Assembly: GCA_030704615.1 (NCBI GenBank)
Contig: CM060731.1
Coordinates: 15,934,001 to 15,998,000 of the forward strand
Source of the DNA: Takakia lepidozioides
Taxonomy: Eukaryota > Plantae > Bryophyta
Length of the DNA: 64,000 nt
Direction of reading: 5' to 3'
Shown: positions 1-64,000 of the stretch, in pieces
Layout of the letters: every line of letters begins with the position of its first letter
Numbering within the stretch: the stretch's first letter is position 1
Translations under genes and position numbers: made by a program
Notes under the pieces: generated by a model
What the model saw: the letters and a program-made list of their open reading frames with translations, nothing else
Databases searched by the model: none
Told to the model about the DNA's origin: nothing

Positions 1-910
1 GTTTGCAGTGTGTGTGCAAGCCTGGCAGCCTTGGAAAAGGGCAAAGAGGTCCATGGTTGCATCGTCAAAGCTGGAAATGTATCAGATGTGATTTTGAACA
101 ATACCCTTGTGGACATGTATGCCAAATGTGAAGGGAGTGTTCAACAATATGGCTGAACGAGATTTGGTGTCATGGAATGCCATGGTTGCAGGATATGCAC
201 AGCGGGGCGCGGGATGGAGGCCTTGGAGATCTATGAGCAAATGATGGGGGAAGGGGTGAAGCACAACAACATCACGTTTGTGTGCGTTTGCAATGCTTGT
301 GCAAGCCTGGCAGCCCTGGAAAAGGGCAAAGAGTGCATGGTGACATCATCAAAGCTGGAATTGTACCAGTTGTCATTCATGGTGGACATGTATCTGAAAT
401 GTGGGTGCATTGAGGATGCAAAGGGAATATGGCTGAATGAAATGTGGTGTCGTGGAACGCGATGATTGCAGGATGTGCCCAGCATGGTTGTCATAGGGAG
501 GTCCTGCAACTATTTGAAGGAATGCGAGCGGTTTGAAGCCGGACAGTATCACCTTTATACGTGTTCTCTCTGCATGCAGCCACACTGGCCTACTGGATGA
601 AGGAAGACGCTACTGGGATTCCCTGAGTCAAGATTATGGTGTCACTCTGACAGTAAAGCACTTTGGCTGCATGGTGGACCTTCTTGGATGTGCGGGACAA
701 CTGGATGAGGCAGTGGACGTGATTAATTCAATGCCATCAATCCAGATGTTGTGGTGTGGAAGGCCTTGCTTGGTGCCTGCAGAATCCATGGCAATGTGGA
801 GTCTGAACATGTGGCAACATCTATCCTCACGTGGGATGAACATGATGCTGCGACTTATGTGTTGCTATCAAACATCTATGCTGCAGCTGGCAGGTGGGAT
901 CCATCTGGGC
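1..910 (+). pseudogene. PLS-class pentatricopeptide repeat (PPR) gene fragment with E domain, frameshifted; 5' end outside window
   Basis: PPR motifs spread over several frames: LVDMYAKC, V(S)WNAM, KPDSITFIRVLSACSHTGLLDEG, HFGCMVDLLG, and E domain VWKALLGACRIHGNVE...YVLLSNIYAAAGRW. Multiple frameshifts and deletions. Confidence 0.85.
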
Positions 911-1289
911 AGCAGAATGTTCTCTCTGCATTTTACCAGCGCCTAAACAACAAGCTGTATGTCCCATCACATTTCACATGAGCTTGTTCTTCCTTGTACA
1001 ACAATTTGACACATAGAGTAGTATATATAGCTACCTATTATGTCTCTCTTTCTCAAAAAGATGCAGAGAGGAAAAGGAGATTGTCACTGCCCAATGTGAG
1101 GATGGCCTGAAGACAATATCCATTTTCTGCTATAATGTCCGGGGTATTCTCATCAGAGAGCGACCCTTGTCAGGACCATCAGGAATATAGTCTCTGCACC
1201 TCTGTTCACTATCTTTCAAAATCTCGAGGCTGAGCCTGAAGCACCCTCTCTGAACTTGTTTCCAGCACTACAACAGATGAGCGTTTTTA

Positions 1290-1900
1290 TGACTTCACAT
1301 ATGACTATTTTTTCAGTCTTATATGCGTTCATGACTACATCACTCTGTAGTGAAAAAAACCCTGTCATAGCGACTAGTCTTTAGGACTGCGTTTTGCAAG
1401 TCATATCCATGACTGCTTGCGTGGCACCTGGAGTCCTGCTGCAAAGAGGGTTGCAGTCACAACTATATGACTAATATATGACTACATTGTCTGTTGAGCG
1501 CTGCCTACATGGAGAGGCTTCAGCGGGACACGTGCGCCACTGCACAAGCGACACGTCATGCATTCGTCAGGGGATCATATGACTATATGTCTACAAAGTG
1601 ATGCCTACATGGAGAGGCGACGGATGGACACGTGCGCCACTGCGAATTTGACATGTCACAACTTCTTGCCATGATCATATGACTACATGTCTGCACAGTG
1701 ATGCCTACATGGAGAGGCGCTAGCGAGACACGTGTGCTATGGCAGATTTCACACGTGGTGACTACATGACTCGCTCATATGACTACAGGGATGTCTACAT
1801 GGAGAGATATTAGCGGGACACCTGTTGCACTTGAGATGTGACATGTGGCACACAGACAAAATATATGACTAGCATATATGACTACGGATCTTTACACGTG
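1290..1900. repeat. CACTA left subterminal repeat array (ATATGACTAC motif and ~90-100 bp units containing CACGTG)
   Basis: More than 10 copies of (AT)ATGACTA(C), and four units starting (G)CCTACATGGAGAGG...GACACGTG at about 1503, 1603, 1703 and 1794. The inverse motif TAGTCAT recurs at 13470-13745 and at 7440-7610. Confidence 0.8.
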
Positions 1901-2441
1901 GTGAAAATATGGATAAAGAATGTCGTGTCATATACTGCCACGTGTTCTGGTTTGAGCAAGAGTGATGCCACGTGTCATCAAGATTGTTTTCCGAAATAGT
2001 TTATATTTTTAATGTTCATATTTTAATTTTTAGTTTTCATTTAATATTTAAAAGAACAGGGAGATTGCAGCCTTGGATTTTTTTTAATGGTATTATTTTT
2101 CATATTATTATTTAAAATGAAAGTGAATTAAATGATTTAAAATCTTCATTACATGGTAAAATTCCAACATGAAAACAGAATGGCTCCCTCCTGCATACTA
2201 TCAACCACAAGGAGAATGAAAATAGTCAAGTACAGGGCAATACAAGCCCTATAAATCACATTACAAAAATCCAAATGAGACCAATATCCCAATGGACACC
2301 TCAAAAGCCACAAGGTCAAAAAATCCATGCCTCAAAAGGCCCAGCCAAAAACAAGTAAGCCCACACATGGGCTGAATTGTTATAGCTAGTATGTTCTAGT
2401 GCTATTAGAATCAAGAACTCTGTTAAACAGTGCAATACTGA

Positions 2442-5400
2442 CTATCCCTTCCGCAGCTCCATAAGTTTCAGTAACTTTAGACTCCAAAGTGTTGTCTGGC
2501 CAACCACCTGCCCCAACTCGGTCTGTTTCCTAACACCATTCACATATGGTAGAGGGGTGTTACTGACACATGTCTCTTTGATGTACACACAGGCATAATC
2601 AAGGGGCACAGCAGGGTACCCGTAACCCACCACAGCACCTTGAAGAGCAACAATCAGCCCTACTCCACATTTCTTGCGTTTGGAGTTCACATCCAACAAC
2701 CGAACCTCGTTACCCACCCTGAACTGTGATCCCAACTCCACACAAAAAAGAACACGATGTGAAAACCCATGACATACACACGACTAGGACACTCAACATT
2801 TGCGAGTTAAAGAGAGCCCCAAGGTTGGAAAAAATATAACAGACAAGACAACGGCCTGGACTTATTCCATTTGCAGTCTCCAGTGGTGGTGAGACCTCTT
2901 TTGGGGGGCTACTCGCCGGGTCGACACTCTTGCCCCTCGTCTGTACCGGCTTGTCGACAATATCACCTTTGTTTGTCACAAGTTCCTGTGTCACAGACCA
3001 GAGATCAACCAGGAAAGCAATGAGCAAACAGGAATAGTGAATAGAAACAAAATCCAAGTATGAATCAAACAAAAAAAACCAACATGAAAAGCTGCAAAGA
3101 AAACCTAGCATTAATCAAGCAACCGAGGAGAAGCATCCAGGAAAGCAATGCAATGAATGAACCCACAAAAATGTAGCCTCTGGAGCACTGTCAGAATGTT
3201 TGTACCTTCACGGTAGCAGTGTTGTAGGGTTGTTGTCCGAAAACAGGCTGAGACTCCAAAAACTTGGGAATACTGGCAGCTTTCGATGCCTTCCACAAGA
3301 AAGGCCACAACACCTCTGTTAGATACTCATCAGTTGGTGAATCTGGTTGCACCTTCCATGGCTCTGGAAAAATCCCACTGAAGGGAGGATTGTTTGCCGC
3401 CTTTCTTGGTGTGTCGTCAACAAGAACAGTGTCCTCATAAGTCCATTATGGCCAGTCTGCCCACACTGTAGACAAGTTCTTGAAATATAATGGCTTTGAA
3501 TCAGACCCCTTACGGCATGGGAGGACTGGATCCTCGTCACAGTGAAGGGCATCCCACTGGAAAACCAGGTTAGTGTGGGCTGCAAAATATAGTCCACCAT
3601 TGGGAAGAAGTTGCAAGCTTGGCAACAAGACCACACCGCCACCTCAAAGTGTTCAAAACACTTTTGCAAAAAGTCATAACAGCGTGGTCTCAAAACTACC
3701 ATCTTCTTGCCACACATCTTCCCCACAAAACCTTTGGGAAGGGATGCAGGCCCATTAGCAGAATGAAAAGATTCACATAACAGACCATTTAAGTCCAGAA
3801 TTAGTAAATGCTTCCTCGTTGGTCCAGGAAGTAAACTGACATTTGGCTTCAACATGTGAGCAGGAGAAATTAAAGCAACCTACTTGTTTGTTTTGTCCCC
3901 GTCTGCATCTTCCTCCCTATCTAAACTCCCACATACCTGCATACCAGAATCCGGTGTGCCCGGCCGCTCTGTCACCATTGCCCCCTGGATTGCTACTGCC
4001 TTTGTACGTGGCAAGGGCTGAATTTCCACGTGTACCTCACAGCTGGCCTTCCCTGTATCCTGCTACTGCTCGGTCAAATTCAAAAGATCATCAGTGACAG
4101 GAAGACATAGGGCTTAGAGTGAGCACCAGTTACCGTCTGAAATTGGGATTCCAAACATTTTGATACTGTCACAGCAGACGTATCCATCGTAGATGTCACT
4201 GGTCCTGCGCCTAGTAGATTAATCCCCAATCTCGTCACAATGGCTTTCTAGTACTCAATCATACTCTGCATCTGTAATTTTAATTCTGCCATGTCACGTC
4301 CTTGTGATTCCACCAGTTTGTCCAAGCCATCCATCCTGCCAACTACTGTAGAATATGCGAGACTTCCCTCCTGCCAATCCATGAAAACTTGCCCAAGTAT
4401 GAATCAAACCCAAAAAACCTAGCATGAACAACCATTGGAAAGAAAACCCAGGCCAAAAGCCGTGAAAAAAACCCTAGCAACCTATGATGCAGCAACCACT
4501 CTAGCAAACGTGGAAAACACACTTACCCGCCTGTCACTCCCAGCTGACAACCGTGACACTGAACCCTCTTGAATTTCATATAATGTAGGAGGGCACCCTG
4601 ATAGTGTTTCCTACAAATTAATCCATGCCACAAACAAACCCATGCCACAAGTCAGTAAGCAATGTGAGGGCTGACTATATACACATAGCAATTCAATGAG
4701 GAACAAAATACAGAGTCGTGATGATGCCACTTACCAAGCGTGCTTCCACCATTGCCTTCCCACCACGGCCAGTCTTGGTAGGATTCAGAATTGCACCATT
4801 TGCCTTCTTCATGTTGCCCGACACTTTGTGGAACACCTCTGTCTGCCAGTAACTTACAAGCTTGTTCCATACCTCGTCAGATACAGTAATGGGTTTCCCC
4901 TTACCACCCAACCACGAAGTGTGTGCTTCATAACGCTGGCTCTTCATTATTCTGCCAATTGTTTGTTTTAGGTGGAAGTCTTTTAATTCGTGCGGCGTAT
5001 ATGAAAATAGCTTAGCCAGGTGATCTCTGATTTTGTATACAACTTCATCAGGTTGGTTGTTGATGGCAAGGGAACAATCTAGCTTGCGATAAGCCTGTCC
5101 TTTAAGGGCAGTGTGCCATACATTCCGGGTCTGACCATACGGGGCTCCTTTGAGGTTCGTCAAAATCACCGTGGGAGGAAGACCTGCAGCTATTCTCTCT
5201 TCCTTGACCTTGGCAGCTTCAATTTTGGCTGAGCTATTAGCCCTCCTTAAAGCATTGGTTCTATCATTCTTTGAAACGGCACCCTCCCCTCCTTCAGAGA
5301 CCTCCGCGCGCTCAGGAGAATTCAAAGCAGGATCCTGCCAAGTAGGGACTGGTGGCCATGGTTGTTGGCCAGAAGGCCGAGGACCATACTGGCCATACTG

Positions 5401-6700
5401 TCCATAAGCAGGAGGATATTCCGGTGGCCTGCCACCCCCATAGCTATTAGGGGGTGGCAAATATGGTGGAGGAGGATACTGGCCATACTGCCCATATGGA
5501 GGAGCACCATATTGACCCTGACCATACTGAGTGCCAGACTGTGGGTATTGAGGCATACCATAATAAGGTGGGGGTACTGGTGGCACAGAACCCACAATGT
5601 TGGGAGAGTTAGGGCCACCTCTTGCGTTCTTGTAGGCGCCATCTCCATTGCTAGCAGCAGGGATCGTGGATCCAGTGCGCTTGTGCTTGCCCTGAAAAGA
5701 AATTCCCCCAGTATAATGTGGGTGATTACACATACATATAGGCAGCAAGCAGCAAATCCTTGAATTCAGGCAAAACAAACTGGAAGCACATATCATTTGT
5801 AAAGACAAGATTACCCAAAACTCAGTATGATCTTGGGCAGTAAATCTCCCAAATTTGATTGGCCCCAATGATGTCCTCCCAGTACATTTTTGAGCCCTCT
5901 TAGGTATGGGGTGTTCCTGAAATCCATAGCAAGAATTCAAATGGACAAACCTGATGGGTCCATGAGAAGTATCCCTCCAAGTTTTACTGATATTCTGGGT
6001 GCATAAGTAACCCAAGTATCTCTATAAGTAGCCATTGTAGCTTAGTACCAGGACGTTGGTTTCATGGGGCAAAGAATTTGAACACACCTGAAGTCTACAT
6101 TGGCCTGACATCATGCCTTTGGCACTTCAACTTGTCTAGTGGAAATCATTTGTGATTGTGCCTTGGCTGACCCCTGCATTGTCCAACTTCCCTGTCTTGA
6201 CAGACATACCCTATCTCTTCGTGATTTTACCAAAAACATACATAATTAGAATCATGGTCATTGTGAAGAACTATAACTCACAGACGGAGAAGGTGTTCGT
6301 AGTGTAGATGATGGGCGTTTTTGTCCTGCGACATGAGCATGGGCATGTTCTCCTCGGCTTGCCGTGGCATCCGCCGACGACGCACTCGCCTCGCACTGGC
6401 GTGGGAGGAGTGGATCGTCCTCATCGTCCTCAGAAGAGCCCTCATGCAAAATCGTAGTCTTCATCGTCTTCAGTCTGGCACTTTGCCTTGCAGGACCTTG
6501 ATCCCTACCTTTTTCCTTCGGAGCGCGTGGCTTGCGAGGGCGATTCGCTCCCGCAAGCCTGCACAAACACCTCCATGACCTCCCTCTCAAACAATCACAA
6601 ACAAATGTAAGCATACATACCCTAATACTCTTAAGCCTACGCTGAACCACAGCCGCACCCTACCAGGACGTAATGCCTGCCCACGAATGACGGCGGACAT
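2442..6700 (-). pseudogene. CACTA second gene (TnpA/Ptta-like), spliced; Transposase_24-like domain, Gly/Pro/Tyr/Gln low-complexity tract, FCP1-like domain, C-terminal Transposase_23-like domain
   Basis: ORF 4693-6015 contains KPITVSDEVWNKLVSYWQT...VSGNMKKAN...TKTGRGG (Ptta/En/Spm type). ORF 2442-2741 contains VGNEVRLLD...GVGLIV...LPY...VGQTTLW (TNP1/EnSpm C-terminal type). GT-AG junctions are visible (e.g. 5693, 4733, 4528, 2719). Internal stops and frameshifts are present; exon structure is approximate. Confidence 0.65.
3335..3820 (-). pseudogene. FCP1/NIF (HAD-family CTD phosphatase-like) domain inside the CACTA element
   Basis: HLLILDLNGLL...VVLRPRCYDFLQKCFEHFEVAVWS, then after frameshifts FQWD...KPLYFKNLSTVW...TVLVDDTPRKAANNP...IFP. 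All hallmark motifs of plant FCP1-homology proteins occur in order. Confidence 0.8.
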
Positions 6701-7137
6701 CTCCCGCCTAATGACACACCCTCCTCAAACCTAATCGTCACTCACTGCATGTTGTTTGCCTCTCTGTTTGTACAAGTCGCAGCTACTCGCCCCCATTTGT
6801 GCTATGAAGCTTATGATCGCTGTAGGAAGGTTAGAGGATAAGGCAAATCGCAAGTTTAGTGGGTGGGTATCCAAAGTCAGGAACTAAACTCACCCATCTA
6901 TCGACTGCTTGAACGTTGCTTCCACCTCCTTTATGGCAGCAATCCGGCGCTCTCGGAACTTCTCGTACTCAGTGAGAGGGACTGTCACTTCGAAGACCTT
7001 CCGCTTCACCATGGACACTCAGAAACGATACTTATAGTATACTATAGATATAGAAATAGCACATTGGCAGCTGGTGCAAAACTAGAGACAATGCACTGTG
7101 CGTAGCATGCAAAGAGGGAAGGGGTGACGTTCAAAGC

Positions 7138-10100
7138 ATGTACAGTGCAGGTGGCGAACGGATGCGTAGGCGTAGAATAGATGACCGTCTATGGCGAATG
7201 GAAGAAGCTTATGCCACAAGGAATGGGCATACAAAAATGCTATGCAACTGCGATGAGTGTCATGGAGGAAAAGTACTCTTGTTGGAAACAGTGAGGAATC
7301 ATTACATGATACACGGGAGGGATCCTCTTCTCCAACGCTGTTCTCTTCCGGTAAGATCGTCACTTTCCCTTCAGCACTTTAGTTTGAATTTTGAATGCAA
7401 CGATCCTCTTCTCCACATGTCGACATTTCGTTGGGTGATTGTAGTCAAGAAGTCATAAGATACAGACGTGAGTATGACTACGCCACTTCCGTTATCACTT
7501 TAATTAATGCACATGTCGTGTTTTCATTGGTCATGTGTAGTCATGTAGTCATATATGTTCATAATATGAACAAGTGTCACATCGTTGTTGGTCCACTCAC
7601 AAGATGACTATTGGGATGCAGGGATGTGAATATTCAGATGATGAAGACGAAGGCCCTGCGGCACAGCGGGAGCCCAATGTCACAGAGAACGCAGATGAGA
7701 GTGGTGGAGGTAGAAATGCAGCGTGCATTGCAGGAAGCGTTTCTCTTTGCAGATGCAAACAGAGAGGACCCCATTCATGGTGGAACCGATCACACATTTG
7801 CCGATCATGACGATGATCTCGACGATTCCGGAGACAATGAATTTGATGAGAATGCTCACCTGCACGTTGATCCCGAGTATGATAAACTCTTCCGAGCGTC
7901 GCAATGTCCACTTTTTGAAGGGTGCTCCATCAGCCGGCTGCAAGCAACTTTGACGTTGCTGAACGCATGCACTACCCACAAGTGCACCAATGCATTTGTG
8001 GATGAGCTTCTGGGATTGTTGCGTAAGAGTTTTTTGCCTAAAGAATTCATTGCCGAAAACTCACTATGAAGCAAAAACCATGATTGCCAAGATGGGATTG
8101 CAGTACACGATGATTCATGCCTGTGAGCGTGGTTGTGTACTCTTCCGTGGGGAGTATGAGAATGTAGACATTTGCCCAGTGTGCCGCAGTTCCCGTTACA
8201 TTCCAGGTCGTGGAAGTGTGCCCAAGAAAGTATTGCGACACTTCCCTGTCATTCCAAGGTTGAAACGTATGTACCGATGTAAATCGATCGCTAACCTCAT
8301 GACATGGCACGACAGACATAAGAGCCAGGATGGGTTGGTTCGACATCCAGCTGATAGCAAAGCATGGAGACACATTGACACCACATTTGCGGATTTTGCT
8401 GCAGAGCCACGATCTCTGCGATTTGGATTGGCCTTAGACGGTGTAAATCCCTACGGAGCTCAATCCACAAGTTGGAGCACATGGCCCGTTCTCTTGGTCA
8501 ATTACAATCTGCCTCCGTGGTTAATGACCAAAAAGTTCTTTGTCATGTTAGCGCTACTGATTCCTGGTAAGGAGTCTGTTACCTCGGACAACGTAGATGT
8601 TTACCTGATGCCCCTAGTGGAAGAGCTATTGGAACTATGGAGAGGGATTGCAGCTCATGATGTTTCCCGTCCTCGTGGTCAACGCGAATTCACACTGAGG
8701 GCAGTGTTGATGTGGTCAATCCATGACTACCATGCATATGGCTTGCTCTCAGGTCAAGTGACGAAAGGTTATGCTGGTTGTCCAGCTTGTGGACCCGGGG
8801 TGACTTCACAGCAGTTACACACATGTGGAAAAATTGTTTTCCTAGGCCACCGAAGATTTTTGGCCCGCAATCATCCATATAGAAGGTCAAGAATGTTCAA
8901 TGGCGCTACTGAGCATGGAACTCCTCCAAAAACGCAGACTGGAACACAAATCAAGGACCTTGCAACAGCTCGCACTGCATGGGTGGAATAGCAGGACAGA
9001 CCCAGCAAAAACTCATGGAGTTAAGCGATTGTCAATTTTATATGTCTTACCTTATTGGGAGGTAATTCCTTCATGGCCTTTAAATTGGCTGTGTACATTT
9101 TTGCGTTTTCTGTTTAAATTGTGATGAGTTAATGCTCAATTGCTTATGTGTTCATTTTGTAGGGTCTCCTCATCCGCCACACGTTTGACGCAATGCATTG
9201 CGAGAAGAACTTGGCTGAAAATATTATTAAAACTATCTTTGGTGAGAAAGACACATTGAAAGTTCGCCGTGATTTGGAGCTACTTGGGATGCGCCCGGAA
9301 TTGTGGCTACAACGTGATCCTGACAGAGCAGATACGTTAATTATGCCTCCTGCCCCTTATGTCCTCACTGAGGCTGAGTTACAAGTCTTTCTGGAGATTG
9401 TGCAGAACTTGAAAGTGCCAACAGGCTACGCATCAGCTTTCAAAAAGCATGTGGTGAAGAAGAAGTTGTCAGGCATGAAATCACATGACTATCATGTGCT
9501 CATGCAGCAAATTATACCGCTTGCTATCCGTGGGCTCATGCCAAGTGGTCCTCGAAGGGCCATTTTGCGAGTATGTCGTGTATTTAAGAAGTTGTGTGCA
9601 AAAGTGGTGAATCCTGTAGAGTATGAGGAATTGAGAACTGAAGCAGTTCTCACTCTGTCTTATAGAGAAGGAGTTCCCACCATCATTTTTTGATGTGATG
9701 ACACATCTGGTTGTTCACCTAGTGGATGAGTTGTACTTATGCGGGCCCGTAGCATCTCGTTGGATGTACCCCATGGAGCGGGCAATGAAAGATATGAAGG
9801 GCTACGTAAGAAACATGGCAAGGCCCGAGGGGAGCATGGCAGAAGGATACCAATTTGAAGAAGCATTGGGTTTTTGCACAGAGTATATGGCAGGATTTGA
9901 TGGAAGTGTACGAAGGGTGTGGGATGCAGATGAGGCAGAATCTGTGGAACGTGAAGTTGTGGAAGGAAGTTCTAAAGCCCGAAAATTGAATGACCTGTGT
10001 GATATTGTACATGAGTACATCATTCAGAACCATCCTCGTCTATCAGTCATGTTGGGGTAAGAAATCTACTTCATTGACATTCAGATTTCCAAGTTTTAGT

Positions 10101-11143
10101 CATTTATCATTAGTTGGCATATGGCGTCTTTTCAAATCTCCCACGCCACCTCTGTCAATCTCCTGGCTGACCCTCGGATTGTGACAGGATATATGAAGCA
10201 GAGTCCACACGGATAGAAGCCAGACGACGCTTGTTTCGTGAGGAGCAAGGGCTGGAAGGCATGAGCAATCCCACGGCAATTCAGTACCCTCCTGATTTGC
10301 ATCCTTGTCCTCCATTTGCTGTTTGGCTCCCTCAAGGTGTACGGGATCATCTCTCAATTCAATCAGATGGGCTTGATCCTACAACACGTGAGGAATTACT
10401 GGATCTTTCAAGGCCTCCATCATTTACTGCCCTGTCATTCAAGAGTATGACAGCGTATGGTAACCATTACAGGGTTACATCCCCCGGCATGAACACAACA
10501 AGTATGGTGTCTTTTGATTGTGGAGTCTCATCTGTTTTCCAGCACCAGCCCATTACCAACAATTCAGGCAATGACATGGAGGAACCTACAAGATATGTGG
10601 GTCTTATAAGGGAGATTTTGCAAATTGACTATGGCCAAACACAGCCTATAGTGTTTTTGTGTTCGTGGGTACGGGCGAGTCGCGTGGGTCGTCAACCTAT
10701 GTCAATGAAGCAGGATGATGCTGGCTTCACACTTGTCAATTTTAACCGTATGCTTCCACCTTCTGAGCAACCTTTTGTGTTTCCTGGCCAGGTTGATCAA
10801 GTGTTTTTTTTCTGATTGTGTGAAGGAGCCGGGGTGGAAAGTCGTCCTGGAGAAGAGCCCCCGAGCACGTAGAGTGGTCTGCGACATATCAATTGATAAT
10901 GATGATGTGGCGGAAGTGGAAGGATTGTTAGCCCCACAAAGACTAGAGGAGACTGTGGTTACTGATGGCCCAACATGCAGCCGAGCGGTACCGGTTACTC
11001 CAGAGCAGGTGGCCTCCTTGTACCTCCGAGCACCCCGTATACGTGGTGATGATGTTCAGCCAACCCTTGGAGAAGATGAAGTCTGTGATGAAGACAGTGA
11101 TACATGTAGTGACCCAGACATAGATGAGGATGATGAAGATTAG
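7138..11143 (+). pseudogene. CACTA TnpD transposase (transposase-associated Zn domain, Transposase_21, DUF4218, DUF4216); spliced, with frameshifts and a stop
   Basis: CNCDEC...RNHYMIHG; IHACERGCVLF...CPVC; HPADSKAWRHID; LALDGVNPY...STWPVLLVNYNLPPW; MHCEKN; GMKSHDYHVLMQ; HLVVHL...GPV..RWMYPMER; EQPFVFPGQVDQVFF. Lesions at about 8040, 8989, 9660 and 10805. Confidence 0.93.
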
Positions 11144-11259
11144 ATATGCGCGATTTGTGCACTCCAGTTATAGACCATGCATGATAGTTTAAGGTGGTAA
11201 CACTCCCTTCGCATTCCCATTAAGATATCATGCTTGGACACTGGATTTTATGATCAATT

Positions 11260-13180
11260 ATGGAGTGCTTTCCTTTCAGCACCCTTTATTCATTTGTTGT
11301 TGCAATTGGCTTTGGACCAACCCGTGCTGGTACCATTGCCATGGGTTCTGCCTGCAATGTTTTCTTGCCATGGATTCGGCACACGCCACGAAAGGCCATC
11401 CAGACCATCCTCTGGAAATGCTCCAATGTTGTTTCAAACATCTCCACATTGCAATGGATACAACACTGACATTAGATGAGTGAAAGTGAGACTAGACCTC
11501 CAGCCAGCCGGCTTTCCCACATCAAATTGAAGGGGATCTGTAGATTATAGATAACGGCTGTTGCCTTCTCAATGTCTTTTCCAATGACCTCTGCAATGAA
11601 CTGGGGTATAAGATCCTTCAAATCACAAGTTTGAGCATCACGCACAAGCCACTTACGGGGATAGAGTTTCCAATGCGAACCATTGGTCTTTTATTGATAG
11701 CATTGTTGTAAAATACATGGACCAACATGGTCAATTTCGGGAATGACATATAGTACGCTTTCATGTACTATGTAAGCATGCAACTATGTACCAGTGACGT
11801 GGCTTGTTCGCCACTTAACCTGTTTGCCCATTCAGCCAGCTCCACATTGTCATGGATTTTGCATGCTGGATTGTGAGGCCATCCACACCGTCCTCTGGAA
11901 ATGCTATCATGGGGTTTCAGCTATGTCCACATTTCCCTGGATTATGCCTGCACGAAGCAAGGCCAACTGCATTCAGCACCCTCCACTTTATTATAGTATT
12001 GCAGCAACATTCAAAACACTTCAATTTGTATCCATCGAAAACATCTAGGCTGGAAAAAGACATTGTTGCAGCAGAACTTAGGAAAGTACTTCTCCCCTTC
12101 CACTACACACGTGAAATGAAAGAAGCCAACCAACAGCATACCAGCCAAGAAAATATGAAACCAGCCAAGAAAAGAGCCAATATATGCAGTGAAGGTCGAC
12201 ACTAAATGAAACTTATCCAACACTTACATTAGAGGAGGGAAGCTAAGTCTTACCTCCATAAGCTTGCCCACATCAAATTTGGGAGCTTTCAGAATTTCTC
12301 CTTTCCGGTTGAATGAACTTGGCTACAAGATCCTTCAAATCGCAAGTTTGAGCTTCACACACAATGAACTTGCAGGGATTGAGCTTCCAATGCGAACCAG
12401 GAGTCTTATATTGATAGCATTGTTGTAAAACACATGGACCAACAATGACAGTCTTTGGAATGACATATAGTACAGCATGTCGCTTCCAGTTGACCATCTA
12501 CCCATGTAGGTTTCTTGTACCTATCCTTCCACAGGGAATCATAGGTAATGTGGAGCTTGAAATCCAGCCCTCTTGGATGAATGTGGACCCACACTCTATC
12601 CCTGCTCCTTCAGCTATCCATGCCTCTGACAGCCTACAATTCTACCAGCAAACACCCCAACCATACTGGTGTGGAGTTCTTCCCCAAAACACCCCAACCC
12701 TACTTATCACAATCTGAAATGCATCTGCTTCTCTCTGTAGTCCAACAGGCATTCGCCTTTTTGTCTCCATTGGCCCACCATTGGGGTCGGAAAGTGTTCA
12801 CCCCACCGCTTCTCCTCACCTCTATTATATGTTTTTGGATACTTCCCTGCTGCCACACTGGCAGTAACTTGCCAAAGTCACTCCAAACCACCACAGATGT
12901 ACCCAACGACCTAACTTACAGAATTCAATATGCATCTTGCGGCCGAGTCTGATGAGAGGGCAACACAGGCTGAAATAGGTTGAAGAAGAAGGTGCCCTAC
13001 CACATTGTCCTTGACCTGTCCTGACCCATGGAGGATTTGACCGATGACCTCTTGTGTGTGCTGCTTGTGTCTGTAGTCAGGTAATGTCGGATTGGTCTGT
13101 CAGATCGAACCACTACGGCGTAGATGAGTAGTCAGAGATTGAAACACGCTTGCTAAGACCAAGCTGACTGTCCCAAGAAC
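11260..13180 (-). other. Captured degenerate gene fragments inside the CACTA 3' region (two PPR E-domain-like pieces plus an unidentified segment also present at 44150-46090)
   Basis: Minus strand reads VWMAFRGVCRIHG (~11365-11410) and VWMA..ACKIHDNVELAEWA (~11825-11890), resembling the E-domain VWxALLxACxIHGNVELAE. 11605-11755 is duplicated at 12325-12475. 12484-13180 is homologous to 45345-46085. Confidence 0.5.
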
Positions 13181-16100
13181 GGTGAGCTCGCTTGTCCTCG
13201 TCTCTTCTCGTCTCCTCCTCGTCTCCTCCTTCGTGCATCATTTGCTCAACGCCTCCATCTCACGCCCCTGCATATCCTGCTATCATCGCGTTCCATCCCT
13301 CAGCTATGTGGTGTGGCGCAGGAGACAAAAAGACGCCAAGTCCCAGCCCTCCTTTCTGTTCACGATTACACTAATGGGCAACTTTATTAGCAAAAAAATT
13401 AACTTTTTTAAACCTAATGGGCAACCTTATTTGCATTATATGTGCCTTCAAAATGACACGTGTAGTGATGTAGTCGTATAAATAGAGCTCTGAAACCATC
13501 TTCAGTCATGGAGTCATAAGATTCCATGAAACGTCGTCCACATGTAGTCAAACATATCACACTAGTCATATAAACCATCCCTGTCATCATGGTCAACAAT
13601 GTTTGACCAATGCTCCCTAACTTTCCGGAGTCATGTAGTGATATCCATTACTACAAAGTCATAAAACTAAAACTGTAATGCATTTCAGCGCTCTGTGGTC
13701 ATGTACCTAGTGCAGTTTTTATGACTCCGCCAAACCCGTAGTCCTAAAAACGCTCATCTCTTGTAGTGCAGTCTGTGACATGGGAGAGGCCATCATGGAT
13801 GACCTCAAGGGTGGGTAAGTGCAAACTGTGATTGAGGACCCACTCTTCAGGTGTATGGTTGATTTGCAACGACGCAATGGCGTGAGCGTTGCACGTGAGC
13901 GTACGCTCACGCAGGAGTGACGTGGCGTGAGCGTACGCTCACGCCAGCTGACGTGGCGTGAGCCTGCACACACGCTGACGTGGCGTGAGCGTCATGTCAG
14001 CATGCTGATGTGGCGGTAAATGATGACGTGGCACTGTCCGTCAACTGCCACGTCAGCATTAACATGCGCCGCCTATAACCGTGGATGGTCCTATGACCGT
14101 GGAATTAATGCAGGGAATCTTGCCTAAATAGAAGCAAGACGAGCGTTGAGGCCTACAATTGCAGCATCCAACATTGTGCAATTACAAATGTTTGTTTCAC
14201 TTTTACAATTACGAAGACGACAAAATATCCTCACAAAGTGTGCGCCATAAAGGCTACCACGAGAAGACTTCCTCCCTCCTCAAATAACAATGAGAGTTAT
14301 GATCATCTTCAAAAGATGATTGTAGTGCATAGCGACAGCAAGACATGTAGACTTCGAACGGTGCAATGACAAATGTGCACTACCTAAAAGTTGTCACTCA
14401 GACCTCACTCCGTATAGTTGGAGGCCATATCATTGCACAGCCGACGAATTGATGTGAATTACACATTTCAAATCATGGTCATCCAAATACCACATTACAT
14501 AGTTCATGCTACCCATGTGTTGTATCCCGCTGCAAAAGAGTATCGACCTCGTTGAAACTCATAGTGGCCTGGTGAATGAAATTGTCACGTTTGGGATCGC
14601 AAACCATCCTCCTCAAAAATATGAAATACAAATGTTTGCAGGGTATGAATTTACCTCTCTTGCCCAAACTGGTTGATAGCATATTCACAAAATCAGGACA
14701 TGTGCAATTGGGGAAATTGGAAACCGTGATGTCGTAGGTCCTGTCATGAACAGCAGATGTGGAAGTGATGATTGTGAATACCCGACCATATCCTGGATCG
14801 GGTACTTCCGTGGTGCTTCCGACACGAGCTTGGAGCATTCTTGCGGACTCCACTTTGCCAAAGTGTTCAGCGGTTGGAGGGAAACGCCGAACGAGCTTTC
14901 CATCTCGTTTGGTTGGCCACAAGTCAGGATTTGTCGGTGGGACCCGGGAGGACGCAGAAGTAGTAGCACATGCATGGAGTTGGGGTTGTCTCGCAAGGGA
15001 AAAACCTGCCTCCTCCAGCATTTCAATCTCCTGAAAGCTGAGATGTGTTCCCACCTTCACGGGCCAAACGGTTGGAGGAGATGGCTTCATCACTACGGAA
15101 GGACGCACAGTTCCATGCACACATCTGGTACAATCATCTACGCAGAACCAGAACTTGTGGTTCTTGGCTTCTGGTTGACCGTATGGACGCATCAAGCCCG
15201 TGAAAGTCGGAGCAGGAGTTCGGGCACCACCTCTGGATATAGATGAAGTGCACTTCTCGAAATTAGTTGCCCTGATCGCTGTACATTTCACACGAGACCT
15301 GACACTTGTGCGTTCTATGTGCCAAACGTGGTCGAGGCATGCGGACTCAAGCACATCAAGGGGTTGTTTCTCTCCTGCACCATTTCAGTGGCACGGTTTG
15401 ATGCTGGAGCTTGCCGTCGTGTTGGAGGTTCCTCCACAATGGAGGTTCCGGACATGGAGCTGTCATGCAGGGGAACACGAGGCTTCGAGAAGTTATCACG
15501 GTCTGCCCTGTGGGAATCTGAATCCGAACCAGGTGGAGTGTTCAATTTCCTCTTACAGGAGCCGAATCTCTCCTCCCCTTCAAGATGTGGAACTCTAGAA
15601 ACAAGTGGCGTTCCCTGGGCATACATGCTCACCGCCCGTGCTATCTTGATTGGATCCCCAGATCTGTTTGCAGCACGCAACATCAACTCCCATTTGTCCG
15701 GACCCTTGCCATCAACCCCACCTCGTAAGAAATCACGGTATCGGGTTTGTTGTTGCAAGGCACATATCAAATCATCTGTTGTTGCCACATACAAATCCCG
15801 ACCTCGTTTCCCAGACTGCTGCAACCATGCATTGTGCACAGTTTTCTGCCAAATTGCAAGATGGCATGTCCGCCATTTCCTCAATGGACATGTTCTGCAA
15901 AGAGGATAACCACACTTCAGAATAGTGCACAGGAAACAACATAAAGAAAGCAATGAGCCAAAAATATGGAAAGCAAATGTATGAATAAAGCATGAAATAG
16001 AAGCCTCGTACCATTGTCATGGCTGCTCCCCACTGTCTATACCGGAAGTGCCAAAACGCCAGCCAATCTTCCAATGCTCTCATACTCTCAAGTGATGCAG

Positions 16101-16776
16101 CTCCAGAAGAGAACCACCAGGCACGAATTGTCTGGAACAAAGTGTCTGCCTCCTTCATTGTTCTAGCATCTTTGTACTCTTTGCACAATTTACGGTGCTG
16201 AGTCTGCATCTCTGGTTTGATGTCCGACTTTGTATGTTTTTCCAGAGATTGTGTCCAATGGAATAGACATGTACGCTCTCTTCCTGGCATAGGCACTTTT
16301 GGGTCGCCCGATCCGAAGACAATACGAACAGCATTGAAATTTGCTTGAGCACTATCCGCCATGAAACCTGCGAAATTTGGAGATGGCAGCCCATGGCAGC
16401 CCATGACACGTATCAGGGAATTCCACATGAGCTTCTGGGATTCCGTATCCTCGGATTGCATGTCACAAACTGCAATTGTCATAACTCGTTGGTACACTGG
16501 ATCGTAGACATGACAAGCCATTGTCGTCCAATCCTTCACTCGTTTCACATGATCAAACATAAGAAAACAGTTCTGCAAGTCCCCAGTCTTCTGCATCCGC
16601 TTCACGAGGCTAACCCCACTGCCCTCCCCAACAGTCGACATTTTGAAAAGAAAAACTTTGATGGCACCTTGACCTGGGAATACATTGTCCTGGATGTAAT
16701 CGTACTTGCTCACTCGTTTCAATTCCAAAATATTGTCTATGTAGCCTCTGATCCCAGAGCCCATTCTCAATGCATT

Positions 16777-17132
16777 TGTCAAGTTAAATAAGCACAGTGT
16801 GAAAACAGCTAGAATAAAACTAGTTATTTGTATTTAACACTTGGATTTAGGTCAAGTGTTAAATCAGGTGTCAAGTTTAGTTTGACACCTGGTCCGTCTT
16901 ATCTTCACGAGAGCGGCAGTCGCGCGGCTCATCTTTCTCGAGTTGAGCCTGCGCGACCGAGCTCCTGCATCGTTTAGGACTGAGTGTGCTTATGATGGGA
17001 GTATAGGTTGTTGTGGGGTGGAGTCCCCATAGCTTGGGGTGCCCCTGGCTCGACTTCTGTTTTAACGAGTGATAGCGATGGATTTCATGTTGTTTCTGGT
17101 GTGAACAGTGTGTCTCTTAGCTTTTCTTATCA
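16777..17132 (+). repeat. Terminal repeat A1 (356 bp)
   Basis: Identical by eye to 28773-29128 (TGTCAAGTTAAATAAG...CTTTTCTTATCA). Confidence 0.95.
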
Positions 17133-18228
17133 CTCGAGAAAGATGACTCTATCTAGTTTTCCAGTGCTAAGCTAGATATGATGTTTTTGTTTTTGTTAAG
17201 CACTATTGTAATATAGCTTGGTCACAGGGATCAGAACAGGAGGCTTGAGATGATGCTGCGATTTTTGTCAACCTGTGGTTATATCTAAGAGTGGGGTGTG
17301 TAGGCTGCGCTGCTGACTGCTTGGCTAGATGAGAGCCATGCACCGCCGTAGGCGGGGAAGGCGTCAGCTGATCTGAAGAATCGAGCTGATTCTGCTGCCC
17401 GCACCAGCAAGAGGAATCTGGAGGATGGTACCGACCAGGCAGAGAATCTTGGCTCGACTATCCGACAGCAGGCTGAGAATCTGAAAGAAGCTGTCCTTGG
17501 CTCCACACCAAGGAGCGATGGCGAGGGAGCGAGGGAGCGATGGCGGTCTCGTTGCTGAGGCTGTGACGCTGCGCGCACCCTCCCGACGCTGACGACGCCT
17601 ATGGCCCCTTCTTGCAGCCCGCGCTCTTCTCGACGAGTACTGACGCAGCCGGTGATCGAGCATTCCATCAGCTTGACCAGGGCGCATCTTATGGGGCTGT
17701 GTATGCGGTCTCAGACACTATCAGAAGGGGAAGACAAAGAAGAGGACCTGGAATTGGAGCCAACAGAAGGTCAGCTTTCTTTAATCCATTTAGAGAGCTA
17801 CTCCGCTGGCCTCTTTGGGTGGGATTGACAATTAGTAGGGGTTATCAGACGATAGCCCACCGCCACGAGCTTCTTTTGTGAACGTTCCGCACCTCCCAGA
17901 AGTGGTGGAAATTTGGCGGGACTTGATGAGCATAAGTCCTTCTCACCTTGCGCCAACTTGTTTGAAGTATGGGGAGTAGTTCGCACCAGACCCGATCTGA
18001 ATGAAGAAGCACTGTTCTGGTGTTAAGTTTAGGAACTATCCGTGGTAAATATGATGACATGGGAATGCAAGAGAACTGGAAGAAACGACGAAGGTGAGTA
18101 AGCTGGGTGCACGACTGAAAGTGGGAGTTACCTGCTGGAGATGAGAGAAGCTTAATCTGTTTTAGAAGTCCATGGACGCCAGCTTGAAGGTCTAACACTG
18201 GTATTACAATACTGGTGTTGAACGGGCT

Positions 18229-18714
18229 GTGCAACTTGTGGCAGCCTCCTCTTTAGAAACACCAAAGCATACCAATATTTTGAAGCTTCTACTTGATGGA
18301 GCAGTGGCTGGAGCCACGGCAGGCGTAGTTGTGGAGACAGCCCTGTACCCGATTGACACCATAAAGACCCGCCTTCAGGCAGCGCGGTGTGGTGGGGGGA
18401 TAGTGTTCAAGGGCCTATACTCAGGTCTTTCCGGCAATCTTGCTGGTGTTTTGCCGACATCAGCTATATTTGTTGGAGTGTACGAACCCTTAAAGCGCAA
18501 GCTGCTGGAGATCTTCCCAGATCACCTCAGCTCTGTTGCACATCTGACAGCGGGAGCTTCAGGAGGTGCAGTAGCATCGCTGGTTCGGGTGCCCACTGAG
18601 GTAGTGAAGCAAAGGATGCAAACAGGGCAGTTTGCCTCAGCCCCTGGAGCAGTGCGAGGAATTGTGGCCAAGGAAGGTTTGCGGGGTCTCTACGCAGGAT
18701 TTGGATCATTTCTG
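18229..18714 (+). pseudogene. SAMC1: Intronless, 3'-truncated copy of S-adenosylmethionine carrier (mitochondrial carrier family) captured in the retroelement
   Basis: GAVAGATAGVVVETALYPIDTIKTRLQAAR...GLYSGL.GNLAGVLP.SA.FVGVYEP.K.KLL..FPDHLS.VAHLTAGA.GG..ASL.RVPTEVVKQRMQTGQF.SAP.AVR closely matches plant SAMC1/2. Two Px(D/E)xxK carrier signatures are present; homology stops at GLYAGFGSFL. Confidence 0.88.
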
Positions 18715-19925
18715 AATGGCAATCAGCTTGATGGAAGCAGATCTTGGATTGTCTTCTATCTCAACCGGGGTCTGCCCTGCTAGGTACTTACAACAGTCCC
18801 GGCGCACGTTCACCATCAGATTACCGCAATGCAGGTCAATAGTCAATACGGATTAAGGAAATTCCATGTGGCCATGGAGGTCAAGACACATTGAGTTACT
18901 GGGTTGCAAGACACATTGCCGCCACATTGAAACCAGTGGGGCATTCTGCGGTCAGAGACTGTCGGTCGATTGGCAAAAGTGTAGGTGAACCCGTGTACCG
19001 TCTACGGTGTCTTTTCTCTGTTGTCGCCACCTTATCAGCGCGCTTGTTCCACAACACAGAGCGCATGTTACAATCAACAGCAAACGCAAGAACCTGCAGC
19101 TCATCGACATAGACAAACGCATCAGTGCCGACGGCTTTCTCCCCCGTAACTGGAATGGGCCGGGGACCCGCAAGCTCCAGTGCTTCCCGCTGGTAATCCT
19201 CCTCAGTGAGTTTATCGTTAGCCACCAAGGCCTCGAACAGACTGTGAGTGACCCCTCGCCTGTACATGGCGTCCATAAACATGTCTTTCCTCCCCCTCTC
19301 TTGGTGCGCAAGCCTGCAAGCAATCCCGGAATGTTGACACCACTCTCTCTCACAGCAAGACACTATTGAGTGCCACAGTTCCCTCTCTCTCTCTCTCTCT
19401 CTCTCACTCTCGGTATGCAGAAGACTGGAGCAAGGTGCGAATTATAGGGCACGTGGCCAGGGAACCTAGGAAACCATATAGAACGTAGGGAACTGGGAAC
19501 CAGTTACCATATAGTTTGGGTAACTTTAAATTTTTAAATTTGAAAACCTTCAAAAAAAAAAAAAAAAAAAACAGGGCATTTTGATCTAATTTAAATGATG
19601 TAAAGCCAAATTGGTCATATCTTTGTCAAATGGACTCTGTTTGACCCAGTTTTTGAGGGGGATAGCTGCAGAAAGGGGAAATCTACCTACCTAGACCTGG
19701 TTTCTGTTTTTGGGACTCTGCTAAAAATCTATGGAATTTTTAGAGTGTGAGTGTGCCATAAAAGATCCACAATCCTGTCTCTAGAACCTGTGCTGGTCTA
19801 TATGAGAGACAAATCTGTGGATGTACTCCTTGCATGGCTGGGGGAAATGAGGACGTAATTGAAGGGCAGGTCTCTTCTGCACACAAGGGGACAGGATTTA
19901 TGTTTCCCAAGGAACTCAGACTGAT

Positions 19926-22900
19926 TTGAGTGGAGAACAGTTGGACGAGTTGATTGCATACTGGGAGTCAGGCATTAGCAGTAGACAACAGACTGCTGTA
20001 GTTGGCATTGAGGGCCTCAATATCGCCTTGGACAGTCAGAACTCTGTTGGAGCCAGCAGTTCTGCAGCTGTAGGTGAAATACCGAAGTGGGTGAAAGCTA
20101 GGCTTGGAACACAGCCAAAGACAGCCCCGGGACCAAGGTGTTCAGTCACAAGGCCGTGGTGTACTGGAGCAGAGGAGCAGGAGCTACACAAGTTTGTGCA
20201 ATCAGACATGGTTGCAGCCGGATACGCTCTGCACAGGGCAACCCGAGCGGGGGTTCATCAGCAATGACATGTTTGTTGTGCGTGAAGGAGATGCAGTCAT
20301 TTCGCAATGAGGACACTCGCAACCGTCTCAAAGCTTTTGAGTTGAGAGACTATCATACCCTACCTTTGTTTTCTTTAGTGTTCAGTGAGCGGGAGATAGG
20401 GGAGTATTGCTTTGTCTCTACCTGGCAGAAAGAGGAGAGGGTTGGTTAGAGCGAGCTACGACAAGGTTAGTGGCAGGTTTCTGGACATAGATATACCACC
20501 TCCTACACCTTACCATCATGCAGAGCGAGGCACTTTGAGAGAAGTCTGGCAGTTGATAGCATAGATCAGGATTAGATCTTGCTTGGTCGGGCTTCTATTC
20601 TTCCCCTCCATCTCTGTACTATTTCATTACCTTACCTTGTACTTGTAGTTGCCAAAGCCTCTCTTTGGTGGAGGCCAGTCAGTCCGGGGTTTTTGGGCTG
20701 GGATATTCTGCAGGATCAGCATTGCAGCTGGATTTTGTTGTGGGGGTGTTGATGTTTTGATTTCTTGTGTTTGGATCCCCCCCAACACCTGCATGCTTGA
20801 CTGTGCGCCATGTTGGTTTTGTGTGGGCGCTTGCTTTCATAGGGATTAGGCCGGATTTGATCACCGTCAATCCTAGAGTATGCTGTCGGTGGTGAGGCTG
20901 GAGTGATGACCAGCAAGAACCACCAGTGTTTGTTCTATGGTGAGGCTGGGTTGATGACCAGCCAACCATAGGAGTTCTTGCGGTGGATGCAGGTGCAGGT
21001 GCCCTGAGCCATTGGATATGACCCTTAAACTGCAACAGGTGCCCCACCCGTGTCACTATTACATTAGTACTAGAGCCTTATAGTGTCACGTGGAGAGGTG
21101 CACATTGTGAGTGTCATTACGGAGTTACCCAAGGGTTTTGAGGGGAGTACGGCTACAGGCAGTAACAGTGAGAGTGGGTTCACAAGACGAGGTATTTGGT
21201 TCAGACCACCTCACCGCCACCCCCCTCAATTACTGTAGAGTCAGACACAGACTCGGAGGCTTCATCAACAGGTGTGCACTTTCATTCGCCATTGTTTGTG
21301 GGACGACATGGAGGAGATGTATGGAGCTACCAAGGGGCCTCGTAGGTACTCTGGAGCTGTGGGCACAATCGAGTTTGGATGACTTATTCAGGAGTTCGAT
21401 AGCTGGTGTGATTTGCAGCAGATGCGCAATCCACAGCTATTCACCCCATCATGGCGTGGAAGGGACTGTTCCAGCATTTGGAAGGCCCGCCTATGGACGA
21501 TTACCACGAGTTCAGGCGAGGACATGAAGCAGAGATTGAGGAGTGGAGGATTGTTTGGTCACCTGACTACGTCTCCATTACTCGAGGCACGACGCGACCA
21601 GTAGCTGCATCAGTACCAATAGCTCCCACTGCCAGCACTAGTAGTGGAGCAGTAGTGCTGGTACTTCTGCAGGTGGTACCAGTTCAAAAGGTGCTACTAC
21701 TCCTCCTGCCACAACTACAACACATGTGCCTAGATTCAACCCGGTGGTGAGTTCTTCCAGGATTGCGGAGGAATTACCAAGGTGTACGGACAGAGAAACT
21801 GCGAAGTTTTGCAAGACTTCCAGCGCAAACCCAGTGAGAGCCGCGAGAGGCGTACACTCGTATGAGGCTCTTGATAAGTGTGACCCAGGGTTACTGAAGC
21901 TCAGGCAATCCAGTTTGGGTATGGAATTCTAGACAAGGAGCTCAAAGAAGGGTGGCGAGATGCAACCCTGTTACAAGCAAGCCCAACCCACCTTAGCAGA
22001 TGTGTTCTGCTGGCTGAGCGGATTGAGCTCAACATGGTGGAGGAGCGAGTTGTTTACAATTGGATTTGGCAAGGACATGCCTGTACTGGCCACAGCTGTC
22101 AGCCCACAGGCACAGGGACTGCCCAACCACGTGGTCAGGGGGGCAAGGTTGTCTAGCCCAAGTTCCATGGAGCTTACACAGGGGACCTCAGGTGCAGAGG
22201 CCCGTGGCATCTTTTTGCAGGCCAACAGCAACCAGGGGTGATATGTTGGACATTGTGAGGACCCCATGTCAAAAGAGATTGCCCAGAGAATGGCAGAAGG
22301 CCGGCACAAGCACAGCCTGCACAGTTGCAGTGTGGGCATTGTGGCAAGTATGGGCATGTAGATGCCCATGTTATGACTTGCATCCTGAGTTGCGCCCATG
22401 CCAGTTCCAAGGGAACACTGTTGGCCGGGGGCAAGGTGACTTAAGCCCAAAGAGGACGAGGTGGTCGGCACGAGGTGTGCAGGCCAAGGGCAAGCTCCAC
22501 ATGGCCAAGTACGCGGAGGTCAGGGTTGTTGACCAAGGCATGCCAATCGGCTTCAGCAGCTGAGCAGAGGCTCGCTGCCATGGCTATAGCTCAGGCGGAC
22601 CCCGTCTCCCAGGCTGGATGTCCACCTCCTGCTCCTGAGGGAGGAGATATGGGAGGCATGGGATTCATGTGCGGAGCAGCACTACCACTAGAGCAGGTGG
22701 AGTCTGCTGCAGCCGTGACTCGAGGAGCAGCACGAGTTTCCGGAGGCCACGAGGTGCAGAGGTGGAGTTGGATCCACAACGGGGGAGGCAAGCCGTCGGC
22801 GAGGCTGCCTCAGTCCATTCACCTTGGCGGAGACAGTGTCAACGCCATCCATGCACCTAGTTCTCTCCCGACTGTACCGAGGCGGAGGTTACCTATGCCA

Positions 22901-23290
22901 TTGGGGAGAGCTACACGATGCAGCACTGACACCTGCTACCAAGGCTAGTGCAGCCGGTGTGTTATTGGGGGCAGCCACCTCTGTGTGTCAAGCCCCACTG
23001 TTCTCGGTCACCATGATTGCGACGCCGGGGGTGAGACCAGCTGCAGTGTTCAACTAGCAGCAACTCTCTGTGAGAGTGGGGAGGTCCTCTTCACTTTCAT
23101 CTTCTGCGGAGTTATGGAAGGTATAGGTGGCAGAGGGATCCTCGGATTTGAGGGTCAAGACTGCCACGGCTGCGCCATGGCAAGTTGCAGCTGCAAGTTG
23201 ACGGAGCTGCCAGCTAGGCCAGCCATTGAGCGCGCCATGGTGACACCTGGAGTTGTCTTGTAGACAACCAGGAGGCATTTTCACTTTGAG
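19926..23290 (+). pseudogene. gag-like region of the retroelement, heavily frameshifted, with two CCHC zinc knuckles
   Basis: QCGHCGKYGHVDA(H)CYDLHPELRP at ~22328-22397 (one frameshift) and a CWT.CEDPHVKRDCP-like knuckle at ~22245-22285, located upstream of the protease. Boundaries are uncertain. Confidence 0.55.
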
Positions 23291-23299
23291 TGGACCGGC

Positions 23300-23650
23300 A
23301 GGCAAGAAGTACCGGCCACTGCGGGTCTTGTTGGACGCAGGAGCTCAGCCATTTTTCTGCTGGGCAGAGCTGCTATTGCAGGTTTGGGCCTCATGGAGGC
23401 GGATATGGAGCCTTGCCCTTTCCAGATACAGACATCTCTGGGAGGATCAGAGCAGGCTCGCGGCATGACACGGCATCAGTTGGCTATTAGACTGCAGCCG
23501 GATCATCCTGTAGATGGCTCAGTGATGCGAGCCAAGGCCATTGTGACAGACGCGGTCTCTTACGATGTCCTTGTTGGTGGGGCAGTGTTATACCCCATGG
23601 GCTTCACCCTGGATTTTGGGAGGAGTCAGCATCCTACAGGCCTGGATGGC
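23300..23650 (+). pseudogene. Retroviral-type aspartic protease domain
   Basis: LRVLLDAGAQP (D-[STA]-G-A motif) followed by ...SYDVLVGGAVLYPMGFTLD (ILG.D-like motif); frameshifted. Confidence 0.8.
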
Positions 23651-24039
23651 AGTCAGGGGATGGTCGCCGTGCACAGCTCCCTGTGACATTCATTGGGGGT
23701 ATTGCAGCTGCCCAGCGGGGCAAGATGCCAACACTAGCCGCCTTCACAGTTGCCGTTAGTTGGCCTGGAGAGTTGCTGGAAGGCAATGCCCATGCAGAGG
23801 ATGTGCCACCTCCAGCAGAGCAGGATGACATGCATGGTACGGCGGAGTTGCCTGCCATGGTTGCTCACACTCCGTTGTGGGATACGAGCAAGGATTTGCA
23901 GCAGCTGCTAGATGGACGGGTGCAACAAGCTTGGGAAGAAGCTTTTGTACCGTCAGGAGAGGAGGAGAGTGCGGTGATTGCACCAGGGCCACCTCAGTTG
24001 TCGCCATTGGACACCACACCTCTGTGTGGCAGCGGCCGG

Positions 24040-24990
24040 ATGAAGGCATTTGCCTTCTGGACTTGTTTGGCGGGATCAGCACCGGATTGGCTGCTGCTGC
24101 TACAGGCAGGTGTGCGGGTAAGGCGTTACCTGTATGTGGAGAGGGATGAGACTGCACGACGCGTCTCACTGCGCCATGTGGCTCAGTTGGTACAGCAGTA
24201 CCCTGACTTGTTGCCTGTGTCTGCAGTTCGTGGATACCAACAAGCCTTGCCAGCAGACATTTCCTTGTTGGGGCGCAAGATTTGGAGCAGGTTGGCTCCA
24301 TTGATCTGATAGTGGCAGGTTGGCCCTGCCAAGGGCATTCATCAGCCGGGCATGGCAATGGATTGCGAGACTCGAGGACGGGTCTGTTTTGGGAGATGGT
24401 GCGGATTTTGCGCTGCTTGCAGCTTCATCAAGCTGTATCTCCAGCATACATCTTGGAGAATGTACACTGATGGGTGATTCTCGGGCCAGGGTGATGGCCA
24501 GTGTGCATCAAGTCCGTCGTGGCTTGGGTCAGCAGTGTTGCTGGATGCAGCTGCAGTGGGGTCACGGGCTCATCGTCCACGACTATGGTGGACTAACTTG
24601 ATGCCACCCGCACTGCTCAAGCGTGCATTTGATGGGGTGCAGCGGCCAGCACACCTCACCGTGGATGGCATTTTGGACACAGGAAGGCAGTCTCAACGTG
24701 TGAGACACGATGACCGTTCGCCTTTGGCAGTGGTCAACAGGGTGGGTCAACCACGAGCAGCATTACCTACACTGCTCAGCTTCCCAGGATCCCATGCTTT
24801 TTCGGGATGGTGGACCTGGCCTCCTGTGGGATGCTCAGTTGCAGCAGTTAGTGGAGCCTAATGCCGACGAGCGAGAGCGGGCTATGGGGTTTTCCACTGG
24901 GACCACGGCGGTGCCTTCTCTTTCTGAGGCATCACGTCGTCAGGTGTTGGGGCAAGCAATGGATCTCAATTGCTTGACCTGGATTGTCAG
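24040..24990 (+). pseudogene. C5 cytosine DNA methyltransferase domain inside the pol region
   Basis: Motifs in canonical order across frameshifts: I LLDLFGGISTG, II YLYVERD, III ADI, IV DLIVAGWPCQGHS, VI YILENV, VIII SRAHRPRLWW, IX ERERAMGF, X VLGQAMD. Confidence 0.92.
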
Positions 24991-25459
24991 CTTGGCTATG
25001 GCTGAGCAACGTAGAGTGCGGAGTGCACTTCCCTTGACGGTCTCTCTGCCTACCGAGACGGTACAGCAGCCGTGGGGGCGAGCTGGTGAGGACCACGAGG
25101 TGTAGACATCCATGGCACATGTGGGAGGTGCTCGAGGGTCAGAGGGAGTTGGCAGCGAAGGCAGCTGTGATGGATGAGGTTGGGGATTCTTCTCGGGATG
25201 AGGAGGTTCTCAATGATGAGACGATGGGGCAGGATGAGGCCTGTCATTGACTGAGCAGGAAGGGGGTACTGCTCAAGAGGTTGCAGCATAGCAACCACGG
25301 GACGCGTCCTCTACCTCTAAGCCCACTGGACTTAAGGTTGCAGTTACGGAGGACAATTGGGAGCCTGACATTGGACCCATTGTCACCGGAGGAGAGAGAC
25401 GACGTATACGGCGGTTCCTGAGGGCTTATAGGAATTGCTGTGCTTCAGTTTGAAAGGAC

Positions 25460-28420
25460 TTGGGAGCACTGAAGGGTCAAGAGATCCGTATTGAGTTGGC
25501 CACTGACACGCCAATCTTTCGGAGACCCTATAGATACAGTGACATGGAGAGGTCTTTGATTCAGATGAGGACTCAAGATCTCTGGGAGGCAGGTTTGGTG
25601 GAGCTCTCTGGTGGAGAGTATGCTTCAGCCACAGTGATGCCAGCTAAGAAGGATGTCTATGGCAATTGGACGGAGAGACGTATGTGCGGTGATTACCGGC
25701 CTGTAAATCGTCAGACCAAGTCCGATAGGTATGCCATGCCAACACCAGAGGAGATCTTTGATGCCATTGGGCATTCCAAGGTCTTTAGCATGTTGGATTT
25801 ACGATCCGGATATCACCAGTTGCCGATCAAGGAGGCGGATAAGCAAAAAACGGCATTCTGGGGGATCAACGAGCACGGGAAGGATTGCCTATACCAGTGG
25901 CGGTTCTTACCATTTGGGCTTAAAAACGCTCCCGCTGAGTTTCAAAGAGTCATGGACAGGATTCTAGCAGGGGTGGAGTTTGCTCGGTGCTACATAGATG
26001 ACATCATCATCTTTAGTGCTACGGTGGAGGAGCATGAGAGACACCTTCAGGGGGTATTTGAGCGCTTGAGGACGCACGGATTGAAGTTACATCCGGGCAA
26101 GTGCAAGTTTTTCCACAACCAGATTGAGTATCTGGGTCACATGATATATCCTGGAGGATTGGGGGTACAGCAGACTAAGGTAGAGTCCATTGCACAGGTT
26201 CCACGCCCCACGGATGTGAGCCGAGTTCGAGCTTTCATGGGGTTAGCAAACTATTACAGACGGTTTGTTAAGGGATTTAGTGCCATTGCAAAGGCTCTAA
26301 CCAAGCTGACCAAGGTGGACCAGGAGTGGCAGTGGGAAGATGAGCAAGAACAAGCTTTTCAAGAGCTCAAGGCGAGGTTGACCTCGGCGCCCATCTTGAG
26401 ACGACCTATCAGGGGGCGTCCTTTTCAGCTGCATACAGATTGGAGCATGCTGGGGCTTGGAGCGGTGCTCACACAGGTGGATGATGAGGGAAGAGAGTTC
26501 GTAGTGGCTTATGCTAGCCGCTCGAACAATGCTGCAGAGTCTAAGTATAGCTCATATGAGGGAGAATGCTTAGCTGCAGTGTGGGCCGTGGCACACTTCA
26601 GGTGCTATCTATACGGCAATCTCTTCACCCTTGTCACGGATCACCAACCACTCAAGTGGTTGATGGAGTCAGACAAGCTTACGGGGAAGCTTGCACGGTG
26701 GGCACTCAACCTTCAAGAGTATGACTTTCAGGTGGTGCATCGACCGGGTTTGGTCAATCGAAATGCAGATGGGTTGAGTCGCAATCCATGCACGAGCCAG
26801 CAGGATGACACTGGAGCTCGGTGGCATGGTGAGACGGACGAGGAGATGGTGCCCGGATGGCATGCATCTGCATTTCTGTGTATCTTGGCAGCGGAAAGCC
26901 AGGTTGGACCTACAACAGGGATGACTGTAGATCAAGTGTCTGCGGACCCTGAGGCCAGCAATGAGCAGGGTGGCGCCAAAGATATACATGAGGATTCAGT
27001 TGTGTTGGACTACCTCCGCAGTGGAGACACGGCAGCCATTATGACTGCCAAGGAGAGGGATCGGATCCTACAACGAGCCAAGAGGTTCAGGTGGGGAGGG
27101 GACACACCTGCTCCGAGTGTGGGAGGATGGTCGAGTGAGGATTGTGCCTCACCCAACACAGCGGGCACGGTTAGTGCGGCATGCCCATGAGGAGTTGGGG
27201 CATTTTGGGGTGCGACGCACTCATAGTCTACTGCAGGGGCAGTATTGGTGGCGTGGTATGCACACAGAGGTGCAACAATTTGTGGCTAGGTGCATGGTGT
27301 GTGACAGGGTGCGTGCTTCATTCAACGCCCCTACTCCACAATTGCACCCTCTTCCGATCATGGGATTGGGCTACAGGTGGAGTCTTGACTTCGTAGGGCC
27401 GTTGCCACTGACCATGCGCCACAACAAGTACGTGTTGGTGATGGTGGAGCACTTCTCCAAGTGGATTGAATTGGTTCCATTGCCTGATAAGGCTAGTGAG
27501 GGAGCTGCGTATGCATTCCTGGATTGTGTGCTTAGCCGATCTCGTCTGCTCCAGAGAGGTACTCACGGACCAAGGGAGAGAGTTCTTGGGGGAGTTTCAG
27601 GCTTTGTGTGACAAGGCCTTGATAGACCACCGCACCACTTCTCGGGATCTCCTGAAGCCGATGGCTTGGCAGAGAGAGTTGTTCAGACAGTAAAGAGGGG
27701 TTTGCGCAAGTATGGCTTGCAGAAGGGACACCTAGGAGATTGGGACCTTCAGTTACCCTGGTTAGCCATGGGCTACAGGTTCAGCAAGCAAGCATCACTT
27801 GCCTCCTTCTCACCATACTTTCTTCTCTTTGGCCGAGAGCCGGATTTGCCTACATCCATTCGCAGAGAAGCTGCTACAGTTCTTAACCTTGACGATCCGG
27901 ACGTGTGGGCACGTGCATGTGAGCAGCGTGCAGAGTTGTTCAAGAGAGTCATGCCCATGGCTTTCGAGAACCTTGCCATTGCACAACACCGTGATACGTT
28001 GAGGTATGCTACCATACGTGGTGGGGGCTATCGTCCTGGGGTTCGGAGATTCAACCCTGGTGACTATGTCTATCTGCAGCAGACTGCTCCTACGACCCTG
28101 GATGTGACTGCAGGACGTGTTATTTTGAGGGTTCGAGAGGTCTTGCCCTCAGGCGTCTTGGTCTTGGAGGGTCGGGATGGCATAACTTGGAAGGACCATG
28201 TGCGTAATTGTGCGCCATGTCACCTTCCGAATGTCGATGGCAGGATTGACCCAAACCTGGCAGTGGTATCTGCAGGTTTGAGGTGCATGTTGTGTGGGTC
28301 TGCTAAAGGGGCAGCCACCATGCTGGTGTGTGATCGATGCTCTAGAGGTTGGCATATGGGGTGCTTGACTCCACTCTTGAGATGGTTCCAGATGGGATTG
28401 GTTATGTCCACAATGCATTG
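25460..28420 (+). pseudogene. pol: reverse transcriptase, RNase H, integrase (HHCC plus DDE) and C-terminal PHD finger
   Basis: RT: RMCGDYRPVN, LDLRSGYHQ, LPFGLKNAPAEFQR, YIDD. RNase H: LHTDWS, YEGECLA, TDHQPL, ADGLSR. Integrase: HEELGH...CMVC, LDFVGP, TDQGREF, AERVVQTVK. PHD at 28284-28416: CMLC...LVCDRC...HMGCL..P...WLCPQC. Frameshifts at about 27100, 27540, 27650 and 28375-28395. Confidence 0.95.
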
Positions 28421-28685
28421 GATAGTGGGAGTGGATACAACCATGGGAGACTAACAAGCAACGCAAGGCCCAGCTACTAGGAGACCTTGAACACACGAGG
28501 TCCTGGCTCAAGTTCACAGATTGCAAGATGGCGACTAACGATGGGGCTACTCTTGTACCCGGCCTCTTGGTCTATAGAGTTTGAGTACAATAGGGACAGT
28601 GATAGAGGACTTAGTACGGCTGTGGCTATTACATCTTGTAGCTATCTGGAGGTAGAGGGACCTATCCACCAGCTAGGGGGGCGAT

Positions 28686-29214
28686 TGTGGCAGACTACTT
28701 TATTGTGCATATATGTATGGTGTGGTTTGGACAGCGATGTAGTTGTGTAGCGATATGTATGCGCACGACAGCTGTCAAGTTAAATAAGCACAGTGTGAAA
28801 ACAGCTAGAATAAAACTAGTTATTTGTATTTAACACTTGGATTTAGGTCAAGTGTTAAATCAGGTGTCAAGTTTAGTTTGACACCTGGTCCGTCTTATCT
28901 TCACGAGAGCGGCAGTCGCGCGGCTCATCTTTCTCGAGTTGAGCCTGCGCGACCGAGCTCCTGCATCGTTTAGGACTGAGTGTGCTTATGATGGGAGTAT
29001 AGGTTGTTGTGGGGTGGAGTCCCCATAGCTTGGGGTGCCCCTGGCTCGACTTCTGTTTTAACGAGTGATAGCGATGGATTTCATGTTGTTTCTGGTGTGA
29101 ACAGTGTGTCTCTTAGCTTTTCTTATCATTGTGGCAGACTACTTTATTGTGCATATATGTATGGTGTGGTTTGGACAGCGATGTAGTTGTGTAGCGATAT
29201 GTATGCGCACGACA
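28686..29214 (+). repeat. 3' terminal repeat block B1(28686-28770)-GC-A2(28773-29128)-T-B2(29130-29214)
   Basis: The two 85-bp B copies are identical by eye, and A2 is identical to A1. A purine tract AGGGGGGCGAT lies immediately before B1. The B1/A2 junction is the palindrome GACA-GC-TGTC. Confidence 0.93.
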
Positions 29215-31319
29215 CATTGATCTGATGCCGAATGTTAGGTGAACTTAAAGTGGAGAAATGATCCATGACTAGGTCCAATGCTGCACCGTCAAGTTTAGTC
29301 CCCACAGAATCTCCTTCACTCAAAATATGGCTTTCCAAGAAGGACTTGCTTGCGCCAAGAGCAATTGCAGATGTTGTTGCGGATGGGTTTCTCCCGAACT
29401 CCTGTTTGATCAACCTCAATACTGTCTCAACACTCTCCCTGTAATCCCCCTTCGAGACAGGATGGTTATGGAATCCAAAATGCACACAAGCTCTCGTCAT
29501 TGTATTCAAACGGTGGACAACATAGTACATTCTTGCTCCGCAGAGCGCCAAGCAGGATGGCACAAGTTTGCAGAATTTGCAGACGAAAGTGTTTGCCGGT
29601 GGAGGGGCAGTCCCAGGCTGAAATGGATTTTCCGCCAGACCCTCCCATTCGCTTTGATTATGAACACCAGACTGAAGAAAGTGTCTGCAATTCAAATTAT
29701 CACACCTAAGGTGTCCATTGCAAACTGTCCTCCTGAAAACAAGCTTGTCATCATTCTGAATATTGGATGTTTTTGTTCTGCACCACGGGTGCCCGTCGTG
29801 TTTCTTGTCCATTCCATGCATCATGATTGTTATACCTCCAACTCGCGGAGGAGGAGGCAGCTCGAATAGGATATCGCCATCAAAAGTCTCCGGCAAGAAC
29901 TTCACAGGCACCTGCTTCAAAGATTCCCAATCAATTCCCCGCAACTCACTTTTGAATCCAGCCATTCCTCCCATCGCCCGCAATTTTGGAATGACACTAC
30001 AAATCTCTTCTTCATCAGCTTCTGCAACCACAGTAGGAAGGACTGGATTTGGAATTTCACTTATGTCATCATCGGAAGAATCCGAAAGCTCAACGATTGG
30101 AGTGGAGGAAGTCTGTTCTTTTTTCACCACCACCTCCCTCTTGTCTTCAACGACCGAAGCAGCAGTCCCGGGCGTCACATATGACCCAAGGGACTTTCGC
30201 CGAGGCTCTCCAAGTACTCTGTATCGACCAGGACGCACTCTCCACTGGCTGATATGAGCCGTCTCATCACGGTTTTGGAAAGAATATTTCACCAAATTCC
30301 CTTTCAGATCGTAAACCTCTTTCTCCAAAAAGATGGAGCCATTCTGCAGCTGAAAACGGGTAGCCAAGACATGTTCCAGAACAATTGCAAATCCATTGTC
30401 AAGGACTTCCTGGGAGAACGGCACTAGTTTGTCGTCTGAGAAGAACTCCGCTTCAGAGGAAGCCATCTTCCTTCCTCGAGTATGTTTGTACCTTGCTATC
30501 GCAGATCTAGTGTAAATCGGTTTACTGCTGTCTCCAGAACACAGTTGAAGAATGAGCAGAGAATATGGCGGAGGAAGCTCAGATAACGACTGTGCATATT
30601 CTGTTATTCATTCCAAATATGCAGCCGTCCATTTTAATTACTTTTCTTGTGGGCCCAGTGGTCAGAGTATCCCTAGGGGCAGTGTCGGCAACTGTTAAAC
30701 CGTTAATCAGAACCTCATCAATAAACCCAATAACAAAGCCGACTTCCTGGAAGCATGCCACAGGATTGAGAATGGGATTGCAGATTAAGTAAATGTATCT
30801 ATATACTACTACCAATGATCATGCGCACCTGGAAAGTTCCAAATGTGAAACGAATGTGGGGTTTGGCTAACAAGGATGACCGTGTATGATATTCCAAAAT
30901 TTGTCATCAAACTCTCGTTCATTTATATTTATTTGTTTAAGACTGCGCATCAATTTCTGGGATTCGCTGTTCTTTTTAAATATTGAACCCGTTATAATAA
31001 AGAACACGCCGTTTTTTTTGGGCGGCACACGTCAGACATCCATAACTGAATACGAACAGCTGTACACCAATTGATGGCATGTGCACTAATAAGGAAACGA
31101 CTATGTGGAACGGTCACGCGGGAGGGAATCCGATGCTTCTAGAGACACGCAAGAACGCAGGCAATCCCGCAAGAAATCGGGAGTCACTGCGTTTTTCTAC
31201 TTTTCGCGCTTAGAGGGAGAGTGGTAGTCAAGCTGGAGAGGGTTCCTTCTAGAATACGAAAGAGAAGAAAGTCTCTTTATTTTACTTCCCTTAGAGAGAG
31301 ACGCAGAGCAAGAGAGAAA

Positions 31320-34300
31320 ATGACGAGGCGTCGTTTGTTGGAGAACACAGGGCCAAGGCAGCAGGTGAACGCGGAGACTGATTCACAAGAGCAGACGGAG
31401 ACTGAGGCAGCGGCTGCGACACAGTCGGCGATAAGAGTGCGCCAGCCTGTGGAGGCAAAGATGATTCGCAGGGACACTGAAGAAGGTGGAAGCACGCGGA
31501 ACGCCGAACCTGGAGAAGGTCAAGAAACCCTTGCGCAGACAGAAACTCCAGCAGATGTGAGAGGGAAGAGGAAAGCTGCAGAAGGGGATCAAATTTCAAA
31601 ACCTAAGAAGGTGCCAGTAAGTTTTATCATATAGTCTGTCTGATTGCCTTTCAAGGAGTCCTTCCTCTTCCATTCTTTAGCAGGAACTACTGAATCGCGA
31701 GCGTCGTTAACGCCATTCGATTCTCCTCATGAGATTTATGTACCTATGTGTTTGAAGAGAGAGTCTGCACTTACTATTCTCCCTAAACTACACTGAATGT
31801 CGTTGCCGCCAATCAGTTGCACATGTATGTCATTACACAACACCGATCCGGCAGGTCGTTATCTTTTGTGATTGTCGTTAACGCCGTTCGCTATCGCTAT
31901 CGCTTTTGTTTTGAATACGGCAGTCTCGGCTTTGCATGTGTAGATTGTGCTGAATTCTTTCACACCATTCATGGTGAGTTTCCTTGATACAGAGTGATGG
32001 TCGTTACCGCCATTCACTATTTGCAAATCACTCAGTCAGAACTGAATGGCATCGTGCAGAAAACTGTGAGGTCGAAGCCTACAGGATCAGAGGGGAAAGG
32101 ATCTGGAGATGGGGACGAGTCCGCAAAAAGCTCAGAGAATACAGATGAAGCAGATGAATCCAAAGTGCACTACCTTGACAATGTGAAAGAACTCATGTCA
32201 TTCCAGAAGGTAAACTCTCAGGAGGTTATAAGGGACATGCTCGTATCTGGAGGGCGTCTGGACATACCTCTGTGCCGGATGATATCAATGCCTGTTGTGC
32301 GTCCACCTCTTTCCCATGACATAACAAAATTGGAGAGTGATTTTGTGCATGGATATAGACTTGGTGCACAAGTTTTTTATGTGTCACTGATGGATATAAA
32401 TGGGAAAAGCACATTAGTGTCTCCAGAGATCAGTGATAACTGGGATGAGTGCTGGAAAGATGCCAATGAGGAGTTCAAGCTGGGCCTCATGATGGGAAAG
32501 AACACCCAGCAATTCTGCAACCACATGTTCTACGTCTGGGACGGCAACCACCGATTGCTGGCATGGATGGGATACATTCAGAAACACCATTCGAAAGACA
32601 AAGACAAGCATGTTGTTGTGGAGGCAATGGTTTTGGATCCTGGAAACGACATCGCTAGGCTTCTTACAGCTATGCACGACGTGAACAAGTAAGTCATCCA
32701 GGAGATTTCATTCCCTCTGTAGTGTCTTGTTAATCCTCAAAAAACAGTGTTAAGGAATGCAATGTTTCCAATGTTTTTGCAGATCGACAGAGAAATCGTA
32801 TGTGACAACAAGCTTGGTTCACACACTATTCCGAATTCAGAGGATTGGTCTGATGAAGCTGGATGATTTTCGGACAGTACTACCACCCAATATCATCAAG
32901 AAGTGCGAAACAGGAAGAGCTGCAGGCACTTGGTATTCTTTGACACGAGAGGCGTTTCTGGAGTACATGTATGCGGTAAGCCCGAGTCTGTAATCTGTTT
33001 ACTTTTCGAATACATGTTTGTAGTCCCTTCGGAGCTAATCACTACTTGAATGAATGCAGCAAGAACTGGCAGAGGCAGCTGAGAAGGGCAAATCCGAATA
33101 TTACCGCACTACACCAGAAGAACTAAGGACATCAAAGGGTGTGGAAGCTGCAATAAAGAAGGAGTTTGAAATGCGAAGAACCAAATTGATGTCAGCCTTC
33201 GGAAAGCAGCTTAGAATAGTAGATCCTGGACTTGGTCCTGAGTTCCTTCAGCAGATCAAAACACACTATGACAAGCATGTGCATCCGGAGATGCAGCAGG
33301 AGAAATTGCACGGTTGGCCATATCGATGGTCGACCCACAAACAAAAATAAGGTGGCTGGAGATATGGAACTCAGATCAAACAGTAAAGGACTTGAATCAG
33401 TTCCCAAAGAGCACCATACAGCCTGGCACAAAGGTGGAAGGAATCAGTGATTTGGTCTTTGATAACTGGCTCCACAAGGCTACATTTTGGAGTCAGGTGT
33501 GTATTCGAACATGCTGTTTCTTATCTTCAAGTATGTGATGTGTATCTTTTTGGAAATCTGACAAATATACTATTTGCAGCTCGAAAAGCGCGCCGTCATT
33601 GTGCTGGATCAGACTTTGAAGGACCTGAACATTGCGATTGTTTCCCCTCCCCAAATGTCATTGGAGGCATACATAAGGAAGTGGAGAGGTCTCACGTGGA
33701 GATACTGTTTTTTCCGGGAGTTCTCCAAAGATAGTAACATTTTACGGTCCAACGACTTTGACAGTCAGGTTGGAGGAGAGTGGGCCATGATGCGAGTTGT
33801 GTACAGGTGCAATGTCATACTTGAAACTCTACTGTTTTTTGGGAAAAAATGTGGCTTCATATGGATTGCAATCTTAGATCCAGATTGAATGTCGTTGACG
33901 ACATTCACTTCTTTGTCTAAGTCATTCTTAAGCGAGTATGTGAATTCACCTGGTTAGGATCTAAGGGTGCAATTATATTGTCCCTGATTAGAATTGATAA
34001 TGTCCTTGAATGGCGTTGACGACATTCACATACGGAGTTGTTGAGAGGTCCTCAGAGTTATTTAAATTTTTGTAATGTCCATAGAGGTTACAGTGAGGGT
34101 TCCTCACTTCATTTTGCTGAATGTCAATGCAGACATTCAGTTGTTCTGCATTGTTTTTGCCTCTTGCGATGAATGTGGAGGCTTGATAAGCTCTGTTTTA
34201 AGAAATCCAAAGTGAATGTCGTTGACGACATTCACAGCTGTGTCTGTATTATTCAACAGCGACAAATTCAATTTACATGGATTGGGGAGCTAAGTAATTG

Positions 34301-36623
34301 GTTTCTTTTTGTATTTTTGTGAATGGCGTTGACGCCATTCACATACAGTGATGTTGTGAGGTCCTCAGTGATAGGTTCGTTATGAATGTGCATTGAGTTT
34401 TCCTGGAGGGTTCCTTACTCAATTTTTTTATTTCCATCCTGTGATTTTGCTTCATTTAAGTAATAATTTGGCTTCATTCTTGAATGTCGTTGACGACATT
34501 CACTTCTATGTCTGTGTCATTTCTAAACGATTATTTGCATTCACCTGGATTAGGATGTATTTACAGTGTCATTGAATGGAATGTTCTGAATGGCGTTGAC
34601 GACATTCATATCTGGAGCAGTAGTGTGGTCCTGAAAGGTCCTTGGAGCAGTTGTCAGAGCCATTTCAATCTATGTTTTATTCTTTCTGTTCTACTTGCAT
34701 CTTACTCACTGAGCGCTTTTGTGGGTTGGGATTTATCTCCTTTTTTCAGGTACACAAAATATGTGCTTATGGAAGGAAATCACCTGAGCGGAATTCCCGA
34801 CTATCTTGACATGTGGTCGGACCCTGCAAACGATCCAACCATGTATACTGCAGGGATATTGAAGGACTGGAGTCCTTCTCACTTCAGAGACTGTGGGTGG
34901 TACCTTGACTGCCCACCTGAGCACACGACCTTTCAAGAACAGCATATGAAATACTTGAACAATAACGCTGAGATGCTGGCGCCTTTGACTGACGAAGAGT
35001 ATCAACGAAACATAGCAACCTTGGCTGCCAAGGAGCCTGATGCTCAGGGAACGCCGCAGAAGGGAAAGAAGGCGGGCCGCAAACCAAAAGACAAGGCTGT
35101 TGATGTCATAGCCATCTCACCAGCAAAGCCAAAGGACAAAGACAAGTCCAAAGAGAAGGAAAAGGACAAGGGGAAGGAGAATGAAAAGGAGATGGAGAGT
35201 GGGCAGGACTTTACTGCTGGAAGATATACCCGCACTCTTCAGTGCGTGTTCGATGCCAAGCCACACCCTTCCCGTTCTGATTCAGCAGGAGAGATGAAAA
35301 TTGTTAATGAGGGTTGGCTTTCGATGATGCAGAGTCGAAAGAGAGGATACACTGGGGTGCCATCCCCTACCTGGGACAATATAATCTCATTCCTCAATCT
35401 GGTGAGAATTCCAGTTTCTTTCCTTTTTCTCTGAAAGTTTCGTTGGCAGTATTTCAGTCTCGTTCTTTGAAAACATTCTTGCCATCGTTCTTATAAAAAA
35501 CATGTCTGTTGCAGGTGAGCACAGGTCCCACCTTCGTGTGCGGTGTGCAGAAAACTTATGCGGCCGACATTGTCATTCTCGACATCCCGGATGGCCAGGC
35601 TGTGCCAGAAGTTCTTCCAAAGGGCAAGACGCCAGGCTGGAACAAATTCGAGGACAACTACTGGAGTTGGGTGTTCGGGTTCTGTAACAATTTCCTCTCT
35701 GATGCAGGGACACTTCTGCTTTTTCAGTCATGTGACAATGATAGTCGTCGGGCATTGGCATCATACCTCAAGTCTTCAGGGTTTGAAGTTTTGCGCACAT
35801 GGAATTGTGTGAACAGCCTCTACCTTGTGAAAGGGGGTTTCCCTGGTCAGCTGGTATGCCGTCTCCCTTCTGCTTGTGCTTTGATCATGAGTTTCAATTT
35901 TCTCTGCAGCTCCACTCTAGTAGAATGTTTTATGATCGACACCGATCATCAACGATTCATGATTTTTTTGTGTCAGAGTTCTGAATAGCCGATGTACACA
36001 CTTCCACTATAGATTGTGTTTACCACACTAACCTGCTATCTTTGCCAGACGAGGATGTTCGAGGCGATCTGCCTGCGGAGGATTTGCACATCAAAGACAC
36101 CATCCTCCATCCGCAGCTTTGAGATTTCTGACCAGGGTTGTTTCGTCAACCCCCCCTATGAGCCCCATGTCGATGACATTTTGTACAACTTCATGCAGTC
36201 CAGTCAGACTCTGAAGAGACCAGATGGCACTCCCTGGAGAGGTGCAAAGGAAAAGTCACCAGCATTCATGCAAATACTGCTGGAGTCATGCAGCCACCGC
36301 TCTGCACGGGTGGTCGATCTTTCTGTGTCCACAGGTTCGTTTTTTCCCTTCCGAATTGGTTTCCTTTCAACAGTTTCATCTGCTTAAATCCCCTCCTCCA
36401 AACTGTTCATGTTCTCCTGTCTGGTGCAGGAGCAACTTACCACGCATGCAAGGCAGGCGGAAGAAGCCTTTTTGGCATGGAGGGTGATTCTGACCTCTAC
36501 AACACCGTGCTCCTCCCCCTTTTGTCTGGCTCCACTTCAGGCACACAGACTGATCGGATTCAAATTCGAAATGATGACGATCCCGAAGATAAGCAGGTCG
36601 ACAACGACTTTTCATGTGAGTAA
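31320..36623 (+). CDS. MULE cargo gene (~9 exons): ParB/Sulfiredoxin-like domain plus C-terminal beta-class N6-adenine/N4-cytosine DNA methyltransferase-like domain; one apparent frameshift at ~33310
   Basis: Frame-compatible GT-AG exons: 31320-31610, 32060-32688, 32783-32975, 33060-33496, 33580-33806, 34750-35401, 35515-35853, 36049-36334, 36430-~36620. ParB-like MFYVWDGNHRLLAW. MTase-like ADIVILDIPDG (cf. DLIxxDPPY), FLSDAGTLLLF, GAKEKSPAFMQILLESCSHRSARVVDLSVSTGATYHACKAGGRSLFGMEGD (cf. TQKP..L..LI..S...D.VLDPF.GSGTT..A....R...G.E.D). Confidence 0.75.
33887..34609. repeat. Intronic array of palindromic 20-24 bp motif (GT)GAATGTCGTTGACGACATTC(AC)
   Basis: Copies start at 33887, 34008, 34119, 34214, 34321, 34482 and 34588. 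Four degenerate copies lie in intron 1 (about 31701, 31795, 31870, 31994). Confidence 0.9.
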
Positions 36624-39119
36624 GTGCTAAACCCTCTTTGGGAGTCATACTCAATTTCTCGATAACATCAAAGTTACAGTAATAACTTTTTCAGGCTGTC
36701 TTTCAGGAAAGGCAGCGGTGGATCTTCAGGAGATACAGTCATTTATGGCGAGTCTGTTTTCGACAGCCCCCTTTCCAATTTTCTGCTTCCTGTTTATGCC
36801 GAAGCAATGGCACTTCACGCGGCCGAGTCCCTATCCCCTGACTTTTTAGTGGCCAGCCGTAGGTGTATCCAGCGTGGATCCGGTGTTCTAAAATACTTAG
36901 ACTTAGATGCAGAGGAAGAGGGGATACATTGTACTGACTCTGAGTCAGACTGAACTGTATTCTTTTAATATTCATTTTCATATTATCTGGAAAACGTTGA
37001 ATCCCCTTCCTCCACCGTAGTTGTTCCTTTAGAACAAATAATAATCACAGAATCAACTTTCGTTTAAATTGCTATATGTATGAATCCATCTCACAAACCT
37101 TCCTGACTCTTCTCATATCCATTGTGCATTCATCTACACTGTATTCATGCGTGCTCCATTCATGAAAGCTTCCTTTGTACAACATCCATTGTACATTCAT
37201 CCTCTGTACTCTTTAGTCCACCCCACAAACCTTCCACACTCATTTCATATACTTTGTGCATTCGTCAAAAGATTTGGTCATGCATCTTCCTGTCATGAAT
37301 TTTTGTCATTGCTCAACATCCATTATACATTCATCCATTTTACTCTTATCCATCCGTCATTCATCCATCTACATACATTTTTCACACTCATCCATCTGTT
37401 TATCATCCAACTATACATTCATCCATCCTTTATTCAATGCCTTTTATTATGTCGTCCAGCTTGTTTCCGCGGTAAAGGGTGCCAATCCGCGGGAATACAC
37501 TCCACTTCTTTCTGGGCGCGTGGTGACTCGGCCTTCACGTGTGATGACGTGGACTGAGCCCCGTGACGTGGCATTTGCGCAAGGTGACATGGCGTGAGCG
37601 CAGTTGCGCTCACGTGACCAGGCTCACGCCGAGGCATCCCTGGGTTGATTTGGGATTTGATGTTGAGGTCGTGTGCATCACCCCTGCCCGTGTTTACCCT
37701 CTAATTCTGTGTGCTTTGGACAGCTTTACATCATTGTGATTGCTTCCTGAACTGTATGTTGTGAATAGTTACACCTGAGGATGACACTGGCAAGAAGTGC
37801 AGGGGAAGACAGATCCCAAACAAGAAGGGTTGGTAGTGCATTTGCGAGGTCGATAATTGTCATTGCATTTTACTGGTTCGAACTTTGCATAGATGTAGTT
37901 TACCGCCAATGGATTTCGACTCATCCATTTGGGTCTTGTTAGCAGCAGCTAAATTGGTGTTTTAAACTCATGGGCATTGGTAGTGAATGTGCAGTACACA
38001 TGCCACATGCCAATGTAAAGGTTTTGTAAAGTGACCTTTCAGACCATTTCTACAATGTCACTTGTGGAACTGGGACTCGCAATTTACAGCTATAACTGTC
38101 CAAACCCATTTCCACTCGGCATGTTAAAGATTGGGATTGATATGTGCAACTCTCCCTTCCCATGATGGTTGCTTTACTGAGCTTTGATCTGATGCAATGA
38201 AGTTTAGGAAATTTTGTGCTTTTCAAGTTGAGATCAGACAAAAACAGTTTTTGTGCACCCAAGATATGACCAGAATGTCACATATAATTTTTTTAAAAAA
38301 GTACAAAGTGCTTTGTCATTAATCATAAACCCAAAGCTTATATTGTGCAACCAGAGTGCCTCACTGCTTGAGACAGTCCTAGTCAATATATATAATATAT
38401 ACCACTGTGAGAGCCTAGTAAACTCATTGAGAACTCTCTGATGGTTACTGGGCCATAGCACTCTACCCTGGTTAGTGAGTCGGTTACCACCCCGGTTAGT
38501 AGGTATACATAATCGCATAGAGGGTATTTTTGCAAAATAGAGCAAATAGATAAGCGACGGTTGGGAGGTGAGTATGTATATGTACCCTATATTAAGGTTA
38601 GCACTACACTCTATACCTGGATTAGTAAGGCATTTTGACCCCCTAGAGCGGTTACAATTATGTATAAGACATGTTCGTGCTCACACAACGCAACTGCATT
38701 TCTAGCGCGTAATCATCTCCGTGAGCCTCATCTTCAGTGCTTGTGTTCCTTGCTGATGTCATGTGTGAATTGATTATTTTAAAAGAAAATCATTGAGAAA
38801 TACAAGTGCCTATTCAATATATTATATGTAACCGCCAATTGCATATATATCCGCCAATTTTAGGACACCTCTAACCGTCCTATTCATAACCGTCTAAATT
38901 TGAAGAATTTTGTAGAATAGATAACCGGTGGATATACTAAAATAAAAAAATATCCTTATACATAACCATGGAGTGTGTCCATCCCAAAAATATTGAAGTA
39001 ACCTTAACCAGTGGATATGTAAAATTCTTATAACCGGCCAACATTAGAATATACCCATCTATCTAGACATTGTTTTTAGATTTCGTCCCTAGTAACACCA
39101 AGCCCTAGTAATAATAATA

Positions 39120-39368
39120 CCACTAGTTGGTAGCTCAGTTGGATAGAGCACGGAGTGCCACCCAGGTGATTCTGGGTTCAAATCCTACCACCTTGTTGGG
39201 TGTGGTATAATCTTCTCCTCCTTCACTTGGGGTGTCCCTAGCCTTGTGCTTGGCGCCTCATGGCGAGGCTACTATGAAAGAGGTTATTTTCTCCTCTCAC
39301 TATAATCAAGGGGCCTGATAGCGGTCCCAGGTATTTCCCTTTCTTAAATAATAATAATAATAATAATA
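39120..39368 (+). mobile_element. tRNA-derived SINE with (AAT)n tail
   Basis: A box TAGCTCAGTTGGATAGAGC (39131) and B box GGGTTCAAATCC (39174), without a clean cloverleaf. A ~150-bp body ends in (AAT)n, and TAATAATAATA also precedes the element. Confidence 0.55.
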
Positions 39369-41891
39369 TCCCCTTATCAATAATGTTTTACTGAGGGCTA
39401 CTTCCCCTCTTTAAACAGGACTCTAGTCTTTCTAAGCCTAACGAAGAACAAAAAGCGATGATATACGACCCCTGGCTAAATGTGTCCTCTTTATGTGTTA
39501 TAAGGGGTGTAATTGTTATCTTTTTTTTTCTCCCTAAAATTTTACACTATGCTACAGTAGGGATGTTATATGTTAAACGTTACAAAAATGGTACTCCCTC
39601 CTTTGTAAAGTGACCCTTGATATATGTTATGTCCACCTCTTTGTTAGGAAAGTACAGTGAAGGCCGCCTAAAGTAGGTTGAAACATAAATATTTCCATTG
39701 ACATTTCATTGAGAAATAAATAATGTGGAACCACCGACATGTGACGATTAAATTTCTGAATTAATATAGTGATGGATGTCTAGCAAATTGGCTGACTGTA
39801 GTTATGTTTCTGACTACGGGGGTTCACGAATTTGTTCATTACGAGGAAGAACACGATTTGAACACTCCATGTGCACCTACGGAAAGCCTAGGAACTCGTT
39901 GATCCATGTGCAAACATTGAAACTTAAGATGACGAAGAAGATGAACCTATTTTAGATCCAGTGGCACAAGTGACATATTTTTCTAGAACAACAGCCCTTG
40001 GTGGTTGGTTGAGAGACTTTCTAATAGGGTTAGATCTGTAGAAAATAGTCTAAGTTATCTACGTTGCAGGTTGCAAATTGTCTACACGACACTATTGACA
40101 GAATTTTAAGTCGATTTGACATGTAACTCTGTAAATGTTATATTTTTTGAAATCATCCCTGGTTTACTATTGCATGGATAAATGTTAAGAAGAGTCTTGG
40201 TCGCCCTCTTTAATTGGTAATATGTTTCACTCTGTTATTGTTATTTTCTTCTTACTCCCAAGGCGTAACAATAAAGGAGGGTTGACTGTATATATATTTT
40301 GATCTCATAAAATCTATTTTAACTCGCTAATAACTTTCTTCCTCCGGGTTTTAGAACCATGGTTCATAGTTACACGGCGTACAATCAAAGCCCTTGAGAA
40401 CTTAGCCCCCTATTAACTCACGCTGCTTTTTGTTGCGGTATTCTGTATTATTAGTATTTGTAGCCACCACCACTATGTGCTATCCATAACGTCGGACAAA
40501 GACAAACAATAATAATAATAATAATAATAATGATAACTATATTATCAATACCACGCCTTGGAGCAAGAAAACGTGGGGGGGGGGGGTGGGCCGCCCCTCG
40601 TTGTTTGTAGTTTGTAGTGAGCGCAGATCGCGCGTTGCGTGTGTGACTTGCTGCCTCGTGGCTGATCATGCCAAAAGCACACAGACTGCTCGGTGGATCG
40701 CATATGGAGCGTCTCATATATGATTCGCAGTGGATGTACAGGATATGTTGGTGGCACGTTGTGTTACTAAGTCTGAACGCAGCGGGTATATAGGGCGACC
40801 AGAAGCAGTACCCACCTGGATTCGAGTGAGGTGAGGTAAGTCATGCGTGGAGTAATCTTGCACAGATGGGGTGACGCAGCCTCCCACTGGGATGTGTGTG
40901 AGATGTCTCTCCGTTGCTGGTGGGAGAACCGTGTCTGGCCAGACCACGCCATTTCCCGACTAATAAGCGCGTCTGTGAAGACTTCCTGCTCGGGGGAGAC
41001 TTTCACGATGCACATGTGTGTTCCAAACGAGGGTCAAGCTGTATAATACTGTAGTCACGTGATCAAGGTTCTCGATAAGTTATCATGATTCATGTTTTGG
41101 TGGAGGTACGTTAGGCTAGGTGGCAGGTACTGTGCGGGTTGCTTTTGCATAGAAATTGCAAGCTTGGGTTTTTCTTCGAGGGATTTGCGAATCGGACCCG
41201 CAGAACTTGAGAAGGGTCCTGGGAAGAGACTTGGAGAGAGGAGAGGGGTGGAGGGGCCCGGAGCCATGATGTAGGTGCAAACAAGTCAGATGTACTAGAC
41301 ATGCAGACACACCCAAAGCAACGAGCTGCACATACTCAGTTGCTTCCTTACTAATGTCGAAGCACGACGCCAGATTCATATTCAACGTGTACCTCAAGTT
41401 TCTAGTTAGTTCAACTGATGAGGAACCCCCAGCTTATGGAAAGAATGAGCAGCGAGGCTAGCCCCGTCTGTAGTAGAGCAGCTCAGGGGCCTTTCTTAAA
41501 CTAGGTCAGCACCCATCTCGTAGTCACGGAAGTAGAAGAGCGAGTGACAGTGACAGTGTGATTCAATGAGCGTATGCAGGTAAAAATGATCCAAGATCTA
41601 GGGTCATGTAAGCTGGTGATCACGAAGAATGTGTGTGCACGCGCAAGGCGCTGCTGGTAGAAGATCCTTAGATGGCTCGAAGGTTTTCAGCGCGCGGCAT
41701 CGCTGATTGAGGCATGGGGACTGTATTCAAGATGTATTTTGTCGCGATAGCACATATAAATACGGATGTGTCTTTGTGAACATTATATATATGTGTGCAA
41801 CCGTCACGATCCGGACTTCTGGCTTCGAGAAACTTTCTGAATAACAATTTAACTGGTGTTGATCGCAACTTCTCTCCTCCGAGCTACAGAA

Positions 41892-43691
41892 ATGTCACAG
41901 CTTGTCCAGAAGAGATGTCATCACGCTAACCTCTGGCTGCTTTTCTTCCTCACTTTCTGTGGCTTACTCGAGCTACGAATTCTTCTGAACCCTGCAGGCG
42001 ATTCGACAGCGTCTGCGCCAGCCCAGTCAGGAGAATCGGACTGGATCTCACTGAGAAACAAGTTCGAGGCATTTCGTATCGAAGTGCGCACAGTTTGCTC
42101 TTCTTGCCCGGAATCTAATGCGAACAGTACAGGTGGAGTTCTTGATCTTACAAAATTTTGTTACATTCTTCAACCGACCAATCGACTAGCACTCTGAGCG
42201 GGTGGCAGAAAGATCTCCACCAGGAGCCAAGTCGTTACAGATGTCCAAACCTCTAATATATGTACATTGATCTCTCCCCTCTTACGAAATTTAGTATGGC
42301 AGAATTAGGTGCGCCCACTCTTAAGTTCAATGGCGCATGCAGTCGATCTAGAACGTCACAAGCACCACCAGGCCGCAGGCCTCCATAGGATGGTCCCAAA
42401 CTCTGCAGGCTAGAAATCCTATGGACACGATTCATGTCTAATTGATAGAAAAGATAATTTCACGGATACAAAAAAAATATCATGCGATCAGGCTGATATC
42501 TAGAAATCTCGAAGAGATATGAATATAAATTTGCAAATACACATTCCGTAATGTCTCTGTAGTAAGTCTAGACTAGACCGGACGTCCCATAAACTTGGCA
42601 ACAACTTAGAAGAATTCACATTTGCAGTGAATTTCAAAGAGACTAATGAACTCGCATTGAAAAAAGCCGCACATGGTTGAAGTGACAGAATGAGCTAACT
42701 AGACATGACTCTCGTTTTCTATGCAGGAGGAAGAATCAGCTGGTCACTGATACAGGATGTATCACCTGACTCCGTTGCATCCTTCAATACCTCACTTGAT
42801 CAATCTGAGCTCAGAATCCGATCACACGCTCAAAAAGAGTCAGACGACTCAAACCAAGCTGTGCCCCAAGAATCAAGTGAGGACTACCACATCTCAGCGT
42901 GTATCGTCAACCGGGTATTTCGAGAGGACAAATTCAAAATAACTGCGTACGAATGCAAACAATGGATTGAATATATGCTCTATGCTGGTGTGCAACATAT
43001 ATTTTGGTATGATACTGCCCGCAGTGATGACGAATCCCAGGAGGAGAACCTCAAGAGTTATATCAATTCCGGCACCCTCACATACCACCGTTTTCACCAT
43101 GTGTTACCGGGGAACGAAGGAGCTGGTTATCCCTTCGAGCAGGACAATTCCTACCTGCACTTTCTGGAAAACTATCGTGGCTGGACAAAATGGCTAGTCG
43201 TTATGGACGTCGATGAGTATCCTTTCTCTCCCTCAGATTTGATGCCAGGATTTCTGAGCAGACTTGTGAGAAAATTCGAGGAAGAGCAGATGGACGTCTC
43301 ACAACTATTGTTGCAATGCATGATATACCAAGGAAACCCACAAGGTGATGTGGTCCACAAGGGGTGGGTTATAGAGAAATATCAACGTCGGAGACATACA
43401 GTTGAAAGGTGGGACACCCCAGGATCTCAAGGGCGCCATAAGCCCATCTTCCAGGTAAAGAATTGCAGGAAGGGGGTTCCTGTCAACAATCCTCACCTGT
43501 TTCCAATGCTCACAGGCAGGACACTGGTTATCCCTGCTCATGTTATGCGCATGAACCATTACTGGGGTGCACGAGTGACAGACTTTGGCCCAGACACACC
43601 TGAAGTGTTGAGGTTGTCGAAGTATGATAATAGCATTCGGCCGATAGTTGTGGAACTGAAAAATCGAGCCCTATCTTTACAGTCCATGTGA
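41892..43691 (+). CDS. Glycosyltransferase family 92 / GT-A-fold type II membrane protein (two or more exons)
   Basis: Exon 1 has an N-terminal TM segment (NLWLLFFLTFCGLLEL). Exon 2 (~42727-43691) has ISAC, QWIEYMLYAGVQHIFWYD, EQ..SY..., KWLVVMDVDEY (DxD), HKPIF and MNHYW. Splice junctions are tentative. Confidence 0.72.
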
Positions 43692-43993
43692 CGAACTTAA
43701 CAGAGATCAAGCTGCAATAAAGATCTTAGAATTTAGATCTGTATGAGGATTCCAAATGGTGACCAATACCCACTAGGGAGAAATCCAGAACTCCCACCCC
43801 AGTTTTGGGGATTCGCATGTACAATTTAAGGTGAGCTCCCTTTGAGCCTGAAGTTCAAAGACGTTCAAAAAAGAAGCACTGGAATCGCACCCTGGTGTAC
43901 ATCGCCTCTATATATATACAGATTCTGATGGCTTTGTAAGCTCATAGGGATATACGATCACACAGCCGTCATGGCTCAAAAAATTCTAGTGAC

Positions 43994-46346
43994 GACTGAA
44001 TGTTGGAGATAGTCTTAGCGTAGAGCAGGAATAGGGTGTCATAGTGCCACCTCATCGTCACCAATTTTTAAGCTCCCATGGGGAAAAATGATTTTTGAGA
44101 ATATAGTTGTCATGTTACTCATCGTCGTCATTTTTTAAGCTTCCCGACCATCTACCCATGCAGGTTTCTTATAGCTATTGATCCACAGGAAAATCATAGG
44201 TATTGTGCTTGAAATCTGGCCCTCTTGGATGAATCTGGACCCACTTCTATCCCTGCTCCTTCAGCTATCCATGCCTATGCACAAATCATTCAATCGTCAT
44301 TGCCTTGCTGCTAGCAGCTGATAATGACAGCCTAGATTTGTTTTAGGAAAAACCCAATCACACTAGTTCCTATGCTGAATTGTGTCTGCTACTCTCTTTA
44401 ATTTAACAGGCATTCAATTTTTTGCCTCGGTTGTCCCACCATTGATTGGGACAGAAAAGTATTCATTCTACATCTTCTCCTCATCTCTATTACCTGTTTT
44501 TGGATACTTTCTTGTTGCCACCTATCCATGCTCTGCACAAACATGCACACATCCTTGTCTCGCTGCTACCAGCCCACAATGACAGCCTAGATTTGTTCTA
44601 ACAAACATCGCCACCCTAATTATCACACTAGTTCCTATGATGACTTGCGCTTCCAACAGGCTTTCATTTTTTTGCCTCGATTGTTCCACCCTTGACTGTG
44701 GTCAGAAACATGTTCATTCCAAAGCTTCTCCTTGTCTCTGTTAACTGCCCTTTTCCAGAGCTGCCAGGCTTGCATACGCATTTCAAATGCACACAAACGT
44801 GATGTGGTCGGGCTCCACCCCTTCTCCCATCATTTGATCATAGGTCTCCAAAGTCTCCATACCACGTCCTGCTGTGCATACCCCGCAAATATAGCGTTCC
44901 ATTACACCACATCTCATTCAGCCATAGTATTGAAAACTTCCTTCACATCCTTACTGCACCCACATTTGGCATACATGTCCACCAGGGCAGTGTTTGCCCC
45001 AACCCTACTTATCACATTAGTTCCTATGCTGACTTGCGTCTGTTTCCAACAGGCATTCACCTTTTTGCCTCGATTGTTCCACCATTGACTGGGATCGGAA
45101 ACGTATTCATTCCAGAGCTTCTCCTCGTCTCTGTTATCCGTTTTTCGATACTTTCATGTTGCCACAATGACATGTCAAAATCATTCCAAAACCACCATAG
45201 ATCCCAACGAGCTTATTTGCAGCATTCAACATGGAAATTTAGGGATGACTCTGATAACAAGGAAAAACAAGCTGAAAAATGTTGAAGAATGTGCCTTTAT
45301 TAGCAATGTCTTGTTCTATCAATTATGCTGCTGCAAAGTTGCTATTTCCAGTTGACCGTCTACCCACGCAGATTTCTTGTAGCTATTGATCCACAGGGAA
45401 TCAGAATTAATCTTGTGTTTGAAATCCGGCCCTCTTGGATGAATCTGGACCTCTATCCTTGGTCCTTCAGCTATCCCTGCATGTGTACAAATCATGAAAA
45501 CATCCTCAACCTTGCTGCTAACAGCTGATACTCACGGCGTAAAGTTCTTCCAGCAAACAACCCAACCCTACTTATTACAGCAGTTCCAATCTAAATTGCA
45601 TCTATTTCTTTTTGTAGTCCAACAAGCATTCACCTTTTTGTCTCCAAATTGTCCCGCCATTGACTAGGGTCGGAAAAGTGTTCATTCCAAAGCTTCTCCT
45701 CATCTCTGTTATCTATTTTTGGATACTTTCTTGCTGCCACATTGGCAATAACTTGTCAAAGTCACTCCAAACCACCACATATCCACCCAACAAGCTAACT
45801 TACAGAATTCAATACGTATCTCAGGGCCGCCGAGTCTGATGAGAGGGCGAAACAGACTGAAATAGGTTGAACAAGAAGGTGGATCATCACCACATTGTCC
45901 TTAACCTTGTGTCATGACCCATGGAGGATTTGACTGACCATCAACCCAGAAGGACAGCTTGTGTGTGCTGCTTGTGTTTGTAGTCAGGTAATGCCAGATT
46001 GATCTGTGAGAACCACCACGATGCAGCTACTCGCAGGCAAAGATTGAAACACGACCTGCTAAGACTAAGCTGACTCTCCCAAGAAGAACATGGTACTAAC
46101 AGGAGCCTAGATAGCCAAAAGCCCACATTTGCAGGATGGACAAACTTCTTCACATCGTACATTAAGGAAAAGCCACACCATCCCTTCTCTATGCTGCAAG
46201 ATACCTTTCGCGGTTGTCATGGGCATTTCGGGCAGTATCCAAAAATTTTGACGACGATGACGTGGGACGAAACGTGGCGACGATGACGTGGCACTATGAC
46301 ACTCTATACCTGCTCTCTATGCTAAACTAGCTTCCAACCTTCGGTC
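43994..46346. mobile_element. Non-autonomous Pack-type TIR element carrying a PPR fragment and duplicated gene pieces
   Basis: ~75-bp imperfect TIRs: GACTGAATGTTGG...GTGTCATAGTGCCACCTCATCGTC vs reverse complement GACCGAAGGTTGG...GTGTCATAGTGCCACGTCATCGTC. A PPR piece on the minus strand at 44745-44992 is similar to 105-330. No clear TSD. Confidence 0.55.
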
Positions 46347-46720
46347 TAGAATTTCAACATTTCAAAATCATAGTATATTCGTATCAATGTTTCAAAACCC
46401 TAGAATATTCCTACATATCATTAGAAACAGATTCTTTTAATCTGAAGCCAGAATGCGTCACATCGTGAGGTCTCTATGAAATTCCAGATTATCACCGTGC
46501 TTGATAATGATACAAAGACATTTTTGTTTGCGGCAGGTATCCACTATGGTGCTACTTCATCATACTACTATCTAAATATTATGCTACTTTAGTCCATTTC
46601 CAGCCTACGAGTGCTGGATCTAGGCCCAATACTATGTGCTAGGTAGTTGTTAGTGAGAGGGGTGATACCGCATATATACAGGCACCCCCTGTACCCCTGG
46701 GTCTCTCCTTAACAACTACC

Positions 46721-49637
46721 TAATATAATTTCGATCTGGACGCCGCTGACTGCACGATCAGCCTCTGATATGACGGTCCTCGATTATCATCCATATGGAA
46801 TGGAGCCATTTTGCCAGGAGTATGTTTATAGCCATTTTTGCTTTTGGTCATTGTTACGATTTCTCTGCTCCGTTGCTCTGCTCCATCGTTATGCGTTTTT
46901 TTCTCCGTTGTGTTTTGGCTTTGTGCTTTTGTGTTGCTTCTACATTGTCACTCTGCTTGCATTTGTAGCTCCTATTTTAGTGCTTTTGAGTAAAATTTGT
47001 GGACGTCAGTCTGTGTTATTTGGAATTCGTGTCCATGACTGGTTAGAAAGGGAAGCGAAAAATCAAACAGAATAGTCCTGGTTGTGTTACTCGGGCTAGT
47101 GTTGGCTATGTCGCTATGAATCCCTGTGCGAATCCACACTTTGCTTGTGTTGCTCCTAGTCTCGTTGAATCTCACTATCCTGAGAGTTCGCAGCCTTCAT
47201 TTGAGTTTCCTGGACTCAATGAGAGTCCACCTCGGGTTCTAAACAAACGCATGAAGAGTCAACCCCTGCAGGTTATCATGTCTTGTGATGTTGAGAATTC
47301 TTTGGCCTGTGCATCGAGTTCGAGACCTACTCTTCCAAGTCTCGACGATGACAATAATTTTGATGTGTTTGTGTTCCTAAATTCTGGTGGCGAATATGGC
47401 GCTGATGACATCATTCCTTCTCCATTTGCGGATCCATTGGCGTCCAATTCTCAGCCTATCCAACTTACTTTGGCGCCAGAAATGCAAAGCACAATATCTG
47501 ATTTTATGAAGGCAACAGTTCACAATTCGACTCATATGCATGGGTGAATGCAAGGTTGACTGGACCAAAATGGACGTTACCAGCACAGTTTTAGATGACT
47601 GCAATTGATGGTGTCATCAATTGAAATTGAATTAGCTCATTAAAACCAGCAATATATATATCATTGGATTCCTAGCTTCTATACACACCCATAGCAACTC
47701 TCCAATCATGAATCCGATAAGAAATGACTCCGCTATGGACTTTTGAACACCGTCATTGTGGACTGTTACCGCAATGAATGATATTACAATGGACTCAAGT
47801 TCTCCTATGTCCCATTGATGAATTCCATTGAAATTTGGACATAAGGTGACCATTTTGGTCCACATCATAGGTATGGATTGGAAGTGGCAAAATCATTTGT
47901 CATTTGACTCATATGGACTAATATATGTAAAAAAGAAAAGTGTTTAAAAAAAAAATCCATAGCTCATCTTTATTTTTGGATTTTGGGTGTCACTTTTTTT
48001 CTAGAAGTATAAAAACCTATAATCTTCAATGGCTAGGTGTCATATTGAATTTTTTTTGTAAACTCTAATTTTTAGTTTTTCATAATTTCTCTAAATAATA
48101 TATTAAAATATGTAATGAATTATATCTTTAATATTTGGGGTAGGACTCTTTACCAAATATGTTCAGTATACCATTATCTATCACTAAACAAATATTTTGG
48201 GATAGTATCCTCAACTTTGTTTTTTGGTCATGGACTTTCATGAAGCAGGATCAGCCGTTTTTGGTCCACTCAACCCTGCAACTGCCCGCATACTACTCCG
48301 ATGCCAATTGTGCCTGCGCACTCCACCACACACGGCGATGAAACGTGCACTTGGTAATTCAAAATGATATTATAATTATCCATCCCTAAATAGTACGCAC
48401 TAAAAACAACTTGGCCAACGACATGTCTTTGTTAAATCCTAGTGTAACCTAGTTGGCCTCTGACTTAAATATTCCATCATGGAATAAATCAGTATAACCA
48501 CTTCGTAGCTCTTGGTGACTTGCATAAACCTGGTCACACTGCGATTTCTACCAAAAAAAACGACACTATTCTCTCACGATGAGGATGTTACGAACTCTTT
48601 TCGAGTTCTTACCTACCATATGTCTCCTAGATACGAGTCTGGCCCCTTATTCTTGTGCGCAATCAACGATCCTTGAACCAAAGTGTGGTTCAAGAAAGAC
48701 ATTCGTGTGGGAGAGAGCGTCGTGCGTGGCTGGCTTGAGCAAGCAAATGGCGGCTGATGCTGGAGTTGCGGACGACATTACCAACAAGTCTAGAAGGGTG
48801 ACGTCCATCTCCAAAATGGCTGCAGCTGACATTTCAAAGGACGTTATCACCAAGGTTATGGGTCATCACAACCTGAAGACCTTGTCTTGATATGTTCTAA
48901 GGGACATGAAAAGATGGTTAAGGAACCTGCTGTATCTATAGAGGTTACACCATTTATACATGTAGCAATTGCTACAAGTTCTAGTGAGGTGTCTGAAGTT
49001 CAGGATGAACCAGCTTCTCCAAATGGCCAAATAATGCCGGTTGTATCAGTTTCTGTGACACCAGTGGTTTCCTGCATGACTGATACTGTTTCTATTTCGA
49101 CTTCAGTTTCTGGTTCAGTTTTTTTTGGTGTTTCGATGCAACGTGTAGTGTTCAATTTCACTCTGCTGGATGGTGGACATCTCAAGCAGTTCATGGATTC
49201 ATTTGGTAAATAATGTATATATAGTGAACTGTAGAATTGCTTTGCATTGAAGCAATTTTGTTGTATCGTAGAACATTCATTGGATTTCCTGTATTGAAAG
49301 GATTCCAACAGTCATCGATACAGATTTTGTATTCATTGGTGATACTACATCCAGATTTTGGGCTCAAATGAACCACTGTACTACATTAGCACAAGAAATT
49401 TTGTGTGATTTTGAATAAAATGTTAGCTTCGGCTTTGAAAAAAATTGGTACGAAATGTGTATTTTGAATTTAAAATTTAAAATCCGCCTGAAAATTGGAT
49501 GATAAGCATCCATGACCAGCCAGGCCATGGACCTGGCCCGGGACCTAGTCTAGAAACGAGGACAGGAGGCTACCGGATATAGCTCCCGGCCTCTTGACCA
49601 CTCAGAAGCACTGAGCGTCCAGATCGAAATTATGTTA
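46721..49637 (+). mobile_element. Degenerate element with 23-bp inverted ends and a Crypton-like tyrosine recombinase remnant
   Basis: TAATATAATTTCGATCTGGACGC (46721-46743) is inverted at 49615-49637 with 1 mismatch. 48735-48893 encodes LSKQMAADAGV..DITNKSRRVTSISKM......I.KVMGHHNLKTLS*Y. Confidence 0.55.
47534..48293. mobile_element. AT-rich MITE-like insertion
   Basis: Inverted ends TGCAAGGTTGACTGGACCAAAA (47549) vs reverse complement TGCAGGGTTGAGTGGACCAAAA (ends 48280), with an AT-rich non-coding interior. TSD unclear. Confidence 0.45.
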
Positions 49638-50027
49638 GGGCCTTACCACACTAGCGGCAGTGGAAGTCCGCAACCTGCTGATTGGTTGATGGCTCGTAAA
49701 CTGACACCCTCAGCTACCACACGGGAGGGGCCGCATACAACGTGATGCTTGCCTCTCCGTGAAAGTAGGATTTCCAGGGACTATTGCCTGGAAATCCGAA
49801 AAGTTAGGAAACTGCTTTGTCGCGATATGCTCTTTCTCGCCGTTGCCCTCATCTGGTTCATTCATTTTTGCTTCTTAACGATCTGTTCCTGTGCCCACTG
49901 CCGCTCATGTGGTAGCGTTGGTTTGTTTTGCTGACATGGGCCTACTCTCCTTAACATACAGGTGCTACAATCCTAGCCAGCGACTTCCATGTCACCCGAG
50001 CTCACTACCGCTCGTGTGGTAACGCCC
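49638..50027. mobile_element. Tourist (PIF/Harbinger)-like MITE
   Basis: TIRs GGGCCTTACCACACTAGCGGCAGTG vs reverse complement GGGCGTTACCACACGAGCGGTAGTG, with TTA on both flanks (49635-49637, 50028-50030). Confidence 0.7.
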
Positions 50028-50392
50028 TTAGTCTAGCTTACAAGTACCATCAGTCCCTGGTTCTTAGTGCTCAAACCTGGAACTACTCTGGAATTTCAGA
50101 ACATATCCATGCTAGTTTAATCCTCCATCTCCTCATGTTAGTGCTCACTACCGCTCGTGTGGTAACGCCCTTAGTCTAGCTTACAAAGTACCATCAGTCC
50201 CTGGTTCGTAGTGCTCAAACCTGGAACTACTCTGGAATTTCAGATCATATCCATGCTAGTGCTCACTACCGCTCGTGTGGTAACGCCCTTAGTCTAGCTT
50301 ACAAGTACCATCAGTCCCTGGTTCTTAGTGCTCAAACCTGGAACTACTCTGGAATTTCAGATCATATCCATGCTAGTTCAATCCTCCATCTC
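50000..50392. repeat. Tandem triplication of a ~120-140 bp unit
   Basis: GCTCACTACCGCTCGTGTGGTAACGCCCTTAGTCTAGC...ATATCCATGCTAGT starts at about 50000, 50142 and 50261; the copies are near identical. Confidence 0.9.
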
Positions 50393-50970
50393 CTCTCAAA
50401 ATACAAACACTCAAGTCACGTTGGTTTCATCTCATAACACGGAACATCATGCTTTACTGATCCTCCGTCAACAGCAGGAAAACACAAGTGTGAGAGAGAG
50501 AGGCCTTCCTTTATACATTTTCTGGCCTAACCTGATTTTCCTTCTCCGCCGACTGTTCACGTGCTGATTTGATAACTAGCAAACAGTGGCCATGAAATAC
50601 TACCGTACGGCCGCTGGGTCTTATCCCCCTCTGCGCCGTGGGCCCCTTAGGTTCTGAATTCTGCTACTAACTACGTGGACATTCCTTCGTCACTACATCA
50701 CTAAACTGCCAACTAATGGCCCCATGCCATAATAAAGGGCCACTGCACAGTTTGTCCCCCGTTAGATTTCATCCATTGTTATTCATTCTCCATCCAACAT
50801 ATGGATGATTTCCATCCCGATCACATTCATCCTCGATCCAATGAAAAACACTCCTTCCACTCACCCCAAAAACCCTAGTTTCTTCGCTTGACCATTTCCC
50901 TGTTTGCTCACTCCTCCCGCGGTTTTGTCTCGTCACCTGCTTGCGACTTACACTACACTCTCAGTTCGGG

Positions 50971-53085
50971 ATGGAGACTTTAAGGTCCACGCAGAAGGAG
51001 GACCTACAGTTGCACGCCGTCGTGGTGCCATTCCCAGCTCAGGGTCATATCACTCCACACTTGCAACTCGCAAAGTACCTAAGTAGCTCGCATGGCTTCC
51101 ATATCACCTTTGTCAACACGCTGCACAGCCACAATCGCATGATGCAAGCCCAAGCGGCCCAAGCTGGATCAGAAGCCAAGTAAGTCCAAACGATGAACTG
51201 TACAAAATCGTTGCTTCCTTTCTATTTCTTGTGTGCACACAGTATTGAGCTCGCTTGATCATGCATGATCAATTATTATATGTCGTATTAAACTTCCTAT
51301 GTCTCGATTGATAATTGTTCAACCCAAGCCTCGCCAGATCTGTATATGAATTACCTGTCAAATGGTCCAGGGTTATGGTCCAGGGGTGATTTGAACCGAG
51401 CTACAAACAGAGCGGTAAGTGATTTCCTCACTCTCTCTAACGTGTGGATAGATGTTGAGGACATACCCGGCCACTACTCTTGTAAACCAAGCTTGTTCTG
51501 GACAGTGTAATCACAAGCACGGTACAATTTCTGACGGTGATAATCAAGGCGCATTCATATAGAAAACAGCGCTCGATATTCTTAATGTCTCGTATGGGAT
51601 ATATCATTGATGCAAGCTTTCAATTTTCATATTACATGTCGGTTGTTAATACCTGGGAGCTGTGACTGAACTTGGTATATATTGATCTCGAATCTTTCAG
51701 TTCATTTCTGCTCAATCTTGAGCCTTGGCAGGTCAGATTCACGAATTCGCTTTGTGGGGCTACCAGATGGGTTACCAGAAGATCACCCCCGGACAGCTGA
51801 CATCCCTGGGCTTATGTCGGGATTGGAAGCGTTTCCGCCTGTGTTTCATGAATTCCTGGAGAAACTGATCGTGCTGTCTCATGTCACGTGCCTCATACGC
51901 GATGTGCTAATGACATGGGTACATGAGCCAGCCAAAACCTTGGGCATCCCTGTTGCAACATTTGTCCCACAATCCGCTGTCGCCCTGTATTCTTTTGAAC
52001 ACATTCCCACGCTTGTTGCGGAGGGCCTGTTGCCCCTACCATCTCCATCAGTTTCTTCTCTTTCCATCTCTCCCTTGGATCAATCTGTACGCCCTCCTCT
52101 AAGTATCGAGGAGTCGGCAGCCCGTGCGCGAATGGTCACCTGCTTGCCTGGGATGTCACCGCTGACGCGTGTTGATGACCTGCCCTCGTTCCTTCTCACA
52201 CACGATTTTTCTTCAAGCTATGTTATTCGGTTCGCGCTCACACAGAGAACGCCTCTTATGCATGACTCTGAGTGGGTTCTAGTCAACACGTTCCACGAAT
52301 TGGAGGCTCCCGCCATAGAAACTATGCGAAAGGAGAATTTGAACATCTGTACAGTTGGGCCGCTTGGCCTCTTACCCACGAGTAGCAATGGTGATGCTAG
52401 CAGTGCACTTTGGCCTGAAGATCGGGAGTGCTTACAATGGCTTGACGGGCAGGAGCCATCATCTATTTTGTATATCTCTTTCGGCAGCATCGCTGTGATG
52501 TCCGTAGAGCAGATTAAGGAGCTTGTATCTGGGCTACAAATGAGTCAGCACCCATTTTTGTGGGCATTCCGCCCCGATCTTATTGTAGGTGGCCAGGACA
52601 CCGAATTTCTCGCTTTTTTCTCGGACTTCGTAGAGAGCACTAAAGACCGGGCTCTTATTTTGCCTTGGGTACCTCAGGCGGCGGTGCTCTCCCACCCTTC
52701 GGTGTCGGCATTTCTGACCCACTGTGGTTGGAACTCGACACTGGAGAGCATCTCGAGCGGTGTGCCTATGCTGGGATGGCCATACTTTGCAGACCAGCCA
52801 ATGAACTGCCGGTATGTCGCGGATGTTTGGAAGATTGGTCTAGACTTCGAGAAAGGGAAGGACGGGCTAGTAGGGAGGGAGGAGGTGAAAGCAAAGGTGG
52901 TGGCTATCATGGGAGGGGAGGACGAGGAGATTGCAATGTTGAGGCAGAGAGTGGGATTGTTGAAGGACGCAGCAAGCAAAGCCGTGATGGAGGGAGGCTC
53001 CTCACACAAAGACATTCTGACTTTTGTGCGCGACATGAAGAAGAGGGCGATGGCGTCATTCCACACAAAGTCTAGAGTCTGGTGA
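50971..53085 (+). CDS. Family 1 UDP-glycosyltransferase (UGT85-like), 2 exons 50971-51179 and 51732-53085
   Basis: HAVVVPFPAQGHITP N-terminus and complete PSPG box WVPQAAVLSHPSVSAFLTHCGWNSTLESISSGVPMLGWPYFADQ. The GT-AG intron preserves the frame. Confidence 0.93.
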
Positions 53086-53130
53086 AGCTGTAGGGTAGAA
53101 GCCAATAAACTTACCCAAAGAGGATTGAAC

Positions 53131-53580
53131 AAATGAAATGAAATGAAATGAAATGGTGCTTTATAACGTCGGCGGAAAGCTCATAGAGCTTATGGGACAA
53201 AATGGAAGAAAACATGAGAGAGGAACAAATCCAGAAACCACAATTAGTGTTCTAGCGATTGTCTAAGGGTGAAGGCCTCGTGCAGGTAGGCTGCCAAGCA
53301 TTTTTGATCCTCATAGTGGAAGGCATCAGTGAGAGTTTGGGTGCCACTGAATAAACAGTGGAATCTCCCACGGATCTGGTAGTACAGAGGGAAGTAGAAG
53401 AAGAAGTGTTCTTCAGTTTCAATTTCCTTGCTGCGCCCTATGCAAGCTGGACATAGGCGGTCCTCCCGTTGCAGGTTTTCCCATCTGCCAGTCTCTATCC
53501 GTAGGTTGTGGGAACCCACCCTGAACCGCCCCAATGCCCTCAGGAGGGAAGGAGAGAAGGATGCTGAAAGGTACAAAGAA
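53131..53580 (-). mobile_element. 5'-truncated non-LTR retrotransposon (RTE-X-like) 3' end with (CATTT)n tail
   Basis: RALGRFRVGSHNLRIETGRW...RLCPAC...IETEEHFFF..PLY..IR (LINE ORF2 C-terminal Zn-finger region), a short 3' UTR, and a tail read as (GAAAT)n on the + strand at 53131-53155. Confidence 0.75.
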
Positions 53581-55137
53581 CCATAGTCTTTGCCTTGCTT
53601 TACACTCAATTTATCCTCAGTAGGTACATGAACTCCACTGAAAATTGTTCCAACCACAAAACCATGGGGCACATTTGAATGAGTTTTCCAATGGTGTCTT
53701 TCACCTTGTAAAATTGTTACAATCCAAGTACCAAGAGATGGACTGAACTTATTAGTACTGTTCATGAAAGGAACATACCCATGCCACACATGACATATGG
53801 GTTGCCTCAACGCATTTCCAATAACGTGGGCCCTTGGCGCGCACAATGTCTGGCTGTTCCTCCATTGCCGTGGGGGCATATAGAGAAATTACGTGGATTC
53901 CGGAGATGGAAGTGGGTTCCGTGAATGCCTGTATTAGGGCGCCACAAGTGTGTGGGAAGGCTCCCCCAGAGGAAGAAAGAACTCTATGATGACATGGCGA
54001 TGTGTGGCCTCTGGCCTTGCAGCGTTGGGAAGATGCCGGGCGGCCCCTGCCAATGGAGGCAAATGCTATGTGTGGCCTGGCTATCAGCATTGGCCCCTTG
54101 CTACACCTCTATTTCAAGGGCATAAAATTGAGCACTGCCGACGAGACAAATTTAGCCTATTTGGAGGGCTTTCTAATGATTTGGTACATAGTGCCAAAGA
54201 TACAAATAACTGGAAATTCGACCAAAGCCAGCATGATTAAAAGCTCCTTCTAGGAACTGGACTCTAAAAAGGTATCTAAGTTGTATGCTCATTTATTGTG
54301 GCCCCGAAGCATGCAAGTCTATTCTGACTTGCTATGCCAGTAGAGCTTTGCTCTTTGCATGGGCACCTTCCGGAATCCGGTTGCCTGTGAAACAAAGCCG
54401 CGGATAACGAAACCAGAGAATAGATCTTGGCAAAAAAACGTCCACAGGAGTCTACCCTAGATCATGCTCCCTCGCCACTGCCTCCTTTTTCATGTCACAT
54501 GTGTGTTCATTGATTGTATTGATTAGTGATGGCAGAGCCGTTACAGAGCAGCCGCTGTTATGCAGCTTGATTTAGTCCATAAGGGGCAATTGGGAATGAC
54601 AATGGGACCTAGCTATTGAGTTTGGACTAAAGAGCCTGGTGTACATGTTGAGAAAACCTCTGATCTGGCCAGATGATATCGAATTTGTTCGTGATTCCTT
54701 CCTGTACATATGGTGTCTCTCCTGCAAGAAGAGAATGACGCCTCTCCCAGTAAAGCCCAAATTATGGTGTCTCTTCATCCCAAGGACTACCAGGAACTAC
54801 TGCCTTCCATTGGAAGGTGACCCACTTCTATCCTGCATAACAAGCCATGCTCGTTCTAGCTACATTTCTCCCATTGCAAGAGCTAACCTCGTGAAAGAGG
54901 AGCATTCGAGGCATGCTCAGATCCAGCCTTCAGTTTCCAATACAATGATTTATTTAAATAATATGAATATTTTTCCTCAGTGCGACACACGTGCATAACA
55001 CCCTCATTGCAAAATTCTCACACACTCTTTGCCCTGACAGGATCATTGGATAAATCCAAATTGCTCATATACAAATTCTCTACTCGCTTTAGTCGTATGA
55101 AAAGGTTTGTTCATAAAAATTCACTACTCTAAATGAA

Positions 55138-58100
55138 CTATCGCTTTTGGAAGTTCAGGAATTTGATTGAGAATGCAAACACCGTCCAGAAGAGGCATAT
55201 AAAGCCCACCAAAACTACAGCAGAAACGCCCACCATAGAATGCTTATAACCAAAATAGCCATGAATATAATCTTTGACGGTAATATTCCCAAAGCCTGGC
55301 ACATTCTTGAGTTCATTGGTATCGTCACCCAATTGGGATGTGATCAGGCCATAAAGAGTCCATGCAATTGGATCAATCCAATAGAACCACACCCACCAGG
55401 CAGGTATTCTCTGCAAGATTACCACACGAGTATTCTCTTACAAACGCAACCTTGTGAACACCATCTATTTGTACAAGATTACCATCCAATCTGCATCATT
55501 AGAAAACAAAATACACATCCCAGCACAATGCAAGTTACTTACAGGTTGAGGTATCAAAAAACCGGAGAAGAGGTTCCAAAGAGAGTAGAACCCAGTTGAC
55601 AACACTGCCGCCAACTGCTGTGAAGATGTGAGACCGACAGCCATCATCCCATAGAAGGTGAAGTATGTGAAGGTCAAAAACATAAAGAAAGTGTACCAAA
55701 AGAATTTTGCTGCATTCACAACCATACAAACAAATTTATAAAAACCATCTTCCCATCATATGATTAGTATATTGCATGTGCACCTACAGTTTTACAAAAT
55801 TTTGATTCAGGTTCTAGATTATGGAGCGCCCTATCTTCATTCAGATAAAGTCAGAGCTTGCAGGTTTGGTAAACCTTTTAGCTTGCGTTCACATAGGAAG
55901 ATATCAAGAACAAAATTTGAAAACCATCGTTGTTATTGAGACTTCGTGTGCCTTGGAACTGAGGATAACACATCACTACTAACTGAAAACAAAGCTGTGA
56001 GTGAGTTGCATACCTGCAGTCCATTGGAACTGGATCATAGAATATGTTATGAGCGCATAAACAATTGTTTGCACAAGGACATAAGGGACCTCCACAAGAG
56101 CCTGCGCAACCATATATTGTCCCATGAACCCTGGATGACGTGAGGAACCACTCACTCTATTGTCCCATAAGCTCTTTGAGCTTTCCATGGACGTTATAAA
56201 GTACCATTTCATTTCATTTCTACTACAATGTTGGCATGGTGGGGTATTGACAGAGAAAACTTTGTTACCATACAGCATGCTTAACAACATGAGTGCAGCT
56301 CATAGATAAGTGTCTTGGTTACAAAGCACGCACCTGAGCTGATGCATAAGGAAGGGGTGCATACATGCCCGCTGCCCGTTCTCTGTAATAGACAGTCCTC
56401 TCAACAGCCACTATAGGTTGCACACTAGATGCGTTATTTACTCCCAAAAACAACACAGCGGCATACAATGCTCCCATCACATTGAACAGATCTTGCTGTG
56501 TTGACCTGCAGTCCATCACATGTAATTAAAAAGAGACAGCTGGGTAAATGTGCTCACCGCAACCTTGTGGCCATACATCCAGCAAGTGCAGCACACATAG
56601 GGTAAGACGTTTTTAGTATGGCCTGGGTTACAGGAGCAGAGCAGATTAGTTTCCAAGCCTGATAGTGTTCCCACTCTTAAAGTATTTCACTGTAACACCA
56701 GATTGCCGCACATATTCCACACAAGGTTCAGATCGAAGGAGAGCTACGGAATTTGACGAGTCTCCAGACCATCAGGCTTGAAAGCAAAAAGAAGTTCATC
56801 AACTCATTTTGATGTCAACACATTAAGCGGGAGAGCTACGGAATTTGACGAGTCTCCAGACCATCAGGCTTGAAAGCAAAAAGAAGTTCATCAACTGTCA
56901 TTTTGATGTCAACACATTAAGAGGGCGACTTGTGAAAACCATGTAGACTTGCAGAGTAGATGAATGCCTTTCCCCATTATGATCAGGCACATGGATTCTC
57001 TCTCCCTGGTTGAGTTCTCAGAGGTAAGCAGCCTACATGATCAGACATGATACTGCCTATAAGCTAGACTAGTCTCACTTCAGTGTCAGAAGCTGAGATG
57101 GAGCTTGGAGCTTGGTCAGAGCTTCAGCATGTCCACTTGAATTCTTACAACCTTCAGCCTCAAACTGCTAACAACTCCTCTAGGCACGTTTGTTGTTGCA
57201 AAAGTTAAATGTCAAAACAAGACACAGTTAAATGAACATGTTTTTTTGGTTTTTTTTAACTACTGTTTCAAAAAAACAAATCCTATTTAAACAAAAATAA
57301 TAAGAATCTACGAAAATGTTTAAGGTAGAAAAGTAGAGGATCTGACCTCTTTGAGCCAAGGTCCCAAAATATTGACCCAAAAATGAGTGCACAAATCAAG
57401 GTAAAGAAAAAGCGCACAGAGTTGTAGGCGGGGCTCCGCCAGTAGGTTAGGTTCTGCTTCCATAAGGTTGCGGCAAACTGTGTCATCACATTGCGAGAAT
57501 ACAGAGTTGGAAACTTCAGATCATATGTTTCAGGCACTGGGATGCTCAGCTCTTTGATCAAGGCTTCGTTTCTCCTGCAGCGCAACCAGAATTAGTGCAA
57601 TAAATCCACGGATATAACCATTCAGATCAACCTTCACATGTCACAGCAGCACAAACGTAGCGGCTCGGTAGCATTTGAAACACATCCAGATTATCGAGAT
57701 GTGAATCACAATGAAAATGCCCAAGATGCTTGATCACACTAAGAGATGATTAAGATTTTACGAAGTTTTGCAGCACTTACTGGTATAAGTCAGAATTTTG
57801 AAAGATGTTGGCAAAATCTTTGCCAATCCGCATCTCTATTGCAGTGGTACTAACCTCCAGCATCCATGTTGATGGATTGTAGCCCTCTTTAATTGGAGGG
57901 ATTCCATCAATTTCCTGGTCACACGATAACCTACCTGTTAGTTTCCACCTACCAGCATGAACCCTACCCGAAGTCAACAAGTGAAGAGGCGCAAACTGCA
58001 AATATCTCAACAAAAAGAGTGCATGCAATGCATTATCAAACTGATTCGACCTGCCTTCTGAGACTTTTGAGTGAAACTGAAGATGCAACAACCTCACCTG

Positions 58101-61100
58101 GAAATATTCAACCAAGAGCCTTGAATGCTGCCCAAGAGGACCACCATATATCACTTGCCCACCACGTTTCATCAGCAAAAGCTGCATGGAGCATGAGCAT
58201 TCCAAAACAGTCAAAGAAAACTTCTGCCAGACATGCAAGGACACAGTAGACACAGTTGGAAAGTAGACTGAAGAGAGTATTTCCACAATTTTGTTACCCA
58301 CAAGCATGTCACCCTGGCTTACAGATATAGGACACCGCAGTCCCACACTTCACAGAAAACTTGTTGCCAGATATGCGAGGACACTGTAGACACAGTTGGA
58401 ATGTACACTGAAGAGAGTATTTCCAAATTTTGTAACAATGTTGTGACCCACAAGCATGTCACCCTGGCTAGGACACCCCAGTCACACACTTCTAAGATGG
58501 CCAAGGGCACACCCCACCAGGGACACAAAGCAATTAACCCGCACTTAACCCTCAAGGTACCTTCAGAAGAAGAAAAGAAGCCCTGAGCTGCATACACACT
58601 GGTCCATAGTTCGCTCTCGTGTATTTATCAGAAGTACGGAGGGGGGCAGCCAGTACCTCATCAAAGGCCTCAAAAATGTCAATACTTGGTTGATGTATAG
58701 TGCAGACAACAGTTCTCCCTGTGTCCACTGTATTCCGGACCGTCCGCATGACAATGGCTGCTGCCCGAGCATCAAGACCTGATGTAGGCTCATCCATGAA
58801 AATGATGGAAGGATTGGCCACCAGTTCAACAGCAATAGTCAGGCGTTTTCTCTGCTCTGTAGAAAGACCTGTGCTGCCAGGAAGCCCCACCAGAGCCTGC
58901 CTCAAAGTGCTCAGCTCCACCAACTCCATGACCTCTTCAACAAACGCCTACAGAAGCAAAGGATCATGTGATGAGGAACCTGAAAAGTCATTCCTTCCAG
59001 TAGAACAGAGTAGAATTCCAGCAGCGAAACGAAGCATGCACCAGCAAGTTGAGATTAAAGTGACAGTGCTCTCATATGCATACAAATGAGGGTGATGCTT
59101 TGCTAAAAGTGCACTGCCGCTGTCCATCGCTACGCAGTTACTGGAACTGAAGACCCTGCATCTAAGGAGCACAGAGCCTCGTTCAATGTACTTGTGTGAG
59201 TAGATTACTTACAGAGCGTGTTGCAGTATCGACCTCCGGAGGAAGACGCAGCCATGAAGAATACAACAAAGATTCGTAGACGGTAAGTTGTGGAGAATGG
59301 ATATCTGTCTGCTCTACATACCCGGAGATGCGCGCAAAAGTCTCTTGCACCTTAGGGAAACCAGACACCTTGATCTCACCCTCAATGTACCCACCTGTTT
59401 TCCGTCCAGCAAGTACATCCATGAGAGTGGTTTTGCCTGCCCCACTGACTCCCACCAGTGCAGTCAGCACACCTGGCCTAAATGCACCACTCACATTCTG
59501 CAGCAGCTGCAGTCTGTCAGACGTCACCCCTTCGCCTTTCATTTCCTGTGGACAAGATGGGCCAATAGGTCATGAACACTTTGCCAAACATCTTTATTTC
59601 TATCTATGATTGCTAGACCTTAGTTCGATGAAGCTGGTATCAGTGCTGCTGTAGACAGGGCCAGTTAGCTACCCACCATGCCTTTTATGAAAAACACCTC
59701 CTCCGCTGTAATCAATTGTCTTGACATATGAGCTGGAAACATCTAAAACCCTTATGTAATGGCCTTACTTTCAAGATCAACTTGCATTATTCTTTGTCCA
59801 GGCTCGGAATTCATTATGAGAAATTAAAACATGTTATAGAATCCACTTGGGACCCTAAGGGCCCATGGTACAACAGTGAAACAGAGTAAGGAGCAAGAAT
59901 ATAAAAAAATCCCTACCGGAGGCATATCAACATAATAGTAGACATTGTGGAAAGTTAAAGCCAAGGGCTGAAATGGTAATATCATGCCCTTCTGTGCCTT
60001 TCCCTTGTCATCAATTGTGACATGAGTCTCTGTTACGCCATTTGACTGCCACTTCGACTCTATGGTTCCCATTTGTACTTCCTCTGCAATTGTTCAGTTC
60101 AGTAGCATGCTTCCACCATCAGTAGCTTCACAACAGCTGTTGTAACTGTACCTACCATCATGCTTTAGCTTACGTTGTGCTCAACTTGTGATGCAGAGAA
60201 TTCCTTGCACTAATCTAAAAGAAAAATCATAAAATGTTTTGGCATTGCTGGGCTCTGAATGCCCGTTTGTAGAAGATTATGTATCCTGAAATAGCAACCA
60301 CTTGGAGAAGTTTGGATGTAAAACTCCCATGCCTGCCATAGGTGAAGACCACTCTTCATGAGCAGCAGCAGCAACCTTGTATTTCTAGGTTCCATTGGCC
60401 TTTTGGGCTTCCTTCCACTCTACTCAATTTGATCCGGAAGGAGATTGCAAAACAAATTAAGCGTTGAAGAACAAAATCATGAAGCTCTTTCTTCTTTTCT
60501 TAGTTTTACCTCCCCATCAGAGTTTCCAATCTACTACAAACTAGCAGTGTTCTTGAATACACAACCTACTGCTTTCCAGCCCAACCTCTGCCAGATTGAT
60601 AGTACTGCATACCTCGTTTGTTATCATCACCATTTGAAGTATAAGGTGGAGACAGCGCAGATGGCAGGCTGATTTTTCTTTGAGATTCCTTAGCATCAGC
60701 TTGATCCTTGGACTTCTCTTTCAAAGTTTCTTCGGGAACCATTGCTTGAGGTTTTCCCAGAGCTGGCTCATACAAGGCACAGAAGGTCATTTTGGACAAG
60801 GGATGGAAAACCGGCTACTCCACTTATTGACATGTGGGTAACCACACCAAGCAACAAAATATCAAGAGTGAAAAAGCCTTCCACCTTATTCATTTAATAA
60901 TGACGAGTAACAAAAACTCATATTGAGATATAGCACCAAACAGCAAACATATACTCACGATTGAAATATCCCAGCGCCATTGTGACTAAAATGTTGAAGA
61001 GAATCATGTAGCCAACAAGGGCAGCAGCACCAATCCAGTACCAGTAGCCTCTGGTAAAGAGTCCTCTACTTTTGAGGATGCTTAAATATAACGGCTGTCC

Positions 61101-61947
61101 AGTATATGGACTAAGCTGCAAACACAAACCACCAGCCTGTGAGCTGGAAACACAGTGCCCTTTATCATGGATTGAACATATCACCTGCAGTCAGTTGAGA
61201 CTGCAATCACAAACTTCAACATCATGTTGCAATACACTGCAGAAAAATATTGCTAATATAGAGCAGTTGATCCATCAGAACTCTATCATGTGAACACTTC
61301 TCAGACAAGCTGCTAGTGATGGCCTCAGACCTTATGCCAGCGAGGGGCAAGAAACTCATTCGCAGCAATGGCATTCTGTGCATAAGAAAGAGGAGAAATC
61401 CAATATCCCCATACCCACCAAGGATGTATATCATCTGCAATAGCCAAGCCCAACCAACCTTGAGGCATCATTCACATTGCCAAGTACTACTAGACTCCAA
61501 CAAGTTTCTAGTTGAAAACTATTATATGAGATTATCCTGGTTTCATAGAAATTCCAGTGCAGGGTTCTCTCGTGGCCAACATCAACACATCCATATGGGT
61601 ACAATCTTCATGTTTTCTCCACTCACATTCCAATTCTGGCTATGTTGTGCAACAATGCAAAAATATCTCAAAAGATGAAGAATCAGCACATGCAAAAAAA
61701 GGAGACCCTCTCATGAATAGTGCCATAAAAGCATCAAGCCTGTCATGGACGTAAATCCATGTGCCCAGATTATGAAAGAACCTTACTTTTTGTAATGATG
61801 AAACCACCCAGTAAAAACACAACCAGCAGCGCAAAGGAACCAAATGTGCTGGCTACAACCATAGTCCGTCCAATAGCTCCAATGAGGCGAAATAGTCCAA
61901 TGGCCATTTGATGGATCAGAAACAGCAATAACATGTAACGAAAAAAT
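55138..61947 (-). CDS. Full-size ABCG / pleiotropic drug resistance (PDR) transporter, 3' exons (part of TMD1, NBD2, TMD2); upstream exons beyond 64000
   Basis: [36 protein letters not shown] (Walker A), [71 protein letters not shown], and C-terminus FLNFQKR*. Many GT-AG introns. Confidence 0.95.
56737..56921. repeat. Intronic tandem duplication (~91 bp x2)
   Basis: GGAGAGCTACGGAATTTGACGAG...GTCAACACATTAAG occurs twice in tandem. Confidence 0.85.
58214..58470. repeat. Intronic tandem duplication (~110-140 bp x2)
   Basis: AGAAAACTT..GCCAGA...GTAGACACAGTTGGAA..ACTGAAGAGAGTATTTCC...CACAAGCATGTCACCCTGGC occurs twice. Confidence 0.75.
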
Positions 61948-62169
61948 CTGCCAAAAACAGTCACTGCTTAGAAAGCCAAAAATTTGGCCTGGGGTCCAAT
62001 AAGGGATGAAGGGTGGAAAAGTGAGAAGAAAAAGAGAAAGGAGACGAAGTTTGATGCCGAGCTGACTTGCCTACATTGCAGCCCAGAACAGCCAAGTACA
62101 TCCAATAAATCAGTTGTCTTTAGCCTGGTTATGTTCGGGTGGAACAAAAAGAGGAGAGAGAGGAGGAAA

Positions 62170-64000
62170 AGAAATGAAATGAAATGAAATGGTGCTTTAT
62201 AATGAAAGAAATCTATGACATCCACAGGAGACCCAGAAAGAAAAATTAAGGAACTTACGGTTAAAAGGCCCAGAGGGTCTATGGACACGTACAATGACAT
62301 GGTAGGGCCTAAGGGGAGGGAAAAAATGTAATCATAAGACACTGTGGCCATAGACCCTCCCACTTTGGGCGGAACAAGGGGGAACACACTAGCTTTGTAA
62401 GGGGCTGACTCCAGTGGGACTTAACCTTGATATGGACAAATTCGGGCTTGCTAGATTTCCTCTTGAAAGCCCTTCACACAAGCATCAATCTGCTGTGTGT
62501 GAGATGCCCAGGTCTAATCCCCAAAAGGCCCGGGGCTTAAGGCTCAGCCTCTAGTTTTCGGAAGTTGGTGGACAGAGGTGCGAGGACTATATTCTTGATA
62601 GTCCTGGAGACGGTTGCTCTCTCTCATGAGAATACCGACATTATACCAGAAAATGGATGTTGTCTTCAGGCCTTGCCCGTACATTGGTCTAGTGCAACAT
62701 GTAGATAGGCCCTTCAGATCATCCTTCACGTCCACCTGTGTCACAAACTGGAAACAAGTTCAGGGAGAGAATCTACCCATAAGACGTTGTTTGCTGTGGC
62801 CATAGACCCCATGCCCAGTTTGGGCCGAAAGGAAATGAAATGGTACTTCATAATGTCTGCGGGAAGCTCAAAGAGCTTACGGGACAAGAGGAAATGCAAT
62901 GAAATGAAATGGTACTTTACAACAACAAGAGGAAGAAAGAAACAAGAAAGAGAGAGGGGCCATAAACAACCCAAAAGCAACTAAAGCTCAAGGGATTGCC
63001 TAGGAGTCAGCACTTCATGCAGAGGAAATGAAATGAAATGAAATTGCACTTTATAATGTCTGCGGAAAGCTCAAAGAGCTTATGGGACAAAATGGAAAAG
63101 AAACATGAGAGAGGAAACAAAACCGGAGCCGAAAAAAACAGCCCAAAAGCAACTACTGCTCGAGGGATTGTCTAAGGGTCAAGGCCTCGTGCAGGTAAGC
63201 TGCCAAGCATTTCTGATCCTCATATAGAAGACTTCAGTGAGAGAAATGAAATGAAATGGTGCTTTATAACATCCGTGGAAAGCTCATAGAGCTTATGGGA
63301 CAAAATGAGATTTAGTTCCGCAGAATAGACAGTGGAATCTCCCACGGATCTCATAATATAGAGGGCAATAAAAGAAGAAGTCTTCTTCATTTCAAGAAGA
63401 GAAATGAAATGAAATGAAGTGGTACTAAATAATGTCCGCGGAAAGCTCAAAGAGCTTATGGGACAAAATGGGAAAAAAACATGAGGAAACAAAACCAGAG
63501 CCAAAAAAAAAAAAAAACTACTGTTCGAGGGATTGTCTAAGGGTGAAGGCAGAGAGAGAGAATGTACTCGTGCCATTCCCCGTTGGCTTGCCACAGCCTT
63601 ACGGCCATTGACCCCATTGAGAAAGAGAGGAGAAATGAAATGAAATGAAATGAAATGAAATGGTACTTTATAACATCCGCAGAAAGCTCAAAGAGCTTAT
63701 GGGACAAAATGGAAAAAACAACAGAGAGGAAACAAAACCAGAGGCAGAAAACAGCACAAAAGCAACTACAATGAAACAATGAAATGAGACTTTGTAAGGT
63801 CTGCTTTCTTGCATTACGAGAGAAATGAAATGAAATGAAATGGTACTTTATAACGTCCGCGGACGCTCATAGAGCTTATGGGACAAAATGGAAGAAATAT
63901 TGAGAAATGAAATGGTGCTTTATAACGTCCGTGGAAAGCTCATAGAGCTTATGGGACAAAATGGAAAGACAAACATGAGAGAGAAAACAGGAAACCAGAG
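62170..64000 (-). repeat. Cluster of ~9 short 3' ends of the same LINE family as 53131-53580, inside an ABCG intron
   Basis: Units (GAAAT)nGGT(A/G)CTTTATAA...GAAAGCTCA.AGAGCTTATGGGACAAAATGG, complete or partial, start at about 62172, 62832, 62892, 63025, 63243, 63401, 63632, 63822 and 63903. Confidence 0.85.

Follow-up and report, generated by a model that had tools for sequence, protein, structure and literature searches.

The 64-kb stretch of Takakia lepidozioides DNA analyzed here (the window) carries a frameshifted copy of a land-plant Gypsy-type retrotransposon with a DNMT3-type C5 cytosine methyltransferase (DNMT). In the reading that we favor, to which we give a probability of roughly 0.6, the DNMT3 ends the Gag-protease frame, reverse transcriptase (RT), integrase (IN) and a PHD finger lie behind a likely leaky stop, and intact copies load particles with the enzyme in Gag-like amounts and probably methylate the cDNA that they produce.

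Structure of the Element and Its Insertion Site

The retrotransposon comprises 12,438 bp (16777-29214), begins with TG, ends with CA and is flanked by a 4-bp target duplication (Table 1). Contigs with the empty site (public runs X2 and X5) join 16772 to 29215 with 4 letters in common. The repeats are split, in the order A1 ... polypurine tract, B1, GC, A2, T, B2 (A...B-A-B), an end structure read from one integrated copy with both flanks. As A1 equals A2 and B1 equals B2 without any difference, the insertion seems recent, although the coding region is broken. The broken copy was presumably mobilized in trans, or an assembly error may be the source of the broken coding region.

Table 1. Features of the retrotransposon, in positions of the window.
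Feature	Position	Strand	Evidence or remark
Target-site duplication, left copy, 4 bp	16773..16776	.	Empty-site joint
Repeat A1, 356 bp, begins with TG	16777..17132	+	
Predicted self-primer (likely RNA 5' end)	16929..16942	+	Exact complement of the 14 nt behind A1
Predicted self-priming primer-binding site, immediately 3' of A1	17133..17146	+	14-nt match
Low-copy captured host transcript pieces, copy-specific	17147..19540	.	Include intronless mitochondrial-carrier fragment 18196-18783
Poly(A) tract in the 5' leader	19552..19571	+	Similar tract in L004 leader
gag region, frameshifted	21137..22800	+	tblastn with P0209, P0217, P0204
Aspartic protease region, frameshifted	23180..23680	+	Active site DAG, relatives D[TS]G
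DNMT3-type C5 cytosine methyltransferase domain, motifs I-X, five frameshifts	24027..25063	+	
ORF1 stop in TAG-CAR-YYA (readthrough-type) context	25289..25297	+	Frame of the RT ORF
Reverse transcriptase and RNase H, 578-codon open frame	25454..27190	+	Pfam RVT_1 4e-32, RT_RNaseH 5e-36
Integrase, H2C2 zinc finger and DDE core, frameshifted	27045..28280	+	Pfam Integrase_H2C2 5e-17, rve 1e-5
PHD finger, integrase C-terminus, truncated by frameshift	28284..28376	+	Pfam PHD 6e-6
Polypurine tract ahead of B1	28672..28685	+	Conserved in L004
Repeat B1, 85 bp	28686..28770	+	
Palindromic B/A junction GACA-GC-TGTC, joins right and left end sequences	28767..28776	.	Conserved in L004
Repeat A2	28773..29128	+	
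Repeat B2, ends with CA; one T (29129) links A2 to B2	29130..29214	+	
Target-site duplication, right copy	29215..29218	.	

The element shows the Gypsy domain order, i.e., protease (PR), RT, RNase H (RH) and a DDE integrase with its D, D and E residues present; the protease site reads LLDAG (Asp at 23334). The PHD finger is complete (Pfam 4e-10) in L004, a 9,285-bp contig (CADCWO010000201.1) that holds an intact element. Among the element ORFs scanned, the integrase is of the rve/H2C2 type and neither a tyrosine recombinase nor a chromodomain is matched, with a PHD finger present.

The insertion flanks are the two halves of an interrupted, multi-copy transposase-like ORF on the minus strand (14509-16776 and 29215-30607), which are otherwise open; downstream of it is a SWIM-finger ORF. 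The leader includes about 2.4 kb of low-copy captured host sequence. Among the captured pieces, which differ by about 2% from the aligned contigs, segment 17766-18025 is skipped at GT..AG in another contig, and a minus-strand piece lies beside a CT repeat. The carrier fragment matches Pfam Mito_carr at 2e-27 and may resemble a SAM carrier. A tie between the captured carrier and the supply of SAM is not established; searches name the fragment only "mitochondrial carrier" and the insert is low-copy.

The rest of the window contains a decayed CACTA (Tnp2) transposon (7060-11140), a GAAAT-rich repeat family of about 200 bp in dispersed and tandem copies (53119-53276, 56160-56221, and 62146-63970), and fragments of PPR genes in both orientations together with a second dispersed repeat family (1-1000, 11365-12994, and 44284-45881). 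Host genes with open frames encode a GT92 glycosyltransferase (42699-43688) and a UDP-glycosyltransferase (51670-53082), and exons of an ABC transporter, also a host gene, are found at 57780-58947. The PPR, UDP-glycosyltransferase, GT92, ABC transporter and CACTA sequences indicate that the host is probably a land plant, and among the public data sets with matching contigs one is a plant metagenome. Multi-exon-like ORFs at 31988-35988, including one without Pfam match (31988-32689), probably belong to another transposon-borne gene.

The Methyltransferase Is of the DNMT3 Type and Evolves Under Purifying Selection

An earlier note on this DNA had listed methyltransferase motifs between protease and RT, on the same strand, and three-frame translation of 23200-25600 finds each of them there, on the plus strand: motif I as DLFGG (Phe at 24066), motif II as YVERD, motif IV as GWPCQ with the catalytic Cys at 24327, motif VI as ILENV at about 24450-24464, motif VIII as HRPRL, motif IX as EPNADERERAMGF, and motif X as LGQAMD at about 24950. 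An 87-aa piece (24207-24467) matches Pfam DNA_methylase at 7e-13 (49 bits, cut-off 22). The copy is indeed frameshifted, as had been stated, since intact natural relatives align across the entire domain in six frame segments, i.e., with five frameshifts. With X put at the breaks, the window DNMT is 74% identical to Marchantia copies. At all five break sites, contigs from public runs have a length other than that of the window (14-51 contigs per site in run X2), and one 5-kb contig from another organism covers the entire stretch and differs at 5/5 break sites. Because contigs differ at each break, the frameshifts are specific to this copy or to its assembly.

A profile built from 71 family sequences matches, in the PDB, DNMT3A at 2e-28, DNMT3B at 9e-26, DRM-type enzymes at 6e-15 to 2e-11 and HhaI at 3e-10. 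An AlphaFold model of the domain of the natural relative P0209 (pLDDT 95.6) matches DNMT3A at 9e-22 with a TM score of 0.73, and all 31 rows listed are DNMT3A/B/C. Between the DNMT3/DRM and Dcm-like types, which the earlier note had set side by side, profile and predicted fold thus decide for DNMT3: the family methyltransferase is DNMT3-type and not Dcm-like. A bacterial Dcm/HhaI-type origin is ruled out by profile ranking and fold matches, and identity with DRM is ruled out by motifs I to X running in order, unpermuted, as well as by profile and fold. With host enzymes, i.e., DNMT3 (animal DNMT3A/B; moss PpDNMT3b, PMC6453930) and DRM2, the domain has the DNMT3 catalytic fold and the motif order in common. 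It is about 20-23% identical to host DNMT3 and has ∼40 residues more than the matched DNMT3A chains, in a comparison that leaves plant DNMT3 aside. In contrast to host DNMT3 and DRM, it has no PWWP or ADD and is intronless; unlike DRM, it is unpermuted.

The DNMT is under purifying selection. Among six intact ORF1 proteins it is 47-75% identical, conserved above Gag in 15/15 pairs and above the protease in 14/15 (one point below in the other). As to dN/dS, which the earlier note had named as a check, dN is 0.42 and dS about 2.3 between window and L004 (310 codons; one pair, near saturation). Among copies, 18 of 27 classified differences are synonymous, a count that comprises 28 rows from among 40 of 143 contig rows, one being dropped at a break.

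The Methyltransferase Ends the First Open Reading Frame

The earlier note had placed the DNMT inside the pol polyprotein. Its location between protease and RT on the same strand stands, but an in-frame TAG at 25289 divides DNMT from RT, and in the closest clade the DNMT forms the C-terminus of ORF1 (Gag-PR-DNMT) and a probable readthrough stop precedes Pol. In this clade the DNMT is in frame with PR and RT, with a conserved stop before RT. The window stop reads TAG CAA CCA and the peptide before it ends with EVAA, the relatives' ends being EEVS, CVA, GVA, and KVAT. In L004, ORF1 (Gag-PR-DNMT, 3-3488) is followed by TAG CAA TCA and, in the same frame, by ORF2 (3492-6632; RT-RH-IN-PHD, 1047 aa). 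UAG followed by CAR-YYA is the readthrough signal of TMV, with about 10% readthrough in vivo (PMC2754532). A context of this type follows 1/299 stops in L004 and 2/429 in the window element, where that at 25289 is the sole TAG, and the frequency of CAR-YYA hexamers is 0.0015-0.0033. Within the clade of the window DNMT, 36/40 database proteins stop before RT or RNase H is reached, in most cases 94-163 residues past motif X. The DNA of two elements (window and L004) and the protein ends together point to readthrough.

An enzyme that ends ORF1 ahead of a readthrough stop would be made at Gag and not at Pol levels, i.e., at roughly ten or more times the output of RT and integrase. Such a dosage would not be universal, because distant relatives carry DNMT and RT in one frame or the DNMT between RNase H and integrase. 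Since the DNMT would be part of Pol only in the readthrough product, we class the element as a lineage variant and not as the Klebsormidium family itself.

Relatives of the Element in Green Plants

The window element belongs to an abundant family, and relatives occur in liverworts, peat moss, and green algae. A search with the DNMT region of P0004 yields 52 proteins, including 12 named Marchantia, 2 Haematococcus and 1 Sphagnum fallax. Cluster look-ups add Sphagnum troendelagicum, further Marchantia copies, Closterium, and Mesostigma on the DNMT side and Calypogeia and Coleochaete on the RT side, and an exhaustive search gives 263 representatives at 1e-30, 150 of them listed. Of the DNMT matches, 145/201 have another retrotransposon domain, and 56/201 are DNMT-only pieces. 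Three layouts exist, namely Gag-PR-DNMT followed by a stop, PR-DNMT-RT in one frame, and RT-RH-DNMT-IN-PHD (including Haematococcus). In run X1, summed contig depth, which is no measure of copy number, is 11,591-23,413 in the DNMT bins, 7,173-14,285 in gag-PR, about 10,000 in the family core and 1-12 over the captured insert. The DNMT thus has a depth similar to that of gag-PR, which exceeds that of the captured insert about a thousandfold. Domain company and depth make the DNMT a feature of the family and not a one-off insertion, a possibility that the earlier note had raised.

Among metagenomes, the RT scan gives just two loci, L001 and L002, both with DNMT remnants upstream and probably one element; they are decayed, with stop context and repeats unreadable. 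Among viral contigs there is one distant match (L003; E 3e-8, 31% identity) with no other retrotransposon domain. L004, a plant-type retrotransposon contig, comes from a cyanobacterial genome record, and NCBI/UniRef label its Pol as cyanobacterial; binning contamination is the probable cause.

Phylogenetic analysis of 163 sequences with both RT and RNase H (386 columns, FastTree supports, one Tanacetum RT as root) groups the window element with Calypogeia and Marchantia (0.955), within a clade of 51 that includes Klebsormidium and Closterium (0.909). This clade holds two named K. nitens sequences that are known as RTs, not as KnitGypsy-Dnmt3; the DNMT searches yielded no named K. nitens sequence. 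The claim of a C5 methyltransferase on a Gypsy-type retrotransposon akin to the Klebsormidium elements agrees with this RT clade and with the shared repeat design. In the corresponding tree of the DNMT (midpoint root; 204 domains of 270-420 aa), the window clusters with Marchantia and Sphagnum (1.0), and 98/98 domains located after RNase H belong to one clade (0.78). The trees suggest one old acquisition of the DNMT and one move of the domain.

In a sister group (P0005, P0006, P0041-P0053 and others, including Haematococcus), a DNMT3-type domain is situated between RNase H and integrase; we met no description of this group in the literature examined. The RT search also turned up four related RTs with a Dam adenine methyltransferase (P0329, P0337, P0338, and P0341), 3/4 with a PHD finger according to precomputed Pfam. 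In the RT tree they lie immediately outside the DNMT3 group, which suggests an exchange of cargo within a single RT lineage.

Priming and Integration

The 14 nt right behind A1 are the exact complement of 16929-16942 within A, and 0/11,450 control positions exceed 10 nt. L004 has an equal geometry, with an A repeat of 359 nt, 12-13 nt of pairing and two compensatory changes. Both the pairing and the readthrough context are known at the DNA level from these two elements. ARAGORN finds no tRNA genes in the 64-kb window. The putative primer-binding site fits self-priming of the Tf1/Tcn1 kind (PMC6317226).

The palindrome GACA-GC-TGTC occurs at the B/A junction of the window element and of L004 and was not found in the decayed L001/L002; its halves equal the ends of the integrated copy. 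Reverse transcription self-primed at the A1 end and PPT-primed at B1 would yield a linear cDNA with B-GC-A at both ends, so that B2 could not be copied from RNA downstream of A2. The seam A2-T-B2 (29128-29130) is the product expected if the right end is joined to the left end. Given the self-priming signal and the palindromic junction in two elements, we infer that the cDNA ends are joined, as a two-LTR circle or by an end-to-end template jump, and that integrase would then cut internally, at the palindrome of the upstream repeat, giving A...B-A-B. Such an end-joined route would be unusual, because retroviral two-LTR circles are not known to be precursors of integration.

Taken together, these features would describe a green-plant Gypsy lineage whose land-plant readthrough branch makes DNMT3 at capsid stoichiometry and pre-methylates its cDNA, and in which priming is tRNA-free and an obligatory end-joined intermediate is cut by a DDE integrase at an internal palindrome. 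We hold this composite picture tentatively, at less than even odds.

Possible Function of the Methyltransferase

According to the favored reading, readthrough of the ORF1 stop at a few percent would make Pol, the protease would free the DNMT, and new cDNA would be methylated inside or just outside the particle, before or at integration. The cDNA would enter chromatin already methylated and so would resemble resident methylated DNA. The window element shows no CpG depletion that would point to self-methylation (observed/expected 0.45-0.54 vs. 0.55 for the whole window), although the element is somewhat lower than neighboring transposons (0.63-0.64); the intact L004 has 0.73-0.84. CHG depletion is not found in the window element either, and the CpG content gives no support for heavy CG self-methylation. 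Moss PpDNMT3b carries out de novo CG and CHH methylation (PMC6453930), and therefore CHH specificity is possible for a retrotransposon DNMT as well.

Alternatively, the enzyme might be directed at host chromatin, with nuclear Gag-PR-DNMT or free DNMT methylating the target site or other elements under guidance by the PHD finger. Output at Gag levels would exceed the need of one cDNA, the PHD finger of the integrase is retained across the lineage, the element is without special CpG loss, and the host-type PpDNMT3b works in heterochromatin (PMC6453930). Against this, the domain itself lacks a PWWP or ADD reader, and as part of the Gag precursor the enzyme would be in the particle together with the cDNA, as is established for retrotransposons. 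We consider a host target unlikely.

It is also conceivable that the domain is kept for binding and not for methyl transfer, as a clamp or shield on cDNA or RNA or as a competitor of host silencing. The Klebsormidium domain, i.e., the isolated KnitGypsy-Dnmt3 domain, gave no methylation in yeast, a result that its authors call inconclusive (PMC5890265), and Glu replaces Pro before the catalytic Cys in 91/204 domains, the window copy keeping Pro. However, the catalytic Cys is present in 202/204 domains and the motif VI Glu in 204/204, and the two Arg of motif VIII and the SAM-binding glycine hardly vary, a conservation that is partly circular because the domains were found with a DNMT query. 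In addition, the related SymbioDIRS-Dnmt3 domains methylated CG in yeast (PMC5890265). A pure binding role is therefore quite improbable.

Similarly improbable is a true terminator at the end of ORF1, with a spliced or separate RNA as the source of Pol; even so, the DNMT would be made in the Gag frame. Four of the 40 clade proteins (Marchantia gene models) and one Sphagnum model continue past the DNMT into RT, RNase H, or integrase. Against a terminator, these models drop linker pieces of differing length, as if gene prediction had skipped a stop (parts of the linker are missing in the three Marchantia models inspected), ORF2 keeps the exact frame, and in each of the two elements known at the DNA level the stop is followed by CAR-YYA. 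Finally, although this copy did take up pieces of host transcripts, a one-off capture of a host gene, like the carrier fragment in the leader, is refuted for the DNMT by the depth, the orthologous position from algae to liverworts, the broadly matching RT and DNMT trees and the purifying selection.

Relation to Known Elements and Significance

The closest known element, KnitGypsy-Dnmt3 from Klebsormidium nitens, combines Gypsy domains with DIRS-like repeats (de Mendoza et al. 2018, PMC5890265). It resembles the window element in its Gypsy domain set, an intronless, unpermuted Dnmt3-type domain, A...B-A-B repeats and purifying selection. In contrast, the paper puts the DNMT of KnitGypsy-Dnmt3 in the Pol ORF, whereas in the window element it ends ORF1 ahead of a readthrough-type stop, and the host is Klebsormidium in one case and a land plant in the other. 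Likely readthrough, predicted self-priming, the palindromic junction and the PHD finger are features of the window element without mention for KnitGypsy-Dnmt3 in the parts of PMC5890265 consulted. SymbioDIRS-Dnmt3 of Symbiodinium also has a Dnmt3 domain in a retroelement polyprotein and A...B-A-B repeats (PMC5890265), but integrates by a tyrosine recombinase, while the window element encodes a DDE integrase and is bounded by TG...CA ends and a 4-bp duplication. Tf1/Sushi and the plant Tcn1 chromoviruses share replacement of the tRNA primer by self-priming and the order RT-RH-IN (PMC6317226), but have ordinary LTRs and a chromodomain and no DNMT, in contrast to the split repeats and PHD finger found here. 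Chlorophyte DAM-LTR elements and EpiLTRs (bioRxiv 10.64898/2026.05.21.726589) likewise are Gypsy-like LTR elements with a methyltransferase cargo, which there is an adenine methyltransferase or a DNMT4-related enzyme with a chromodomain and here is a DNMT3.

The same preprint terms the lineage "streptophytes (Gypsy-DNMT3)" (bioRxiv 10.64898/2026.05.21.726589), and in the passages of later papers examined only "streptophytes" are spoken of and land plants are not named. Within a coverage that leaves out most subscription journals, Repbase reports and some figures and supplements, the literature holds no description of Gypsy-DNMT3 in land plants and none of readthrough or self-priming in this lineage.

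What retrotransposon DNMTs do has been a question since 2018, as the known hosts are difficult experimental organisms and the Klebsormidium domain was silent in yeast. As Marchantia polymorpha, a genetic model, has many uninterrupted Gag-PR-DNMT3 entries, specificity and methylation of cDNA become testable. The stop-and-readthrough layout predicts far more DNMT than RT or integrase. As the predicted self-priming site would fix the cDNA ends, the A...B-A-B repeats become a concrete claim on the action of the DDE integrase and, if the claim is true, an LTR retrotransposon would regularly use a circle-junction route. For the annotation of bryophyte genomes, it means that Gag-PR-DNMT3 frames can be miscounted as host methyltransferase genes.
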